In this document: piece after piece, positions 1-32,000 of the stretch
How the letters are laid out: each line of letters starts with the position of its first letter
Numbering within the stretch: position 1 is the stretch's first letter
DNA from: Pseudodesulfovibrio piezophilus C1TLV30
GTDB lineage: Bacteria; Desulfobacterota; Desulfovibrionia; Desulfovibrionales; Desulfovibrionaceae
Direction of reading: 5' to 3'
NCBI RefSeq assembly: GCF_000341895.1
Contig: NC_020409.1
Coordinates: 600,001-632,000 of the forward strand
DNA length: 32,000 nucleotides
The notes under the pieces: generated by a model
The model's input: the letters and a program-made list of their open reading frames with translations, nothing else
Databases searched by the model: none
What the model was told of the DNA's origin: nothing
Made by a program: the position numbers and the translations under genes

Positions 1-1955
1 GACCAAAGCCTGTGCTGATCTGTGCGACTTTAGCCGGTTGTCTTATTCCACTCTTCGCACTCTTGAAAAATGACTTAGAGGTTCTTTATTTTGTCCAATT
101 CTCCTTAGGACTCATTTCCGGACTTATAAAACCAGTCGGAATGGCCATTTTGGGAAGTAATATTGCCAGGAAATCACTTCCACGCTCTTTTGCATTTCAC
201 GCCTTCTCATATCATATAGCTCTTTTCATCGGCCCCCTGATTGGAGGGATATTTTATATCAAAGGATCAGTTCAGCCCATTTTAATAGGCTTGTCGATAT
301 GCATGGGGCTGAGCTGCCTTGTCAGCATCTTTTTACTCCCAAAACAAACAACAACGACAGTATCTCCTTCAAAACAACACACATCTTTTTCCTTCGGATT
401 ACAGACCCTTGCGCTCTTAATTGCTATTGGTGGCCGTACTATTGGAATTGGATTTCTGGCTGCTTTCTACCCAATATTACTGAGTATAATTCTAGGCAGA
501 GGCATCAAGATCGCCCTCCTTTTTGCCATTCCTGGCCTGGCAACCTGCCTCGGACTTCTGGCAATAAACAGATTTGCTGAACACAAGCCTGATCTGCATA
601 TGACAATTTGTGGCATGCTGTTAAGTTCCTTAGCCATGTTTTTTCTTGGAGAAGCCGAAACCTCCTGGCAATTTATCACCCTTGGATCAACGATGGGCAT
701 AGGTGCCGCTCTTTCTGTTCCGGCATCAATGTCAATGGCATCCGATATATCGTTACAACAAGGTAAGATTTTTGGGACCGCTCACCTGGCAGCAGGTCTC
801 GGTTTTCTGATTGGCCCATTGCTTGGCGGCTTTCTTATTCCGGAACTACACTCTATCAATCCTGTTCTCCAAATTGCAGCCACTCTAGGCGCACTTTCTT
901 GTGTTCCATTACTGTGCTCTGCACTTCAGAGTCACTTTCATTTTGGCAGAGGAATCGCATGGGGAGTTGCACTAACTTTAGCTCTATTTCTGATTATTCC
1001 AGCAGCCGTCAGGAGTAAGGTGCTTTTGCAAAAAGATTCCCATATAAATGATGGAATATACCAATTCACCGATGTTGCTATGGGCACCATTGTCAATCTG
1101 ACCCTCGTCGCTGACAGTCAAAAAAAAGCAGATGATGCCGCTCGAAAAACCCTTACGACCATGCGTGCGCTTCAGCAGGACTTCGACTTTCGCAGTCCTC
1201 ATGGATCCATCGGAAGAATTAATCGAGATGCAGGCCATGGCTGGGTCAAACCATCACAGAGGTCTTTTGGCCTCATCATGAGAACATTGGTCATCAGCAG
1301 ACAATCACAAGGAATCTTTGATCCTTCGGTCGGTGCTTTAACAACATCCCCAATCTACTATGCACTGGATACGCATCTTGCAGAAAAGAAGAAAGGACTC
1401 GTTGATTACAGACTTATTGAGATAGATACTTCAGGAAAGAGAATCCGCCTTGCCAGGATGGGGATGGCACTCGATATGGGGGGAATTGCCAAAGGGACAA
1501 TAATAGATACCGCAGTGACCGTTTTAAAAAAACAAGGTATCAAATCCGGAATAGTCGAAGCAGGCGGAGACTTTTATTGCTTTGGAGACCGAGAATGGCA
1601 CATTGGAATCCGTCATCCTCGTGATAAAAAGCTCTTCGGCACGCTCGCCATTCGAGAACAAGGCGTCTGCGGTTCAGGTGATTATCAACAATATGTCACA
1701 TTCGAAGACAAAAAAGGGAGTGAACGACGACATCATATTATTAACCCTTCCACTATGCTCTCAGCGCACCAATCCATCGGAGTCACTGTCATCTCCGACA
1801 CCGCAGAACGTGCGGACGCTTTGGCTACCACACTCTTTATCATGGGGCCGATCAATGGACAGGAATTCCTCGATAAATATTATCCAACAACCGCTGCGGT
1901 CTGGTTTTCTCCCGATCAATCCGTTATTCTCTCCAAGAACTTTCCTGCCCGATGA
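1..1955 (+). CDS. apbE: MFS-like polytopic membrane domain fused to a C-terminal ApbE-type FAD:protein FMN transferase. The 5' end is off the window.
   Basis: The frame is open from nt 3 to the stop at 1953-1955, so the GTG at 12 in the ORF track is probably internal. The first ~335 aa contain about 11 hydrophobic helices and a Thr/Ser-rich central loop (PKQTTTTVSPSKQ), as in MFS transporters. The last ~300 aa carry ApbE signatures: MALDMGGIAKG, EAGGDFYCFG, GSGDYQQY, RRHHIINPST, ADALATTLF. Confidence 0.8.
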   Translation, partial: PKPVLICATLAGCLIPLFALLKNDLEVLYFVQFSLGLISGLIKPVGMAILGSNIARKSLPRSFAFHAFSYHIALFIGPLIGGIFYIKGSVQPILIGLSICMGLSCLVSIFLLPKQTTTTVSPSKQHTSFSFGLQTLALLIAIGGRTIGIGFLAAFYPILLSIILGRGIKIALLFAIPGLATCLGLLAINRFAEHKPDLHMTICGMLLSSLAMFFLGEAETSWQFITLGSTMGIGAALSVPASMSMASDISLQQGKIFGTAHLAAGLGFLIGPLLGGFLIPELHSINPVLQIAATLGALSCVPLLCSALQSHFHFGRGIAWGVALTLALFLIIPAAVRSKVLLQKDSHINDGIYQFTDVAMGTIVNLTLVADSQKKADDAARKTLTTMRALQQDFDFRSPHGSIGRINRDAGHGWVKPSQRSFGLIMRTLVISRQSQGIFDPSVGALTTSPIYYALDTHLAEKKKGLVDYRLIEIDTSGKRIRLARMGMALDMGGIAKGTIIDTAVTVLKKQGIKSGIVEAGGDFYCFGDREWHIGIRHPRDKKLFGTLAIREQGVCGSGDYQQYVTFEDKKGSERRHHIINPSTMLSAHQSIGVTVISDTAERADALATTLFIMGPINGQEFLDKYYPTTAAVWFSPDQSVILSKNFPAR

Positions 1956-2147
1956 AATTATTGTTACTAATCGGTATCAATCTTGCTTTAATCTCATAAT
2001 AGGTAAATGAATTATAGATTAAAAACATTGTTATGAAAGATACTTAGTTAAACAACGGATCAAAAGAATCAAACACCATCAGAAGTATTGAGCGGATTTT
2101 AGCCTATCGGTCTTAACACGCAGTTTAAATTTGGATCAGGTTTATCA

Positions 2148-3923
2148 ATGAATTTTCTGAGAAGTATCAACATTCGAACAATTCCTTTTGTGATTTGTGC
2201 ATTGATTCTTCTAGGAATTCCTTTTGGAGTAGCCCTCCTTGTCCAGTATGATTACTTACATGATCTGGAAAGAGTCTCTACGGAACGACTCAATTTGTAT
2301 GAAAGTACACTCAAATCAGAACTTAAAAAATTTGAGTATCTTCCCTACCTTATTTCCGAAACAGGCATGGTCGCTCGCCTGCTTAAAGACGGAGGCTCCC
2401 CACAGTCCGTGAGCCAATTCCTGGAAAAAGCAAACACCATAGCCGGTTCATCAGTACTCTATGTCATTAACAAACAGGGAGTCGTCATTGCCGCGAGCAA
2501 CTGGCGTGAAGAGAAAAATTTTCTCGGCCTTGACCTCAGTTTTCGACCATATTTTCAAGACGCTATGCAAAGTATGCAGGGCAAATTCTTTGGTGTTGGT
2601 ATCACGATCGGAGAGCCTGGTTTCTATATCTCACATCCGGTACGCAGCGGAGATGAGGTCGTCGGTGTCGCTGTCGCCAAAATAGTCTTATCCCCCTTAG
2701 AGAATATATGGCAGGAAGGAGGAGAAACCCTCTTTGTGGCTGACTCAAGCGGTGTGATTGTTTTGGCCAGTCGACCAGCATGGAAATACAGAACATTAGC
2801 TCCTCTCTCCAAGGCAACTCTAAAAATAATACATGATCGAGAGCAATACCCCGAATTCAAACTTAGACCATTGTCTTCGAAAACCACAGTCCGTCTTGGT
2901 TTTGCCCGTGAAGTGAGTATTGGTAATGAACGCTTCCTGGAAAATTCCAGATCTATTCCCGGTATGGATTGGACTATCAGCTATCTCATGCCCCAAGGTC
3001 AGCTATGGGAACGCACCCTTGGAACATCTCTGACTTCATTCGTCCTGATTGGTCTTGCCATTCTTACTCGACTTTTTTTTCGAGAACGCCAGCAAAAACG
3101 TTTCTCCAGGTTGCAAGCCATTGAAGCCGGACATATCCGCGACATCAATAAAAAACTGGCACTTGAGGTTGAAGAGCGCAAACGAACGGAACACGAACTT
3201 CGTGCTGCGCAGGAAGAACTTGTTCAAGCGGGTAAATTGGCAGCCCTTGGTGAAATGGCGACAGCTATAGCCCATGAGTTGAACCAACCGATTGCCGCTG
3301 TCAAAACATACATTGCAAGTTGTCGATTGATGCTGAAGCGGGGGAAAACTGAGGACCTTGACCCAACTTTGCAGAAGGTCTCTGAACTCGGCGACCGAAT
3401 GGGAAAAGTTACAGGACAATTGAAATCTTTTGCACGTAAATCCTCTGATAAGAAAAGTGAATTTGACCTTCGCCTCGCGATTCAAGAATCTTTGACTTTA
3501 ATGAAGCATCAGTTTCATGTGGAAAACTGTGAACTTGATTTAAATATGTCGGATGACCCCGTCTATATTATCGGTGACCGTGTTCGCCTGGAGCAAGTCC
3601 TTATCAATCTTTTCAGAAATGCTCTGGATGCCCTCCAGGAGACAGAAAAACCAATTATCGGCGTCAGTCTTCGGCAGGTAAAAGAGCGAGCCAAAATCCA
3701 TGTCTGGGATAACGGTCCCGGCATTTCTGAACAGGTAGACAAACGCATTTTTGAACCTTTTGTAACAACAAAAAAAGAAGGCATCGGAGTTGGGCTTGGA
3801 CTCTCTATTTCCTATAAAATAATCAAAGATATGAACGGAGATTTTCGCGCAGCCAATCGAGAACACCACGGTGCGGAATTTTTCGTTCATCTTCCATTGT
3901 CCAGGAAAAAACAGGATGGGTAA
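2148..3923 (+). CDS. dctB: DctB-like sensor histidine kinase (probable C4-dicarboxylate sensor)
   Basis: There is an N-terminal TM helix, a ~260 aa extracytoplasmic domain and a second TM helix (LTSFVLIGLAILTRLFF). These are followed by a coiled coil, the H-box KLAALGEMATAIAHELNQPIAAV, and HATPase N and G boxes (LINLFRNALDA, DNGPGI, GIGVGLGLS). It sits directly upstream of an NtrC-family regulator. Confidence 0.85.
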   Translation: MNFLRSINIRTIPFVICALILLGIPFGVALLVQYDYLHDLERVSTERLNLYESTLKSELKKFEYLPYLISETGMVARLLKDGGSPQSVSQFLEKANTIAGSSVLYVINKQGVVIAASNWREEKNFLGLDLSFRPYFQDAMQSMQGKFFGVGITIGEPGFYISHPVRSGDEVVGVAVAKIVLSPLENIWQEGGETLFVADSSGVIVLASRPAWKYRTLAPLSKATLKIIHDREQYPEFKLRPLSSKTTVRLGFAREVSIGNERFLENSRSIPGMDWTISYLMPQGQLWERTLGTSLTSFVLIGLAILTRLFFRERQQKRFSRLQAIEAGHIRDINKKLALEVEERKRTEHELRAAQEELVQAGKLAALGEMATAIAHELNQPIAAVKTYIASCRLMLKRGKTEDLDPTLQKVSELGDRMGKVTGQLKSFARKSSDKKSEFDLRLAIQESLTLMKHQFHVENCELDLNMSDDPVYIIGDRVRLEQVLINLFRNALDALQETEKPIIGVSLRQVKERAKIHVWDNGPGISEQVDKRIFEPFVTTKKEGIGVGLGLSISYKIIKDMNGDFRAANREHHGAEFFVHLPLSRKKQDG

Positions 3924-3926
3924 GGC

Positions 3927-5276
3927 ATGCGGCATGTTATTCTGGTAGATGATGAACAGTCTGTTCGCGATTCAGCCCGTCAGTGGCTTGAACTTTCGGA
4001 CTTTATAGTCAAAGACTTTGGTGACGCCCAAACCGCGCTGCACCACATAGAAAGCGATTATGACGGCATTGTCCTTTCGGATGTCAAAATGCCCGGCCTA
4101 GATGGACTCGCCTTTCAAAAAAAGATTGCATCCATTGATCCGGATATACCGGTTGTCCTGTTCACGGGGCATGGTGATATTGCCATGGCTGTGAGCGCCA
4201 TTCAAGGTGGTGCATATGATTTTGTGGAAAAACCATTTGACCCCGAAAGAATCGTCGAAACCATCAAACGTGCTCAAGAAAAAAGAAGCCTTATTCTAGA
4301 AAATCGACGACTAAAAAAAGCCCTGGAAGGCTGCGAGGATATCGATTCCCGCTTGGTCGGAACGAGTCCTCTGATGCGGTCCCTTAAAAAAGAAATTGGG
4401 CATATAGCTCCGACAGTAGCCAACATTCTGATCTTGGGAGAAACCGGTACGGGGAAAGAGGTTATTGCCCGCGCCATCCATAATATGAGTTCACTGAAAA
4501 ATGGCCCTTACCTGGCACTCAACTGCGCTACTATTTCTGTCAATATGGCGGAAAGTGAGCTTTTTGGCCATGTAGGGGGAGCTTTCACTGGGGCACAAGG
4601 CAAACGAATAGGAAAGCTTGAAGCCGCCAATGGAGGAACGCTTTTCCTGGACGAACTGAACTCCATGCCAATGGATGTTCAGGGAAAACTCCTCCGTGCC
4701 CTCGAAGTCAGAGAAATTACTCCTCTTGGAGCTAACACGTCCCACTCTGTAGACTTCAGGCTGATCTCCGCCATGAATGAACCCCCACGAAAGGCAATTG
4801 ATGAGGGACGTCTCAGAGAGGACTTATATTTTCGAATTAACACAGTAGAAATGATGGTTCCGCCACTCAGAGACCGGAAGGAAGATATCCCCCTTCTTTT
4901 CTCTTTTTTTCTGGAAAGGGCAGCTGACACATATGGCAAAACAGTCGATCCTCCAGGACCTGGCAGTATATCGGCCTTGATGGGCTACGAATGGCCCGGC
5001 AATGTCCGTCAACTCAAAAGCCTTGCTGAACGATACATTCTCTCTTCGCTTCCGGCAGAAGAACGAATTCCCAAGCTCCTATCATGTAAGGTAGTTGACC
5101 GAAGAGAGTCGGCAGTATCCCTCAAGGATCAAGTCACCCTTTTTGAAAGGCATCTCATTCAAGAGTCTCTCATACGCAATGATGGAAATATCAAAAGCGT
5201 CATTACCGATCTGAGAATACCCCGTCGCACCCTTAATGAAAAAATGGTCAAGTACAATCTGAAAAGACCTGAATAA
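3927..5276 (+). CDS. dctD: Sigma-54-dependent response regulator, DctD/NtrC family
   Basis: The receiver domain has the IVLSDVKMPGLDG phospho-Asp region. The AAA+ core has Walker A GETGTGKE, the sigma-54 contact loop GAFTGA, and LFLDEL. A C-terminal Fis-type HTH is present (IPRRTLNEKMVKYNL). The start lies 3 nt after the dctB stop. Confidence 0.9.
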   Translation: MRHVILVDDEQSVRDSARQWLELSDFIVKDFGDAQTALHHIESDYDGIVLSDVKMPGLDGLAFQKKIASIDPDIPVVLFTGHGDIAMAVSAIQGGAYDFVEKPFDPERIVETIKRAQEKRSLILENRRLKKALEGCEDIDSRLVGTSPLMRSLKKEIGHIAPTVANILILGETGTGKEVIARAIHNMSSLKNGPYLALNCATISVNMAESELFGHVGGAFTGAQGKRIGKLEAANGGTLFLDELNSMPMDVQGKLLRALEVREITPLGANTSHSVDFRLISAMNEPPRKAIDEGRLREDLYFRINTVEMMVPPLRDRKEDIPLLFSFFLERAADTYGKTVDPPGPGSISALMGYEWPGNVRQLKSLAERYILSSLPAEERIPKLLSCKVVDRRESAVSLKDQVTLFERHLIQESLIRNDGNIKSVITDLRIPRRTLNEKMVKYNLKRPE

Positions 5277-5280
5277 CACA

Positions 5281-5331
5281 TCGGCGGTTTTTTGCTTATG
5301 ATTATATATACTATAAGCAGAAAACCGCCGA
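5281..5331 (+). terminator. Long hairpin or inverted repeat just after dctD. It may be a terminator, an activator binding site, or both.
   Basis: TCGGCGGTTTTTTGCTTAT (5281-5299) pairs with ATAAGCAGAAAACCGCCGA (5313-5331). The arms are 19 nt with one mismatch, and the loop is 13 nt and AT-only. There is no clean T-tract after the stem. Confidence 0.5.
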
Positions 5332-5370
5332 TATCACTTCTCTTCAAAAAATAAACGTCTATTTTACAGT

Positions 5371-5389
5371 GGATTACAAAATGTAATCC
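5371..5389. promoter_or_regulatory. Perfect palindrome GGATTACA-AAA-TGTAATCC next to the sigma-54 -24 element
   Basis: The 8-bp arms are exact reverse complements separated by a 3-nt spacer. The palindrome ends 2 nt before TGGCAC, which starts at 5392. Its function is unknown (operator or architectural site). Confidence 0.4.
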
Positions 5390-5391
5390 CA

Positions 5392-5407
5392 TGGCACACC
5401 TGTTGCT
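5392..5407 (+). promoter_or_regulatory. Sigma-54 (RpoN) promoter of the frd-fum-mae-transporter operon
   Basis: The sequence is TGGCAC (5392-5397), ACCTG, TTGCT (5403-5407), an exact match to TGGCAC-N5-TTGCW. It lies between a sigma-54 activator gene and frdC. Confidence 0.8.
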
Positions 5408-5456
5408 TATTTGTCACTCGTTGCGATCCAATTTCATTTAAGGAGGAGGTTTGGAA

Positions 5457-5612
5457 ATGCATAGGGTGTCTGAAGCACGCCAAAATCCGAATGTGATCTA
5501 TTTGCTCTCGCCGCTTTTGTTGCGTCCGCCAGACGACGCACTCACATCAAGCATGAGGCCCTGGCGTCGCCAGTATCATATAAATCAAGAACAACAGGTG
5601 AACCTAAGATGA
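5457..5612 (+). CDS. Candidate 51-aa leader ORF, translationally coupled to frdC
   Basis: AGGAGGAGG (5441-5449) lies 7 nt before ATG 5457. The translation is MHRVSEARQNPNVIYLLSPLLLRPPDDALTSSMRPWRRQYHINQEQQVNLR. Its TGA (5610-5612) overlaps the frdC ATG (5609-5611) as ATGA. The ORF is below the size cut-off of the supplied track, and I recognise no homolog. Confidence 0.35.
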   Translation: MHRVSEARQNPNVIYLLSPLLLRPPDDALTSSMRPWRRQYHINQEQQVNLR

Positions 5613-6253
5613 AAACCTACACGACATCAGTCCCGGGTGCGTCCCGTATCGACGCCGGTCTCGACTGGCTTCAGATGCTGACCGGAGCAAGTCTGATTCT
5701 CTTCATGTGGTGTCACATGCTGCTCGTCTCTTCTGTGGTGATCTCGCCAAGCATCATGAATGCCATCGCCAATTTTTTTGAGGCTACATTTATGGCCCAA
5801 GTAGGCGGCCCACTTATTTTTCTGACCTTTTTGGTCCATTTTATACTCGCAGCGCGCAAGATACCTTTCCGAGTTGAAGGACAAACAACTATCTGGGCAC
5901 ATGCAAAGATGCTCAAGCACAAAGATACATGGCTCTGGGTTATCCAGGCTGGAACAGCCATGATCATTCTTATTTTGGGAGCGATACACATGTGGGTTGT
6001 TCTCAATGATCTTCCTATTACAGCCGCGAAATCAGCTGCCAGAATGCAACAGTTTTGGTGGTTTATTTTTTACATGATTCTCCTTCCATGTGTGGAGCTT
6101 CACGTCAGTGTCGGTTTCTACCGCATTGCCGTGAAATGGGGCTTCGTGAAATCAGACCAGCGAAAAGGGTTCAAGAAATTCGAAAAGACCCTGTTCACCA
6201 TTTTCATGGTCATCGGTGTCATTACCCTGATTCGCTTTGTAACGTTAGGCTAA
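5609..6253 (+). CDS. frdC: Fumarate reductase diheme cytochrome b membrane subunit (Wolinella/Desulfovibrio type)
   Basis: The 214-aa protein has five hydrophobic helices. Four intramembrane His (residues 36, 77, 127, 165) are spaced like the heme ligands of single-subunit diheme anchors. It lies directly upstream of frdA and frdB. Confidence 0.85.
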   Translation: MKTYTTSVPGASRIDAGLDWLQMLTGASLILFMWCHMLLVSSVVISPSIMNAIANFFEATFMAQVGGPLIFLTFLVHFILAARKIPFRVEGQTTIWAHAKMLKHKDTWLWVIQAGTAMIILILGAIHMWVVLNDLPITAAKSAARMQQFWWFIFYMILLPCVELHVSVGFYRIAVKWGFVKSDQRKGFKKFEKTLFTIFMVIGVITLIRFVTLG

Positions 6254-6266
6254 CGAGGTTCATTCT

Positions 6267-8147
6267 ATGCAAACTTACTATTCAGATCTGCTCGTCATTG
6301 GTGCCGGGCTGGCCGGAGAGCGTGTAGCCTGTGAAGCGGCCCAAAAGGGATTCAAAGCCACCTGCCTTTCCATCGTTCCGGCAAGACGTTCTCATTCATC
6401 CGCAGCACAAGGTGGAATGCAGGCAGCTTTAGGCAACTGTGCCAAAGGTGAAGGAGATGGACCCGACATCCACTTCATAGATACTGTCAAAGGTTCTGAT
6501 TGGGGATGTGACCAGGAAGTCGCCAGGCTTTTTGCTGATGCCGCTCCCATTGAAATGCGTCGCTTAGCGCACTGGGGGGTCCCATGGAATCGCGTAGTTC
6601 CCGGACAGTCCTTCTATTTCAAAGGCGGAGAAAAATTCGAAAAATTTGAAAAAGAAGAAAATGAAGGACTCATAACTGCCCGCTCATTCGGTGGGACCGC
6701 CAAATGGCGAACCTGCTACACTTCAGACGGAACTGGCCATGCCGTTATGTGCACCATGGACAATCGGTGTGCAGAATTGGGCATTGATGTCTTTGACAAA
6801 AAAGAAGCCATCGCCCTTATTCATAACGGAGAATCATGCATGGGAGCCGTGGTTCGATGTCTGCGCACTGGCGAACTGGAAGTTTTTTTGGCCAAGGCAA
6901 CAACCATTTGCACCGGCGGTTTTGGCCGCATCTACAAAGCCACAACCAATGCTGTTATCTGCGATGGAGGAGGACATATCCTCGCTCACGATACCGGTTT
7001 GGTCCCCATAGGAAACCCTGAATCCATTCAATTTCACCCAACAGGAATTGTCCCAACGGATATTCTTGTGACTGAAGGATGTCGAGGCGATGGAGGAACT
7101 CTGCTGGATTGCAACGAAGAACGGTTCATGCACATCTATGAACCGGATAAAGCAGAGCTTGCATCACGCGATGTTGTCTCTCGATGGATGACACACCACA
7201 TGCGCGAAGGCAAAGGGGTCAAGAGTCCATACGGAGAGCATCTCTGGCTTGATATCCGCCATCTTGGAGACAAACACATCTCCACAAAACTCCGAGAAGT
7301 TGATGAAATCTGCCATCACTTCCTCGGGGTTGATCCCCGTACGGAGTTAATCCCGGTCCGCCCCACGCAGCACTATACCATGGCTGGCATCCGAACGAAT
7401 AAAGATGGAGCAGTCTACGGCCTGACAGGTTTGTTCTCTGCCGGAGAAGCAGCCTGTTGGGATATGCACGGATTCAACCGTCTGGGGGGAAACTCACTCG
7501 CTGAGACCGTCGTAGCTGGAGGAATCATCGGCGCAAAGATTGTCGAATTCCTTGAAGGTTACGAGACCAAGTTTGATACGGCCTGCATTAACAGCGCAGT
7601 CAAACAGCAGAAAGAACGAATTCACGATGTGATCCACGGCCGCAAGGGGAAACTCAACGTCTATGACGTTCGTAATGAGATGCAGGAAGCTCTTATGAAA
7701 GGCTGTTTCGTTTTCAGAAATCAGCAGGGGCTTGAAGAATGCGTGGCGACCCTGCAAGGAACCCTGGAAAAATCTCGCAAAGTCGGCCTTGTATCCAGTG
7801 GAGAGGGTCCAAACCACGAACTCGCCGCAACTCTCAAAATAGAAGGTCAGGTTAAGCTTGCCATGTGTATCGCTCAAGCTGCCCTGCAACGAAACGAATC
7901 TCGCGGTTCCCATAATCGGGAAGACTTCCCTGATCGCAATGACAAAGACTGGCTTAATCGTACTCTGGCTTACTGGCGAGAAGGCTCGGACATGCCGGAA
8001 TTTGTCTATGAAGATACCACTCCTGTTTTCGAATTGCCTCCGGGCGACCGCGGTTACGGCGGTGGAACGATCATTCCAGCTGACGAGAAATATGTCACTG
8101 ATCGAACTGTAAAAAGCCCTGTGACCGAAATCGGCAAAAAGAAGTAA
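6267..8147 (+). CDS. frdA: Fumarate reductase / succinate dehydrogenase flavoprotein subunit
   Basis: Motifs seen are the FAD fold DLLVIGAGLAGERVA, the covalent-FAD His motif RRSHSSAAQGGMQA, the active-site stretches HPTGI and TEGCRGDGG, and ESRGSHNREDFPDRND. Confidence 0.95.
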   Translation: MQTYYSDLLVIGAGLAGERVACEAAQKGFKATCLSIVPARRSHSSAAQGGMQAALGNCAKGEGDGPDIHFIDTVKGSDWGCDQEVARLFADAAPIEMRRLAHWGVPWNRVVPGQSFYFKGGEKFEKFEKEENEGLITARSFGGTAKWRTCYTSDGTGHAVMCTMDNRCAELGIDVFDKKEAIALIHNGESCMGAVVRCLRTGELEVFLAKATTICTGGFGRIYKATTNAVICDGGGHILAHDTGLVPIGNPESIQFHPTGIVPTDILVTEGCRGDGGTLLDCNEERFMHIYEPDKAELASRDVVSRWMTHHMREGKGVKSPYGEHLWLDIRHLGDKHISTKLREVDEICHHFLGVDPRTELIPVRPTQHYTMAGIRTNKDGAVYGLTGLFSAGEAACWDMHGFNRLGGNSLAETVVAGGIIGAKIVEFLEGYETKFDTACINSAVKQQKERIHDVIHGRKGKLNVYDVRNEMQEALMKGCFVFRNQQGLEECVATLQGTLEKSRKVGLVSSGEGPNHELAATLKIEGQVKLAMCIAQAALQRNESRGSHNREDFPDRNDKDWLNRTLAYWREGSDMPEFVYEDTTPVFELPPGDRGYGGGTIIPADEKYVTDRTVKSPVTEIGKKK

Positions 8148-8171
8148 CCCGGTTTAAAAAAGGAATCCATC

Positions 8172-8912
8172 ATGGGTAGACAAATAAAATTCGAGATATT
8201 CCGGTATAATCCCCAAAAAAAGGGGGATATCCCGCGTATGCAAACATACTCCCTTGACGAAACCCCGAATATGACCCTGTTCATAGCACTGAATAGACTA
8301 CGCGAAGAACAGGACCCGAGTCTTGTCTTCGACTTCTGTTGCAGAGCAGGAATATGTGGTGCATGCGCCATGGTTATCAACGGACGTCCAGGGCTGGCCT
8401 GTCAAACCAAAACCAAAGACCAACCAGGCCACATCATCCTTCACCCGCTTCCAGTGTACAAGCTGATAGGAGACCTTTCCGTCGACACCGGCGTCTGGTT
8501 CCGCACTATGTATGAAAAGACAGAATCCTGGATTCACACCAGGAAAGTCTTCGATCCAACTGCGGAAGAGGAACGCATGGACAACGCCATAGCTGAAGAC
8601 ATTTATGAGCTGGAGCGCTGTATAGAATGCGGTTGCTGCGTCTCGGCATGTGGAACAGCACGTCTTCGTGACGATTTCATGGGGGCAGCTGCTCTCAATC
8701 GAGTTGCCCGTTTTGTGGTGGATCCTCGAGATGAACGCACTGACAGAGAATATTATGAAGTCATTGGAAGTGATGAAGGAATATTCGGCTGCATGGGCCT
8801 GTTGGCCTGTGAAGATGTTTGCCCAAAAGGCTTGCCCTTGCAGAACCAACTGGGATTCCTTCGTCGTAAAATGGGTATTACGGCACTCAAAGACATATTT
8901 AAAAAGAAGTAA
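8172..8912 (+). CDS. frdB: Fumarate reductase iron-sulfur subunit
   Basis: Three Cys clusters are present: CCRAGICGACA for [2Fe-2S], CIECGCCVSAC for [4Fe-4S], and CMGLLACEDVCPKG for [3Fe-4S]. Confidence 0.95.
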   Translation: MGRQIKFEIFRYNPQKKGDIPRMQTYSLDETPNMTLFIALNRLREEQDPSLVFDFCCRAGICGACAMVINGRPGLACQTKTKDQPGHIILHPLPVYKLIGDLSVDTGVWFRTMYEKTESWIHTRKVFDPTAEEERMDNAIAEDIYELERCIECGCCVSACGTARLRDDFMGAAALNRVARFVVDPRDERTDREYYEVIGSDEGIFGCMGLLACEDVCPKGLPLQNQLGFLRRKMGITALKDIFKKK

Positions 8913-8914
8913 TT

Positions 8915-9751
8915 ATGCGCACTATCAATCCATCTGAAATCATTGATGCAGTGGCTTCCATGTGCATCAAGGCCAACACCGAACTTCCGGACGATGTCCG
9001 CGCCAAGCTCGAACAGGCCATGGCTGAGGAAACAAGTGCATCTGCCAAGGAAGTGCTTCGTCAATTACTGGAGAATGCAGACCTCTCCAAAGAGACTCTA
9101 CTGCCTTTGTGCCAAGACTGTGGACTTGCTGTCTACTTCGTTGAAATCGGAGATGAAGTTCGTATTGATGGCAATATCCGAGACGCGATCAATGAAGGTA
9201 CACGCAAAGGATATGCAGAAGGTTATCTTCGTAAATCCGCCTGCGACCCATTGACTCGTGTCAATACGGGAGATGGAACCCCGGCAGTCATCCACTATGA
9301 TTTTGTTCCTGGGGACAAGCTCAAAATCATATATATGGCCAAAGGCGGTGGAGCAGAAAATATGAGCCGCGCCACAATGCTCGCCCCAGCCCAAGGCTGG
9401 GAAGGCATCAAACAATTTGTCATCAACCGTGTAGCTGAAGCAGGTCCTAATCCATGCCCTCCCACTATTATAGGCATTGGAATAGGAGGAACATTCGATC
9501 ATGCGGCTAAAATAGCGAAGAAATCGTTAATACGTCGACTTGATGACACTCATCCTGACCCTGAAATCGCAGCCAAAGAAAAAGAACTCGAAGATTCTAT
9601 CAACAAATTGGGGATCGGACCCATGGGGCTTGGCGGCAAGACAACCGTTCTGAGCGTCAAACTGGCCATCGAACCCTGTCACTTGGCGAGTTTGCCACTT
9701 GCAGTCAATGTACAGTGTCACTCTCAGAGGCACGAGGAGGTCGAACTCTAA
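8915..9751 (+). CDS. fumA: Class I (Fe-S) fumarate hydratase, alpha subunit
   Basis: Signatures of the Fe-S hydro-lyase (tartrate/fumarate) alpha family are present: LCQDCGLAVYF, MAKGGGAENMS, IGIGIGGT. The gene context is frd plus malic enzyme. Confidence 0.85.
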   Translation: MRTINPSEIIDAVASMCIKANTELPDDVRAKLEQAMAEETSASAKEVLRQLLENADLSKETLLPLCQDCGLAVYFVEIGDEVRIDGNIRDAINEGTRKGYAEGYLRKSACDPLTRVNTGDGTPAVIHYDFVPGDKLKIIYMAKGGGAENMSRATMLAPAQGWEGIKQFVINRVAEAGPNPCPPTIIGIGIGGTFDHAAKIAKKSLIRRLDDTHPDPEIAAKEKELEDSINKLGIGPMGLGGKTTVLSVKLAIEPCHLASLPLAVNVQCHSQRHEEVEL

Positions 9752-10308
9752 TGGCTGAATACAAACTCACAACTCCATTGACGGATGAAGATATCAAACA
9801 ACTCAAAGCCGGAGATGTCGTGTTCTTGAGCGGATACATCTATTCCGCGCGAGATGCCGCTCACAAAAAACTCATAGATCTACTGGATGAAGATAAAGAA
9901 TTGCCATTCAAGCTGGAAGGCGCAGCAGTGTATTATGTCGGACCAAGTCCGGCTCCCCCTGGCCGACCAATCGGTGCTGCCGGTCCTACCACGAGCTACC
10001 GAATGGATTCCTATGCGCCAAGATTGCACAGCCTTGGACTGAAAGCGACCATTGGAAAAGGAAAGCGCAACGATGAAACCCGTCAAGCCATGCAGAATCA
10101 TACTGCAGTTTATTTTGGCGCAACGGGTGGAGCTGGTGCTCTTCTCTCGAATTCCATCGTCAAATCCACTGTTATTGCATTTGACGAACTCGGTCCCGAA
10201 GCTATTCGTGAGATGAAAGTCAAAGACTTTCCACTTCTTGTCATCAATGACTCTCATGGCGGGGAGCTTTATGCCGTCCCGGATCGCAAAGCTGCAGGCA
10301 TTGAATAA
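9751..10308 (+). CDS. fumB: Class I (Fe-S) fumarate hydratase, beta subunit
   Basis: Motifs are SGYIYSARDAAHKKL, VGPSPAPPGRPIGAAGPTTSYRMD and IGKGKR. I prefer ATG 9751, which has GAGGAGG at 9734-9740 and overlaps the alpha-subunit stop as TAATG, over the GTG at 9715 in the track. Confidence 0.85.
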   Translation: MAEYKLTTPLTDEDIKQLKAGDVVFLSGYIYSARDAAHKKLIDLLDEDKELPFKLEGAAVYYVGPSPAPPGRPIGAAGPTTSYRMDSYAPRLHSLGLKATIGKGKRNDETRQAMQNHTAVYFGATGGAGALLSNSIVKSTVIAFDELGPEAIREMKVKDFPLLVINDSHGGELYAVPDRKAAGIE

Positions 10309-10334
10309 CAAAATCTAACTACAAGGAGATAGAA

Positions 10335-11657
10335 ATGGCTTTATTTACCAAACAGGAAGCTCTCGATTACCACTCCATGGGGAGAAAGGGGAAAATCGAA
10401 GTTGTCCCAGTCAAACCTTGCGCAACACAAAAACACTTATCCATGGCATACAGCCCTGGTGTGGCTGAAGCCTGCCTTGAAATCGCTGAAGATGAGACAA
10501 AATCCTATGAGTATACTGCACGAGGCAATCTGGTTGCAGTTATTTCCAATGGAACAGCGGTTCTTGGATTGGGAAATATCGGCGCAGCAGCGGGCAAACC
10601 GGTTATGGAAGGCAAAGGTGTGCTCTTCAAGGTCTTTGCCGACGTTGACTGCTATGACATCAACCTCGATGTGACCGATCCTGACAAACTCATTGAAATT
10701 GCAAAATCAATGGAACCGACTTTTGGTGGTATCAATCTCGAAGATATCAAATCTCCGGAATGCTTCTACATTGAGGAGACTTTAAAAAAGGAAATGAACA
10801 TTCCTGTCTTCCATGACGATCAGCACGGCACAGCTATTGTGACTGCCGCAGGCATGATGAATGCCGTGGAAATTTCAGGAAAAAAAGCTCAGGACCTTCG
10901 GGTTGTCGTCTCAGGCGCAGGGGCCTCGGCCATTGCATGCACCAATCTATACCGAAACATGGGAGTCAAACCTGAAAATATTGCCATGTTTGATTCACGT
11001 GGACATATTAACAAGTCTCGCACTGACTTGAATAAATTCAAACAACAATATGCTACGGATATCGAGTATGGATCTCTTGCTGAAGCCATGGTTGGTGCGG
11101 ACTGCTTCCTCGGCTTATCTGTCAAGGACATGGTGTCCAAAGACATGGTCAAATCCATGAGTGACAATTGCCCGATCATATTTGCCTGCGCCAACCCTGA
11201 TCCGGAAATAACATACAACGACGCCAAGGAGGCCCGCCCGGATTGCATCATGGGCACAGGTCGCTCCGACTATCCAAATCAAGTCAACAATGTACTTGGA
11301 TTCCCTTTTATTTTCCGTGGAGCGCTTGATTGCGGAGCAACTGCCATTACGGAGGAAATGAAGCTAGCGGCAGCCCAAGCCCTTGCAGACCTGGCCAAGG
11401 AAGAGGCTCCTCAATCCGTATGCGATGCTTATGGCGTCGATAAACTTGAATTCGGTCGTGACTATGTCATCCCCAAAGCGCTTGACCTTCGTCTGATCGA
11501 ATATGTTTCCGTGGCAGTGGCCAAGGCCGCCATGGAGGCTGGCATTGCACGAAAGCAACTCAATCTTGATGAATATCGGAAAGAGTTGCGTCAACGCATT
11601 GCTGACTCCACGAAACGAGTGAGTTCCTTTGTGGATTCATACGACCTTGGGATTTAG
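10335..11657 (+). CDS. NAD(P)-dependent malic enzyme, short form without a PTA-like domain
   Basis: Motifs are [62 protein letters not shown] and [15 protein letters not shown]. The RBS AAGGAG precedes the start. Confidence 0.9.
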
Positions 11658-11668
11658 CATCAATCCTT

Positions 11669-11696
11669 CCGGGCGGGGAGTTGCGGCCCTGCCCGG
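11669..11696 (+). other. GC-rich intercistronic hairpin between the malic enzyme and transporter genes
   Basis: CCGGGCGGGG (11669-11678) pairs with CCCTGCCCGG (11687-11696), with one G-U pair and an 8-nt loop. No T-tract follows, so processing, stabilisation or attenuation is more likely than full termination. Confidence 0.35.
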
Positions 11697-11778
11697 CCCT
11701 GAAGACCTCAGGGAGCCAGCACTGGGATTGCTGTCCAACACGCGGTGATGAACACCGCAAGACAAGAGAGGAAAAACA

Positions 11779-13320
11779 ATGAGTGCTCAAGCTGCAGAGA
11801 GCGGAAATGGCAAAATCATCGGGTTTATTTTAGGCCCCGTCATCTTTGTCTTAATGCTCATCATTCCGGCTCCGGAAGGCATGAAAGTCGAAGCATGGCG
11901 GGTAGCAGCCGTCACTGCTCTCATGGCCATCTGGTGGATCACCGAAGCGATTCCCATTCCTGCGACATCGCTCCTCCCTATCGCCATGTTCCCCCTGCTC
12001 GGGATCATGAAATCTGCGGCCGCGACCGCTCCTTACGCCAACCATCTTATTTATCTTTTCATGGGTGGTTTTTTCCTGGCTGTGACTATGGAACGATGGA
12101 ATCTGCACAGACGTGTCGCCCTCTACACTATCCGTGCAATAGGCACCAGCCCCGGACGAATGATCATGGGATTCATGGTCGCCACGGCCTTTCTGTCCAT
12201 GTGGGTCTCCAATACCGCGACCACAATGATGATGGTCCCTATCGGAATGGCTGTCATCCAACAGGCAACAGGCTTTGAATCCAGTGATCTCCGTTCCAGC
12301 ACCAATACCGGGCCGGAAGCGAACTTTGGAAAATGCCTCATGCTGGGTATCGCGTATGCAGCCTCCATGGGTGGAGTCGGCACTATCATTGGTACTCCAC
12401 CAAACACAGTCATGGCAGGTATGGTCGAAAAAATGTTTGGTGTTGAAATAGGATTCGGCCAATGGATGCTCTTCGGAGTTCCTCTTGCCACCATTATGGT
12501 CCTTTTGTCCTGGTTTATATTGACGAAATGGCTCTTCCCCATGGGAAGCATGCAAATTGCCGGTGGGGACAAGATTATTAATGATGAAGTCAAGAAACTT
12601 GGTCCCATGTCATCAGAAGAAAAGAAAATTGTAATCGTAGGCTGCTTTGTCGCCGTATTCTGGTTGGCACGTGGCTTTCTCAAAAAAGTTCCTTTCATCA
12701 TCGATGCCATGCCCCACTTCGGGTACATCCATGATGCAACAATCGGTATCCTTGGTGCCTTGATTCTGTTCGCTCTGCCTACAAACTTCAAAAAAGGTGA
12801 ATTCCTTCTGGATTGGAAAACAGCAGTCAAAATCCCTTGGGATGTCATCTTGCTCTTTGGTGGAGGTCTTGCCATTGCTAACGGTTTTGCAAAGACAGGA
12901 CTTGCCTCCTATATAGCTTCTCAACTTGGAGCTTTAGAAGGAACAAGTATTCTCATTTTTGTGGCTGTTGTTGTCTTGATCACTATCTTCCTGACGGAAA
13001 TAACTTCAAATACCGCTACGGCAACTCTGCTTGTCCCAATCATGGGAAGTGCAGCCATTGCCATGGGAGTCCATCCATACGCTACAATCGTCGGAGCTTG
13101 TGTCGCTGCATCATTTGCCTTCATGCTCCCGGTTGCCACCCCTCCAAATGCCGTTGTCTTCGGCAGTGGATGTGTTTCAATCAAACAAATGGCAAAAGCC
13201 GGTTTATGGTTGAATATCCTTGGAACCATTCTAATCACGGCATTTGTCGTATACTTCCTGCCCGTCATCTGGGGTGTAGACCTCAATGTCGTACCGGATT
13301 GGGCTGTCATGCCTAAATAA
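11779..13320 (+). CDS. DASS/SLC13-family anion:cation symporter, probably a C4-dicarboxylate transporter
   Basis: The 513-aa protein is polytopic. It has the two hairpin-tip motifs SNTATTMMMVPI and SNTATATLLVPI, plus GTPPNT and ATPPNA. It is the last gene of the frd-fum-mae operon. Confidence 0.85.
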   Translation: MSAQAAESGNGKIIGFILGPVIFVLMLIIPAPEGMKVEAWRVAAVTALMAIWWITEAIPIPATSLLPIAMFPLLGIMKSAAATAPYANHLIYLFMGGFFLAVTMERWNLHRRVALYTIRAIGTSPGRMIMGFMVATAFLSMWVSNTATTMMMVPIGMAVIQQATGFESSDLRSSTNTGPEANFGKCLMLGIAYAASMGGVGTIIGTPPNTVMAGMVEKMFGVEIGFGQWMLFGVPLATIMVLLSWFILTKWLFPMGSMQIAGGDKIINDEVKKLGPMSSEEKKIVIVGCFVAVFWLARGFLKKVPFIIDAMPHFGYIHDATIGILGALILFALPTNFKKGEFLLDWKTAVKIPWDVILLFGGGLAIANGFAKTGLASYIASQLGALEGTSILIFVAVVVLITIFLTEITSNTATATLLVPIMGSAAIAMGVHPYATIVGACVAASFAFMLPVATPPNAVVFGSGCVSIKQMAKAGLWLNILGTILITAFVVYFLPVIWGVDLNVVPDWAVMPK

Positions 13321-13327
13321 TATCCTG

Positions 13328-13357
13328 CCTACGGGCGACCAACCGGTCGCCCGTAGG
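13328..13357 (+). terminator. Hairpin terminator after the DASS transporter gene
   Basis: CCTACGGGCGACC pairs with GGTCGCCCGTAGG in a perfect 13-bp stem with a 4-nt loop (AACC). Only TT follows the stem. Confidence 0.6.
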
Positions 13358-13419
13358 TTCAGCCCCCGGTCATCAATTTTATTACTTGAGCTGCCGTAAT
13401 CTTACGGCGGAGAGGAAAG

Positions 13420-14184
13420 ATGCGCTCAAAATCGAAGATAATTCCGATCATATTGGTAGCTGTTCTTCTCTTGGTGGTAGCTATTTTCGGCTACGTTCAT
13501 CCAGGAAAAACACAACACATGCCAGTACGGATACTTTTTGAAAACAATGGGGGGAAAGTCATATTCTCCCACCTGATACACCACCGGGATTACAAAATAG
13601 ATTGTGCCACATGTCATCATGACAAAAAACAGAAACCTCTCTCACAAGATGACACTGCGTTACATTGTGGCTCCTGTCACCCGAATGAATTTAATGAAGA
13701 ATTCATTGCCAGTCACATGGATTCCTTTCCAGATGAAACATACTGTGTCCGATGCCATCATACTGAATTTGCCGAAGTTATCTTTAATCACGAAGAACAC
13801 AAAGAATATGCTGACGACTGCTCTGATTGTCACCATGGCAAAGAAATAGAACCCACCCCTCAGCGATGTTCTCACTGCCATAAGTCCCATGATATCAATG
13901 GACTGATCAGTATGCGACAAGCAGGACATCAAAGCTGTGCAAATTGTCATGAGGATATGTTTGAGACTGGATTATCAAGCTGCAAATCATGCCATGTCCA
14001 AGTGGATATGACCAAATATGAAGGAGACTATACATCCTGCAATTCATGCCATGAAGCCGAAGCACGAGAATTGGTTCTTCCACGTATGAATGCATTTCAT
14101 GATCAATGCCTCTCCTGTCACGAAAAAGAAGGAGCTGGCCCATATGGTCCCGACGATTGCAACAAATGCCACATTAGTAGGTAA
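13420..14184 (+). CDS. dhcA: Membrane-anchored decaheme cytochrome c heading the rnf operon (DhcA-like)
   Basis: There are ten CXXCH motifs in 254 aa: CATCH, CGSCH, CVRCH, CSDCH, CSHCH, CANCH, CKSCH, CNSCH, CLSCH, CNKCH. An N-terminal hydrophobic anchor or signal is present (IIPIILVAVLLLVVAIFGYV). The RBS GGAGAGG precedes the start. Confidence 0.9.
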   Translation: MRSKSKIIPIILVAVLLLVVAIFGYVHPGKTQHMPVRILFENNGGKVIFSHLIHHRDYKIDCATCHHDKKQKPLSQDDTALHCGSCHPNEFNEEFIASHMDSFPDETYCVRCHHTEFAEVIFNHEEHKEYADDCSDCHHGKEIEPTPQRCSHCHKSHDINGLISMRQAGHQSCANCHEDMFETGLSSCKSCHVQVDMTKYEGDYTSCNSCHEAEARELVLPRMNAFHDQCLSCHEKEGAGPYGPDDCNKCHISR

Positions 14185-14192
14185 TCAGAACA

Positions 14193-15299
14193 ATGAATAT
14201 CCAAGATATCCTTCCAATTAAACAGGCGGAATTCACCCTGATGCAATATTGTCCCCTGGTGACATGTGGGCAAACCGTCAAACGAGGGCAAAGGTTGGCG
14301 ACCTCTTCAATCCAAGGCATGGGTGATATCCATTCACCCGTGGCAGGGCGAGTCAGCCATCTTGATTCATTCCGTATCCGTATAACAGCCGAAGGTAACG
14401 AAGAAGTAGATTTTACTGATCTCAATAAATTCAAAGGACAGCAACTCTATAAAAAACTTCTTGAACTTGGAGCCGACATTCCTCCCATAGCCGAGGTCGA
14501 GACTCTTATCATCAATAGCGTTGATGCAGAAATTGGTGTTCTGACTCGTAAGGAACTTCTGGTTACGTCTCAAGCCCCTCTTGAATGTGGACTTGAAGTC
14601 ATTCAAACCCTCTACAAACCAGAACTGACTGTCATGGCAACACTCAAAGGCACATCAAATTCACTGGGAAACCTCCTCTGCGTCGAAATCTCGGACCAAT
14701 ACCCGGCAGGACTTGATCCCCTGGTAGCCTTAGCCGTAACCGGCATTGAATCACCAGAAAAGACACTCGTGGTTGACTTGGAAACGCTATTCCACATTGG
14801 CCGAATTATGGAAACCGGACTCCCTTTATTTGAAACAATGGTCACAATTGGTAAAGAAGCACACATTGTCCCTCTTGGCTTGGCAGTCGGTGACATTTTA
14901 GAACATTTTGGAGAAAAATTAGTTGATCACGACAGGATCGTCCTAGGAGGCGCTCTGCGCGGTGCAGCTGCGGCATCAGCGACGCAAGGAGTAGATCGAA
15001 AGACCAATGCCATTACACTTATTCGAACCCCTGTCCCAATCGCACTGGATGCGGCCTGTGTTGGGTGTGGAGAATGTGTCCGACACTGCCCCGCCCGTCT
15101 CGATCCTGCCATGATTACCAGCTATGCAGAATTTGGCCTCTATGAAAAAGCTGCCGAAGAATTTGTAAACACTTGTTTTGAATGTGGACTCTGTGGCTTT
15201 TTTTGCATCGCACACCGCCCCATGCTCCAGTATATACGCTTAGCAAAAAAGGAATTGGCCCTTGGTACAGTCAAATCCAGGGAGGAGGGAGCACTATGA
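14193..15299 (+). CDS. rnfC: RnfC-like subunit, short, with a degenerate nucleotide-binding region
   Basis: The RnfC N-terminal barrel motif GDIHSPVAGRV is present. The C-terminus has a 2x[4Fe-4S] region (CVGCGECVRHCP and CFECGLCGFFC). The gene sits before rnfD. Where canonical RnfC has GLGGAGFP and ECEPY, this protein has ELGADIPP and DAEIG. Confidence 0.8.
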   Translation: MNIQDILPIKQAEFTLMQYCPLVTCGQTVKRGQRLATSSIQGMGDIHSPVAGRVSHLDSFRIRITAEGNEEVDFTDLNKFKGQQLYKKLLELGADIPPIAEVETLIINSVDAEIGVLTRKELLVTSQAPLECGLEVIQTLYKPELTVMATLKGTSNSLGNLLCVEISDQYPAGLDPLVALAVTGIESPEKTLVVDLETLFHIGRIMETGLPLFETMVTIGKEAHIVPLGLAVGDILEHFGEKLVDHDRIVLGGALRGAAAASATQGVDRKTNAITLIRTPVPIALDAACVGCGECVRHCPARLDPAMITSYAEFGLYEKAAEEFVNTCFECGLCGFFCIAHRPMLQYIRLAKKELALGTVKSREEGAL

Positions 15300-16246
15300 A
15301 GCCAATTATCCCATTTCATCTGACAGTATCTGTCCCGCCCCATCGTCATTACGGCACTTCAATACGCGGCAGGATGTTTGCCATTCTACTGGCTATGCTT
15401 CCGGCAGCAACCATGGGGCTAGCCAACTATGGCATGCCAGCTCTTAGGGTCATGTGTCTTTCTATGAGTGCTGCAATTTTCACAGAAGCTCTCTGTCATT
15501 GGCTTATGGAAAGTAAAAGTGAACTTGAGAATCTCCATGCCTTTATCGTGGGATTATCCTTTGCATTCCTCTTACCGGCATCAGCACCTTGGTGGCTTGT
15601 CACTTTTGGAAGTGCCACTTCCATAATTCTCGGAAAAATGATTTTTGGCCCCCTCGGTGGAAGCCCTTTTTGTGCTCCTCTCATCGGATGGGCGGTTTGC
15701 CGAATCTCATGGCCTGCTTTCATGGATATTGATGCTTCCATGCTTTCTGCCGACCTGACATTCCCCCTGGCCCAACTCAAGGACTTCGGACTGAACTCGG
15801 TCATGATAACCGATACAAAACAACTTTTTCTGGGCAAACAGCTTGGGGGATTAGGTGCTGTTCAAATAGCCGGAATCTTGCTTGGTGGCATTATCCTCGT
15901 GGCTAAGAGGCATGTTTCATCCATCATTCCAATGGGGGTCATCGGCGGAGTCTGTATCACCGCTGGACTCTTCAACATGCTCAATCCAAACATTTACGCA
16001 ACACCCGGCTTCCACCTCCTGACCGGATCAACACTTTTCGGAGCCTTTTTCCTCGCAACCGATGGTTCATCCTCACCCAACAGACAAATCCCCATGCTCC
16101 TCTTCGGCTTACTCATCGGGATAATGATTGTTCTTATTCGAATTTATGGTTCATACCCGGATGGCGTCCCTTTTGCCATTTTAATAGCAAACCTTTTTAC
16201 TCCGGTTTTCGAGCGAATTCGCCCCCGGCCCTTTGGTGTGAGGTGA
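15296..16246 (+). CDS. rnfD: RnfD, polytopic membrane subunit
   Basis: ATG 15296 overlaps the rnfC stop as ATGA and is preceded by AGGGAGGAGGG. The N-terminus has SVPPHRH, and the remainder is multi-TM. The track start at 15182 lies inside rnfC. Confidence 0.85.
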   Translation: MKPIIPFHLTVSVPPHRHYGTSIRGRMFAILLAMLPAATMGLANYGMPALRVMCLSMSAAIFTEALCHWLMESKSELENLHAFIVGLSFAFLLPASAPWWLVTFGSATSIILGKMIFGPLGGSPFCAPLIGWAVCRISWPAFMDIDASMLSADLTFPLAQLKDFGLNSVMITDTKQLFLGKQLGGLGAVQIAGILLGGIILVAKRHVSSIIPMGVIGGVCITAGLFNMLNPNIYATPGFHLLTGSTLFGAFFLATDGSSSPNRQIPMLLFGLLIGIMIVLIRIYGSYPDGVPFAILIANLFTPVFERIRPRPFGVR

Positions 16247-16249
16247 CAT

Positions 16250-16825
16250 ATGAAAGAAATGATGAAAATGATGCTTGTTCTTTCTCTTATCTGTGGCTTT
16301 GCAGGGATTTCTCTTGCCGCACTGAAGGAGATCACCTCACCTGTAATCGAAGAGCAGGTACTGACCTTTGTTCAGGCTCCGGCAATTGAGTATGTGCTGA
16401 AGAGCCACGACAATGACCCCATAAAAGACCGAAAAAAATATTCTCTGAATACTCGAGTAGTGACAGTATTTCCAGGCATAAAGAATGGAATCCTCGAAAG
16501 CATAGCATTTGAAACTTCTGGCAAAGGATATGGCGGAAATATCGGTGTCATGGTTGGTTTTGATATCTCTACTCAAACTCTTTCAGGCATTGGCATCACA
16601 ACCCTGAAAGAAACTCCGGGCCTTGGTTCCCGTGTTGCCGAACATGGTTATACGACACAATTCAGAGGCCACCCAATCCAATCCATAGCTCTCAAAAAAA
16701 ATGGTGGAGATATAGACGCTGTAGCAGGGGCAACCATCTCGTCAACCGGCACAGTCGCTGCGGTTCAAGATGCAATATCTCTCTTTATGCAACTCAAAAC
16801 AGAACTTGCCGACGGCTGGTCCTAG
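16250..16825 (+). CDS. rnfG: RnfG, FMN-binding subunit
   Basis: It has an N-terminal anchor (MMLVLSLICGFAGISLAAL), an FMN_bind-type domain, and the flavinylation motif DAVAGATISSTG. Confidence 0.9.
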   Translation: MKEMMKMMLVLSLICGFAGISLAALKEITSPVIEEQVLTFVQAPAIEYVLKSHDNDPIKDRKKYSLNTRVVTVFPGIKNGILESIAFETSGKGYGGNIGVMVGFDISTQTLSGIGITTLKETPGLGSRVAEHGYTTQFRGHPIQSIALKKNGGDIDAVAGATISSTGTVAAVQDAISLFMQLKTELADGWS

Positions 16826-16854
16826 GCTGACAAATGCCTCATTCGGAGAAGACA

Positions 16855-17535
16855 ATGAATCAATTATGGAAAGAATTTTCCAAAGGACTCTGGAAAGATC
16901 TCCCCCCCTTCAAACTGGTCCTCGGCCTCTGTCCAGTCCTTGCTGTCACGAATACGACTCAAAATGGCCTTGGCATGGGGGTGGCTGTTATCTTTGTACT
17001 CACCCTCTCAAACCTCGTGGTTTCATTACTACGAAAGATAATTCCCTCGAAGGTCCGTATTGCCTGTTTTATTGCTATCTCCGCTTCGCTTGTCGTGGCG
17101 GTTGAACTTCTTATGCAAGCATTTGCTTATCCTCTCTACCAACAACTCGGCATCTTTGTTCCTTTGATAGTGGTAAATTGTATAATCCTCGGGCGAGCTG
17201 AAGCTTTTGCTTCCAAAAATTCCCCACTTATGGCCATGGCCGATGGCATGGGGATGGGGGTCGGATTCACCATGTCGCTCACGTTTCTCGGGGCTCTTCG
17301 TGAAATTCTTGGAACCGGAAAACTCTTTGGTACGTACGTTGCCTGGGGAGACTTCGAACCCGTCGGATTAATGGTCCAGGCACCTGGAGCTTTTGTCAGC
17401 CTCGGAATTCTACTCGCCTTGATGACGTTTGTTGAAAACATACAGCGAAAACGCAGAGGGTTAGCCGCAATAGAAGGTCCTACACACGATTGCGGAGCGT
17501 GCGGCGGATGTGGCAAAGCGTCAAACTGTTCATAG
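16855..17535 (+). CDS. rnfE: RnfE membrane subunit with a Cys-rich C-terminal tail
   Basis: Motifs are LGLCPVLAVT and VNCIILGRAEAFA. I prefer ATG 16855 (GGAGAAG RBS) over 16834. The tail reads THDCGACGGCGKASNCS. Confidence 0.85.
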   Translation: MNQLWKEFSKGLWKDLPPFKLVLGLCPVLAVTNTTQNGLGMGVAVIFVLTLSNLVVSLLRKIIPSKVRIACFIAISASLVVAVELLMQAFAYPLYQQLGIFVPLIVVNCIILGRAEAFASKNSPLMAMADGMGMGVGFTMSLTFLGALREILGTGKLFGTYVAWGDFEPVGLMVQAPGAFVSLGILLALMTFVENIQRKRRGLAAIEGPTHDCGACGGCGKASNCS

Positions 17536-17548
17536 TGGAGCATAAACA

Positions 17549-18124
17549 ATGCAAGATTACTTTCTTCTCTTTATTGGTGCAATGTTCGTCAACAACATTG
17601 TTCTGGCCCAATATCTCGGGAATTGTCCTTTCATAGGCACATCCAAAGAGTCAGGTGTTGCAATCGGCATGGGTGGAGCCGTTGTCTTTGTCGCAGTTAT
17701 GGCCACAGGGATTACATGGTTGGTTCAACACCATCTGCTTATCCCCTTTGGACTCGGTTATCTTCAAACATTGGCCTTTATTCTGGTTATTGCAGCATTA
17801 GTCCAATTTGTAGAAATGTTTCTCAAAAAAATGATTCCTCCTTTATACAAATCCCTAGGCATATTTTTACCTCTCATTACAACAAATTGTGCAGTCATGG
17901 GTATCGCTCTGATCTGTCAGCGAGAGGAATTCGGTCTGCTCCGATCCGTACTTTTCGCCTTTGCTTCCGGACTTGGCTTCATGCTCGCTCTGGTTCTTCT
18001 CGCTGGAATTCGTGAAAAACTGGCCGTTCGAAGACTCCCAGTATCCATGAGAGGAACGCCTATCGGTTTGATAATGGCAGGGCTGATGTCCCTGACTTTT
18101 TTCGCTTTCAAGGGAATGATTTAA
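17549..18124 (+). CDS. rnfA: RnfA membrane subunit
   Basis: Motifs are NNIVLAQYLGNCPFIG and ITTNCAVMGIAL. The 191-aa protein has six hydrophobic helices. Confidence 0.9.
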   Translation: MQDYFLLFIGAMFVNNIVLAQYLGNCPFIGTSKESGVAIGMGGAVVFVAVMATGITWLVQHHLLIPFGLGYLQTLAFILVIAALVQFVEMFLKKMIPPLYKSLGIFLPLITTNCAVMGIALICQREEFGLLRSVLFAFASGLGFMLALVLLAGIREKLAVRRLPVSMRGTPIGLIMAGLMSLTFFAFKGMI

Positions 18125-18181
18125 AATCAAAAAATTTGAAATACAGTAGAGCCGACACCATTCATCAGAGGAACTAATCAT

Positions 18182-20287
18182 ATGATATTAATATCAGGAC
18201 TCACTCTTTTCAGCATAGGTCTTGGAGCTGCTGCAATATTGGGTATAGCTTCGAAACTCCTCTACGTAAAAGAAGATCCACGGATTAATTTGATTGAAGA
18301 GTCCCTCCCCGGAGCCAATTGCGGTGGCTGTGGCTTCCCTGGGTGTTCAGGTGCAGCAGCAGCAATTGTGGCTGGCAAGGCTCCTGCGACAGTCTGTATT
18401 GTTGCCGACTCTGAAATGAGTCTGCTTGTTGCAGGAATTATGGGGCAGGAGGTTATTGAAAGAGAACCGGAACTCGCTATCCGGGATTGCTCAGGAGGAA
18501 TGCGTGCATCCGATTCCTTCCATTATGAAGGAGCACATGACTGCCGAGCCGCCCATCTCCTCTATGGTGGTTCAAAATCCTGTCCTGAAGGATGTCTCGG
18601 CCTGGGAACCTGTATGCGGGCCTGCCCTTTCGATGCTATCCAAATGAATGACCAGAATCTTCCAATCATTGATCCATTGGCATGCAAGGCATGTGGAAAC
18701 TGCGTTGACGCCTGCCCTCGTGGAGTTATTGGTGTAGCTGGAATCTCTGCTCGTCTGCTCCATCTCAACCTCACATCAGACTGTCTTGCCCCATGTCGCC
18801 AAAAATGCCCTGCACAAATAAATATTCCCAGATATATTGAACAGATAAAATCTGGTGATTACAATGGTGCGATTATGACTATCAAAGAGCGTAATCCTCT
18901 TCTTCTAACGTGTGGACGAGTTTGTCCCCGCCCCTGCGAGACTGAATGCCGCCGTCAATATGTGGATGAGACCGTCGGTATAAACATGCTCAAAAGGTTT
19001 GTGGCAGATAGGGAACTTCATACAGGAAAACACCTCCCTATTTCCTGCGCCAAAGATACCGGGAAAAAAGTCGCCATCATCGGCGGAGGTCCAGCAGGCC
19101 TCTCATGCGCTTATTTTCTACGTCGACTGGGGCATCAACCAACCATTTTTGAAGCAATGCCAAAACTTGGTGGGCAGACCCGCTATGGCATTCCGGAATA
19201 TCGCCTTCCTAAAGCAGATCTTGATTGGGAGATTCAAGGCATACTCGATCTTGGGATCGAAGCGAAAATGAATACAAAATTCGGTGTTGATTTTACCATT
19301 GAGACACTCAAAAAAGACAACTTTGAGACTATCTTCATTGGTATTGGAGCTTGGCAAGCTTCAGGTATGTATGCAGAAGGAGAAGACCTGAATGGTGTCA
19401 TGGGCGGTATCGAATTTCTCACTGCACACGCCATGGGACAAAAGATTGAAACAGGAGAACATGTCATCGTCGTAGGAGGAGGAAATACCGCTATTGATGC
19501 TGCGAGGACCTGTATTCGTCTCGGGGCACAGGTCACTCTTATGTATCGACGAACTCGTGCTGAAATGCCTGCTGATATGGAAGAAATTATTGGAGCAGAA
19601 GACGAAGGAGTCCAGTTCAAGTTTTTGGCAGCCCCTGCGCGAGTCATTGGAGATGAAAAGCACCACGCCACTCATTTGGAGTATTATGAGATGGAACTGG
19701 GAGAACCAGATGAATCTGGTCGGCGAAAACCTATCAAGAAAGAAGGCTCTGAACAACGTATGTGTGCAAATCTGATTATCCCGGCCATAGGACAAAAACC
19801 AGATCTCAAGTGTCTTTATGAAAATGAAGAAGAAGGAAGCTGCCTTTTGGAAACAACCCGATGGCAAACAATTGTTGCAGATTCCGAGACTTTCGAAACA
19901 GCTATACCAGGAGTCTTTACTGCCGGAGATGTCTATACTGGACCTGATTTGGTCATATCGGCAATTGGCGATGGCAGAAAAGCCGCACGAGCCATGCACT
20001 ACCATATGACAAAGGGCATTATTCCTCTCTCCGACCAGACACAAACAACAATGATCCCATATACGTTATTCAAGGAAGTTAGTGTTAAAGAAAAGAAAGA
20101 ACGAGCGACTCTTCCTCTCCTTTGTTATGGCGAGGAAAGAAATTGTACATTCAATGAGGTAGAAGGGACTCTTTCGGAGAGACAAGCGCAAAAAGAGGCA
20201 GATCGCTGCCTTCGCTGCGGCTTGCTCTGCTATGATGGCGACTCTGCACAGGAAACTCAGGGAGTTTTGAACACATTTGAAGAATAA
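18182..20287 (+). CDS. rnfB: RnfB fused to a GltD/NfnB-like FAD- and NAD(P)H-dependent oxidoreductase module
   Basis: Residues 1-195 are RnfB: a TM helix, NCGGCGFPGC, and a 2x[4Fe-4S] region (CPEGCLGLGTCMRACP and CKACGNCVDACP). Residues ~196-610 are GltD-like: CRQKCPAQINIPRYI...CGRVCPRPCETEC, the FAD fold VAIIGGGPAGLSCA, the NAD(P)H fold VVGGGNTAIDAAR followed by MYRRTRAEMPA, LGEPDESGRRKP, and GVFTAGDV. The C-terminus has EADRCLRCGLLC. Confidence 0.85.
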   Translation: MILISGLTLFSIGLGAAAILGIASKLLYVKEDPRINLIEESLPGANCGGCGFPGCSGAAAAIVAGKAPATVCIVADSEMSLLVAGIMGQEVIEREPELAIRDCSGGMRASDSFHYEGAHDCRAAHLLYGGSKSCPEGCLGLGTCMRACPFDAIQMNDQNLPIIDPLACKACGNCVDACPRGVIGVAGISARLLHLNLTSDCLAPCRQKCPAQINIPRYIEQIKSGDYNGAIMTIKERNPLLLTCGRVCPRPCETECRRQYVDETVGINMLKRFVADRELHTGKHLPISCAKDTGKKVAIIGGGPAGLSCAYFLRRLGHQPTIFEAMPKLGGQTRYGIPEYRLPKADLDWEIQGILDLGIEAKMNTKFGVDFTIETLKKDNFETIFIGIGAWQASGMYAEGEDLNGVMGGIEFLTAHAMGQKIETGEHVIVVGGGNTAIDAARTCIRLGAQVTLMYRRTRAEMPADMEEIIGAEDEGVQFKFLAAPARVIGDEKHHATHLEYYEMELGEPDESGRRKPIKKEGSEQRMCANLIIPAIGQKPDLKCLYENEEEGSCLLETTRWQTIVADSETFETAIPGVFTAGDVYTGPDLVISAIGDGRKAARAMHYHMTKGIIPLSDQTQTTMIPYTLFKEVSVKEKKERATLPLLCYGEERNCTFNEVEGTLSERQAQKEADRCLRCGLLCYDGDSAQETQGVLNTFEE

Positions 20288-20358
20288 GGACAAAATATGC
20301 TTTCCCAGAAAGTAACATGACGCAGTATTCCCTCGACAACAATACGGCGCTCATGTCC

Positions 20359-20386
20359 GGGAGGGTTTTGCTGCGAAAACCCTCCC
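20359..20386 (+). terminator. Hairpin terminator after the rnf operon
   Basis: GGGAGGGTTTT pairs with AAAACCCTCCC in a perfect 11-bp stem with a 6-nt loop. The downstream T-tract is weak. Confidence 0.55.
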
Positions 20387-20458
20387 GCTTCCGGGAAAAG
20401 AAAAAGGACTCCTACGATGTTTCAAGGTAATAATATCAAGACCACACCATAAACAATG

Positions 20459-20486
20459 TTGACCATCAATACTATACGAGTATCTT
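20459..20486 (+). promoter_or_regulatory. Possible sigma-70-type promoter for ackA-por
   Basis: The pattern is TTGACC (20459-20464), N16, TATCTT (20481-20486), about 50 nt upstream of the ackA ATG. This is a pattern match only. Confidence 0.3.
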
Positions 20487-20538
20487 GGCACCCTGTCTCC
20501 TGTCACACACTTGGATACAGGCAAAAAGGATTCCTGTT

Positions 20539-21738
20539 ATGAACATTCTCGTTATCAATTGCGGCAGTTCTTCATTGAAATACCAGCTTCGAAATATAAA
20601 CACCCAGAGAGTCATGGCGAGCGGCGTGGTGGAACGGATAGGTGAGTCCATGGGCCAAATCACACAAAGATCTTTTCCAGACAAATGGCCTGATACCAAG
20701 GATACGGAAGAATTGCCCATTCTCAATCACGAGGCTGCGATGAAGCTTATGGTTTCAAAACTCACCAATGGAGTTATCCAATCCCCTCATGAAATCGACG
20801 CAATAGGACATAGAGTTGTTCAGGGGGGTGAATCTTTCTCTCACCCAGTATTGGTCGATGAAAATGTCATGAATACGATCAAAGATAATATCCCACTCGC
20901 CCCCCTTCACAACCCTGCCAACCTCATAGGCCTTGAACAGGCAATGATCCTGTTCCCCGAAACACCAAATGTTGCAGTATTTGATACCGAATTCCATCAA
21001 ACACTTCCAAGGCATGCCTATATGTATCCTGTGCCGAAGATATTTTATGAACAGTTCAAGGTACGCAAATACGGCTTTCATGGCACTTCACATAAATATG
21101 TTAGTAAAACAGCATCAGTCTTTATCGGACAAAAAATTGAAGAGACCAGTCTCATTACTGTGCATCTTGGTAATGGCTGCTCCATGGCTGCCATAAAAAA
21201 TGGTAAATGCATTGAGACTTCTATGGGCTTGACTCCGTTGGCTGGCCTCATGATGGGGACTCGATGTGGAGATATTGACCCGGCTTTTCATATTTTTCTT
21301 GCAAAAAACAAAGGATTACCCCTCTCCGAGATTGATATATTACTCAATAAATCAAGTGGATTATTAGGAATATGTAGAAAGAACGACATGCGTGACATCC
21401 ATGAAGCCCGGCTTCACGGTGACGACGATGCACAGCTTGCTTTCGAGATGTTTACCTACCGGGTCAAGGCAACCATCGGTGCCTATCTTGCGATCCTCGG
21501 ATCGGTGAACGCCATTGTTTTCACTGCTGGCATCGGAGAAAATGATCCTGATGTCAGGTCTATGGCATGTGATGGTTTAGAGAATTTCGGTATCAATATT
21601 GACCCCACAAAAAATAATGAAAAAACCGCCGAGGCACGGTATATTAATACTGAACAGAGTCGGATCAAAGTTCTCGTGGTCCCCACCAACGAGGAATTAG
21701 AAATCGCGAAAGCCACGGCAGAAGTCGTCAATGACTAA
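20539..21738 (+). CDS. ackA: Acetate kinase
   Basis: Motifs are MNILVINCGSSSLKYQL, IGHRVVQGG, FDTEFHQTLP, YGFHGTSH, HLGNGCS, GIGEND and NEELEIA. The start is taken at ATG 20539, not the track start at 20485. Confidence 0.95.
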   Translation: MNILVINCGSSSLKYQLRNINTQRVMASGVVERIGESMGQITQRSFPDKWPDTKDTEELPILNHEAAMKLMVSKLTNGVIQSPHEIDAIGHRVVQGGESFSHPVLVDENVMNTIKDNIPLAPLHNPANLIGLEQAMILFPETPNVAVFDTEFHQTLPRHAYMYPVPKIFYEQFKVRKYGFHGTSHKYVSKTASVFIGQKIEETSLITVHLGNGCSMAAIKNGKCIETSMGLTPLAGLMMGTRCGDIDPAFHIFLAKNKGLPLSEIDILLNKSSGLLGICRKNDMRDIHEARLHGDDDAQLAFEMFTYRVKATIGAYLAILGSVNAIVFTAGIGENDPDVRSMACDGLENFGINIDPTKNNEKTAEARYINTEQSRIKVLVVPTNEELEIAKATAEVVND

Positions 21739-21770
21739 GGGCGTAATCCCCAGAATATATACGTAATTGA

Positions 21771-25394
<3,624 letters not shown>

Positions 25395-25453
25395 AAGGAC
25401 CACGAGTTCCATTATAGCAAAATGAGAGGGTAAATCCCCCTCTTTAACTGTGT

Positions 25454-25485
25454 AAAGTGCCTCCTGCTCATGCGGGAGGCACTTT
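25454..25485 (+). terminator. Hairpin terminator after por
   Basis: AAAGTGCCTCC pairs with GGAGGCACTTT in a perfect 11-bp stem with a 10-nt loop. Confidence 0.65.
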
Positions 25486-25628
25486 CATATATGCAAGCAT
25501 CAGACAAAATCAATTTATTAGATTATGATAACTATATCACACTGACCCTGTTGAGACTTGAATAATTCGAGCACATTTCAAGATCACCAACTCTGCCACA
25601 TGGTCCATGTCCTTGTTGGTCGAAGCAT

Positions 25629-25658
25629 AAAAAAAAGGGAGGACATTATTGCCCTCCC
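25629..25658 (-). terminator. Rho-independent terminator of the YgiW-like gene
   Basis: On the minus strand the sequence reads GGGAGG, a 10-nt loop, CCTCCC, then TTTTTTTT. Confidence 0.75.
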
Positions 25659-25682
25659 CTTCTTCAATCAACACTTCAACTC

Positions 25683-26027
25683 TTAGTTAATGGTATTAAC
25701 AGCACACGCCTGAACTTCAGTGTACATGAAGTTTTGAACGATCATGCCTTCCACCTGCACCTCATTCTTTTCATTGACAGCCTGTTGTATTCCAGCATCA
25801 TTCACATAAAGCAGCAATTCGCCTGTATTGTCTGCAAACAGAAACTCATTGTCCTTAATTTGGCGAACAAAATGCCCATTCAATACAACACTGGTGTCAA
25901 TGCCAGAAACCTTTGCTTCCGCAACAGATGTAGCCTTGTATGGCCCAGCGGCATAAGATTCCTGGGATGAAAAAATGAATGCCGATATCATAAGAAACAG
26001 CACAAAAAATATTCCAGAAGTTTTCAT
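25683..26027 (-). CDS. Periplasmic OB-fold stress protein, YgiW/BOF family
   Basis: The signal peptide is MKTSGIFFVLFLMISAFIFSSQESYAA. The mature part follows the E. coli YgiW pattern (TSVAEAK..VVLNGHFVRQIKDNEFLFADNTGELLLYV...VQVEGMI). The start is taken at ATG 26027, not 26102. Confidence 0.75.
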   Translation of the reverse strand: MKTSGIFFVLFLMISAFIFSSQESYAAGPYKATSVAEAKVSGIDTSVVLNGHFVRQIKDNEFLFADNTGELLLYVNDAGIQQAVNEKNEVQVEGMIVQNFMYTEVQACAVNTIN

Positions 26028-26294
26028 TGTATTATCCTCAAAATTTGAATTGTCTCTTTTAATCTGCCAGGACTTTCCTGACTCACGTCTAAACGATAAC
26101 ACATCTTAATCTTTTATCCAGATTTTTTTTCATGCTTAACATATTGGAATAACAGAATATTATAATATATTCTTTATTTTGACTGATTAGTCAATCAAAA
26201 AAATATCTTTAGTCACCTTCCTATGACAATCCAATTGAGAAATACCTGCACCAGAGCAAAACACATTTCAATAACAAATTTTCTTGCCCTCCCC

Positions 26295-26330
26295 AAAGAA
26301 AAGCGCCCGAAAGAAGAGTCTTTCGAGCGC
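26295..26330 (-). terminator. Rho-independent terminator of sodN
   Basis: On the minus strand the sequence reads GCGCTCGAAAGA, CTCT, TCTTTCGGGCGC, then TTTTCTTT. This is a 12-bp stem with one G-U pair, starting 25 nt after the stop codon. Confidence 0.8.
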
Positions 26331-26355
26331 GACCTGACGGTACACAAAATACCGA

Positions 26356-26811
26356 TTAGTGCTTATGCTCAGGGTAATACTCAAGAAGAGCTTTGACGTA
26401 TCCCTCAAGAGCATCCACTGGCTCTATTGAAGCATTTTGCTTGGCCTTCATGGCTCCGACTATAACGGCATGATGCTTCTTTAAACGTTCAACATAATCT
26501 TTCTGATCCGCCTTGACTCGTTGAGTCAGGAAATAATCAGAAATGGTGCTGATAATTTTTTGAGCATGTATTTCTTTATTATCAACCCAACGAACAAACT
26601 GCTGACGAGACTGGATATCTGTTTTATCGACCAACTCCTGAAGCATGGTTACTGCTTTTCGTATAGTAGCAACATCTTCCAACAGAGCTTCTACGCGAGC
26701 ATTGTCATCGTAAATACCACAAGGAACTTGGCAATGAGCTAAGGCTTGACTCGGCAGCACAAGCAAAATCGCTATAAAAATTATGAAACTAAGACTCTTG
26801 AATTGTTTCAT
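26356..26811 (-). CDS. sodN: Nickel superoxide dismutase precursor with a Sec-type signal peptide
   Basis: The Ni-hook HCQVPCGIYD (consensus HCxxPCGxY) directly follows the signal-peptide-like sequence MKQFKSLSFIIFIAILLVLPSQALA. Downstream helices resemble Streptomyces SodN (KEIHAQKIISTISDYF). The RBS AAGGAG precedes ATG 26811. Confidence 0.85.
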   Translation of the reverse strand: MKQFKSLSFIIFIAILLVLPSQALAHCQVPCGIYDDNARVEALLEDVATIRKAVTMLQELVDKTDIQSRQQFVRWVDNKEIHAQKIISTISDYFLTQRVKADQKDYVERLKKHHAVIVGAMKAKQNASIEPVDALEGYVKALLEYYPEHKH

Positions 26812-27011
26812 TAAACTTCTCCTTGTACTCAACAGGAGCACGCTTTTTGTTGGACCGTACACATGCACAGCCTATGGAATTCCAACTTACTCTATATAAA
26901 AGATTCCAAAACACGTCTAGTAGCCGAAAAAATCTTCTCCTCAGCTCTGATTTTTCGTATGCTACTTCAATAACTTTAAACGATACCTTACAGTATTAAA
27001 ATGGATACTCA

Positions 27012-28373
27012 ATGCCACCAATAAATACTTCGATTTTCCAGCTACTCAAAATTGGTCCAGGACCTTCAAGCTCCCATACTATTGGTCCAATGAAAGCGGG
27101 ATTTGACTTCATGGACTTTGCTCGACACCTTCCACAGAAAGAGAAGGAGCGATGCAATACACTCGAAATACGTCTTTTCGGCTCCCTCTCAGCGACAGGA
27201 GAAGGACACGGTACTCGTCGAGCCGTCATGTCTGGCTTACTTGGCCATCTTCCACATACCTGCCAACCCAATATTCTTGAGCAATGTGATAATTTAAGCC
27301 AAATCTTTCAGCTGAACCTTGGCGGACTTGAAATTCCATATAGTCCAAGCGACATAATCTTTGACCAGGTTCAACATAGCTATCTGCATAGCAACACGAT
27401 GGTCTTTCGAATAAAAGCCGATAGTGAAGTAATTTGTGAACGAATTTATTTTTCAGTCGGTGGTGGTTTTCTGCGATGGCAAGGTTGGAAGGAACCAGAG
27501 CGTAGCCTTCCTCTCTATCCATACAACTCCATGGCTGAGTTAAAAAAGCACCTGAAAGAGAATCACATCCGCCTTCATGAACTTATTCTTGCAAACGAAC
27601 AGGCTCTTACTGGCAAGAGTCTTGATGAAATTAATGCTGGTTTAGACCAGATTATTGAAGTTATGGAAAACGCAGTTGAAACCGGCATATCAAGAGAAGG
27701 TTTCCTCCCAGGTGAAATAGGATTGAAGCGAAAAGCTTCTGTAATGTATGCGCGAGCCAAGGAAGAGCACTTTCAGGGACCAGGCTTCATTAAGGCACTG
27801 AACGCCTATGCCCTTGCCGCGTCTGAAGAAAATGCGTCAGGTCGTTGTGTTGTAACAGCTCCGACTTGTGGGGCAGCAGGAGTTATTCCCTCTGTCGTTT
27901 TCATGCTTAAACGACACATGGGCGCCTTACAGGAAGAGGTTCGTCAAGGATTACTTGCTGCAGTTGCGATTGGTTTTTTGTGTAAGCACAATGCATCAAT
28001 TTCCGGTGCAGAGGTCGGCTGCCAAGGGGAAGTAGGGGTCGCTTCGGCAATGGCTGCGGCTTTTCTGGCCTACGCTCGAGGCTATCGATTTCAGGTTACT
28101 GAAAATGCCGCAGAAATAGCAATGGAACACCATCTAGGCCTGACATGTGACCCTGTGGGGGGGTATGTTCAGATTCCCTGCATTGAAAGGAATGCCATGG
28201 GGGCAGTCAAGGCCTACAATGCCTATCTAATAGCTTCAACCCTTGATGAATCCTACCATATCGTCAATTTGGACAAAGCCATACATGCGATGGCACAAAC
28301 TGGACGCGATATGTCTCGAAAATACAAAGAAACATCTCTTGGTGGTCTGGCTTTGTCCATGACAGAGTGTTAA
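27012..28373 (+). CDS. sdaA: L-serine dehydratase (Fe-S dependent, single chain)
   Basis: Motifs are LKIGPGPSSSHTIGPM, TAPTCGAAGVIP, GAEVGCQGEVGVASAMAAA and CDPVGGYVQIPCIERNA. Confidence 0.9.
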   Translation: MPPINTSIFQLLKIGPGPSSSHTIGPMKAGFDFMDFARHLPQKEKERCNTLEIRLFGSLSATGEGHGTRRAVMSGLLGHLPHTCQPNILEQCDNLSQIFQLNLGGLEIPYSPSDIIFDQVQHSYLHSNTMVFRIKADSEVICERIYFSVGGGFLRWQGWKEPERSLPLYPYNSMAELKKHLKENHIRLHELILANEQALTGKSLDEINAGLDQIIEVMENAVETGISREGFLPGEIGLKRKASVMYARAKEEHFQGPGFIKALNAYALAASEENASGRCVVTAPTCGAAGVIPSVVFMLKRHMGALQEEVRQGLLAAVAIGFLCKHNASISGAEVGCQGEVGVASAMAAAFLAYARGYRFQVTENAAEIAMEHHLGLTCDPVGGYVQIPCIERNAMGAVKAYNAYLIASTLDESYHIVNLDKAIHAMAQTGRDMSRKYKETSLGGLALSMTEC

Positions 28374-28547
28374 TATGTCAACACCCTGTATATATTAAAT
28401 TTTACTCAATATACGAAAATTACAAAATTGACAGAATATAATTCGCAATCATTCTGCAATGGCTGAATTATGATTGCTCATCGTATAATATTTTGCTAGG
28501 CACAGCTCTGGTCTTCTGGCCCGAATAAAGTCATTGGGGAGTTTTCT

Positions 28548-29276
28548 GTGATTTCTTTCAAAAATGTTAACAAATGGTATGGGGATTTCCATGTCCTCAA
28601 TAATATCAACCTTACTATACAAAAAGGCGAAGTTGTGGTTATCTGTGGCCCTTCAGGCTCAGGAAAATCCACATTGATTCGGTGCATAAACCGACTTGAG
28701 CCGACCCAGGAGGGAGACATTCTGGTTGATGGCATGAATGTCTCAGACCCTCGGACCAATATGGCCCTGCTTCGGGCAGAAGTCGGTTTTGTCTTTCAGC
28801 AGTTTAATCTGTACCCGCACATGACTGTACTGGAAAACATACTTCTTGCTCCCACTATGGTTCGCCATCAAAGCAAGGGAGACGCGACAGCATTGGCCAT
28901 GGAGTTACTTAAAAAAGTTGATATTCCCGACAAAGCCGGCGCATATCCATCGCAACTTTCCGGAGGCCAACAACAACGCGTCGCCATAGCCAGAGGTTTG
29001 GCTATGCAACCTAAAATCATGCTTTTTGACGAACCGACTTCAGCTCTTGACCCGGAGATGATCAACGAAGTCCTGGACGTCATGAAATCTCTTGCCCGTG
29101 AGGGCATGACCATGATCTGCGTAACACATGAAATGGGATTTGCCCGCGAAGTTGCTGACCGCGTCATCTTTATGGATGGCGGTAACCTCATTGAAGAAAA
29201 CACACCCGAAGAATTCTTCAATAACCCTCAAAGTGAACGCACAAAGGACTTCCTCAGCAAGATCCTTAGCCATTAG
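28548..29276 (+). CDS. Polar amino-acid ABC transporter, ATP-binding protein
   Basis: It has Walker [10 protein letters not shown], the signature [13 protein letters not shown], Walker [12 protein letters not shown] and the H-loop THEMGFA. The start is GTG 28548, with GGGGAG 6 nt upstream. Confidence 0.9.
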
Positions 29277-29348
29277 TTAAGGTATATATGCTCGACGGCA
29301 GTGTGCTGGTCGGGCTTGTGTTTTGAACTCAACTGTTAGGAGAGGTAA

Positions 29349-30176
29349 ATGAGAGTTCTCAAAATCACTGTCCTGGCCGCTTTGCTGGTCATGGCTGCTT
29401 CCGTAGCCGCTTTCGCAGGTCCCACTTATGACCGCGTCATGTCCACCAAGGTTGTCAAGGCTGGTCTTTCAAACCAAGGTATTCCCTTTGGTTTCATTGA
29501 TGAAAAAAATGAGTGGGTCGGCTTTGATGTCGACATGGCTACCGAAATAGCCAAGCGCCTTGGTGCCAAGCTCGAAAAGGTCGTCGTTAACAACAACACA
29601 CGTATTTCCTTTGTTCAGACCAATCCGCCCAAGGTTGATATGGTCCTGTCAAACATGACTCACAAACGCGTCCGTGATGAGAAGATTGATTTTTCCATCA
29701 CCTACTTCTTTGATGGCCAAAAATTCTTGGCAAAAAAAGGCGCAGTTAAAGATATCAAGGATCTGGCAAACTTGAAAGTTGGTTCCATGCAAGGAACAAC
29801 TTCTATTGTCAATGCAACAGAATACCTGAAGAAACTTGGCAATCCGTCCCCGAAAGTAACAGGCTATGATGGCGAAGTTGCCATGTTTGAGGCTCTGCGC
29901 TCCGGCCGTGTCCAAGCTATTACCACTGACTCCACAATTCTTCTTGGATATGCAGCAAAGATTCCCGGCCAGTTCGAATTGGTTGGAGATTTCATCTCCG
30001 ATGAGCCGTATGGCATCGGCCTGCCCCAAGATGACTCTGCTTGGCGTGACGCCATCAACTTCACAGTGCAGGATATGTGGAAAGACGGCACCTACATGAC
30101 CATCTACAATAAATGGTTCGGTCCTGAGTCTTCCTATCCGTTCCCCATGACTTCCAAGATCGAAATGTGGCCTTAA
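29349..30176 (+). CDS. Polar amino-acid ABC transporter, periplasmic substrate-binding protein (family 3)
   Basis: It has the signal peptide MRVLKITVLAALLVMAASVAAFA and type-3 SBP features (GFDVDMATEIAKRLG, DMVLSNMT, GIGLPQDD). It lies between the ATPase and permease genes. Confidence 0.85.
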   Translation: MRVLKITVLAALLVMAASVAAFAGPTYDRVMSTKVVKAGLSNQGIPFGFIDEKNEWVGFDVDMATEIAKRLGAKLEKVVVNNNTRISFVQTNPPKVDMVLSNMTHKRVRDEKIDFSITYFFDGQKFLAKKGAVKDIKDLANLKVGSMQGTTSIVNATEYLKKLGNPSPKVTGYDGEVAMFEALRSGRVQAITTDSTILLGYAAKIPGQFELVGDFISDEPYGIGLPQDDSAWRDAINFTVQDMWKDGTYMTIYNKWFGPESSYPFPMTSKIEMWP

Positions 30177-30198
30177 GCCCAGAGCTGAACGCCAAACC

Positions 30199-30226
30199 AG
30201 GTCCCGAAGCCCCGGCTTCGGGACCT
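30199..30226 (+). terminator. Intercistronic hairpin between the binding-protein and permease genes (partial terminator or mRNA stabiliser)
   Basis: AGGTCCCGAAGCC pairs with GGCTTCGGGACCT in perfect 13-nt arms around a CC centre. TTT follows the stem. Confidence 0.5.
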
Positions 30227-30243
30227 TTGCTTCGGATATATAC

Positions 30244-32000
30244 ATGCTGAAAAGATATTTTGAAAAGGCCTGGGTTCAGAACCTCACCCTGCTGGCAATG
30301 CTCGGCTTGGTGGTTTGTTATTTCACCTTTTTCTTCGAATTCAAATACGACTTTGACTGGGCCGTCTTCGTCACCGAAGGTCAGTATGGGCACATGGGAC
30401 ATCTGATGCTCAACGGTCTCAACCTGACCCTGACGATTACTATATACTCAGCCGTCATAGCGCTCCTCTTCGGAACTATTTTCGGATTGGCCAGACTTTC
30501 GAGTTTCAAACCCGTATACTGGTTTGCAACCTGTTACGTCGAGCTATTCCGCAATACCCCACTTCTCATTCAGCTCTTTTTCTGGAACTTTGCATTCCCC
30601 TATGCATTTCCTGATGAAATCAGATTTAAAATTTTTGAACTTGATTTTGAATTCTGGGTAGCTACAATCGGTTGTGGCATCTTCACAGGCGCATTCATGG
30701 CTGAAATTATCCGAGCCGGTATACAATCTATTCCCAAAGGATTACTGGAAGCTTCCTACTCATCAGGTTTGAACTTCACACAAACTCTACGCAAGGTTAT
30801 CCTGCCACTGGCTTTTCGAGAAATTATCCCCCCCTTGGGAAGTGAATTTCTCAACAATATGAAAAATACATCCCTTGCCATGACCATCGGAGTGACCGAA
30901 CTTTTTTGGTCCATGCAGGAAGTTCTTTCACTGACATACCGCACATTCGAATCCATTACCGCTGCTACCGTTATTTACTTGATACTCTCGCTGACGATTG
31001 CGTGTATTCTCAATATAGTAAACGAAAAACTCAAGATCATGCCAAGAGGCGAGACGTCTTTCCTCCGGCGGATTGCCGATATTGTTTTCATGCCCTTTGG
31101 CCTAATAGGCTCCAGTCTTGAATACATATTCTGGTACTTTAGAAAACCTCCCGAAGCTCGCACGGTTTCACCGTTTCGCCGCCTGCTTCATACAAGTGTG
31201 AAAACCCTGATACAAGCGGCAAAGACTCTCTTTGTCATCGCCCTGCTGTATCTCATCTATTTAATAATAATGGCTGTCGCTGCCTTTAATTTTGATGTAA
31301 TCTTTGCAAACTTGAAGTCATTGCTCATTTGGAGATTTCCAAAGGGAGATGATACAGAATTCTTCATGGGACTTGGAGGCCTCTCGGGCTCCCTGCTCAT
31401 TTCGATATTCTCTATCAGTGGTAGCTTTATCATTGGCCTCTTCATCGGTATGGGGCGTACAGCAAAGAACAGGGCCATCAAAATCCCCTGTATGCTTTAC
31501 ATCGAATTAGTCCGTGGAATTCCCCTACTCCTCGTCATTTTCTGGTTTTATCAAGTCGTGCTGGATTTTGTTTTCAAAATCGATATTCACGCCTTCTGGG
31601 CTGGCACCATTGCCTTGACCTTCTTCTTTGGTGCGTATGTCGCAGAGACTGTCCGTGGGGGCATTGAAAATATTCCTGTGGGCCAAGTTGAAGCAGCAAA
31701 AGCCTCCGGGTTGAGTTACTTCCAGACCATGCGCAAAATAGTCCTCCCACAAGCTCTCAAACAAATGCTTCCTGCTTTGGTAGGGATGTTCATCGCTGCC
31801 TTCAAGGATACTTCTCTGCTCTACATCATCGGCGTCATGGATCTGACCCGAGCTGCCTACGCAGTCAACAACAGGCTTATGATTTATCCCTTTGAAATCT
31901 ATACCACTGTCGTGGTCTTGTATTTCATGTTCAGTTACATTATGAGCCTCTATGCAAAACGACTGGAAAGAAAACTCAGTCCAGAAAACATCCGTATTGA
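30244..32000 (+). CDS. Fused tandem permease of the polar amino-acid ABC transporter (two membrane domains in one ORF). The 3' end is off the window.
   Basis: I read the frame by hand from ATG 30244 to the window edge and found no stop codon. It is absent from the supplied track, presumably because it has no stop in the window. The first EAA-loop region is LLEASYSSGLNFTQTLRKVILPLAFREIIPPLGSEFLNNMKNTSL. The second is VEAAKASGLSYFQTMRKIVLPQALKQMLPALVGMFIAAFKDTSL. They are joined by a linker of roughly 100 aa that contains hydrophobic helices. Confidence 0.8.
   Translation, partial: MLKRYFEKAWVQNLTLLAMLGLVVCYFTFFFEFKYDFDWAVFVTEGQYGHMGHLMLNGLNLTLTITIYSAVIALLFGTIFGLARLSSFKPVYWFATCYVELFRNTPLLIQLFFWNFAFPYAFPDEIRFKIFELDFEFWVATIGCGIFTGAFMAEIIRAGIQSIPKGLLEASYSSGLNFTQTLRKVILPLAFREIIPPLGSEFLNNMKNTSLAMTIGVTELFWSMQEVLSLTYRTFESITAATVIYLILSLTIACILNIVNEKLKIMPRGETSFLRRIADIVFMPFGLIGSSLEYIFWYFRKPPEARTVSPFRRLLHTSVKTLIQAAKTLFVIALLYLIYLIIMAVAAFNFDVIFANLKSLLIWRFPKGDDTEFFMGLGGLSGSLLISIFSISGSFIIGLFIGMGRTAKNRAIKIPCMLYIELVRGIPLLLVIFWFYQVVLDFVFKIDIHAFWAGTIALTFFFGAYVAETVRGGIENIPVGQVEAAKASGLSYFQTMRKIVLPQALKQMLPALVGMFIAAFKDTSLLYIIGVMDLTRAAYAVNNRLMIYPFEIYTTVVVLYFMFSYIMSLYAKRLERKLSPENIRI

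What the first reader, a model, noticed from the sequence alone, without database searches (positions are those of the whole stretch)
1..1955. ApbE flavin transferase fused to an MFS-like transporter domain: a possible coupled FAD exporter and flavinylase
One uninterrupted frame joins about 11 visible hydrophobic helices to a full ApbE domain (GGIAKG, GSGDYQQY, HHIINP, ADALATT). The Thr/Ser-rich loop that looks like the MFS central loop comes after the 4th visible helix. That suggests two more helices lie upstream of the window, giving 12 MFS helices plus one extra. An extra 13th helix would put ApbE on the periplasmic side, where ApbE normally acts as a lipoprotein. ApbE needs FAD outside the cytoplasm, and dedicated FAD exporters are known elsewhere, for example the MATE protein Bfe in Shewanella. 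A physical fusion of a transporter fold to ApbE would therefore be a neat substrate-delivery solution. The likely clients are in the same window: RnfG has DAVAGATISS. RnfD has an atypical SADLTFPL where (S/T)xATPL is expected. The helix counting was done by eye.
Basis: partly seen in the sequence, partly recalled or inferred. Interest (0 to 1): 0.65.

Follow-up and report, generated by a model that had tools for sequence, protein, structure and literature searches.

The report
Exporter-type membrane transporter fused to flavin transferase
One gene joins a 12-helix efflux-pump-like transporter, through one extra membrane helix, to an outward-facing enzyme (ApbE) that attaches flavin to respiratory proteins. 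This suggests, but does not prove, a built-in supply line carrying the flavin donor FAD across the membrane.

Summary
Window nt 3-1955 is one open frame encoding MFS_1 (85 bits) plus ApbE (208 bits). A 100%-identical full-length protein (708 aa) supplies the two missing N-terminal helices.

AlphaFold gives 12 MFS helices, a 13th helix, then the ApbE fold. Positive-inside counts (15.2 vs 3.6 K+R, 45/45 sequences) place ApbE in the periplasm. The junction is in frame in 46 independent genomes, all Desulfovibrionaceae-like.

The MFS half resembles the DHA1 efflux pump NorA and keeps motifs A and C. NorA's acidic pocket residues are Ala here, while three intramembrane basic residues are conserved, which fits an anionic cargo. 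The ApbE triad (D663-S616-H636) is invariant.

In relatives the fusion sits directly after rnfB, the usual apbE slot, and/or beside secreted FMN_bind proteins. A second, unrelated fusion (MOP/MATE-like 12 TM + 1 TM + ApbE) lies next to rnf in 3 of 3 loci examined.

FAD export coupled to flavinylation is therefore the best-supported mechanism, but the cargo is inferred, not shown. RnfG is the likely client; RnfD lacks the canonical site. No description was found in the literature searched. Verdict: new variant of a known kind.

The parts
3..1955 (+). MFS-ApbE fusion gene, 5'-truncated by the window edge. It encodes residues 59-708 of the 708-aa protein P0001; the stop codon is at 1953-1955.
   Evidence: Open frame. 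Pfam MFS_1 + ApbE. Full-length identical protein P0001 and locus L001.
3..935 (+). MFS domain, helices TM3-TM12 (P0001 residues 59-369). TM1, TM2 and motif A (GAAADKFGPKP) lie upstream of the window.
   Evidence: AlphaFold helices. End-to-end alignment to NorA. Foldseek matches to NorA/VMAT with target TM-score about 0.8.
231..248 (+). Motif C (GPLIGG, residues 135-140, TM5), the signature of MFS antiporters/exporters. It is echoed in TM11 as GPLLGG.
   Evidence: Family consensus GPllGg; P136 and G139 are invariant.
336..392 (+). Central cytoplasmic loop between the two six-helix bundles (residues 170-188), Thr/Ser-rich.
   Evidence: Non-helical and low pLDDT in the model. Mean K+R 3.8 per sequence across the family.
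435..437 (+). Codon of Arg203 in mid-TM7, invariant in 45/45 family members. Together with K/R43 (upstream of the window) and K/R101 (nt 129-131) it is one of three conserved intramembrane basic residues.
   Evidence: Conservation analysis.
948..1037 (+). TM13 (residues 374-403), the extra helix that carries the chain from the cytoplasm to the periplasm.
   Evidence: AlphaFold H374-403. Hydrophobic in all 45 members (mean 19-aa hydropathy 2.19) but poorly conserved in sequence (0.28). The loop before it is K/R-rich.
1056..1952 (+). ApbE (FAD:protein FMN transferase) domain, residues 410-708, predicted to be periplasmic.
   Evidence: Pfam 208 bits. PDB sequence matches to TM1553, FmnB and Ftp. 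Foldseek target TM-score 0.81-0.86.
1674..1676 (+). Ser616, equivalent to FmnB Ser257 / V. cholerae Ser241 (catalytic triad).
   Evidence: Alignment to 7esa, triad named in PMC12052999, invariant in the family.
1734..1736 (+). His636, equivalent to FmnB His273 / V. cholerae His257 (the general base).
1815..1817 (+). Asp663 of ADALAT, equivalent to FmnB Asp301 / V. cholerae Asp285.
13420..20287 (+). Multihaem cytochrome c plus the rnfCDGEAB operon. No apbE gene follows rnfB; ackA follows instead.
   Evidence: Pfam/NCBIfam. tblastn finds no second ApbE anywhere in the window.
16250..16825 (+). rnfG, the only FMN_bind protein in the window and the most likely flavinylation client. Its site D-A-V-A-G-A-T is at nt 16715-16735.
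   Evidence: Pfam FMN_bind 7e-16. Motif present and conserved in relatives as DAV(S/T)GAT.

Best explanation
The gene encodes one inner-membrane polypeptide with three parts. The first is a DHA1-like 12-helix MFS transporter with both ends in the cytoplasm. The second is a 13th helix that crosses to the periplasm. The third is a complete, catalytically intact ApbE flavin transferase tethered at the periplasmic face. The proposed mechanism is that the MFS domain moves cytoplasmic FAD (an anion) outward and hands it to the attached ApbE. ApbE then transfers the FMN moiety to the Thr of the D-x-x-(S/T/A)-G-A-T site of RnfG, and in relatives to secreted FMN_bind proteins, releasing AMP. Shown by computation: the architecture, the topology, the conservation of transporter and catalytic motifs, and the genomic linkage to flavinylation clients. 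Inferred: that the MFS domain still transports, that its cargo is FAD, and that delivery to ApbE is direct.
For: (1) One frame carries MFS_1 + ApbE. It is in frame in 46 genomes and in an independent assembly. (2) There are 13 helices followed by the ApbE fold. K+R counts are 15.2 inside vs 3.6 outside, consistent in 45/45 sequences. (3) The MFS half aligns over residues 5-348 with the efflux pump NorA (fold match). Motif A and antiporter motif C are conserved. NorA E222/D307 align to Ala, there is no conserved intramembrane acid, and there are three conserved intramembrane basic residues including the invariant R203. This pattern fits an anionic substrate. (4) The MFS half is far more constrained (0.55) than the TM13 anchor (0.28), although a single helix would suffice as an anchor. 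The closest unfused ApbE relatives (P0126, P0131) do use just a single signal-anchor or a lipobox-like N-terminus. (5) The ApbE triad D663-S616-H636 is invariant. (6) The fusion lies immediately downstream of cytC-rnfCDGEAB on the same strand in L015, L024, L034, L036, L037 and L043. This is the slot held by apbE-like rnfF in D. alaskensis (PMC4841214) and by a plain apbE in L063/L069. (7) All 15 loci of the four deeper subclades have rnf and/or a signal-peptide FMN_bind protein gene adjacent. (8) There is an independent second fusion of a MOP/MATE-like 12 TM + 1 TM + ApbE, with ApbE predicted outside (19.6 vs 2.4 K+R, 24/24), and it is adjacent to rnf in 3 of 3 loci. (9) The window has no other ApbE. 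(10) Dedicated FAD export that feeds ApbE has precedent in Listeria EetB/FmnA, whose authors suggest targeted delivery to ApbE (PMC9973259), and in Shewanella Bfe (PMC3551548).
Against: No result identifies the cargo. The MFS half lacks the membrane-embedded acidic residues that couple protons in NorA, so the energy coupling is unexplained and loss of transport cannot be excluded. In the window's own clade and in Maridesulfovibrio, the conserved neighbour is the frd-fumarase-malic enzyme-DASS cluster (about 20 of 46 loci), with a TetR or HK/RR regulator, rather than rnf. Thirteen loci show no recognisable client nearby. I could not inspect the model's coordinates or PAE, so docking of the ApbE active site over the MFS exit is untested. 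I could not census whole genomes for other apbE genes or flavin exporters.
Confidence: 0.55

Rival explanations
1. Anchor or scaffold only. The MFS domain no longer transports anything relevant and merely holds ApbE at the membrane, perhaps near Rnf. FAD reaches the periplasm by another route.
For: NorA's coupling residues E222/D307 are Ala here, and no conserved intramembrane acid exists. The MFS half is somewhat less conserved than ApbE (0.55 vs 0.66). No transport evidence exists.
Against: Motifs A and C and three intramembrane basic residues are conserved down to 37% identity. All 12 helices are retained in 46 genomes, although one helix or a lipid anchors the closest unfused relatives. 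A different exporter fold has been fused to ApbE independently, which is hard to explain if only an anchor were needed.
Confidence: 0.2
2. The transporter is coupled to ApbE chemistry but works in another direction or on another ligand. Examples are re-import of the product AMP, or of FMN/riboflavin, with ApbE acting partly as an FAD pyrophosphatase as in T. pallidum Ftp. This would be flavin or nucleotide salvage rather than FAD export.
For: T. pallidum Ftp-type enzymes hydrolyse FAD in the periplasm, and a single residue switches the activity (PMC4767422). The residue at that position is ambiguous in my alignment (R455, or position 456, which is Ser here and Asn in the family consensus). AMP is a product and an inhibitor of ApbE (PMC12052999). 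Conserved basic residues would also suit AMP or FMN.
Against: Motif C is characteristic of MFS antiporters/exporters (established knowledge of the DHA families). The closest solved relatives are efflux pumps. Neighbouring genes are flavinylation substrates (RnfG, FMN_bind proteins), not flavin-salvage genes. Import alone would not explain how FAD gets out.
Confidence: 0.12
3. The MFS domain carries an unrelated substrate, and the fusion with ApbE is functionally incidental. Candidates are a C4-dicarboxylate (suggested by the frd/fumarase/DASS neighbourhood) or a toxic compound (suggested by the TetR-plus-MFS arrangement in Maridesulfovibrio).
For: The frd cluster is adjacent in about 20 of 46 loci. 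A TetR gene lies directly upstream of, and overlaps, the fusion gene in Maridesulfovibrio. Basic pocket residues would also fit dicarboxylates.
Against: An incidental fusion would not be kept in frame in 46 genomes, nor arise again with a MOP-type domain. The frd link is confined to two sister genera, whereas the deeper clades are linked to rnf or FMN_bind genes. In L015 the frd-side genes, rnf and the fusion form one block, so the frd adjacency may be inherited synteny. FrdA, FrdB and FrdC carry no flavinylation motif.
Confidence: 0.08
4. Artefact: a frameshift or misassembly joins two separate genes, or the ApbE domain is actually cytoplasmic.
For: One metagenomic locus (L088) has MFS and ApbE called as two overlapping genes.
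Against: L088 also has a broken PFOR gene, so it is a frameshift-prone assembly. There are 46 in-frame orthologues and an independent near-identical assembly. The 13-helix model and the 45/45 positive-inside result place ApbE outside.
Confidence: 0.02

Closest known systems
ApbE / Ftp / FmnB FAD:protein FMN transferases (E. coli, V. cholerae, T. pallidum, Listeria; PF02424)
   Same: Same fold (target TM-score 0.81-0.86), same Asp-Ser-His triad and GGxAKG / EAGGD / SGDY / HHI / ADALAT motifs, and extracytoplasmic placement.
   Different: Characterised ApbEs are lipoproteins or have a single signal anchor (PMC12052999). This one is the C-terminal domain of a 13-helix protein. It scores far below the enterobacterial equivalog model (55 vs 498 bits).
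rnfF, the apbE-like last gene of the D. alaskensis rnf operon
   Same: Same operon position: in six relatives the fusion sits directly after rnfB (PMC4841214). Presumably the same client, RnfG.
   Different: rnfF is described as an ApbE-like lipoprotein with no transporter domain. In this window the post-rnfB slot is empty and the fusion lies about 11 kb upstream of the cytochrome c-rnf operon, on the same strand.
NorA and other DHA1 drug:H+ antiporters of the MFS
   Same: 12-helix fold, alignment over residues 5-348, and motifs A and C.
   Different: NorA's essential acidic residues E222/D307 are Ala here. The family instead conserves K/R43, K/R101 and R203 in the membrane, and has a 13th helix plus an enzyme domain.
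Listeria EetB/FmnA/EcfA/A' ECF-type FAD exporter
   Same: Same proposed job: provisioning extracytosolic ApbE with FAD. eetB genes often colocalise with apbE, and targeted delivery to ApbE has been suggested (PMC9973259).
   Different: It is an ATP-driven multi-subunit ECF transporter, unrelated in fold, and a separate polypeptide from ApbE.
Shewanella Bfe (MATE-family FAD exporter)
   Same: A secondary transporter that exports FAD to the periplasm (PMC3551548). It belongs to the MOP superfamily, as does the membrane domain of the second ApbE fusion family found here.
   Different: A different fold from the window's MFS domain, and not fused to ApbE.
Trypanosomatid ApbE-fumarate reductase fusions
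   Same: A precedent for ApbE as one domain of a larger protein (PMC12052999).
   Different: There ApbE is fused to its substrate and is intracellular. Here it is fused to a putative supplier and faces outward.

Membership tests
ApbE flavin transferase (PF02424) | Sequence match above the Pfam gathering score | tested here: met
   208.3 bits vs 25.6, profile positions 1-265 of 266.
ApbE flavin transferase (PF02424) | ApbE fold | tested here: met
   Foldseek matches to FmnB, Ftp and TM1553: target TM-score 0.81-0.86, rmsd 2.3-2.9 A, using a model with pLDDT 85.
ApbE flavin transferase (PF02424) | Conserved Asp-Ser-His catalytic centre (V. cholerae D285-S241-H257; FmnB D301-S257-H273) | tested here: met
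   Maps to D663-S616-H636 through the 7esa alignment. All three are invariant in 45 sequences. The triad is as named in PMC12052999.
ApbE flavin transferase (PF02424) | Extracytoplasmic location (for the secreted class) | tested here: met
   Prediction only: 13 helices and positive-inside bias in 45/45 sequences.
ApbE flavin transferase (PF02424) | N-terminal lipoprotein signal, typical of characterised members | tested here: not met
   It is replaced by 12 MFS helices plus TM13. Some close unfused relatives have a single signal-anchor or a lipobox-like N-terminus.
ApbE flavin transferase (PF02424) | Mg2+-dependent transfer of FMN from FAD to a Thr/Ser of the target | not testable with these tools
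   Needs enzyme assays. Whether the domain is a transferase or a pyrophosphatase (the Ftp N55 / E. coli Y60 position) is ambiguous in my alignment.
Enterobacterial ApbE equivalog (NCBIfam NF007774) | Score above the equivalog cutoff | tested here: not met
   55.2 bits vs 498. It is a distant ApbE, not an orthologue of E. coli ApbE.
Major facilitator superfamily, DHA1-like exporters | Sequence match above the Pfam gathering score | tested here: met
   MFS_1 84.8 bits vs 33.4. NorA E = 5.5e-7 over residues 5-348.
Major facilitator superfamily, DHA1-like exporters | Two six-helix bundles joined by a cytoplasmic loop, N- and C-termini inside | tested here: met
   Helices 1-6, loop 170-188, helices 7-12. 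Charge bias. Foldseek matches to NorA/VMAT, target TM-score about 0.8.
Major facilitator superfamily, DHA1-like exporters | Motif A (G-x-x-x-D-R/K-x-G-R-R/K) in the TM2-TM3 loop | tested here: met
   G51-x3-D55-(R/K)-x-G-P-(R/K); G51 and D55 are invariant.
Major facilitator superfamily, DHA1-like exporters | Motif C (G-x-x-x-G-P-x-x-G-G) in TM5, the antiporter signature | tested here: met
   FIGPLIGG; P136 and G139 are invariant.
Major facilitator superfamily, DHA1-like exporters | Membrane-embedded acidic residue(s) for proton and cationic-drug binding (NorA E222, D307) | tested here: not met
   They align to A211 and A294. No intramembrane acid is conserved at 80% or more, but K/R43, K/R101 and R203 are. 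It is therefore not a typical drug:H+ antiporter.
Major facilitator superfamily, DHA1-like exporters | Transport activity and substrate | not testable with these tools
   Needs vesicle or proteoliposome assays.
Known FAD exporters (MATE Bfe; ECF EetB/FmnA) | Homology to MATE (MOP superfamily) or to EetB (PF07456) | tested here: not met
   The window protein hits only MFS families. It can at most be an analogue. The second fusion family does have a MOP/MATE-like fold.
Known FAD exporters (MATE Bfe; ECF EetB/FmnA) | Genetic association with apbE and flavinylation clients | tested here: met
   Covalent fusion to ApbE. rnf and/or FMN_bind genes are adjacent in 19 of 46 loci.

The most novel reading that the evidence does not exclude
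Transporter::ApbE fusions, which arose at least twice (MFS-type in Desulfovibrionaceae; MOP/MATE-type in Hadarchaeota, Acetothermia and Chloroflexi MAGs), mark a so-far unrecognised route for supplying FAD to extracytoplasmic flavinylation in organisms that lack an EetB-type exporter. In the MFS version the domain would work as an electroneutral FAD(out)/AMP(in) exchanger. That would explain the antiporter motif C, the three conserved intramembrane basic residues and the absence of any proton-coupling acid. FAD would be channelled straight into the tethered ApbE, and the inhibitory product AMP would be removed.
Probability: 0.12. Interest if true: 0.85.

Novelty: new variant of a known kind. 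Interest (0 to 1): 0.62.

Why it matters
ApbE-dependent flavinylation is needed by Rnf, Nqr, NosR, extracellular electron transfer and other extracytoplasmic redox systems in about half of bacterial genomes (PMC8238504). ApbE needs FAD outside the cytoplasm, but exporters have been identified in only a few lineages: ECF EetB/FmnA in Listeria and MATE Bfe in Shewanella. A polypeptide that welds an exporter-type transporter to ApbE is a natural Rosetta-stone fusion. It nominates specific MFS and MOP clades as FAD-delivery candidates. It offers a single-gene system in which coupled export and flavinylation can be tested by mutagenesis. It also gives physical form to the idea of targeted FAD delivery to ApbE raised for Listeria (PMC9973259). 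If the MFS domain turns out to be only an anchor, the finding reduces to an unusual membrane-anchoring variant of an ordinary enzyme.

Tried and rejected
(1) Frameshift or misassembly at the junction: rejected. The apparent split in L088 is a frameshift-prone contig in which PFOR is also broken.

(2) Cytoplasmic ApbE: rejected by the helix count and the charge bias.

(3) Rnf as the universally conserved neighbour: not so. In the window's clade and in Maridesulfovibrio the conserved neighbour is the frd cluster. The rnf link comes from other subclades.

(4) Fumarate reductase subunits as clients: no flavinylation-type motif in FrdA, FrdB or FrdC. The FrdA-like gene near L024, L037 and L043 is a 544-aa soluble FAD_binding_2 + Succ_DH_flav_C flavoprotein with no FMN_bind domain.

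(5) A naturally split MFS + ApbE gene pair as a Rosetta-stone control: none found. No MFS-domain match accompanies the 36 ApbE-only loci L049-L084. The MFS-only homology search returned just two proteins, because generic MFS proteins saturate the word index.

(6) A context look-up for the closest unfused ApbE (P0108) failed, as it is not on record.

(7) Deciding between transferase and pyrophosphatase from the Ftp N55 / E. coli Y60 position: the alignment is ambiguous by one residue.

(8) Literature searches for an MFS-ApbE or transporter-ApbE fusion found nothing. The library is incomplete, so absence is not proof.

(9) No intrinsic terminator was found between the fusion gene and the downstream histidine kinase gene, so the transcription-unit boundaries remain open.
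Full report

Window nt 3-1955 (frame 3, + strand) is an uninterrupted reading frame that runs off the 5' edge and ends at a stop codon at 1953-1955. Its 650 visible residues score for Pfam ApbE (2e-61, 208 bits, profile 1-265 of 266) and MFS_1 (7e-24, 85 bits). NCBIfam adds weak matches to Tet(A), Bcr/CflA and EntS-type efflux pumps.

A database protein, P0001, is 100% identical and 708 aa long. It supplies the 58 missing N-terminal residues. Its contig, L001, overlaps the window with 8 mismatches in 5,308 nt. L001 is therefore an independent assembly of a near-identical strain with the same junction. An in-frame ATG 57 nt further upstream (L001 456) would add a segment resembling the N-termini of the homologues, so the true length may be 727 aa.

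2. ARCHITECTURE AND TOPOLOGY

AlphaFold2 on a 45-sequence alignment (mean pLDDT 85.3, pTM 0.72) gives these elements:

- helices 2-24, 29-57, 59-79, 83-111, 114-145 and 149-169;
- a disordered Thr/Ser-rich loop, 170-188;
- helices 189-222, 226-247, 256-273, 279-307, 311-340 and 343-369;
- a 13th helix, 374-403;
- an alpha/beta domain from residue 410.

Across the 45 sequences, loops predicted to be cytoplasmic average 15.2 K+R and those predicted to be periplasmic average 3.6, termini excluded. The bias has the same sign in all 45. Motif A (G51-x3-D55-R/K-x-G-P-R/K) lies in the TM2-TM3 loop, as in all MFS proteins. TM13 is hydrophobic in every member but poorly conserved (majority fraction 0.28, against 0.55 for the MFS half and 0.66 for ApbE), which is what a simple spanning helix looks like. 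The conclusion, from prediction only, is N-terminus in, TM12 ending in, TM13 crossing, and ApbE in the periplasm.

3. BOTH HALVES LOOK FUNCTIONAL

ApbE half. It matches TM1553, Listeria FmnB and T. pallidum Ftp by sequence (E 1e-28 to 1e-22) and by fold (target TM-score 0.81-0.86). The catalytic centre named in the 2025 review is FmnB D301-S257-H273, equivalent to V. cholerae D285-S241-H257 (PMC12052999). It maps to D663-S616-H636, and all three are invariant in the family, as are GGxAKG, EAGGD and SGDY.

MFS half. It aligns over residues 5-348 with the DHA1 efflux pump NorA and matches NorA and VMAT by fold. Motif A and antiporter motif C (GP(L/I)(L/I)GG in TM5, echoed in TM11) are conserved. 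NorA's two essential acidic residues align to Ala211 and Ala294, and no intramembrane acid is conserved. In contrast, K/R43 (TM2), K/R101 (TM4) and the invariant R203 (TM7) are conserved.

By analogy with MFS anion transporters (my own knowledge of GlpT, UhpT and OxlT), this pattern suits an anionic cargo such as FAD. It does not identify the cargo.

4. DISTRIBUTION

About 100 clusters at 90% identity (lengths 707-773 aa) share the architecture. Sources name them variously as 'MFS transporter', 'FAD:protein FMN transferase' or 'thiamine biosynthesis lipoprotein'.

A scan of one genome per species found 42 loci with the full-length fusion, from 41 species genomes, plus two partial matches on short contigs (L044, L046). 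They come from Pseudodesulfovibrio, Maridesulfovibrio, Salidesulfovibrio, 'Desulfovibrio caledoniensis' and MAGs labelled Desulfovibrionales, Thermodesulfobacteriota and the like. One MAG carries two paralogues (L019 and L031). All 46 recovered ORFs (the 42 scan loci plus L001-L004) keep both halves in one frame without a stop.

An exhaustive HMMER search of 1.84 billion cluster representatives found 271 proteins at E <= 1e-30. Apart from this family and two more distant MFS_1+ApbE proteins (P0123, P0128), nearly all of the best 150 are plain ApbEs of 300-370 aa.

5. GENOMIC CONTEXT

The window contains, in order: the fusion; a dCache histidine kinase and a sigma-54 response regulator; frdCAB; fumarase; malic enzyme; a DASS transporter; a multihaem cytochrome c; rnfCDGEAB; ackA; and PFOR. 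There is no second ApbE and no FMN_bind gene other than rnfG. The post-rnfB slot, which in D. alaskensis holds the apbE-like rnfF (PMC4841214), is empty.

Across the 46 loci, context tracks subclade:

- Maridesulfovibrio-type loci have a TetR gene directly upstream and a divergent frd cluster.
- The window's clade has HK/RR + frd, or nothing recognisable. In L015 the order is fumB-maeB-cytC-rnfCDGEAB-fusion.
- The four deeper subclades (15 loci) all have flavinylation partners adjacent. The fusion lies directly after rnfB in L024, L034, L036, L037 and L043. In 12 of these loci a gene for a signal-peptide protein with FMN_bind domains (mostly two in tandem) lies immediately upstream, and in L030 an FMN_bind protein gene lies downstream.

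The frd adjacency is therefore likely to be inherited synteny within two sister genera, whereas the link to ApbE substrates is the deeper signal. FrdA, FrdB and FrdC carry no flavinylation-type motif.

6. AN INDEPENDENT SECOND FUSION

Among the distant hits were proteins of about 720 aa with a C-terminal ApbE domain and an N-terminal Polysacc_synt/PelG-type domain. They form a family of about 26 clusters from Hadarchaeota, Acetothermia and Chloroflexi MAGs.

AlphaFold (pLDDT 82.6) again gives a polytopic bundle, one more helix (381-399), then ApbE. The bundle matches MATE transporters, WzxE and MurJ, so it has the MOP-superfamily fold. With 12+1 helices the K+R counts are 19.6 against 2.4, consistent in 24 of 24 sequences, so ApbE is again outside. 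All three loci examined place the gene immediately next to rnfCDGEA(B).

Two unrelated exporter folds have thus been fused to ApbE in the same 12+1 arrangement, and both are linked to Rnf. This argues that what is selected is transport, not anchoring. MATE is also the family of the Shewanella FAD exporter Bfe (PMC3551548).

7. MECHANISM AND CONFIDENCE

Best-supported reading (0.55): the MFS domain exports FAD, the tethered periplasmic ApbE uses it to flavinylate RnfG (D-A-V-A-G-A-T, nt 16715-16735), and AMP is released. In relatives the secreted FMN_bind proteins would also be flavinylated.

Shown computationally: the architecture, the topology, the motif conservation and the linkage to clients. 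Inferred: transport competence, FAD as the cargo and direct hand-over.

The closest unfused ApbE relatives (45-55% identity) have N-terminal hydrophobic segments. P0126 has a single signal-anchor and P0131 a lipobox-like signal. This suggests that TM13 descends from ApbE's own signal anchor, and shows that twelve extra helices are not needed for anchoring.

Rivals: anchor only (0.2); a coupled but different ligand or direction, such as AMP/FMN salvage (0.12); an unrelated substrate suggested by the frd or TetR neighbours (0.08); an artefact or a cytoplasmic ApbE (0.02).

8. CLIENTS

RnfG keeps a recognisable [S/T]GA[S/T]-like site, with Ala in the first position here and Ser/Thr in relatives.

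RnfD does not. Unrelated RnfDs (L063, L085-L087) have (A/T)ATPL, while this lineage has LTFPL, LTYPL or MAYPL. When aligned on the 'PL', an aromatic residue occupies the Thr position. RnfD is probably not flavinylated at the canonical position.

9. NOVELTY

I found no description of an MFS-ApbE or MOP-ApbE fusion in the 2025 ApbE review, the 2021 and 2024 flavinylome papers, the Listeria FAD-export paper or full-text searches. [quoted passage not shown] An ApbE anchored by 13 helices has neither, so it could have been overlooked unless a neighbouring client carried one.

The parts are known and the proposed role has precedents, so I rate this as a new variant of a known kind. It has good experimental leverage on how ApbE obtains FAD.

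Noticed in passing
window 15746-15769 (RnfD, ORF 15182-16246); also L015, L024, L034, L036, L037, L043: RnfD in this lineage lacks the canonical flavinylation site. It has LTFPL, LTYPL or MAYPL where unrelated RnfDs (L063, L085-L087) have (A/T)ATPL. When aligned on 'PL', an aromatic residue replaces the flavinylated Thr. This Rnf may carry only one covalent FMN, on RnfG.
   Followed up: partly
window 14193-15299 (rnfC) and 18182-20287 (rnfB): RnfC is short (368 aa). It has no detectable Complex1_51K NADH/FMN domain even at E <= 10, scores below the rnfC cutoff (129 vs 246 bits) and shows weak NqrA-like similarity. RnfB (701 aa) is fused to a complete GltD-like NAD(P)-binding flavoprotein module (NF009410, 476 bits). 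The pyridine-nucleotide site of this Rnf may have moved from RnfC to RnfB. The long RnfB is conserved in the rnf-linked relatives.
   Followed up: partly
L085 8001-10169, L086 8001-10235, L087 7851-10031: A second family fuses a MOP/MATE-like 12-helix domain, a 13th helix and ApbE. It occurs in Hadarchaeota, Acetothermia and Chloroflexi MAGs and is adjacent to rnf in 3 of 3 loci. It is independent of the MFS fusion.
   Followed up: yes
L037 9246-9920; also L023, L031, L033, L035, L036, L038, L039, L041, L042, L043, L047 (upstream of the fusion) and L030 12293-13525: Small secreted proteins with FMN_bind domains (mostly two in tandem) are encoded directly beside the fusion. Where I read the sequences, the predicted flavinylation sites deviate from the [S/T]GA[S/T] consensus (D-x-x-A-K-A-T/S, S-T-A-T or S-S-A-T). 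Their function is unknown.
   Followed up: partly
L003 9465-10037, L004 9405-9977, and the other Maridesulfovibrio-type loci: A TetR-family regulator gene lies immediately upstream of the fusion gene (overlapping it in L003), divergent from the frd cluster. This is the classic TetR-plus-MFS efflux arrangement. Its ligand might be a flavin.
   Followed up: no
L001 456-512 (upstream of window nt 1): An in-frame ATG 57 nt upstream of the called start would add MDRVHSQLPSNKFRLLTVV, which resembles the N-termini of the homologues. The protein may be 727 aa rather than 708 aa. No clear Shine-Dalgarno sequence precedes either start.
   Followed up: partly
L019 and L031 (both from MAG CAJXYU01): One genome carries two paralogous MFS-ApbE fusions. 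One is next to TetR + frd and the other next to a tandem FMN_bind protein gene, which hints at client-specific copies.
   Followed up: no
L088 8001-10186: MFS and ApbE are called as two genes that overlap by 61 nt in different frames. PFOR on the same contig is also split, so this is most likely an assembly frameshift and not a natural split gene.
   Followed up: yes
window 25683-26102 and 26356-26868 (- strand): A nickel superoxide dismutase gene (Sod_Ni, 1.7e-37) lies near a BOF-domain protein gene (BOF, 1e-11) in what appears to be a sulfate-reducer genome.
   Followed up: no

Follow-up and report, generated by a model that had tools for sequence, protein, structure and literature searches.

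Between which redox partners does the Rnf complex of Pseudodesulfovibrio piezophilus C1TLV30 carry electrons, when several of its subunits depart from the textbook form? The window considered here is a stretch of 32,000 nucleotides (contig NC_020409.1, positions 600,001 to 632,000 of the forward strand). A first-pass annotation of it had named three departures: a decaheme cytochrome on the outer face, an RnfC without recognisable FMN/NADH motifs, and a FAD/NAD(P)H module on RnfB. All three hold, and a fourth had been missed, namely an RnfD that lacks the threonine for flavinylation. Judged from the cofactor motifs, the best reading is an 'open-loop' Rnf of a Desulfovibrionaceae-type, cytochrome-associated kind, in which NADPH would enter at RnfB::GltD, pass an intact RnfA/E–RnfG pump core and leave to the cytochrome DhcA. 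We give this reading an even chance of being correct.

Operon organization and genomic context

Seven genes on the forward strand, dhcA, rnfC, rnfD, rnfG, rnfE, rnfA and rnfB::gltD, form one operon. From dhcA to rnfB::gltD the intergenic gaps are 8, -4, 3, 8, 13 and 57 nt, in agreement with the short gaps or overlaps and the coordinates given previously. The family matches of the operon have E-values of 1e-16 to 1e-142, which excludes chance. The operon and its surroundings consist of the following features:

1..1955, + strand: MFS::ApbE fusion, flavin transferase (PF07690 and PF02424), frame open to base 1
2148-3923: dCache histidine kinase, adjoining the sigma-54 element (Pfam/NCBIfam matches)
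3927-5276: NtrC-type regulator, adjoining the sigma-54 element (Pfam/NCBIfam matches)
5392..5407, + strand: perfect sigma-54 -24/-12 element TGGCAC-N5-TTGCT upstream of frdC, the sole zero-mismatch match in the window
5609-8912, + strand: frdCAB
8915-10308, + strand: class I fumarase
10335-11657, + strand: NADP-malic-enzyme-like gene (PRK12861, NADP-dependent malic enzyme, 543 bits)
11779-13320, + strand: DASS dicarboxylate transporter
13327..13358, + strand: 14-bp GC-rich hairpin, directly past the DASS transporter stop codon
13420..14184, + strand: dhcA, decaheme c-type cytochrome of the c3/c7 family, 254 aa (PF02085, 1.7e-19; PF14522)
14193..15299, + strand: rnfC-like, 368 aa, RnfC/NqrA fold with two [4Fe-4S] motifs at C289... 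and C328...
15296..16246, + strand: rnfD, 316 aa (PF03116, 1.4e-83)
16250..16825, + strand: rnfG, periplasmic FMN subunit, 191 aa (NF045876 RnfG_DVU2794, 290 bits, cutoff 205)
16834..17535, + strand: rnfE, 233 aa, [2Fe-2S] ligand cysteines C33 and C116 retained
17549..18124, + strand: rnfA, 191 aa (TIGR01943, 252 bits, above cutoff)
18182-20287, + strand: rnfB::gltD, two parts fused in frame (aa 1-195 and 196-701)
18182..18766, + strand: rnfB N-domain (aa 1-195), with TM helix, PF04060 Fe-S domain and one 2x[4Fe-4S] ferredoxin domain
18767..20287, + strand: NfnB/GltD-type module (aa 196-701), Fer4_20 and Pyr_redox_2
20358..20387, + strand: 12-bp GC-rich hairpin, 70 nt past the rnfB::gltD stop codon
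20539-21738, + strand: acetate kinase (ack)
21780-25394, + strand: pyruvate:ferredoxin oxidoreductase (PFOR, por)

A longer ORF for rnfD, starting at 15182, was rejected, as homologues and the JGI gene call favour 15296. Upstream of the operon, a second hairpin of 8 bp (13391-13410) abuts the dhcA ribosome-binding site, and the region 13318-13425 folds as RNA with -46.5 kcal/mol (z = -4.7) and without a U-tail. Both upstream hairpins may mark the 5' boundary of the dhcA-rnf unit or a processing site. The hairpin at 20358..20387 lies within a fold of -45.7 kcal/mol (20285-20420, z = -4.3), likewise without a U-tail, and probably marks the 3' end of the unit.

The fumarate reductase genes had been placed immediately upstream and the PFOR gene immediately downstream. 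Both lie on the sides named, but neither is immediately adjacent: the fumarase, malic enzyme and DASS transporter genes intervene on one side and acetate kinase on the other. The arrangement sigma54 regulator-frdCAB-fumAB-malic enzyme-DASS-dhcA-rnf-ack-por is a conserved synteny. The order frdCAB-fumarase-malic enzyme-DASS precedes the orthologous operon in six loci (L002, L003, L005, L007, L008, L012), and ack-por follows it in four (L002, L007, L008, L009). The 5' end of the MFS::ApbE gene lies beyond the window edge, leaving about 105 N-terminal residues missing. Its product shares 45% identity with a homologue of 767 aa, aligned from residue 107 of the latter, that is encoded 0.5 kb downstream of a fused rnf operon (L006).

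Cofactor sites along the electron path

The canonical electron path is intact in its first half: the Fe-S domains of RnfB, the cysteines of RnfA/E for the membrane [2Fe-2S] cluster and the RnfG threonine are all present. The N-domain of RnfB matches PF04060 at 44 bits and residues 16-188 of A. woodii RnfB at 163 bits. The ligand cysteines C26 and C114 of RnfA are retained and are conserved in 68 of 69 sequences. RnfG keeps its flavinylation motif (AGAT, Thr162, codon 16733), as do 71 of the 73 RnfG sequences. RnfE carries in addition a Cys-rich C-terminal tail, HDCGACGGCGKASNCS (17485-17532), that is specific to the clade: its complete RnfE proteins all have such a tail, with 3 or more Cys, and neither E. 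coli RsxE nor the distant loci L083 and L088 have it.

In RnfB, an NADPH dehydrogenase module of the NfnB/GltD type with FAD and two [4Fe-4S] clusters takes the place of the end that docks ferredoxin. The additional module noted before is a true fusion. It has sites for 2x[4Fe-4S] (CLAPC...), FAD (GGGPAG, 19082) and NADPH (GGGNTAID, 19475, with YRR behind it, 19544), and CxxCxxxC at the C-terminus. It matches the PDB chains 9bov_A (427 bits), 9n5u_A (409 bits), 8oh5_C (394 bits) and NfnB 5jca_L (294 bits); the scores of 394-427 bits are those against the StnC and NfnABC NADPH modules. The FAD, NADPH (GGGNTA...YRR) and Cys motifs are invariant across 48 fused homologues, and homology points to NADPH as the specific substrate. 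The extra ferredoxin-like terminal domain occurs in all 43 plain RnfB proteins and in none of 25 fused ones. An AF2 model of the fusion (pLDDT 70.8) is uninformative on inter-domain electron-transfer distances.

The back half of the path lacks both flavin sites, the covalent-FMN threonine of RnfD and the FMN/NADH loop of RnfC. Canonical RnfD carries its covalent FMN on T156 in A. woodii and T153 in C. tetanomorphum, whereas alignment to the PDB RnfD chains places Phe156 ('LTFPL', codon 15761) at this position in P. piezophilus. Among 69 related loci with a readable motif, D, Y, A, N, F or R occupies the position and T/S does not occur, and the threonine is also absent from the RnfD of 4 aligned distant lineages. 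The missing threonine does not prove the absence of a non-covalently bound flavin.

RnfC matches TIGR01945 at 129 bits, below the 246-bit cutoff, and a profile search gave no Complex1_51K or SLBB match; as a positive control, PF01512 scores E. coli RsxC at 165.7 bits. Aligned to RsxC, the protein lacks the 12-residue 'AGLGGAGFPTGV' segment, and 'ECEPY' of RsxC reads 'DAEIG' ('ECEP' to 'DAEI' at 14514-14537). The NuoF-type FMN/NADH glycine loop is deleted at about 14463-14489, bearing out the earlier remark on missing motifs; both CxxCxxCxxxC motifs are intact. The fold is that of the family, with an AF2 model (pLDDT 92.6) that reaches Foldseek TM scores of 0.77-0.78 to RnfC and 0.73-0.75 to NqrA. 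None of 81 family members has the glycine loop and all 81 have both FeS motifs. By its motifs, RnfC has lost the usual NAD+ site. Together, the losses in RnfC and RnfD suggest that the complex is not the ferredoxin:NAD+ pump of the usual depictions.

The number of CXXCH motifs in DhcA is exactly 10, and its only TM-like segment is a hydrophobic helix near the N-terminus (residues 7-25). The cytochrome probably sits, membrane-anchored, at the periplasmic face, consistent with the position on the outer face proposed at first.

Distribution among related genomes

The departures in DhcA, RnfC, RnfB and RnfD are not unique to the window; relatives share them. Of the 80 close loci, 79 have a cytochrome directly upstream of the degenerate rnfC, which in 71 loci carries exactly 10 heme motifs, and a c3-type cytochrome precedes a loop-less RnfC in 6 of 7 informative distant representatives. 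Such retention argues for a functionally integral cytochrome. The expectation that three traits co-vary as a set stands for these two and fails for the third: the RnfB::GltD fusion is found in 25 of 68 operons (67 fetched related loci and the window's own). With a parsimony count of 1, it is a later, single gain within the family of cytochrome and loop-less RnfC, in a subclade (Pseudodesulfovibrio, Maridesulfovibrio). The same fusion, at 50% identity, occurs in the distant low-GC locus L083 (GC 33%).

The gene cluster itself has been catalogued in relatives. The link of DhcA to periplasmic cytochromes is credited to Pereira 2011 (PMC4287179, PMC4841214), and a 'FAD-dependent oxidoreductase instead of rnfB', together with the analogy to NQR, was published in 2024 (PMC11434368). 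The cofactor losses of RnfC and RnfD seem to be undescribed.

Proposed electron route and comparison with Na+-NQR

The reading that the cofactor map favours most is one already in the first interpretation, a link between NAD(P)H and periplasmic hemes. In such an open-loop Rnf the FAD of RnfB::GltD would oxidise NADPH, most plausibly supplied by the NADP-malic-enzyme-like gene two genes upstream. Electrons would then pass the Fe-S chain, the RnfA/E cluster and the periplasmic FMN of RnfG, and be handed to DhcA and the cytochrome c pool of the periplasm rather than via RnfD and RnfC to NAD+. The pool may in turn supply menaquinone and fumarate reductase, or else the complexes of sulfate reduction. 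In A. woodii, Na+ moves outward as the RnfA/E [2Fe2S] cluster passes electrons on to the RnfG FMN, the step to which its transport is coupled, and RnfD is described as a mere electron wire (PMC11889175). In D. alaskensis, NADPH arises from malate oxidation, and Rnf and NfnAB-2 are important on malate and fumarate (PMC4215793); Fd:NAD+ activity was not demonstrable in vesicles of this organism despite attempts (PMC4841214).

Some points weigh on the other side. There is little driving force from NADPH (about -320 mV) to low-potential c3-type hemes, except if DhcA or the acceptors after it have more positive potentials, and the invariant [4Fe-4S] motifs of RnfC are odd if this subunit is a dead end. 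In addition, dhcA transposon mutants of D. alaskensis G20, whose Rnf is of the plain-RnfB type, have almost no fitness defect under conditions where rnf mutants fail, so that DhcA as an obligatory partner is not established.

These mutants lend some weight to a conventional Rnf with a nicotinamide site moved from RnfC to RnfB::GltD, an alternative that we consider unlikely. Ferredoxin or flavodoxin would dock at the exposed [4Fe-4S] clusters of RnfC, the complex would be a reversible ferredoxin:NAD(P)+ oxidoreductase, and DhcA would be accessory or regulatory. The invariant FeS motifs and the PFOR, a ferredoxin reducer encoded 1.5 kb downstream, fit this scheme, and G20 dispenses with dhcA, yet needs rnf on several donors that yield reduced ferredoxin. 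However, canonical Rnf takes its low-potential donor at RnfB, and the exit of Na+ accompanies the electron's passage through RnfA/E; if ferredoxin docked at RnfC and NADP+ at RnfB, the pump would work in reverse in the exergonic direction. The RnfD threonine needed for the wire from RnfG to RnfC is missing throughout, and the retention of the cytochrome in close and distant loci speaks against a merely accessory role.

A flow in the inward direction is rather improbable. Here periplasmic H2 or formate would feed cytochrome c3, DhcA and RnfG, and ion influx via RnfA/E would drive electrons to RnfB::GltD, where NADP+ is reduced for biosynthesis. Rnf is reversible, D. alaskensis needs it for growth on H2 and formate, DhcA was originally put forward as an electron acceptor of hydrogenases (PMC4841214), and Price et al. 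know no other Desulfovibrio route to a high NADPH/NADP+ ratio (PMC4215793). Against this, G20 dhcA mutants grow on H2 and on formate, and in every orthologue the operon belongs to a gene neighbourhood that serves dicarboxylate oxidation and fumarate reduction and includes an NADPH-producing malic enzyme, a context that indicates NADPH surplus, not demand.

Still harder to credit is flavin-based bifurcation or confurcation, in which the NfnB-like FAD would split the electron pair of NADPH, with the low-potential Fe-S chain as one destination and a further acceptor, e.g. the RnfC clusters, as the other. The closest solved relatives of the module come from the bifurcating NfnAB, NfnABC and StnABC, RnfC and RnfB are firmly associated in Rnf structures, and the orphan RnfC clusters would gain a role; but the operon contains no gene for an NfnA-like or other high-potential partner, and GltD and DPD carry the same module without bifurcation. 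A decaying, non-functional paralogue of a 'main' rnf operon, as the two dhcA-rnf operons of Pseudodesulfovibrio genomes (L003 and L010, L007 and L015, L008 and L018) and the several missing motifs might imply, is effectively refuted by conservation: none of the seven closely spaced reading frames is disrupted, the same motifs are absent from both paralogues and from single-copy genomes, the remaining ones are invariant in 48-81 homologues, and the fusion shares 79-84% identity with its nearest homologues in Pseudodesulfovibrio.

The open-loop Rnf has a counterpart in Na+-NQR, which derived from Rnf by the exchange of RnfB for a flavoprotein NADH input and by stripping NqrA of its cofactors (PMC12174285, PMC11889175). 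They share a flavoprotein at the RnfB side for the input of NAD(P)H, and an RnfC/NqrA depleted of cofactors. They differ in the flavoprotein, and in the exit, which would be a cytochrome in this Rnf and is quinone in NQR. By this analogy, an NQR-like logic may have been reached independently.

Composition of the dhcA-rnf operon

The first-pass annotation had described an operon of closely packed genes, and this description holds: positions 13420-20287 carry seven co-directional genes on the + strand with intergenic gaps of 8, -4, 3, 8, 13 and 57 nt. According to Pfam and NCBIfam, the genes encode a cytochrome of the c3/c7 family (DhcA), an RnfC-like protein, RnfD, RnfG, RnfE, RnfA, and a 701-aa RnfB/flavoprotein (RnfB::GltD), with homologues of all six Rnf subunits (C, D, G, E, A, B) present in one operon. 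Curated NCBIfam cutoffs are exceeded by RnfD, RnfG, RnfE and RnfA; RnfG matches model NF045876 (DVU2794 type) over its full length with 290 bits (cutoff 205). Long minus-strand ORFs within the operon (e.g. 19361-20044) were taken as shadow ORFs; they are not called as genes by the JGI annotation.

The gene dhcA is located directly 5' of rnfC in the same orientation, with a gap of 8 nt, and its product has exactly ten CXXCH motifs and a single N-terminal hydrophobic helix. The observation of the first-pass annotation, a decaheme cytochrome encoded in an rnf operon, is thereby confirmed. We note that for L082 (8359-8589), the same contig in JGI 3300009849, the public gene calls omit dhcA and give an opposite-strand ORF of 76 aa instead; decaheme genes could therefore be under-counted by annotation-based surveys.

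RnfC (368 aa) aligns to the RnfC chains of Acetobacterium woodii, Azotobacter vinelandii and Clostridium tetanomorphum only outside the NuoF-type Gly-rich FMN/NADH segment, hereafter the loop. Relative to E. coli RsxC, the 12 residues 'AGLGGAGFPTGV' are absent and 'ECEPY' is changed to 'DAEIG'. The window's RnfC has no Pfam match to Complex1_51K (PF01512) or SLBB, and reaches 129 bits against TIGR01945 (cutoff 246). E. coli RsxC, taken as control, reaches 165.7 bits against Complex1_51K (profile positions 1-149); RnfC of D. piger and D. porci score 27-28 bits only (positions 27-137), below the cutoff. The claim of an RnfC devoid of FMN/NADH motifs is thus well founded. Both C-terminal [4Fe-4S] motifs (CxxCxxCxxxC) are present, namely CVGCGECVRHC and CFECGLCGFFC. 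The AF2 model (pLDDT 92.6) fits RnfC (TM 0.77-0.78) and the cofactor-less NqrA (TM 0.73-0.75) about equally well.

The remaining membrane subunits differ in what they keep. The threonine that binds FMN covalently in RnfD (C. tetanomorphum T153, A. woodii T156) aligns to Phe156 ('LTFPL') in the window. Among the related loci, 69 have a readable motif, and the residue there is D, Y, A, N or R, never T or S. The riboflavin-ligand position of RnfD (A. woodii N123) varies (N, C, S) without clean correspondence to the fusion of RnfB. RnfG keeps the flavinylation motif AGAT (Thr162), which aligns with the [S/T]GA[S/T] motif of E. coli RsxG. The cysteines of the membrane [2Fe-2S] cluster, for which reference residues were taken from PMC11889175, are present in RnfE (C33, C116) and RnfA (C26, C114), and are kept in 68 of the 69-70 relatives. 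RnfE ends in a Cys-rich tail, HDCGACGGCGKASNCS (17485-17532). Within the Desulfovibrionaceae-type clade, all complete RnfE proteins have such a tail with at least three Cys; it is absent from E. coli RsxE and from two distantly related loci (L083, L088). The tail may constitute an extra metal or Fe-S site.

RnfB::GltD consists of about 195 residues of RnfB followed in frame by a Fer4_20 (PF14691, 78 bits) and Pyr_redox_2 (PF07992, 108 bits) flavoprotein, in line with the FAD/NAD(P)H module on RnfB proposed earlier. Residues 13-184 match residues 16-188 of A. woodii RnfB; for residues 191-684, the counterparts are NADPH-binding modules from three complexes that bifurcate electrons, namely Nfn-ABC of C. 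saccharolyticus (427 bits), NfnABC of T. sibiricus (409 bits) and StnC of S. ovata (394 bits). The protein has no FNR-type match, its input module belonging to the GltD/NfnB type. The RnfB part retains the TM helix, the PF04060 domain and one ferredoxin domain. The terminal, extra ferredoxin-like domain, always found in RnfB proteins without the module (plain RnfB), is absent from the fused form. Across 48 full-length homologues, the motifs GGGPAG (FAD) and GGGNTA..D (NADPH), the subsequent YRR...MPA, and all Fe-S cysteines are invariant. The YRR motif and an identity of about 50% to the NADPH-using StnC/NfnABC suggest that the module is specific for NADPH rather than NADH. The AF2 model of the fusion is of moderate quality (pLDDT 70.8, with Fe-S regions below 50). 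Homologues that are 57-84% identical to RnfB::GltD over its full length are common in databases, where they are labelled 'FAD-dependent oxidoreductase'. They make up more than 100 clusters, contributed by Pseudodesulfovibrio, Maridesulfovibrio, Desulfocurvibacter and D. inopinatus; P. piezophilus, M. hydrothermalis and Desulfocurvibacter africanus are among the species represented.

Co-occurrence of cytochrome, RnfC type and RnfB fusion

From a scan of GTDB species genomes (280 relatives) 80 loci were kept and annotated by phmmer with the window proteins as queries. The nearest relatives of RnfC are found in Pseudodesulfovibrio (56-65% identity). In 79 of the 80 loci the ORF immediately before rnfC encodes a cytochrome, the exception being a locus that begins inside rnfC; in 71 loci its count of CXXCH motifs is exactly ten. 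The Gly-rich loop is found in none of 81 RnfC proteins, with strict and loose patterns alike, and both FeS motifs are found in all 81.

The census of RnfB comprises 68 operons, the window's own and those of 67 fetched loci. The protein is fused in 25 operons (Pseudodesulfovibrio, Maridesulfovibrio and some MAGs) and plain in 43 (Desulfovibrio piger, D. falkowii, Bilophila, Mailhella, and one Syntrophobacteraceae MAG). When homologues were sought with a plain-clade RnfC profile, most of the sequences obtained were unnamed, and the few with names included gut Desulfovibrio and Bilophila. In a neighbour-joining tree built from RnfD, RnfG, RnfE and RnfA (902 columns, E. coli as outgroup), the fused state is monophyletic and accounted for by one parsimony change. 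On these alignments, the change in RnfB is best described as a fusion with a single origin.

The two types of operon also differ at their 3' ends, where apbE follows 39 of the 43 plain operons compared to 1 of 24 fused ones. The window operon has no apbE/rnfF at its end and is followed by acetate kinase; ApbE is encoded 11 kb upstream, fused to an MFS transporter. This gene (1-1955), which the first-pass annotation had placed at the start of the window, is real, with its 5' end cut by the window edge. A 767-aa MFS::ApbE homologue (45% identity) is found in the related locus L006 (16536-18839), 0.5 kb downstream of a fused-type rnf operon.

Several Pseudodesulfovibrio genomes harbor paralogous pairs of dhcA-rnfCDGEA-rnfB::gltD operons (loci L003/L010, L007/L015 and L008/L018). 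The window operon falls in the paralogue clade L002-L009, and only the paralogue orthologous to it is found in the frd-fum-malic enzyme-DASS ... ack-por cluster. The other paralogue (L018 13349-14224; also L010, L016 and L023) carries 0.5-0.9 kb inserted between rnfE and rnfA, encoding one or two small signal-peptide proteins (e.g. L018 13851-14378, 175 aa).

An exhaustive HMMER search of 1.84 billion representatives yielded 85 clusters at E <= 1e-30, and the canonical RnfC loop is present in only 1 of the top 150 matches. Eleven distant representatives were looked up, ten loop-less and one with a canonical loop, and usable upstream sequence was available for seven of the loop-less ones. Six of these seven have a c3-type cytochrome upstream; in the seventh, P0422, the loop is substituted rather than deleted, and no cytochrome is found within 846 nt. 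The covalent-FMN threonine is likewise absent from RnfD of the four distant lineages that were aligned. The locus L083 (2924-10971, Logan SRR28370466, GC 33%) encodes a tetraheme and an octaheme cytochrome along with a loop-less RnfC (30% identical) and a Thr-less RnfD, and its colinear RnfB::GltD shares 50% identity over 682 residues. Hence the fusion either predates the Desulfovibrionaceae or was transferred horizontally. Two further distant loci have the gene order cytochrome c3-rnfCDGEA: in L088 (3564-8142) no rnfB follows and the next gene is on the opposite strand, and in L089 (4543-9072) the contig stops just past rnfA.

With cytochromes in 79 of 80 close and 6 of 7 informative distant loci, no loop in 81 RnfC proteins, and no threonine in any RnfD with a readable motif, the cytochrome, loop-less RnfC and Thr-less RnfD co-vary tightly. 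The co-variation of three traits (decaheme cytochrome, RnfC without FMN/NADH motifs, module on RnfB) suggested by the first-pass annotation is thus found for the first two, joined by RnfD; the RnfB fusion is a nested, later trait within the cytochrome-associated family.

Genomic neighbourhood and putative electron flow

The operon is preceded, in this order, by genes for a dCache histidine kinase and an NtrC-type regulator, a sigma-54 promoter, frdCAB, a class I fumarase, malic enzyme and a DASS transporter, and is followed by ack and then por. The regulatory features are:

within 2148-5276: genes for a dCache histidine kinase and an NtrC-type regulator, the kinase just upstream of the regulator
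5392-5407, + strand: sigma-54 promoter TGGCAC-N5-TTGCT, perfect consensus, between the NtrC-type response regulator gene and frdC

The promoter is the sole zero-mismatch sigma-54 match within the window. In its arrangement the region is reminiscent of a C4-dicarboxylate regulon of the DctB/DctD type that drives frd-fum-malic enzyme-DASS and may extend to dhcA-rnf. The best NCBIfam model for the malic enzyme is 'NADP-dependent malic enzyme' (543 bits). Fumarate reductase upstream and PFOR downstream are as described before, yet neither is immediately adjacent: acetate kinase lies between rnfB and PFOR, and fumarase, malic enzyme and the DASS transporter lie between frdCAB and dhcA. The order of the neighbourhood is conserved around the orthologous operon in Pseudodesulfovibrio (L002, L003, L005, L007-L009) and also in L012. 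In two D. piger loci (L046, L054; ~16878-18861, - strand) a convergent malic enzyme gene is found about 1 kb past the plain-type rnf-apbE operon; the neighbourhood of Rnf and malic enzyme is therefore not confined to the fused type.

The genes from dhcA to rnfB are bracketed by strong hairpins without U-tails, the 5' one at 13327-13358. A further 8-bp hairpin (13391-13410) overlaps with its 3' arm the start of the Shine-Dalgarno sequence of dhcA (GGAGAGG), and might modulate translation of this first gene of the operon. Rnf is regulated by Rex in Desulfovibrio; a search for Rex operators gave chance-level matches only, none of them near rnf. Scans for sigma-70 promoters and terminators (13200-21900) returned nothing interpretable at the operon borders, and an Rfam scan of the window returned no matches. 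Downstream of PFOR, a low-GC stretch (37%) contains genes for a BOF (OB-fold) protein (25683-26102, - strand) and a nickel superoxide dismutase (26356-26868, - strand), the latter an oxygen-defence gene in a presumably anaerobic sulfate reducer.

In A. woodii Rnf, Na+ is attracted on reduction of the RnfA/E [2Fe2S] cluster and freed outside as the electron passes to the FMN of RnfG, and RnfD serves as a return wire only, to RnfC and NAD+ (PMC11889175). Read along these lines, the cytochrome-associated Rnf family would have kept the pump half and dismantled the return wire, with electrons leaving via the periplasmic cytochrome. In the fused subclade, an NADPH dehydrogenase would have taken the place of the ferredoxin-docking domain. 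For the window operon, electrons would pass from malic-enzyme NADPH to FAD, the Fe-S chain, RnfA/E, the FMN of RnfG, DhcA and the cytochrome c pool, and from there to menaquinone and fumarate reductase, or to sulfate reduction. The family-wide loss of both flavin sites of the back half, their co-variation with the cytochrome, the single origin of the fusion and the NADPH-generating dicarboxylate cluster make an NQR-like NADPH:cytochrome pump of this kind concrete and testable. We give this open-loop reading, from NADPH through RnfB::GltD and the RnfA/E-RnfG pump half to DhcA without return through RnfD and RnfC, about an even chance.

Physiological data from D. alaskensis G20 bear on the same question. 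Malate is converted into pyruvate and NADPH, and genes of Rnf and NfnAB-2 are of importance on malate and fumarate; how NAD(P)H feeds into respiration was called unclear and a long-standing mystery by Price et al. (PMC4215793). Published attempts to detect ferredoxin:NAD+ activity in D. alaskensis vesicles were unsuccessful (PMC4841214). Mutants of dhcA in this strain have no phenotype. This dispensability, together with the conserved RnfC clusters, accords with a conventional Rnf whose site has been relocated and which acts as a ferredoxin:NADP+ oxidoreductase. We consider such an enzyme unlikely, as it depends on the RnfD flavin, which is missing, and as the pump would go against its known polarity. 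Inward operation, from cytochrome to NADP+, is conceivable because Rnf is reversible, but it fits poorly with the NADPH-producing gene context and seems a rather slim prospect. Bifurcation at the FAD of the NfnB-like module is hinted at solely by the module's ancestry, and we regard it as improbable. Pseudogenisation of the operon is excluded by its conservation for all practical purposes.

Returning to the open-loop reading, its widest form would apply to the whole cytochrome-associated Rnf family: an ion pump from a cytoplasmic donor to periplasmic cytochromes instead of a ferredoxin:NAD+ oxidoreductase, as which the Desulfovibrio enzymes, here included, are usually depicted in schemes of sulfate-reducer energetics, with ferredoxin as donor of the plain-RnfB forms and NADPH as donor of the RnfB::GltD forms. 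The fusion would then represent a second, independent NQR-like nicotinamide-driven pump derived from an Rnf ancestor as well as the so far missing link between NADPH and the respiratory chain. We put this generalization forward tentatively, at somewhat short of even chances.

Relation to known systems

The Desulfovibrio dhcA-rnfCDGEABF operon, with a cytochrome that links Rnf to the periplasmic cytochrome pool, has already been described (Pereira 2011, as reported in passages of PMC4287179 and PMC4841214). On the RnfB-GltD fusion, or an RnfC without NADH site, in sulfate reducers, our literature searches yielded PMC11434368 (2024) alone. In passages of this paper, many, mostly marine, Desulfovibrionaceae are reported to have a terminal 'FAD-dependent oxidoreductase' instead of rnfB, an analogy to NQR is drawn, and rnf is said to be constantly accompanied by a 10-heme CbcC-like cytochrome. 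The operon type is hence already catalogued, and the feature is real and was correctly described by the first-pass annotation, whose rewired Rnf linking NAD(P)H or ferredoxin to periplasmic hemes is in part supported and in part anticipated in print. We found no description of the RnfC loop deletion or the loss of the RnfD threonine in the cytochrome-associated Rnf family in the literature, Pereira 2011 being known to us second-hand; likewise, the passages of PMC11434368 returned by a term search make no mention of the RnfC and RnfD cofactor sites. What is added here is the family-wide loss of both back-half flavin sites, in co-variation with the cytochrome, the description of the RnfB change as a fusion that arose once, and the tight embedding of the operon in a dicarboxylate cluster that generates NADPH.

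Models of energy conservation in sulfate reducers lean heavily on Rnf and assume that it couples ferredoxin oxidation to NAD+ reduction, and a large marine subclade additionally has an NADPH dehydrogenase wired to RnfB. If the open-loop reading is true, the complex would be a sodium- or proton-motive NADPH:cytochrome c oxidoreductase and a natural counterpart to the way in which NQR evolved from Rnf, and revision would be needed for flux and energetic models of Desulfovibrionaceae grown on malate, fumarate, H2 or formate.

Among the closest known systems is DhcA-RnfCDGEABF of Desulfovibrio (D. alaskensis G20 Dde_0580-0587; D. vulgaris DVU2791-2797 family), which likewise has a decaheme cytochrome gene first and the order CDGEAB; the sampled plain-RnfB relatives (D. 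piger, Bilophila, Mailhella) share the RnfC loop deletion, the loss of the RnfD threonine and the RnfE Cys tail. Unlike these operons, the window operon has a GltD-fused RnfB without terminal ferredoxin domain, no apbE/rnfF after it, and a C4-dicarboxylate cluster as its setting. The operons with a terminal FAD-dependent oxidoreductase, as presented in passages of PMC11434368, are the same type of gene cluster. That account reads a gene loss of rnfB and places the cytochrome on the cytoplasmic side; in the window, RnfB is fused in frame and retains its TM helix, PF04060 and one ferredoxin domain. In Methanosarcina acetivorans, compared here by published description, MmcA-RnfCDGEABX also begins with a gene for a multiheme c-type cytochrome and the complex is not an NAD+ reducer, with electrons passing from ferredoxin to methanophenazine or extracellular acceptors. 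Its cofactor sites of RnfB, C, D and G are, however, reported as conserved, and a fusion to a flavoprotein is lacking. Canonical Rnf (A. woodii, C. tetanomorphum, A. vinelandii; PDB 9eri, 7zc6, 8ahx) has six homologous subunits and the same RnfC fold (TM 0.77-0.78); relative to it, the window operon lacks the RnfC FMN/NADH loop, the equivalent of RnfD T156 and the distal RnfB ferredoxin domain, and gains the cytochrome and the NADPH module. The latter, i.e. the C-terminal 500 residues, aligns end to end with NfnB, GltD, StnC and NfnABC (PDB 5jca, 2vdc, 8oh5, 9bov, 9n5u), with conserved motifs for FAD, NADPH and 2[4Fe-4S]. The known modules partner NfnA, GltB or HydBC-like subunits, whereas that of the window is covalently joined to a membrane-anchored RnfB.

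The Na+-NQR, finally, is derived from Rnf by a flavoprotein NADH input in place of RnfB and an NqrA stripped of cofactors (PMC12174285, PMC11889175). It resembles the window operon in a TM-tethered flavoprotein NAD(P)H dehydrogenase on the RnfB side, an RnfC/NqrA without FMN/NADH site, a conserved RnfA/E-type core and a flavinylated periplasmic subunit. The window proteins score far below the cutoffs of the Nqr equivalog models, and the two systems differ in detail: the input of Na+-NQR is an FNR-like module with [2Fe-2S] and that of the window is of the NfnB/GltD type with FAD and 2[4Fe-4S]; NqrA has no clusters, whereas RnfC of the window keeps two [4Fe-4S]; NqrB keeps the FMN threonine that RnfD of the window lacks; and electrons exit to quinone in Na+-NQR, compared to a proposed exit to a periplasmic cytochrome in the window.

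Follow-up and report, generated by a model that had tools for sequence, protein, structure and literature searches.

The rnf operon of Pseudodesulfovibrio piezophilus C1TLV30 encodes an RnfC subunit that lacks its FMN/NADH-binding signature, and this loss is an inherited trait that runs through a large family of cytochrome-linked Rnf complexes of the Desulfovibrionaceae and some other Desulfobacterota. Because the FMN/NADH loop has been lost, the reduction of NAD+ at RnfC that is usually assumed is probably absent from these pumps. The operon was analyzed within a 32,000-nt stretch of contig NC_020409.1 (positions 600,001 to 632,000; here called the window), in which the genes follow the order rnfCDGEAB with rnfC as the first rnf gene; the relevant features are collected in Table 1.

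Table 1. Genes, domains, and motifs of the rnf operon, numbered from the first nucleotide of the window
Feature	Position (nt)	Strand	Basis and remarks
Decaheme c3/c7-type cytochrome c, 254 aa, 10 CXXCH	13420..14184	+	Pfam Cytochrom_CIII, Cytochrome_C7; first gene of the operon
RnfC, 368 aa	14193..15299	+	RnfC/NqrA fold, 2x[4Fe-4S], without FMN/NADH site
Barrel-sandwich hairpin GDIHSPVAGRV, RnfC residues 44-54	14322..14354	+	Aligns with canonical PVHAPTSG / PVHASVSG; pLDDT above 90
ELGADIPP, 14-residue deletion site between D95 and I96 (nt 14475/14476)	14463..14486	+	MAFFT, hhalign
DAEIG, replacing canonical ECEPY (NuoF-type nucleotide/flavin contact motif)	14523..14537	+	MAFFT, family survey, hhalign
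First [4Fe-4S] motif CVGCGECVRHCP, C289, C292, C295, C299	15057..15092	+	Invariant in family alignment
Second [4Fe-4S] motif CFECGLCGFFC, C328, C331, C334, C338	15174..15206	+	Invariant; aligns with CIECGxCxYVC
RnfD, 316 aa	15296..16246	+	Pfam NQR2_RnfD_RnfE, E 1.4e-83; start overlaps rnfC stop (ATGA)
RnfD segment SADLTFPLAQLK	15746..15781	+	Alignment; Phe at the FMN-carrying Thr of (S/T)xAT-PL
RnfG, 191 aa, periplasmic FMN subunit	16250..16825	+	Pfam FMN_bind; alignment with 8ahx_G
RnfE	16834..17535	+	Pfam Rnf-Nqr, E 2.5e-64; conserved cysteines in LGLCP, NCIILG
RnfA	17549..18124	+	Pfam Rnf-Nqr, E 1e-57; conserved cysteines in LGNCP, NCAVMG
RnfB part, residues 1-195	18182..18766	+	Pfam FeS, Fer4; TM helix, CGGCGFPGC cluster domain, one 2x[4Fe-4S] ferredoxin domain
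NfnB/GltD-like module on RnfB, residues 199-701	18776..20287	+	Pfam Fer4_20, Pyr_redox_2; NCBIfam PRK12771/PRK12814

Deletion of the flavin loop from RnfC

The first-pass annotation of this DNA had proposed, from an alignment by eye, that both the Gly-rich flavin loop and the ECEP motif were gone from a protein of only 368 residues. The length was right, and the motifs that it compared with, GVAGLGGAGFPTGVKL and IINAAECEPYITAD in E. coli RsxC, are genuine. The segment ELGADIPP is present (residues 91-98), 3 nt away from where it had been placed (about nt 14460-14483), and the coordinates given for INSVDAEIG (residues 107-115, nt 14511-14537) were exact. RnfC was aligned with E. coli RsxC and the RnfCs of three cryo-EM structures in pairs, in a multiple alignment, and profile against profile; each time, the loop G(L/M)GGAxFPTxVKL, which binds the flavin in canonical RnfC, fell opposite a clean gap of 14 residues. 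MAFFT set LELGAD/IPPIAE opposite the reference loop, with the gap exactly at G(L/M)GGAxFPTxVKL, and NSVDAEIG opposite NAAECEPY, VDAEIG replacing AECEPY; four more deletions fell in the same domain. A phmmer search against PDB chains gave an alignment in agreement with MAFFT, as did hhalign of a profile built from 23 family sequences against one built from 5 canonical sequences (probability 100, E 3.4e-60, 367 aligned columns), which again placed the Gly loop against a gap. The motif N(A/G)xECEPY(L/I)T is absent, the window sequence NSVDAEIGVLT retaining only the Asn and one Glu, and across the family the DAEIG site reads mostly NPEPG, NPDPG, or PPEPG. The FMN loop has therefore been deleted rather than shifted in the profile alignment, and the proposed loss of both motifs is upheld.

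Whether a flavin motif might lie elsewhere in RnfC was considered and rejected: no G.G..G or GG.G string occurs in the whole protein, and therefore the motif is not simply shifted. The sole GG, in GGALRG, is placed by MAFFT opposite GGPMMG in the SLBB-like domain of the canonical proteins. Neither Pfam Complex1_51K nor Pfam SLBB matched RnfC even at E <= 10, against 165.7 and 34.5 bits, respectively, for the positive control E. coli RsxC, so that the NuoF-type domain is undetectable by Pfam in RnfC while strong in the control. Weak matches were obtained to Pfam NQRA_2nd and NQRA_N. The protein scored 129.2 bits with the rnfC model TIGR01945 (below the cut-off of 245.95), 118 bits with the RsxC equivalog model (cut-off, 345), 98 bits with the rnfC_Methano model (cut-off, 650), and 23 to 38 bits with the nqrA models (cut-offs, 321 to 505).

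Two further explanations were also discarded. The reading frame of rnfC is continuous, the stop codon of the cytochrome gene lies 8 nt ahead of the rnfC start, and the same gaps recur in all 80 of the independent genome loci surveyed, which argues against a sequencing or frameshift artifact or a wrong start. Decay to a pseudogene is at odds with the 32 to 65% identity kept and with 34 invariant columns that include all cluster ligands.

Since the NuoF-type FMN/NAD(H) pocket is lost, RnfC should be unable to act as the contact of the complex with NAD(H), and this claim of the first-pass annotation is supported as far as sequence can show, all the sequence checks that it proposed having come out as predicted. 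RnfC could bind a flavin or a nucleotide in an unforeseen mode. It is nevertheless highly improbable that it still holds a flavin and NAD(H) through noncanonical residues, leaving the complex an ordinary ferredoxin:NAD+ oxidoreductase, a role that fits the physiological models for Desulfovibrio alaskensis (PMC4215793). Part of the Rossmann-like domain and the acidic E113 of the ECEP motif do remain, but the phosphate/ribityl-binding Gly loop is deleted rather than substituted, the additional deletions lie in the same domain, and neither a Gly-rich string nor a Complex1_51K signal at E 10 was found. Furthermore, tests in D. alaskensis vesicles for ion gradients coupled to electron transfer from ferredoxin to NAD+ “have been unsuccessful” (PMC4841214).

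Retained clusters and fold of RnfC

The domains flanking the deleted loop had been described as intact. This holds for the C-terminal domain, which has two full CxxCxxCxxxC motifs. The N-terminal barrel has been trimmed: an arm of about 25 residues is missing, and the barrel itself has an 11-residue deletion. The match to Pfam RnfC_N was partial (profile positions 43-86 of 101; 23.9 bits versus a cut-off of 25.6). The eight cluster cysteines were invariant in the 23-sequence family alignment, whose members share 32 to 61% identity, which argues that RnfC still carries electrons somewhere.

An AF2 model of RnfC (pLDDT 79.5) gave 9eri_C, 8ahx_C, and 7zc6_C as the top Foldseek matches (E 1e-21 to 1e-25). 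TM scores were 0.67 to 0.68 with the RnfCs determined by cryo-EM and 0.63 with NqrA, the next best match, and NuoF-like proteins scored far lower. The predicted structure thus resembles the cryo-EM RnfCs and, nearly as well, the cofactor-free homologue NqrA; the comparison with the Rnf structures proposed in the first-pass annotation supports its reading. RnfC is part-way between a canonical RnfC and NqrA.

The near equality of the two fold matches, the weak NqrA Pfam matches, and the loss of the upstream flavin site in RnfD (see below) are what would be expected if RnfC were a structural relic whose clusters are electron-transfer dead ends that stabilize the fold, much as NqrA is retained in Na+-NQR without any cofactor (PMC12174285). 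We regard such a relic as quite unlikely. NqrA has lost its cysteines, whereas all eight of those in this family have stayed invariant despite deep divergence, the homologue from the Desulfobacterales included, and this invariance exceeds what a purely structural role usually preserves.

Distribution of the degenerate RnfC

The 14-residue deletion was found in all 81 family sequences, comprising the window and 80 genome loci, all from the Desulfovibrionaceae. Both motifs were also absent from 148 of the 150 nearest cluster representatives. A Desulfobacterales metagenome-assembled genome had the same architecture, and its RnfC homologue keeps all eight cysteines. The loss is therefore a property of the whole family and no peculiarity of the window gene. 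It is common to relatives in hundreds of genomes.

In every surveyed locus that was not truncated by the end of a contig, a cytochrome homologue lay upstream of rnfC, and a multiheme cytochrome c gene opened every such Desulfovibrionaceae rnf operon; the co-occurrence of the degenerate motif with cytochrome-linked rnf operons, raised in the first-pass annotation, was thus seen at each of these loci. In the related operon L083, a degenerate RnfC and an RnfB fusion are encoded and the cytochrome gene is absent.

Membrane and periplasmic subunits

In alignments with the RnfD/RsxD proteins of Acetobacterium woodii, Clostridium tetanomorphum, and E. coli, the position of the FMN-carrying threonine of RnfD was occupied by a residue other than Thr in 75 of 76 family RnfD proteins, and the RnfDs of the related operons L083 and L082 also lacked the flavinylation threonine. 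The window RnfD has a Thr one residue upstream of the flavinylation position (LTFPL), and flavinylation at a shifted position is conceivable in the clade of the window. An RnfD with the sequence SGTF has been reported from Methanosarcina acetivorans (PMC4023990). The idea that the cytochrome caused the loss of the RnfD flavin site found no support, the cytochrome-less operon L083 being without the threonine too. RnfG, by contrast, has its flavinylation motif, DAVAGATISS (nt 16715-16744), and so does every complete RnfG of the family.

With the FMN loop gone from RnfC and the threonine from RnfD, the arm that would lead from RnfG through RnfD and RnfC to NAD+ is without both of its recognizable flavin sites. 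The changes in RnfD and RnfB, encoded in the same operon, alter the meaning of the RnfC loss. The first-pass annotation had not linked the loss in RnfC with the loss of the RnfD threonine and with the NADPH/FAD module on RnfB.

An NfnB/GltD-like module fused to RnfB

The N-terminal part of the window RnfB aligns with residues 16-188 of A. woodii RnfB and residues 7-194 of C. tetanomorphum RnfB. It is followed by a module with Pfam matches to Fer4_20 (2x[4Fe-4S]; E 4.5e-22) and Pyr_redox_2 (E 8.5e-31), which contains an FAD site (GGGPAG, nt 19082-19099), a YRR motif in the second dinucleotide fold (nt 19544-19552), and a C-terminal CLRCGLLC. Among PDB chains it matched 9bov_A (E 7.9e-127), 9n5u_A, 8oh5_C, and 5jca_L. 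The NADP(H)-binding NfnB-type modules to which it is thereby related are NfnA of NfnABC (9BOV, 9N5U), StnC of StnABC (8OH5), the large subunit of NfnI (5JCA), and GltD. Residues 191-684 of the RnfB fusion align with such modules from end to end (E 1e-117 to 1e-127), and it shares with them the cysteines for 2x[4Fe-4S], the GxGxxG of the FAD site, and the nucleotide motif YRR. Unlike in the soluble bifurcating complexes, the module is joined to an ion pump through its membrane-anchored subunit RnfB, and no NfnA-type or HydB-type partner is encoded near the fusion.

RnfB was fused to an NfnB/GltD-like FAD, NADPH, and 2x[4Fe-4S] module in 45 of 66 operons, the window included. The remaining 21 encoded a plain RnfB and had no GltD-like gene within 10 kb; the view that the NADPH module generally makes up for what RnfC has lost was therefore rejected.

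Two annotation problems were exposed by these proteins. Some RnfC proteins without the flavin loop still clear the cut-off of the rnfC model, and fused RnfB proteins are labeled “FAD-dependent oxidoreductase,” because of which one paper has reported a loss of rnfB (PMC11434368).

The decaheme cytochrome and the genomic neighborhood

The cytochrome encoded ahead of rnfC has an N-terminal signal or anchor helix with the sequence MRSKSKIIPIILVAVLLLVVAIFG. The operon has as neighbors maeB, fumAB, DASS, frdCAB, ackA, and PFOR, encoding NADP-malic enzyme, fumarase, a dicarboxylate symporter, fumarate reductase, acetate kinase, and PFOR, respectively, and this synteny is kept in seven related loci. 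The conserved neighbors suggest C4-dicarboxylate oxidation as the electron source and, with it, a Rnf paralogue that feeds electrons from C4-dicarboxylate-derived NADPH and ferredoxin to a periplasmic cytochrome/menaquinone pool. The requirement of D. alaskensis G20 for Rnf during growth on malate and fumarate (PMC4215793) fits the synteny at the window.

Proposed electron route and alternatives

The explanation that we favor, with moderate confidence, joins these observations in an RnfC that would be an Fe-S-only subunit, having the RnfC/NqrA fold and two [4Fe-4S] clusters but neither a bound flavin nor an NAD(H) site, and in a route that would run from RnfB through RnfA/E and RnfG to the cytochrome. 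RnfB would be the cytoplasmic entry or exit of electrons, with the fused NfnB/GltD-like FAD and 2x[4Fe-4S] module of the window protein as a new NADPH site, and ferredoxin may dock at RnfB as well. The RnfA/E cluster would pass electrons across the membrane to flavinylated RnfG, and RnfG would pass them to the periplasmic, membrane-anchored decaheme cytochrome c whose gene directly precedes rnfC. Ion translocation would be coupled at RnfA/E.

Several observations stand against this route: the invariant RnfC cysteines have no electron path assigned to them, the 21 operons with a plain RnfB have no NADPH module, and the fusion operon L083 has no cytochrome. In addition, rnf mutants of D. alaskensis G20 showed a fitness defect and dhcA mutants did not under the same conditions (PMC4215793). 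Provided that the G20 RnfC belongs to the degenerate family, the absence of a dhcA defect speaks against an obligatory exit through this cytochrome; other c3-type cytochromes might substitute for it.

Both the invariant cysteines and the cytochrome-less L083, with its degenerate RnfC and its fusion, would be accounted for if the U-shaped path were kept and the fused NfnB/GltD-like domain docked on RnfC, so that electrons moved from the RnfC clusters onto the clusters and FAD of the module. Such a complex would work as a ferredoxin:NADP+ oxidoreductase, the cytochrome serving only as a side port, and the adjacency and firm association of RnfB and RnfC in cryo-EM structures (PMC9588780; PMC11889175) would favor such docking. 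We consider it unlikely, however, since RnfD lacks the flavinylated threonine, in L083 and L082 as well, which breaks the link from RnfG through RnfD to RnfC; since 21 operons with a degenerate RnfC have no fused or nearby GltD-like module; and since the module directly follows the ferredoxin domain of RnfB, which suggests that it is wired to the RnfB chain.

The polarity of the complex might instead have been swapped, with the exposed [4Fe-4S] clusters of RnfC docking a one-electron carrier such as ferredoxin or flavodoxin and NADPH reacting at RnfB, to give an ion-gradient-driven NADPH:ferredoxin oxidoreductase. A partner would thereby be found for invariant RnfC clusters that have no obvious one, L083 would need no cytochrome, and the replacement by the NADPH module of the distal RnfB ferredoxin domains, the proposed ferredoxin dock in A. 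woodii (PMC11889175), would be explained. This arrangement is rather improbable, as it requires that electrons pass through an RnfD without a covalent FMN site, leaves the near-universal cytochrome gene unexplained, and is inapplicable to the operons with a plain RnfB.

Comparison with characterized Rnf and Na+-NQR complexes

The canonical Rnf complexes used as references were those of A. woodii (9ERI), C. tetanomorphum (7ZC6), and Azotobacter vinelandii (8AHX), together with E. coli Rsx. The window complex shares with them its six homologous subunits and their gene order, the overall fold and C-terminal 2x[4Fe-4S] domain of RnfC, the flavinylation motif of RnfG, and the cysteines of RnfA/E. 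It differs from them in an RnfC that is about 70 residues shorter and has lost the FMN loop and ECEP motif, in an RnfD without the FMN-carrying threonine, in a decaheme cytochrome gene before rnfC, and in the replacement of the distal ferredoxin domains of RnfB by an NADPH/FAD module.

NqrA, the RnfC homologue of Na+-NQR, likewise lacks the FMN and NAD(H) sites, and in both systems the oxidation of pyridine nucleotide appears to have been shifted to an input-side flavoprotein module, which is NqrF in Na+-NQR and the RnfB fusion here. Unlike NqrA, which has no Fe-S clusters, the window RnfC keeps all eight cysteines. The window operon has RnfB and no NqrF; moreover, it has recruited an NfnB/GltD-like module in place of an FNR-like one, its partner is a cytochrome c, and no quinone site is evident.

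In M. acetivorans, whose operon is mmcA-rnfCDGEAB, a multiheme cytochrome gene (encoding MmcA) also lies directly 5' of rnfC. NAD(P) is not a substrate of the Rnf of this organism, in which RnfG has been proposed as the donor to the cytochrome (PMC4023990; PMC12174285). Its known cofactor-binding sites in RnfB, RnfD, RnfG, and RnfC have reportedly been retained (bioRxiv 10.1101/2022.07.20.500911), in contrast to the window complex, in which the RnfC FMN and RnfD sites are lost. In addition, methanophenazine is the acceptor in M. acetivorans, and its RnfB, unlike that of the window, carries no NADPH module. Judged from the encoded domains, this fused module argues against an NAD(P)-free operation of the window complex like that of the Methanosarcina Rnf.

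A further parallel, from the same organism family, is the Rnf of D. alaskensis G20 and Desulfovibrio vulgaris (dhcA-rnfCDGEABF), in which a decaheme cytochrome gene likewise precedes rnfCDGEAB (PMC4841214). In the papers on these organisms, Rnf has the role of a ferredoxin:NAD+ oxidoreductase, and the absence of an FMN/NADH site is not mentioned (PMC4841214; PMC4215793). From the 80 of 80 surveyed relatives, we infer that the RnfC proteins of D. alaskensis and D. vulgaris belong to the degenerate family.

Implications for energy conservation in sulfate reducers

No statement that the RnfC of sulfate reducers lacks the FMN/NADH site was found in the literature searched, although an earlier mention is possible; the loss appears not to have been stated before, and the published Desulfovibrio models have Rnf as a ferredoxin:NAD+ oxidoreductase. 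Rnf is a central coupling site in these models of energy conservation: it passes the electrons of ferredoxin on to NAD+ with ion export, and the NADH formed is used by Hdr/Flox and Nfn cycles (PMC4215793).

Tentatively, we propose that a large clade of Rnf complexes in sulfate reducers may have been rebuilt much as Na+-NQR was, and independently of it. The RnfC and RnfD flavins would have been discarded, a periplasmic multiheme cytochrome would have become the outlet and, in marine lineages, an NfnB-like NADPH dehydrogenase would then have been fused to RnfB as an inlet. The complex would thereby have turned into an NADPH (and/or ferredoxin):cytochrome c oxidoreductase that pumps ions. If true, this would be a second, independent case of an Rnf-type pump swapping its input and output modules, comparable to the origin of Na+-NQR, and the ferredoxin:NAD+ role assumed for Rnf in Desulfovibrio-type sulfate reducers would be wrong. 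Should RnfC in this family indeed be without an NAD(H) site and RnfD without a covalent flavin, the redox partners, energetics, and ion stoichiometry of the Rnf step would need to be reassigned, toward the periplasmic cytochrome pool and, in the marine genera, toward NADPH via the RnfB fusion.

RnfC lacks the canonical flavin and nucleotide determinants

The 368-residue window RnfC was compared with E. coli RsxC (sequence taken from NC_000913) and with the RnfC chains of the cryo-EM structures 9ERI (A. woodii), 7ZC6 (C. tetanomorphum), and 8AHX (A. vinelandii); references for RnfC and RnfD, reassembled from HMMER alignment output, are missing a few terminal residues. E. coli RsxC contains GVAGLGGAGFPTGVKL and IINAAECEPYITAD, as the first-pass annotation had stated, and the three cryo-EM RnfCs carry IVG(L/M)GGA(T/I)FP..VKL and N(G/A)(A/S)ECEPYLT. 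When the window RnfC, 13 relatives, and the four references were aligned with MAFFT, a clean 14-residue gap between LELGAD and IPPIAE of the window protein exactly faced the Gly loop, and NSVDAEIG faced NAAECEPY. A phmmer search against PDB chains gave the same register (query residues 20 to 56 with A. woodii residues 48 to 84 and 95 to 356 with 151 to 436), and when a 23-sequence family profile was matched to a 5-sequence canonical profile (probability, 100; E, 3.4e-60; 367 aligned columns), GLGGAxFPTxVK again fell opposite the gap. All three comparisons concurred with the earlier claim that the Gly-rich flavin loop and the ECEP motif are gone.

A scan of the whole protein found no Gly-rich dinucleotide-type string elsewhere, so the ligands have not simply been relocated. 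The window RnfC had no Pfam match to Complex1_51K or SLBB even at E ≤ 10; in the same run, the E. coli RsxC control scored 165.7 and 34.5 bits, respectively. Weak matches were obtained to the second (E, 0.02) and N-terminal (E, 0.028) domains of NqrA, and the curated rnfC model gave 129 bits versus a cutoff of 246. Judged from these alignments, the canonical flavin and nucleotide determinants are absent, and RnfC would bind neither flavin nor NAD(H); residual flavin binding in a noncanonical manner is unlikely. The cryo-EM papers and a 2025 review assign RnfC the role of output module, binding FMN and NAD, and treat NqrA as its cofactor-free descendant (PMC9588780, PMC11889175, PMC12174285).

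Retained features and predicted fold of RnfC

The flanking domains, previously described as intact, proved to be so in part: both CxxCxxCxxxC motifs are complete and the hairpin GDIHSPVAGRV is conserved, but the N-terminal barrel is trimmed. Besides the Gly loop, the same region has lost the ~25-aa N-terminal arm, 11 aa of the barrel, ~10 aa past the EDNK strand, the GG(R/L)xxD loop, and 6 aa of the SLBB-like domain (MAFFT); the earlier coordinates were correct within 3 nt. The Fe-S ligands are kept under strong conservation, and the clusters of RnfC are strictly conserved.

An AlphaFold2 model built from the family alignment had a mean pLDDT of 79.5 and a pTM of 0.75, with values of >90 in the barrel and Rossmann-like core and low values in the cluster domain, as would be expected because the model was made without clusters. 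The top Foldseek matches in the PDB were RnfC from 9ERI, 8AHX, and 7ZC6 (E, 1e-21 to 1e-25; TM, 0.67 to 0.68), followed by NqrA chains (TM, 0.63), and NuoF/HydB-type flavoproteins reached a TM of only ~0.4. By this model, the window RnfC is a subunit of the RnfC/NqrA fold, with a predicted cofactor content between those of RnfC and NqrA.

Distribution of degenerate RnfC

The closest database proteins (355 to 400 aa; 35 to 65% identity), from Pseudodesulfovibrio, Maridesulfovibrio, and Desulfovibrio, are usually annotated merely as "4Fe-4S dicluster domain-containing protein." At least 589 relatives were confirmed in species-representative genomes, and the best 80 of these loci were inspected. 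These 80 were Desulfovibrionaceae throughout, including the cultured strains Desulfovibrio piger ATCC 29098, Salidesulfovibrio brasiliensis JCM 12178, and Pseudodesulfovibrio karagichevae. Together with the window they provided 81 RnfCs, all with the 14-residue gap and with NPEPG, NPDPG, PPEPG, or DAExG at the ECEPY position. The degenerate motif co-occurred with a cytochrome: among the 80 loci, a multiheme cytochrome gene (mostly 10 hemes, with 5- and 4-heme variants) lay directly upstream of rnfC wherever no contig end intervened. Two paralogous cytochrome-rnf operons, one of a 10-heme and one of a 5-heme type, occur in many genomes of Pseudodesulfovibrio and Maridesulfovibrio (locus pairs L003/L068, L008/L024, L028/L050, L031/L052, L042/L064, and others); degenerate RnfC and an RnfB fusion are found in both.

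A profile search over 1.84 billion cluster representatives returned 6,498 matches, including 1,660 with E ≤ 1e-30. Both motifs were missing in 148 of the best 150 representatives, some with the short gap and others with a loop of normal length without glycines (e.g., GIIEIGTPALPLHVKLA); several RnfCs of the latter form nonetheless scored above the rnfC model cutoff. Named members beyond the Desulfovibrionaceae were MAGs of Desulfobacterales, unclassified "Deltaproteobacteria," and Candidatus Poribacteria. The operon arrangement of the window recurs in the Desulfobacterales MAG locus L082 (cytochrome, degenerate RnfC, RnfDGEA, and RnfB fusion). L083:8001-15466, from a "Deltaproteobacteria bacterium" MAG (GCA_016208165.1), encodes a degenerate RnfC, an RnfB-GltD fusion, and ApbE, with no cytochrome gene in the rnf operon; its 450-aa RnfC (P0188) has the normal-length, glycine-free loop GIIEIGTPALPLHVKLA and exceeds the TIGR01945 cutoff (350 bits). 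Across these sequences, the degenerate RnfC is a family-wide trait associated with a cytochrome.

Linked changes in the other Rnf subunits

The window operon is tightly packed on the + strand, in the order cytochrome c, RnfC, RnfD, RnfG, RnfE, RnfA, and RnfB fusion.

Features of the window bearing on the rnf operon and its surroundings
Feature	Position	Strand	Remarks
MFS-ApbE fusion ORF	12-1955		MFS-type membrane domain, residues ~136-300; ApbE flavin-transferase domain, 357-630
C4-dicarboxylate block	5609-13320 and 20485-25394 (conserved synteny from frdCAB onward)		In order: sensor kinase and sigma-54 regulator; frdCAB (fumarate reductase); class I fumarase; NADP-dependent malic enzyme; DASS sodium:dicarboxylate symporter; rnf operon; acetate kinase; pyruvate:ferredoxin oxidoreductase
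Decaheme c3/c7-type cytochrome c	13420-14184	+	10 CXXCH; N-terminal signal or anchor helix
RnfC, 368 aa	14193-15299	+	
RnfD	15296-16246	+	Overlap with rnfC, ATGA
RnfD residues 151-162, SADLTFPLAQLK	15746-15781		Site of canonical FMN threonine
RnfG	16250-16825	+	
RnfE	16834-17535	+	
RnfA	17549-18124	+	
RnfB fusion, 701 aa	18182-20287	+	Residues 1 to ~195, RnfB; rest, NfnB/GltD-like flavoprotein
CLRCGLLC, RnfB fusion residues 676-683	20207-20230		CxxCxxxC string in C-terminal tail
Nickel superoxide dismutase	26356-26868	-	Sod_Ni, E 1.7e-37

In canonical RnfD, a conserved PL..LK directly follows the FMN-carrying threonine, which is T153 in C. tetanomorphum and T156 in A. woodii (TTAT-PL in both) and lies in SQAT-PL in E. 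coli. The window RnfD reads SADLTF-PL, with Phe at the position of the FMN threonine of canonical RnfD/NqrB ((S/T)xAT-PL), and 75 of 76 family RnfDs had D, A, Y, N, or another non-Thr residue there; the threonine was likewise missing in L082 and L083. Within the window's own RnfD clade, a Thr occurs one residue upstream, in a poor context that lacks the small residues of the flavinylation motif. The RnfD flavin site is also lost. The RnfG motif [SA]GA[TS] was kept in every complete family sequence (DAVAGATISS in the window), and the conserved cysteines of RnfA and RnfE were both retained in the window. The MFS-ApbE ORF may be truncated at the start of the window; its homolog in locus L006 lies directly downstream of rnfB, as rnfF does in D. 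alaskensis. Published statements that sulfate-reducer RnfC lacks the FMN/NADH site or that RnfD lacks the flavinylation site were not found in a search that left two key reviews outside its reach.

In the RnfB fusion, annotated in databases as an FAD-dependent oxidoreductase, residues 5 to 191 aligned to the initial ~190 residues of RnfB from A. woodii and C. tetanomorphum. Residues 191 to 684 aligned along their whole length with NfnA of NfnABC, which binds NADP(H) (9BOV_A, E 7.9e-127; 9N5U_A), and likewise with StnC (8OH5_C), GltD, and the large subunit of NfnI (5JCA_L). The Fer4_20 cysteines, the FAD motif GGGPAG, and the YRR motif of this FAD, NADPH, and 2x[4Fe-4S] module are conserved, and the NADPH/FAD module looks intact. 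CLRCGLLC aligns with CLECGC of NfnA/StnC-type proteins and could be a vestige or belong to an additional cluster site. A 2024 comparative paper reported that many marine Desulfovibrionaceae had "lost rnfB," with an "FAD-dependent oxidoreductase" in its place, and drew an analogy to NQR (PMC11434368); by alignment, the reported loss is a fusion that keeps the N-terminal half of RnfB.

The ~700-aa fusion was present in 45 of the 66 operons with RnfB fully visible (65 loci and the window), mostly in Pseudodesulfovibrio, Maridesulfovibrio, and related lineages. The remaining 21 (D. piger, Mailhella, and gut Desulfovibrio) encoded an RnfB of 277 to 321 aa, with no GltD-like ORF within 10 kb. The fused module would be the pyridine-nucleotide port of the complex.

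Proposed electron route and genomic setting

Electron transfer would link RnfB with the periplasmic cytochrome via RnfA/E and RnfG, a route like that proposed for Methanosarcina. Less favored alternatives are that the fused module docks onto RnfC, that RnfC offers a new ferredoxin site, or that the role of RnfC is purely structural. The Rnf of M. acetivorans, which includes a cytochrome subunit, does not use NAD(P) (PMC4023990), but its cofactor sites are reported to be conserved (bioRxiv 10.1101/2022.07.20.500911). The idea that the cytochrome connects the periplasmic cytochrome pool to NAD(P)H or ferredoxin in the cytoplasm recurs in the D. gigas genome paper (PMC4287179).

The window also encodes a nickel superoxide dismutase (Sod_Ni), in a genome segment that otherwise resembles that of a strict anaerobe. 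The window rnf operon is embedded in a C4-dicarboxylate block. The gene order of this block also surrounded the orthologous rnf paralog in seven other genomes (loci L002, L003, L005, L007, L008, L010, and L012), and other rnf paralogs of the same genera had an ApbE gene downstream instead. This conserved synteny points to a role of the window rnf paralog in malate/fumarate metabolism, in which it would serve C4-dicarboxylate oxidation, with malic enzyme yielding NADPH and pyruvate:ferredoxin oxidoreductase yielding reduced ferredoxin.

Follow-up and report, generated by a model that had tools for sequence, protein, structure and literature searches.

The route by which NAD(P)H electrons enter sulfate (or fumarate) reduction in sulfate-reducing bacteria has been called a long-standing mystery (PMC4215793). 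The Desulfobacula toluolica Tol2-type, or "Rnf2", complex is recognised by an RnfB of ~700 aa together with a degenerate RnfC and a gene for a cytochrome c (PMC5109826, PMC11887813); PMC5109826 credits an earlier report on D. toluolica Tol2 for this type. Its RnfB consists of ~200 aa of RnfB followed by ~500 aa of a pyridine-nucleotide oxidoreductase, and its RnfC lacks the NADH/FMN (NADH-ubiquinone-oxidoreductase) and SLBB domains (PMC5109826, PMC11887813). Rnf2 belongs to the core genome of the Desulfobacteraceae, in whose proteomes it is abundant and constitutive (PMC11887813), and Dv. salexigens (Desulfovibrionaceae) is also listed with it (PMC5109826, PMC11887813). This literature reports no biochemical characterisation of any large-RnfB complex (PMC5109826, PMC11887813).

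Two further complexes share parts of this arrangement. Desulfovibrio alaskensis G20, of a sister clade, has the same operon frame (dhcA-rnfCDGEABF), although its RnfB is plain (~300 aa), apbE (rnfF) follows rnfB, and the NfnB-like function resides in a separate soluble bifurcating enzyme, NfnAB-2. G20 genetics indicate that both Rnf and NfnAB-2 matter when the cells grow on malate or fumarate, NADPH being ascribed to malate oxidation; rnf mutants have a fitness defect, whereas dhcA mutants have almost none. In Methanosarcina acetivorans, the rnf operon includes the multihaem cytochrome c MmcA, RnfC makes no use of NAD(P), and the outer-face RnfG FMN is proposed as the cytochrome reductant (PMC4023990).

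The window analysed here (a 32-kb stretch of DNA) shows all three Rnf2 features: an RnfB of ~700 aa, an RnfC without Complex1_51K and SLBB domains, and a cytochrome c gene. The complex is thus a member of the published large-RnfB type. A preliminary description of this DNA knew of no characterised Rnf with such an architecture; since the large RnfB is already known and common in sulfate-reducing bacteria, that premise of novelty fails.

RnfB and an oxidoreductase module share one reading frame

The last gene of the dhcA-rnfCDGEA operon is an uninterrupted 701-aa ORF (18182..20287, + strand) that joins RnfB and a GltD/NfnB-like module in one frame (Table 1). Genes follow the order rnfC-D-G-E-A-B with intergenic gaps of -4 to 57 nt, and the fused rnfB adjoins rnfA. 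As the preliminary description proposed, canonical RnfB ends near residue 195 and ~500 residues follow in frame: residues 1–195 are RnfB, and residues 196–701, starting at nucleotide 18767, are the FAD-NADPH module. All the domains it suggested scanning for are matched, namely Pfam FeS (PF04060; residues 42–73, E 1.6e-11), the Fer4 dicluster (Fer4_9, Fer4_10; residues 135–183), Fer4_20 (residues 202–281, E 4.5e-22) and Pyr_redox_2 (residues 295–598). NCBIfam rnfB models cover residues 1–191, and the GltD-like models PRK12771 and PRK12814 cover residues 197–688. The RnfB part matches the solved Acetobacterium woodii RnfB 9eri_B (E 8.9e-47, residues 13–184) and another solved RnfB, 7zc6_B (E 1.6e-40).

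More than 100 database homologues of 690–716 aa cover 94–100% of the query at 56–84% identity, and 39 complete fused ORFs from independent genomes adjoin rnfA. The junction SARLLHLN-x-T-x-DC between RnfB and module is kept across fused homologues, and all 14 cysteines of the RnfB part are invariant among 40 fused sequences. That rnfB and an independent gltD-like gene were merged by a sequencing, assembly or frameshift artefact, for which we found no supporting point, can be dismissed, because the co-linear homologues include some from complete genomes, the 39 fused ORFs come from independent assemblies and the junction is kept.

In an AlphaFold2 model of the fusion protein (32-sequence alignment; mean pLDDT 63.7, pTM 0.52), the hydrophobic N-terminal residues 2–26 form a helix and pLDDT in the FAD/NADPH region is mostly ~75–93, dropping in a few blocks of 10 residues. 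Scores below 50 in the tail and the Fe-S regions make the model unusable for geometry.

Table 1 Features of the window, in nucleotide positions.
Feature	Position	Strand	Basis or remark
Malic enzyme, NADP-dependent type the best family match	10335..11657	+	NF009501 E 1e-162
DhcA-like decahaem cytochrome c, N-terminal membrane anchor or signal	13420..14184	+	Ten CxxCH; Cytochrom_CIII, Cytochrome_C7
RnfC, 368 aa, without FMN/NADH site	14193..15299	+	Profile, alignment and motif checks
RnfC, site of GGAGFP loop deletion (LLELGADIPP)	14457-14486	+
RnfC, site of ECEP replacement	14514-14546	+
RnfC [4Fe-4S] motif CVGCGECVRHC	15057-15089	+
RnfC [4Fe-4S] motif CFECGLCGFFC	15174-15206	+
RnfD	15296..16246	+	PF03116 E 1.4e-83
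RnfD Phe156, replacing the covalent-FMN threonine	15761-15763	+	Opposite A. woodii RnfD T156
RnfG, DAVAGAT flavinylation motif kept	16250..16825	+	NF045876 RnfG_DVU2794, 290 bits
RnfG Thr162 of DAVAGAT	16733-16735	+
RnfE, Cys-rich C-terminal tail HDCGACGGCGKASNCS	16834..17535	+	PF02508 E 2.5e-64
RnfA	17549..18124	+	TIGR01943 252 bits, above cut-off
RnfB module (residues 1–195)	18182..18766	+	TM helix, FeS domain, 2x[4Fe-4S] ferredoxin domain
RnfB FeS domain, C47, C50, C55, C72	18305-18400	+	Pfam FeS
RnfB 2x[4Fe-4S] ferredoxin domain (residues 134–183)	18581-18730	+	Pfam Fer4
Module Fe-S domain	18785..19024	+	Fer4_20 profile positions 29–111
FAD and NADPH Rossmann domains	19064..19975	+	Pyr_redox_2 E 8.5e-31
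GGGPAG (residues 301–306)	19082-19099	+	FAD fold motif
GGGNTAIDAAR (residues 432–442)	19475-19507	+	NADPH fold motif
YRRTRAEMPA (residues 455–464; YRR 455–457)	19544-19573	+	NADPH block
C-terminal tail, F-x-E-V ... EA-x-R-C676-L-R-C679-G-L-L-C683	20144..20230	+	Permuted first Fe-S segment
ackA, precedes PFOR gene	20485-21738		TIGR00016 476 bits
Pyruvate:ferredoxin oxidoreductase (PFOR)	21780..25394	+	TIGR02176 1956 bits

The module is complete and circularly permuted

Every motif quoted in the preliminary description was located in the ORF translation, from CRQKCP (residues 205–210) and CGRVCPRPCETEC (residues 244–256), through the nucleotide-fold motifs of Table 1, to LGEPDESGRRKP (residues 506–517), GVFTAGD (residues 577–583) and CLRCGLLC (residues 676–683). 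GGGPAG, GGGNTA (residues 432–437) and YRR are invariant or nearly so among fused sequences. The best solved relatives found by phmmer are NfnA of the Caldicellulosiruptor saccharolyticus NfnABC complex (9BOV/9BP5; 9bov_A, E 7.9e-127), an archaeal NfnA (9n5u_A, E 2.8e-121) and Sporomusa ovata StnC (8oh5_C, E 9.7e-117), followed at some distance by NfnSL (5jca_L, E 2.4e-86) and GltD (E ~1e-63).

An ungapped alignment to 9bov_A identifies C209, C248, C252 and K271, all invariant, as the proximal-cluster ligands; they correspond to C108, C147, C151 and K170 of Csac NfnA, the ligands of its cluster A7 (PMC11829005). In Csac NfnA, electrons pass from NADPH through FAD, A7 and A6 onward, and bifurcation occurs at another site. 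C205 and C256, likewise invariant, are assigned to the distal cluster.

The protein stops 18 residues past C683. Fer4_20 profile positions 3–28 match tail residues 655–680 (E 3.4e-4), and the tail aligns to the N-termini of Pf NfnI-L (6–46) and DPD (14–83) as well as to residues 481–571 of 9bov_A and 8oh5_C; C676, C679 and C683 are invariant among fused sequences (n=40). CLRCGLLC, previously taken for an extra motif, is thus the stretch that begins the GltD Fe-S domain, moved to the C-terminus by circular permutation. We also considered that it might bind a further cluster or open a second way out for electrons, and rejected this in favour of the permuted Fer4_20 segment. The tail would supply ligands to the distal [4Fe-4S] cluster, and the two [4Fe-4S] ligand sets of the GltD/NfnB(L)/DPD-N family, mapped through 9bov_A and DPD, are complete only when it is counted. 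Judged by its sequence, the C-terminal stretch of 500 residues is one complete, circularly permuted NfnL/GltD-like module.

NfnA and StnC share with the window the permuted order (Fe-S part, FAD/NADPH, RCLxCG segment), the Cys3-Lys proximal cluster and the NADPH motif. In those proteins, however, the module is preceded by an N-terminal domain that we predict to be of [2Fe-2S] type, is followed by an Fdh/NuoG-like domain, and feeds a soluble, bifurcating Bfu core; here it follows the TM helix and Fe-S domains of RnfB, and an Fdh-like domain is missing. HydB/C-like (NfnB/C) partner genes are absent from the window. The GGGNTAxDAART...YRRTRxEMPA block is near-identical to that of the NADPH-oxidising NfnA and StnC and of Pf NfnI-L. 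By this motif similarity the nucleotide is probably NADPH, as the preliminary description had surmised, although the Rnf2 literature speaks of an NAD-binding site.

RnfC and RnfD have lost their flavin-site motifs across the clade

The suspicion that RnfC had lost its FMN/NADH site is borne out. Neither Complex1_51K nor SLBB gives a Pfam match in the window RnfC, whereas two canonical control loci (L072, L076) score 173–190 bits for Complex1_51K. The window RnfC scores 129 bits against TIGR01945 (cut-off 246) and aligns to A. woodii RnfC only from residue 95 (A. woodii residue 151). Canonical Fd:NAD+ Rnf complexes (A. woodii, C. tetanomorphum) carry the GGAGFP loop and NGAECEPY; the window RnfC lacks the VGMGGAGFPTHVKL loop and reads NSVDAEIG in place of NGAECEPY. 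RnfD has Phe156 in place of T156, the FMN attachment site of A. woodii RnfD (PMC11889175), and keeps the riboflavin-binding Asp (alignment to A. woodii RnfD; site per PMC11889175).

RnfC state and fusion were compared across 80 loci. All examined Desulfobacterota cytochrome-linked Rnf loci, including those with plain RnfB, have a decayed RnfC and an RnfD without the covalent-FMN threonine. This residue is lost in ~70 loci, with Y, A, D or F at its position in Desulfobacterota loci, and is kept only in four Firmicutes-type loci (L050, L072, L074, L076); in three of the four (L050, L072, L076) RnfC is complete with the canonical glycine loop, and the L050 RnfC gives no regex match to the ECEP motif. 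Both RnfC [4Fe-4S] motifs (CxxCxxCxxxC; 8 Fe-S cysteines) are kept in every locus. For D. vulgaris and D. alaskensis, the RnfC and RnfD motif losses are extended from 17–21 related plain-RnfB loci.

The idea that the fusion brought about the decay of RnfC was therefore rejected, since the two are not specifically correlated: RnfC is equally decayed in Desulfovibrio, Bilophila and Mailhella loci with plain RnfB. A return arm without flavin sites would thus be a clade-wide trait, shared by the Desulfovibrio-type complexes, for which Fd:NAD+ oxidoreductase is the routine annotation.

A proposed NADPH entry port on the RnfB arm

The operon sits in a malate/fumarate/pyruvate (C4-dicarboxylate) island. 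The malic enzyme, whose synteny is kept in loci L001–L003 and L081, is a likely source of NADPH, and PFOR a source of reduced ferredoxin; the ackA-PFOR order is the same in L002 and L081. The synteny frdCAB-fumAB-malic enzyme-DASS, dhc-rnf, (pta)-ackA-por is kept in the orthologous copy. The decahaem cytochrome gene is the first of the operon, 8 nt upstream of rnfC, and a 4–11-haem cytochrome precedes rnfC in most Desulfobacterota loci with a recovered upstream region.

We propose that NADPH (and ferredoxin) electrons enter a reversible, ion-translocating, cytochrome-c-linked pump through its RnfB arm, a reading for and against which we find the chances evenly balanced. By homology with NfnA and StnC, the module would act as a non-bifurcating NADPH dehydrogenase/NADP+ reductase. 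In the path that we infer, hydride from NADPH would reduce FAD, and single electrons would pass to the Lys-ligated proximal [4Fe-4S] cluster (C209, C248, C252, K271), the distal cluster (C205, C256, C676, C679) and the RnfB 2x[4Fe-4S] domain with the membrane-proximal RnfB cluster. From there they would cross the RnfA/E [2Fe-2S] cluster, the presumed ion-coupling step, to the periplasmic RnfG FMN. Since the canonical return arm (RnfD covalent FMN, RnfC FMN, NAD+) lacks the motifs for attaching and binding its flavins, electrons would most likely be exchanged at the other end with the periplasmic decahaem cytochrome of the operon and with the pool of cytochrome c3. The whole would be a reversible, ion-translocating NADPH(/ferredoxin):cytochrome c oxidoreductase that could bring malic-enzyme NADPH and PFOR-reduced ferredoxin to the membrane for fumarate reductase or sulfate reduction, hard-wiring a job for which G20 needs soluble NfnAB-2 and Rnf.

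Several points count against this reading. The near-dispensability of dhcA in G20 means that the cytochrome is not an obligatory partner there, and the retained RnfC [4Fe-4S] motifs and RnfD riboflavin Asp suggest that the RnfC arm is not simply dead. Electron transfer from NADPH to cytochrome c3 gives a small driving force for ion pumping, and ferredoxin and NADPH sites on one Fe-S wire could short-circuit, bypassing the membrane.

The proposed layout resembles Na+-NQR in having a nucleotide/flavin site on a single-helix input subunit that feeds the RnfA/E-NqrD/E [2Fe-2S] cluster, in an RnfC/NqrA homologue without NADH/FMN site, and in a convergent polarity. The parts differ: NqrF, an FAD/[2Fe-2S] protein of the FNR type, has no relation to the GltD-like module, NqrA is cofactor-free whereas the window RnfC keeps two [4Fe-4S] motifs, and NqrB, a quinone reductase, retains the covalent FMN for which RnfD here lacks the threonine. 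NCBIfam nqr models score far under their cut-offs on the window Rnf genes. M. acetivorans Rnf is similar in its multihaem cytochrome and in RnfC, but its RnfB bears no pyridine-nucleotide module and its electrons go to methanophenazine/HdrDE.

More tentatively, the entire Desulfobacterota cytochrome-linked Rnf clade, with large or plain RnfB, may have dropped the RnfD-FMN/RnfC-FMN/NAD+ arm and work between the RnfB arm and periplasmic cytochromes; the large form, its sole pyridine-nucleotide site shifted to the input arm, would be an independently evolved, Nqr-like re-plumbing with a GltD-type module into an ion-coupled NADPH(/Fd):cytochrome c oxidoreductase. We regard this wider reading as possible but lean somewhat against it. 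If true, it would supply the missing direct NAD(P)H route into or out of the periplasmic cytochrome pool of sulfate reducers, and plain-RnfB Desulfovibrio complexes, now called Fd:NADH oxidoreductases, would have no NAD(H) site at all; these may descend from a fused form that lost its module.

Alternative electron paths

The preliminary description suggested that the module might replace RnfC as the NAD(P)H port or make the complex NADPH-linked. Both roles are combined in a U-shaped circuit with a transplanted terminal site, which we consider unlikely: the GltD module, tethered to RnfB, would dock on RnfC in place of its FMN domain, and an ion-pumping Fd:NADP+ oxidoreductase would run from ferredoxin through RnfB, RnfA/E, RnfG and RnfD (with riboflavin or a non-covalent flavin) to the RnfC [4Fe-4S] pair. 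The retention of both RnfC motifs and of the RnfD Asp is consistent with this circuit, as are the RnfC-RnfB contact in the A. woodii complex (PMC11889175) and the dispensability of dhcA in G20. However, the T156 equivalent is gone, and plain-RnfB sister complexes are equally decayed in RnfC and RnfD without a GltD module, so the RnfC arm works, or fails, independently of it. Furthermore, the module Fe-S domain lies only ~15 residues past the RnfB dicluster domain, and the equivalent NfnA/StnC clusters are wired onward to neighbouring clusters; electrical isolation of the module from RnfB therefore seems unlikely.

Improbable as well is a tethered Fd:NADP+ oxidoreductase that equilibrates ferredoxin and NADP(H) at the RnfB wire with no membrane passage, the core working as in plain-RnfB relatives. 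Ferredoxin and NADPH sites do lie on a single wire, the operon is flanked by PFOR and malic enzyme genes, and [4Fe-4S]-/FAD-dependent Fnor enzymes have been characterised, in a paper that also takes up NfnB as a monofunctional enzyme. In anaerobes short of energy, such an uncoupled short-circuit would nevertheless squander the potential difference between ferredoxin and NADPH. In addition, two orders share the fusion, which is ancient and strictly kept, and in Desulfobacteraceae the complex is reported to be constitutive and part of the core genome; this fits an integral pump role better than an accessory one.

A third proposed role, an Nfn-like bifurcating head whose FAD would send one electron of NADPH uphill to ferredoxin and the other downhill to the cytochrome or membrane pump, is very unlikely. 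Homology does link the module to NfnL, which carries the bifurcating FAD of NfnSL, and two acceptors of unlike potential (ferredoxin, cytochrome c) are plausibly at hand. In NfnSL (NfnAB), however, the large-subunit proximal [4Fe-4S] cluster has a Glu ligand (RLERFVAD in T. maritima NfnB, 4ylf_B), whereas the fusion has K271 (MLKRFVAD), as in NfnA and StnC, and the homologous FAD of NfnABC is described as a non-bifurcating entry point. Only a single Fe-S chain leads out of the FAD, because the tail completes the same Fe-S domain, and no NfnS/NfnA-like FAD/[2Fe-2S] partner gene is found among the annotated ORFs of the window. These comparisons narrow the earlier hypotheses, pointing to NADPH as the probable nucleotide and to an NfnA/StnC-type plain entry wire rather than a bifurcating Nfn head. 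Should these points and the clade-wide loss of flavin sites in the return arm be confirmed, Rnf annotation in Desulfobacterota and metabolic models would need revising.

Features particular to the window copy

The window complex also differs from the described Rnf2/Tol2-type complexes in some respects. Its source is a Pseudodesulfovibrio/Salidesulfovibrio-like bacterium, with an RnfA 86–88% identical to those of loci L001, L002 and L049. Its cytochrome is decahaem rather than 4–8-haem, its RnfE has a Cys-rich tail, and its operon lies in the C4-dicarboxylate island as one of a pair, related genomes carrying two paralogous fused clusters.

Structure of the rnf operon and of the fused ORF

The window carries one tight plus-strand operon encoding a decahaem cytochrome c, RnfC, RnfD, RnfG, RnfE, RnfA and a 701-aa ORF. 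The preliminary description placed a GltD/NfnB-like extension of RnfB at 18767-20287, which corresponds to residues 196-701 of this ORF, and all the motifs that it quoted are found in the protein. The frame is unbroken, over 100 database proteins, each 690-716 aa long, match the fused RnfB end to end (56-84% identity), rnfA lies directly upstream of 39 complete fused ORFs in independent genomes, and the RnfB/GltD junction sequence is kept among fused homologues. These observations indicate that the fused ORF is real; an artefact joining two genes is virtually ruled out by the full-length homologues, the independent fused ORFs and the conserved junction.

Genes of the rnf region in the window and domains of the fused RnfB
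Feature	Position	Strand	Remark
Histidine kinase + sigma-54 response regulator, frdCAB, fumAB, malic enzyme, DASS dicarboxylate symporter	2148-13320		upstream of rnf operon
Decahaem cytochrome c	13420-14184	+	ten CxxCH motifs
rnfC	14193-15299	+	
rnfD	15296-16246	+	
rnfG	16250-16825	+	
rnfE	16834-17535	+	
rnfA	17549-18124	+	
RnfB-GltD-like fusion, 701 aa	18182-20287	+	continuous frame
rnfB models	residues 1-191 of fused RnfB		NCBIfam
FeS domain	residues 42-73 of fused RnfB		Pfam
Fer4 dicluster	residues 135-183 of fused RnfB		Pfam
GltD-like models PRK12771, PRK12814	residues 197-688 of fused RnfB		NCBIfam
Fer4_20	residues 202-281 of fused RnfB		Pfam
Pyr_redox_2	residues 295-598 of fused RnfB		Pfam
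ackA, pyruvate:ferredoxin oxidoreductase, L-serine dehydratase	20485-28373		downstream of rnf operon

Predicted permutation and ligands of the GltD-like module

The closest solved structure by sequence is the NfnA subunit of Caldicellulosiruptor NfnABC (9bov_A, E 7.9e-127), followed by an archaeal NfnA (9n5u_A, E 2.8e-121) and Sporomusa StnC (8oh5_C, E 9.7e-117); NfnSL large subunits (5jca_L, E 2.4e-86) and GltD (E ~1e-63) are clearly behind as matches. The Fer4_20 match begins at profile position 29, and positions 3-28 are matched by the C-terminal tail, residues 655-680. This tail aligns with the N-terminal regions of Pf NfnI-L (6-46) and pig DPD (14-83) and with residues 481-571 of NfnA/StnC, and the domain order is the same in NfnA, StnC and fused RnfB. 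On these alignments the GltD-like module is circularly permuted, with CLRCGLLC predicted to provide the distal cluster with its RCLxC ligands. CLRCGLLC was thus misread when it was taken for an extra motif, being the permuted Fer4_20 segment that would complete this cluster. Across 40 fused sequences C676, C679 and C683 never vary; the remaining tail cysteines do.

In NfnA, the ligands of the first cluster after FAD (A7) are C108, C147, C151 and K170 (PMC11829005). An ungapped alignment maps them to C209, C248, C252 and K271 of fused RnfB, all four invariant, whereas T. maritima NfnB has Glu (RLERFVAD) in place of K271. The NADPH-fold block VVGGGNTAIDAART..RLGA.VTLMYRRTRAEMPA is near-identical to those of the NADPH-oxidising NfnA and StnC, and of Pf NfnI-L. 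Permutation, predicted cluster ligands and NADPH fold all place the module with the NfnA/StnC type. Judged from these homologues, the extension of RnfB would be an NADPH dehydrogenase / NADP+ reductase, probably with a preference for NADPH. The RnfB dicluster domain ends only about 15 residues upstream of the module's Fe-S domain, and the homology suggests that the module's two clusters continue into it. In an AlphaFold2 model of the fusion (overall pLDDT 63.7), only the FAD/NADPH core is confident, the Fe-S regions and tail lying below 50, too low for conclusions on geometry. The permutation, the Cys3-Lys cluster and the NfnA/StnC affinity are added by the present analysis.

Loss of flavin-site motifs in RnfC and RnfD

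In the window RnfC, the canonical glycine loop VGMGGAGFPTHVKL is deleted, the NGAECEPY motif is absent, and a profile search gave no match to Complex1_51K or SLBB. Both CxxCxxCxxxC motifs are retained, here and in every locus. The site loss is seen in every Desulfobacterota locus, fused or plain RnfB alike, with Complex1_51K remnants of 17-36 bits as against 173-190 bits in two canonical Firmicutes controls (loci L072 and L076). RnfC of the plain-RnfB loci of Desulfovibrio, Bilophila and Mailhella (L011, L014-L029 and L042) lacks GGAGFP and ECEP and scores 17-27 bits with Complex1_51K. The earlier remark that RnfC apparently no longer has a pyridine-nucleotide site of its own is borne out, but the loss is not tied to the fusion, since plain-RnfB loci show it too. 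The plain-RnfB Desulfovibrio-type Rnf is usually annotated as an Fd:NAD+ oxidoreductase. PMC11887813 assigns the Desulfovibrionaceae Rnf to an A. woodii-like Rnf1 type.

RnfD of A. woodii carries covalent FMN on T156 (PMC11889175). At this position the window RnfD has Phe (residue 156, nt 15761-15763). Some 70 Desulfobacterota loci of either RnfB form carry Y, A, D or F instead, and of L001-L080 just four, all of the Firmicutes type, still have (A/P)TPL. No earlier report of this threonine loss was found in the Rnf literature searched. The riboflavin Asp of RnfD is retained. With the RnfC motifs and the RnfD threonine lost, the canonical return arm (RnfD FMN, RnfC FMN, NAD+) is, as judged from these motifs, without both flavin sites across the cytochrome-linked clade. 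This clade-wide joint loss, plain-RnfB Desulfovibrio-type loci included, is also added here.

The RnfB, RnfA/E, RnfG half is intact: RnfG retains the flavinylation motif D..GAT, cysteines equivalent to the [2Fe-2S] ligands are present in RnfA and RnfE by inspection, and the operon also encodes a periplasmic multihaem cytochrome. RnfE also ends in a Cys-rich tail, HDCGACGGCGKASNCS (window ~17485-17532); comparable tails are seen in both the fused and the plain RnfB loci of Desulfovibrionaceae and in part of the Firmicutes loci, and are absent from Desulfobacterales.

A candidate NADPH port on the input arm

Our proposal, held with about even confidence, is an Rnf linked to cytochrome c in which the module serves as an NADPH port of the input arm. 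Electrons from NADPH (and ferredoxin) would enter the five [4Fe-4S] clusters of the fused RnfB, pass to the RnfA/E [2Fe-2S] cluster and the RnfG FMN, and leave through the decahaem cytochrome to the periplasmic cytochrome pool, in a reversible route coupled to ion movement. Such a scheme would resemble the Methanosarcina Rnf-cytochrome system. Its polarity would be that of Na+-NQR, with the nucleotide site on the NqrF/RnfB side and NqrA/RnfC stripped of flavin, achieved with an unrelated module. Composition, ligand conservation, motif losses, distribution and synteny are direct observations; the cofactors, NADPH preference, path, partner and direction of this scheme are inferences.

Several points weigh against this proposal. 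D. alaskensis G20 mutants in the cytochrome gene dhcA are almost without phenotype (PMC4215793), and the driving force from NADPH to cytochrome c3 is small. The retained RnfC clusters and RnfD riboflavin Asp also count against it: a working RnfC arm, possibly with the GltD module itself as partner, is conceivable, although we consider docking of the module on RnfC unlikely. Ferredoxin and NADPH sites would moreover share one wire, and exchange could occur without membrane crossing; that the module is a tethered Fd:NADP+ oxidoreductase is improbable to a similar degree. A bifurcating head is very unlikely, as the homologous NfnABC domain is described as a simple entry wire (NADPH-FAD-A7-A6-...) with bifurcation at a distant FMN/cluster site, and K271 is as in NfnA, not the Glu of T. 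maritima NfnB. The interpretation first given for the module is borne out in part, an NADPH port being likely.

Distribution and earlier descriptions

An RnfA scan of one genome per species gave 80 loci. Fused RnfB (about 687-706 aa) was found in Pseudodesulfovibrio, Maridesulfovibrio and Salidesulfovibrio and across many Desulfobacterales (Desulfobacula, Desulfonema, Desulfobacter, Desulfatirhabdium and others), and plain RnfB (about 280-340 aa) in Desulfovibrio, Bilophila and Mailhella loci and in Firmicutes. Six of the best 150 RnfB clusters at 50% identity are ~680-705 aa long.

A passage in PMC5109826, citing previous work on Desulfobacula toluolica Tol2, describes a distinct Rnf type with an RnfB of ~700 aa carrying NAD-binding sites and an RnfC without NADH-ubiquinone-oxidoreductase and SLBB domains, and states that how the complex works "awaits experimental verification". 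PMC11887813 and its supplement name the large-RnfB complex Rnf2, report its formation as constitutive and abundant, and regard the cytochrome c3 clustered with it as a possible additional electron entry/exit point. In a 2024 Desulfovibrionaceae survey (PMC11434368), the fused gene was read as loss of rnfB with an FAD-dependent oxidoreductase in its place, and the drawing has the cytochrome at the cytoplasmic face. Among the database matches, many NCBI records are named only "FAD-dependent oxidoreductase", so the RnfB part is easily overlooked. The large-RnfB architecture is therefore already published (Tol2-type / Rnf2) and widespread, and the novelty first claimed for it fails. The system itself is important, and its existence is familiar to specialists in sulfate-reducer bioenergetics.

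Phylogeny and paralogues

By neighbour joining, without support values, the N-domains of all fused RnfB proteins form a single clade whose sister group is the plain RnfB of Desulfovibrionaceae. A concatenated RnfD+G+E+A tree (868 columns, 100 bootstraps) matches taxonomy: the whole of the Desulfovibrionaceae, fused or plain, forms a single clade in 100/100 replicates, whereas the full set of fused complexes does so in 0/100. It follows that the fusion is old; it is shared by two orders. The Desulfovibrio-type complex with plain RnfB branches from within the fused ones, compatible with secondary module loss, a reading that hangs on the rooting.

Pseudodesulfovibrio tunisiensis (CP094380.1) has two fused-type rnf clusters: L081, the window orthologue (RnfB identity 80%), in the same island, and L082 (59%), adjoining Hdr/Flx-like genes for FlpD, CCG-domain and HdrA-like proteins. 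Three paralogues of the fused RnfB (P0007, P0019 and P0088) are encoded by Pseudodesulfovibrio sp. JC047.

Genomic context

The rnf operon sits inside a C4-dicarboxylate/pyruvate island whose gene order is common to the closest relatives (L001-L003, L049) and L081; the C4-dicarboxylate setting of this paralogue is a further addition of the present analysis. In L081, pta lies between rnfB and ackA; it is missing in the window. The best family match of the malic enzyme is the NADP-dependent type. With this enzyme upstream and pyruvate:ferredoxin oxidoreductase downstream, the window copy has a likely source of NADPH on one side and an enzyme that reduces ferredoxin on the other. In D. alaskensis G20, with plain RnfB, Rnf and the soluble NfnAB-2 are both important on malate and fumarate, and malate oxidation is credited as the NADPH source (PMC4215793). 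By analogy, an NfnB-like NADPH module on RnfB would hard-wire this route.

Whereas D. alaskensis has the order rnfCDGEABF, apbE/rnfF is absent after rnfB in the window. A 647-aa ORF at 12-1955 is transporter-like in its N-terminal half and has a weak ApbE (FMN transferase) match at residues 353-619. G+C falls to 0.37 at 26001-27000 (0.43-0.52 elsewhere), where the sole ORF, of 170 aa on the minus strand (26356-26868), matches no NCBIfam model. In the 197-nt gap 3' of rnfB, a G+C-rich hairpin, GGGAGGGTTTTGCTGCGAAAACCCTCCC, at ~20350-20385 suggests that the rnf operon may end there and that ackA-por may form a separate transcription unit.
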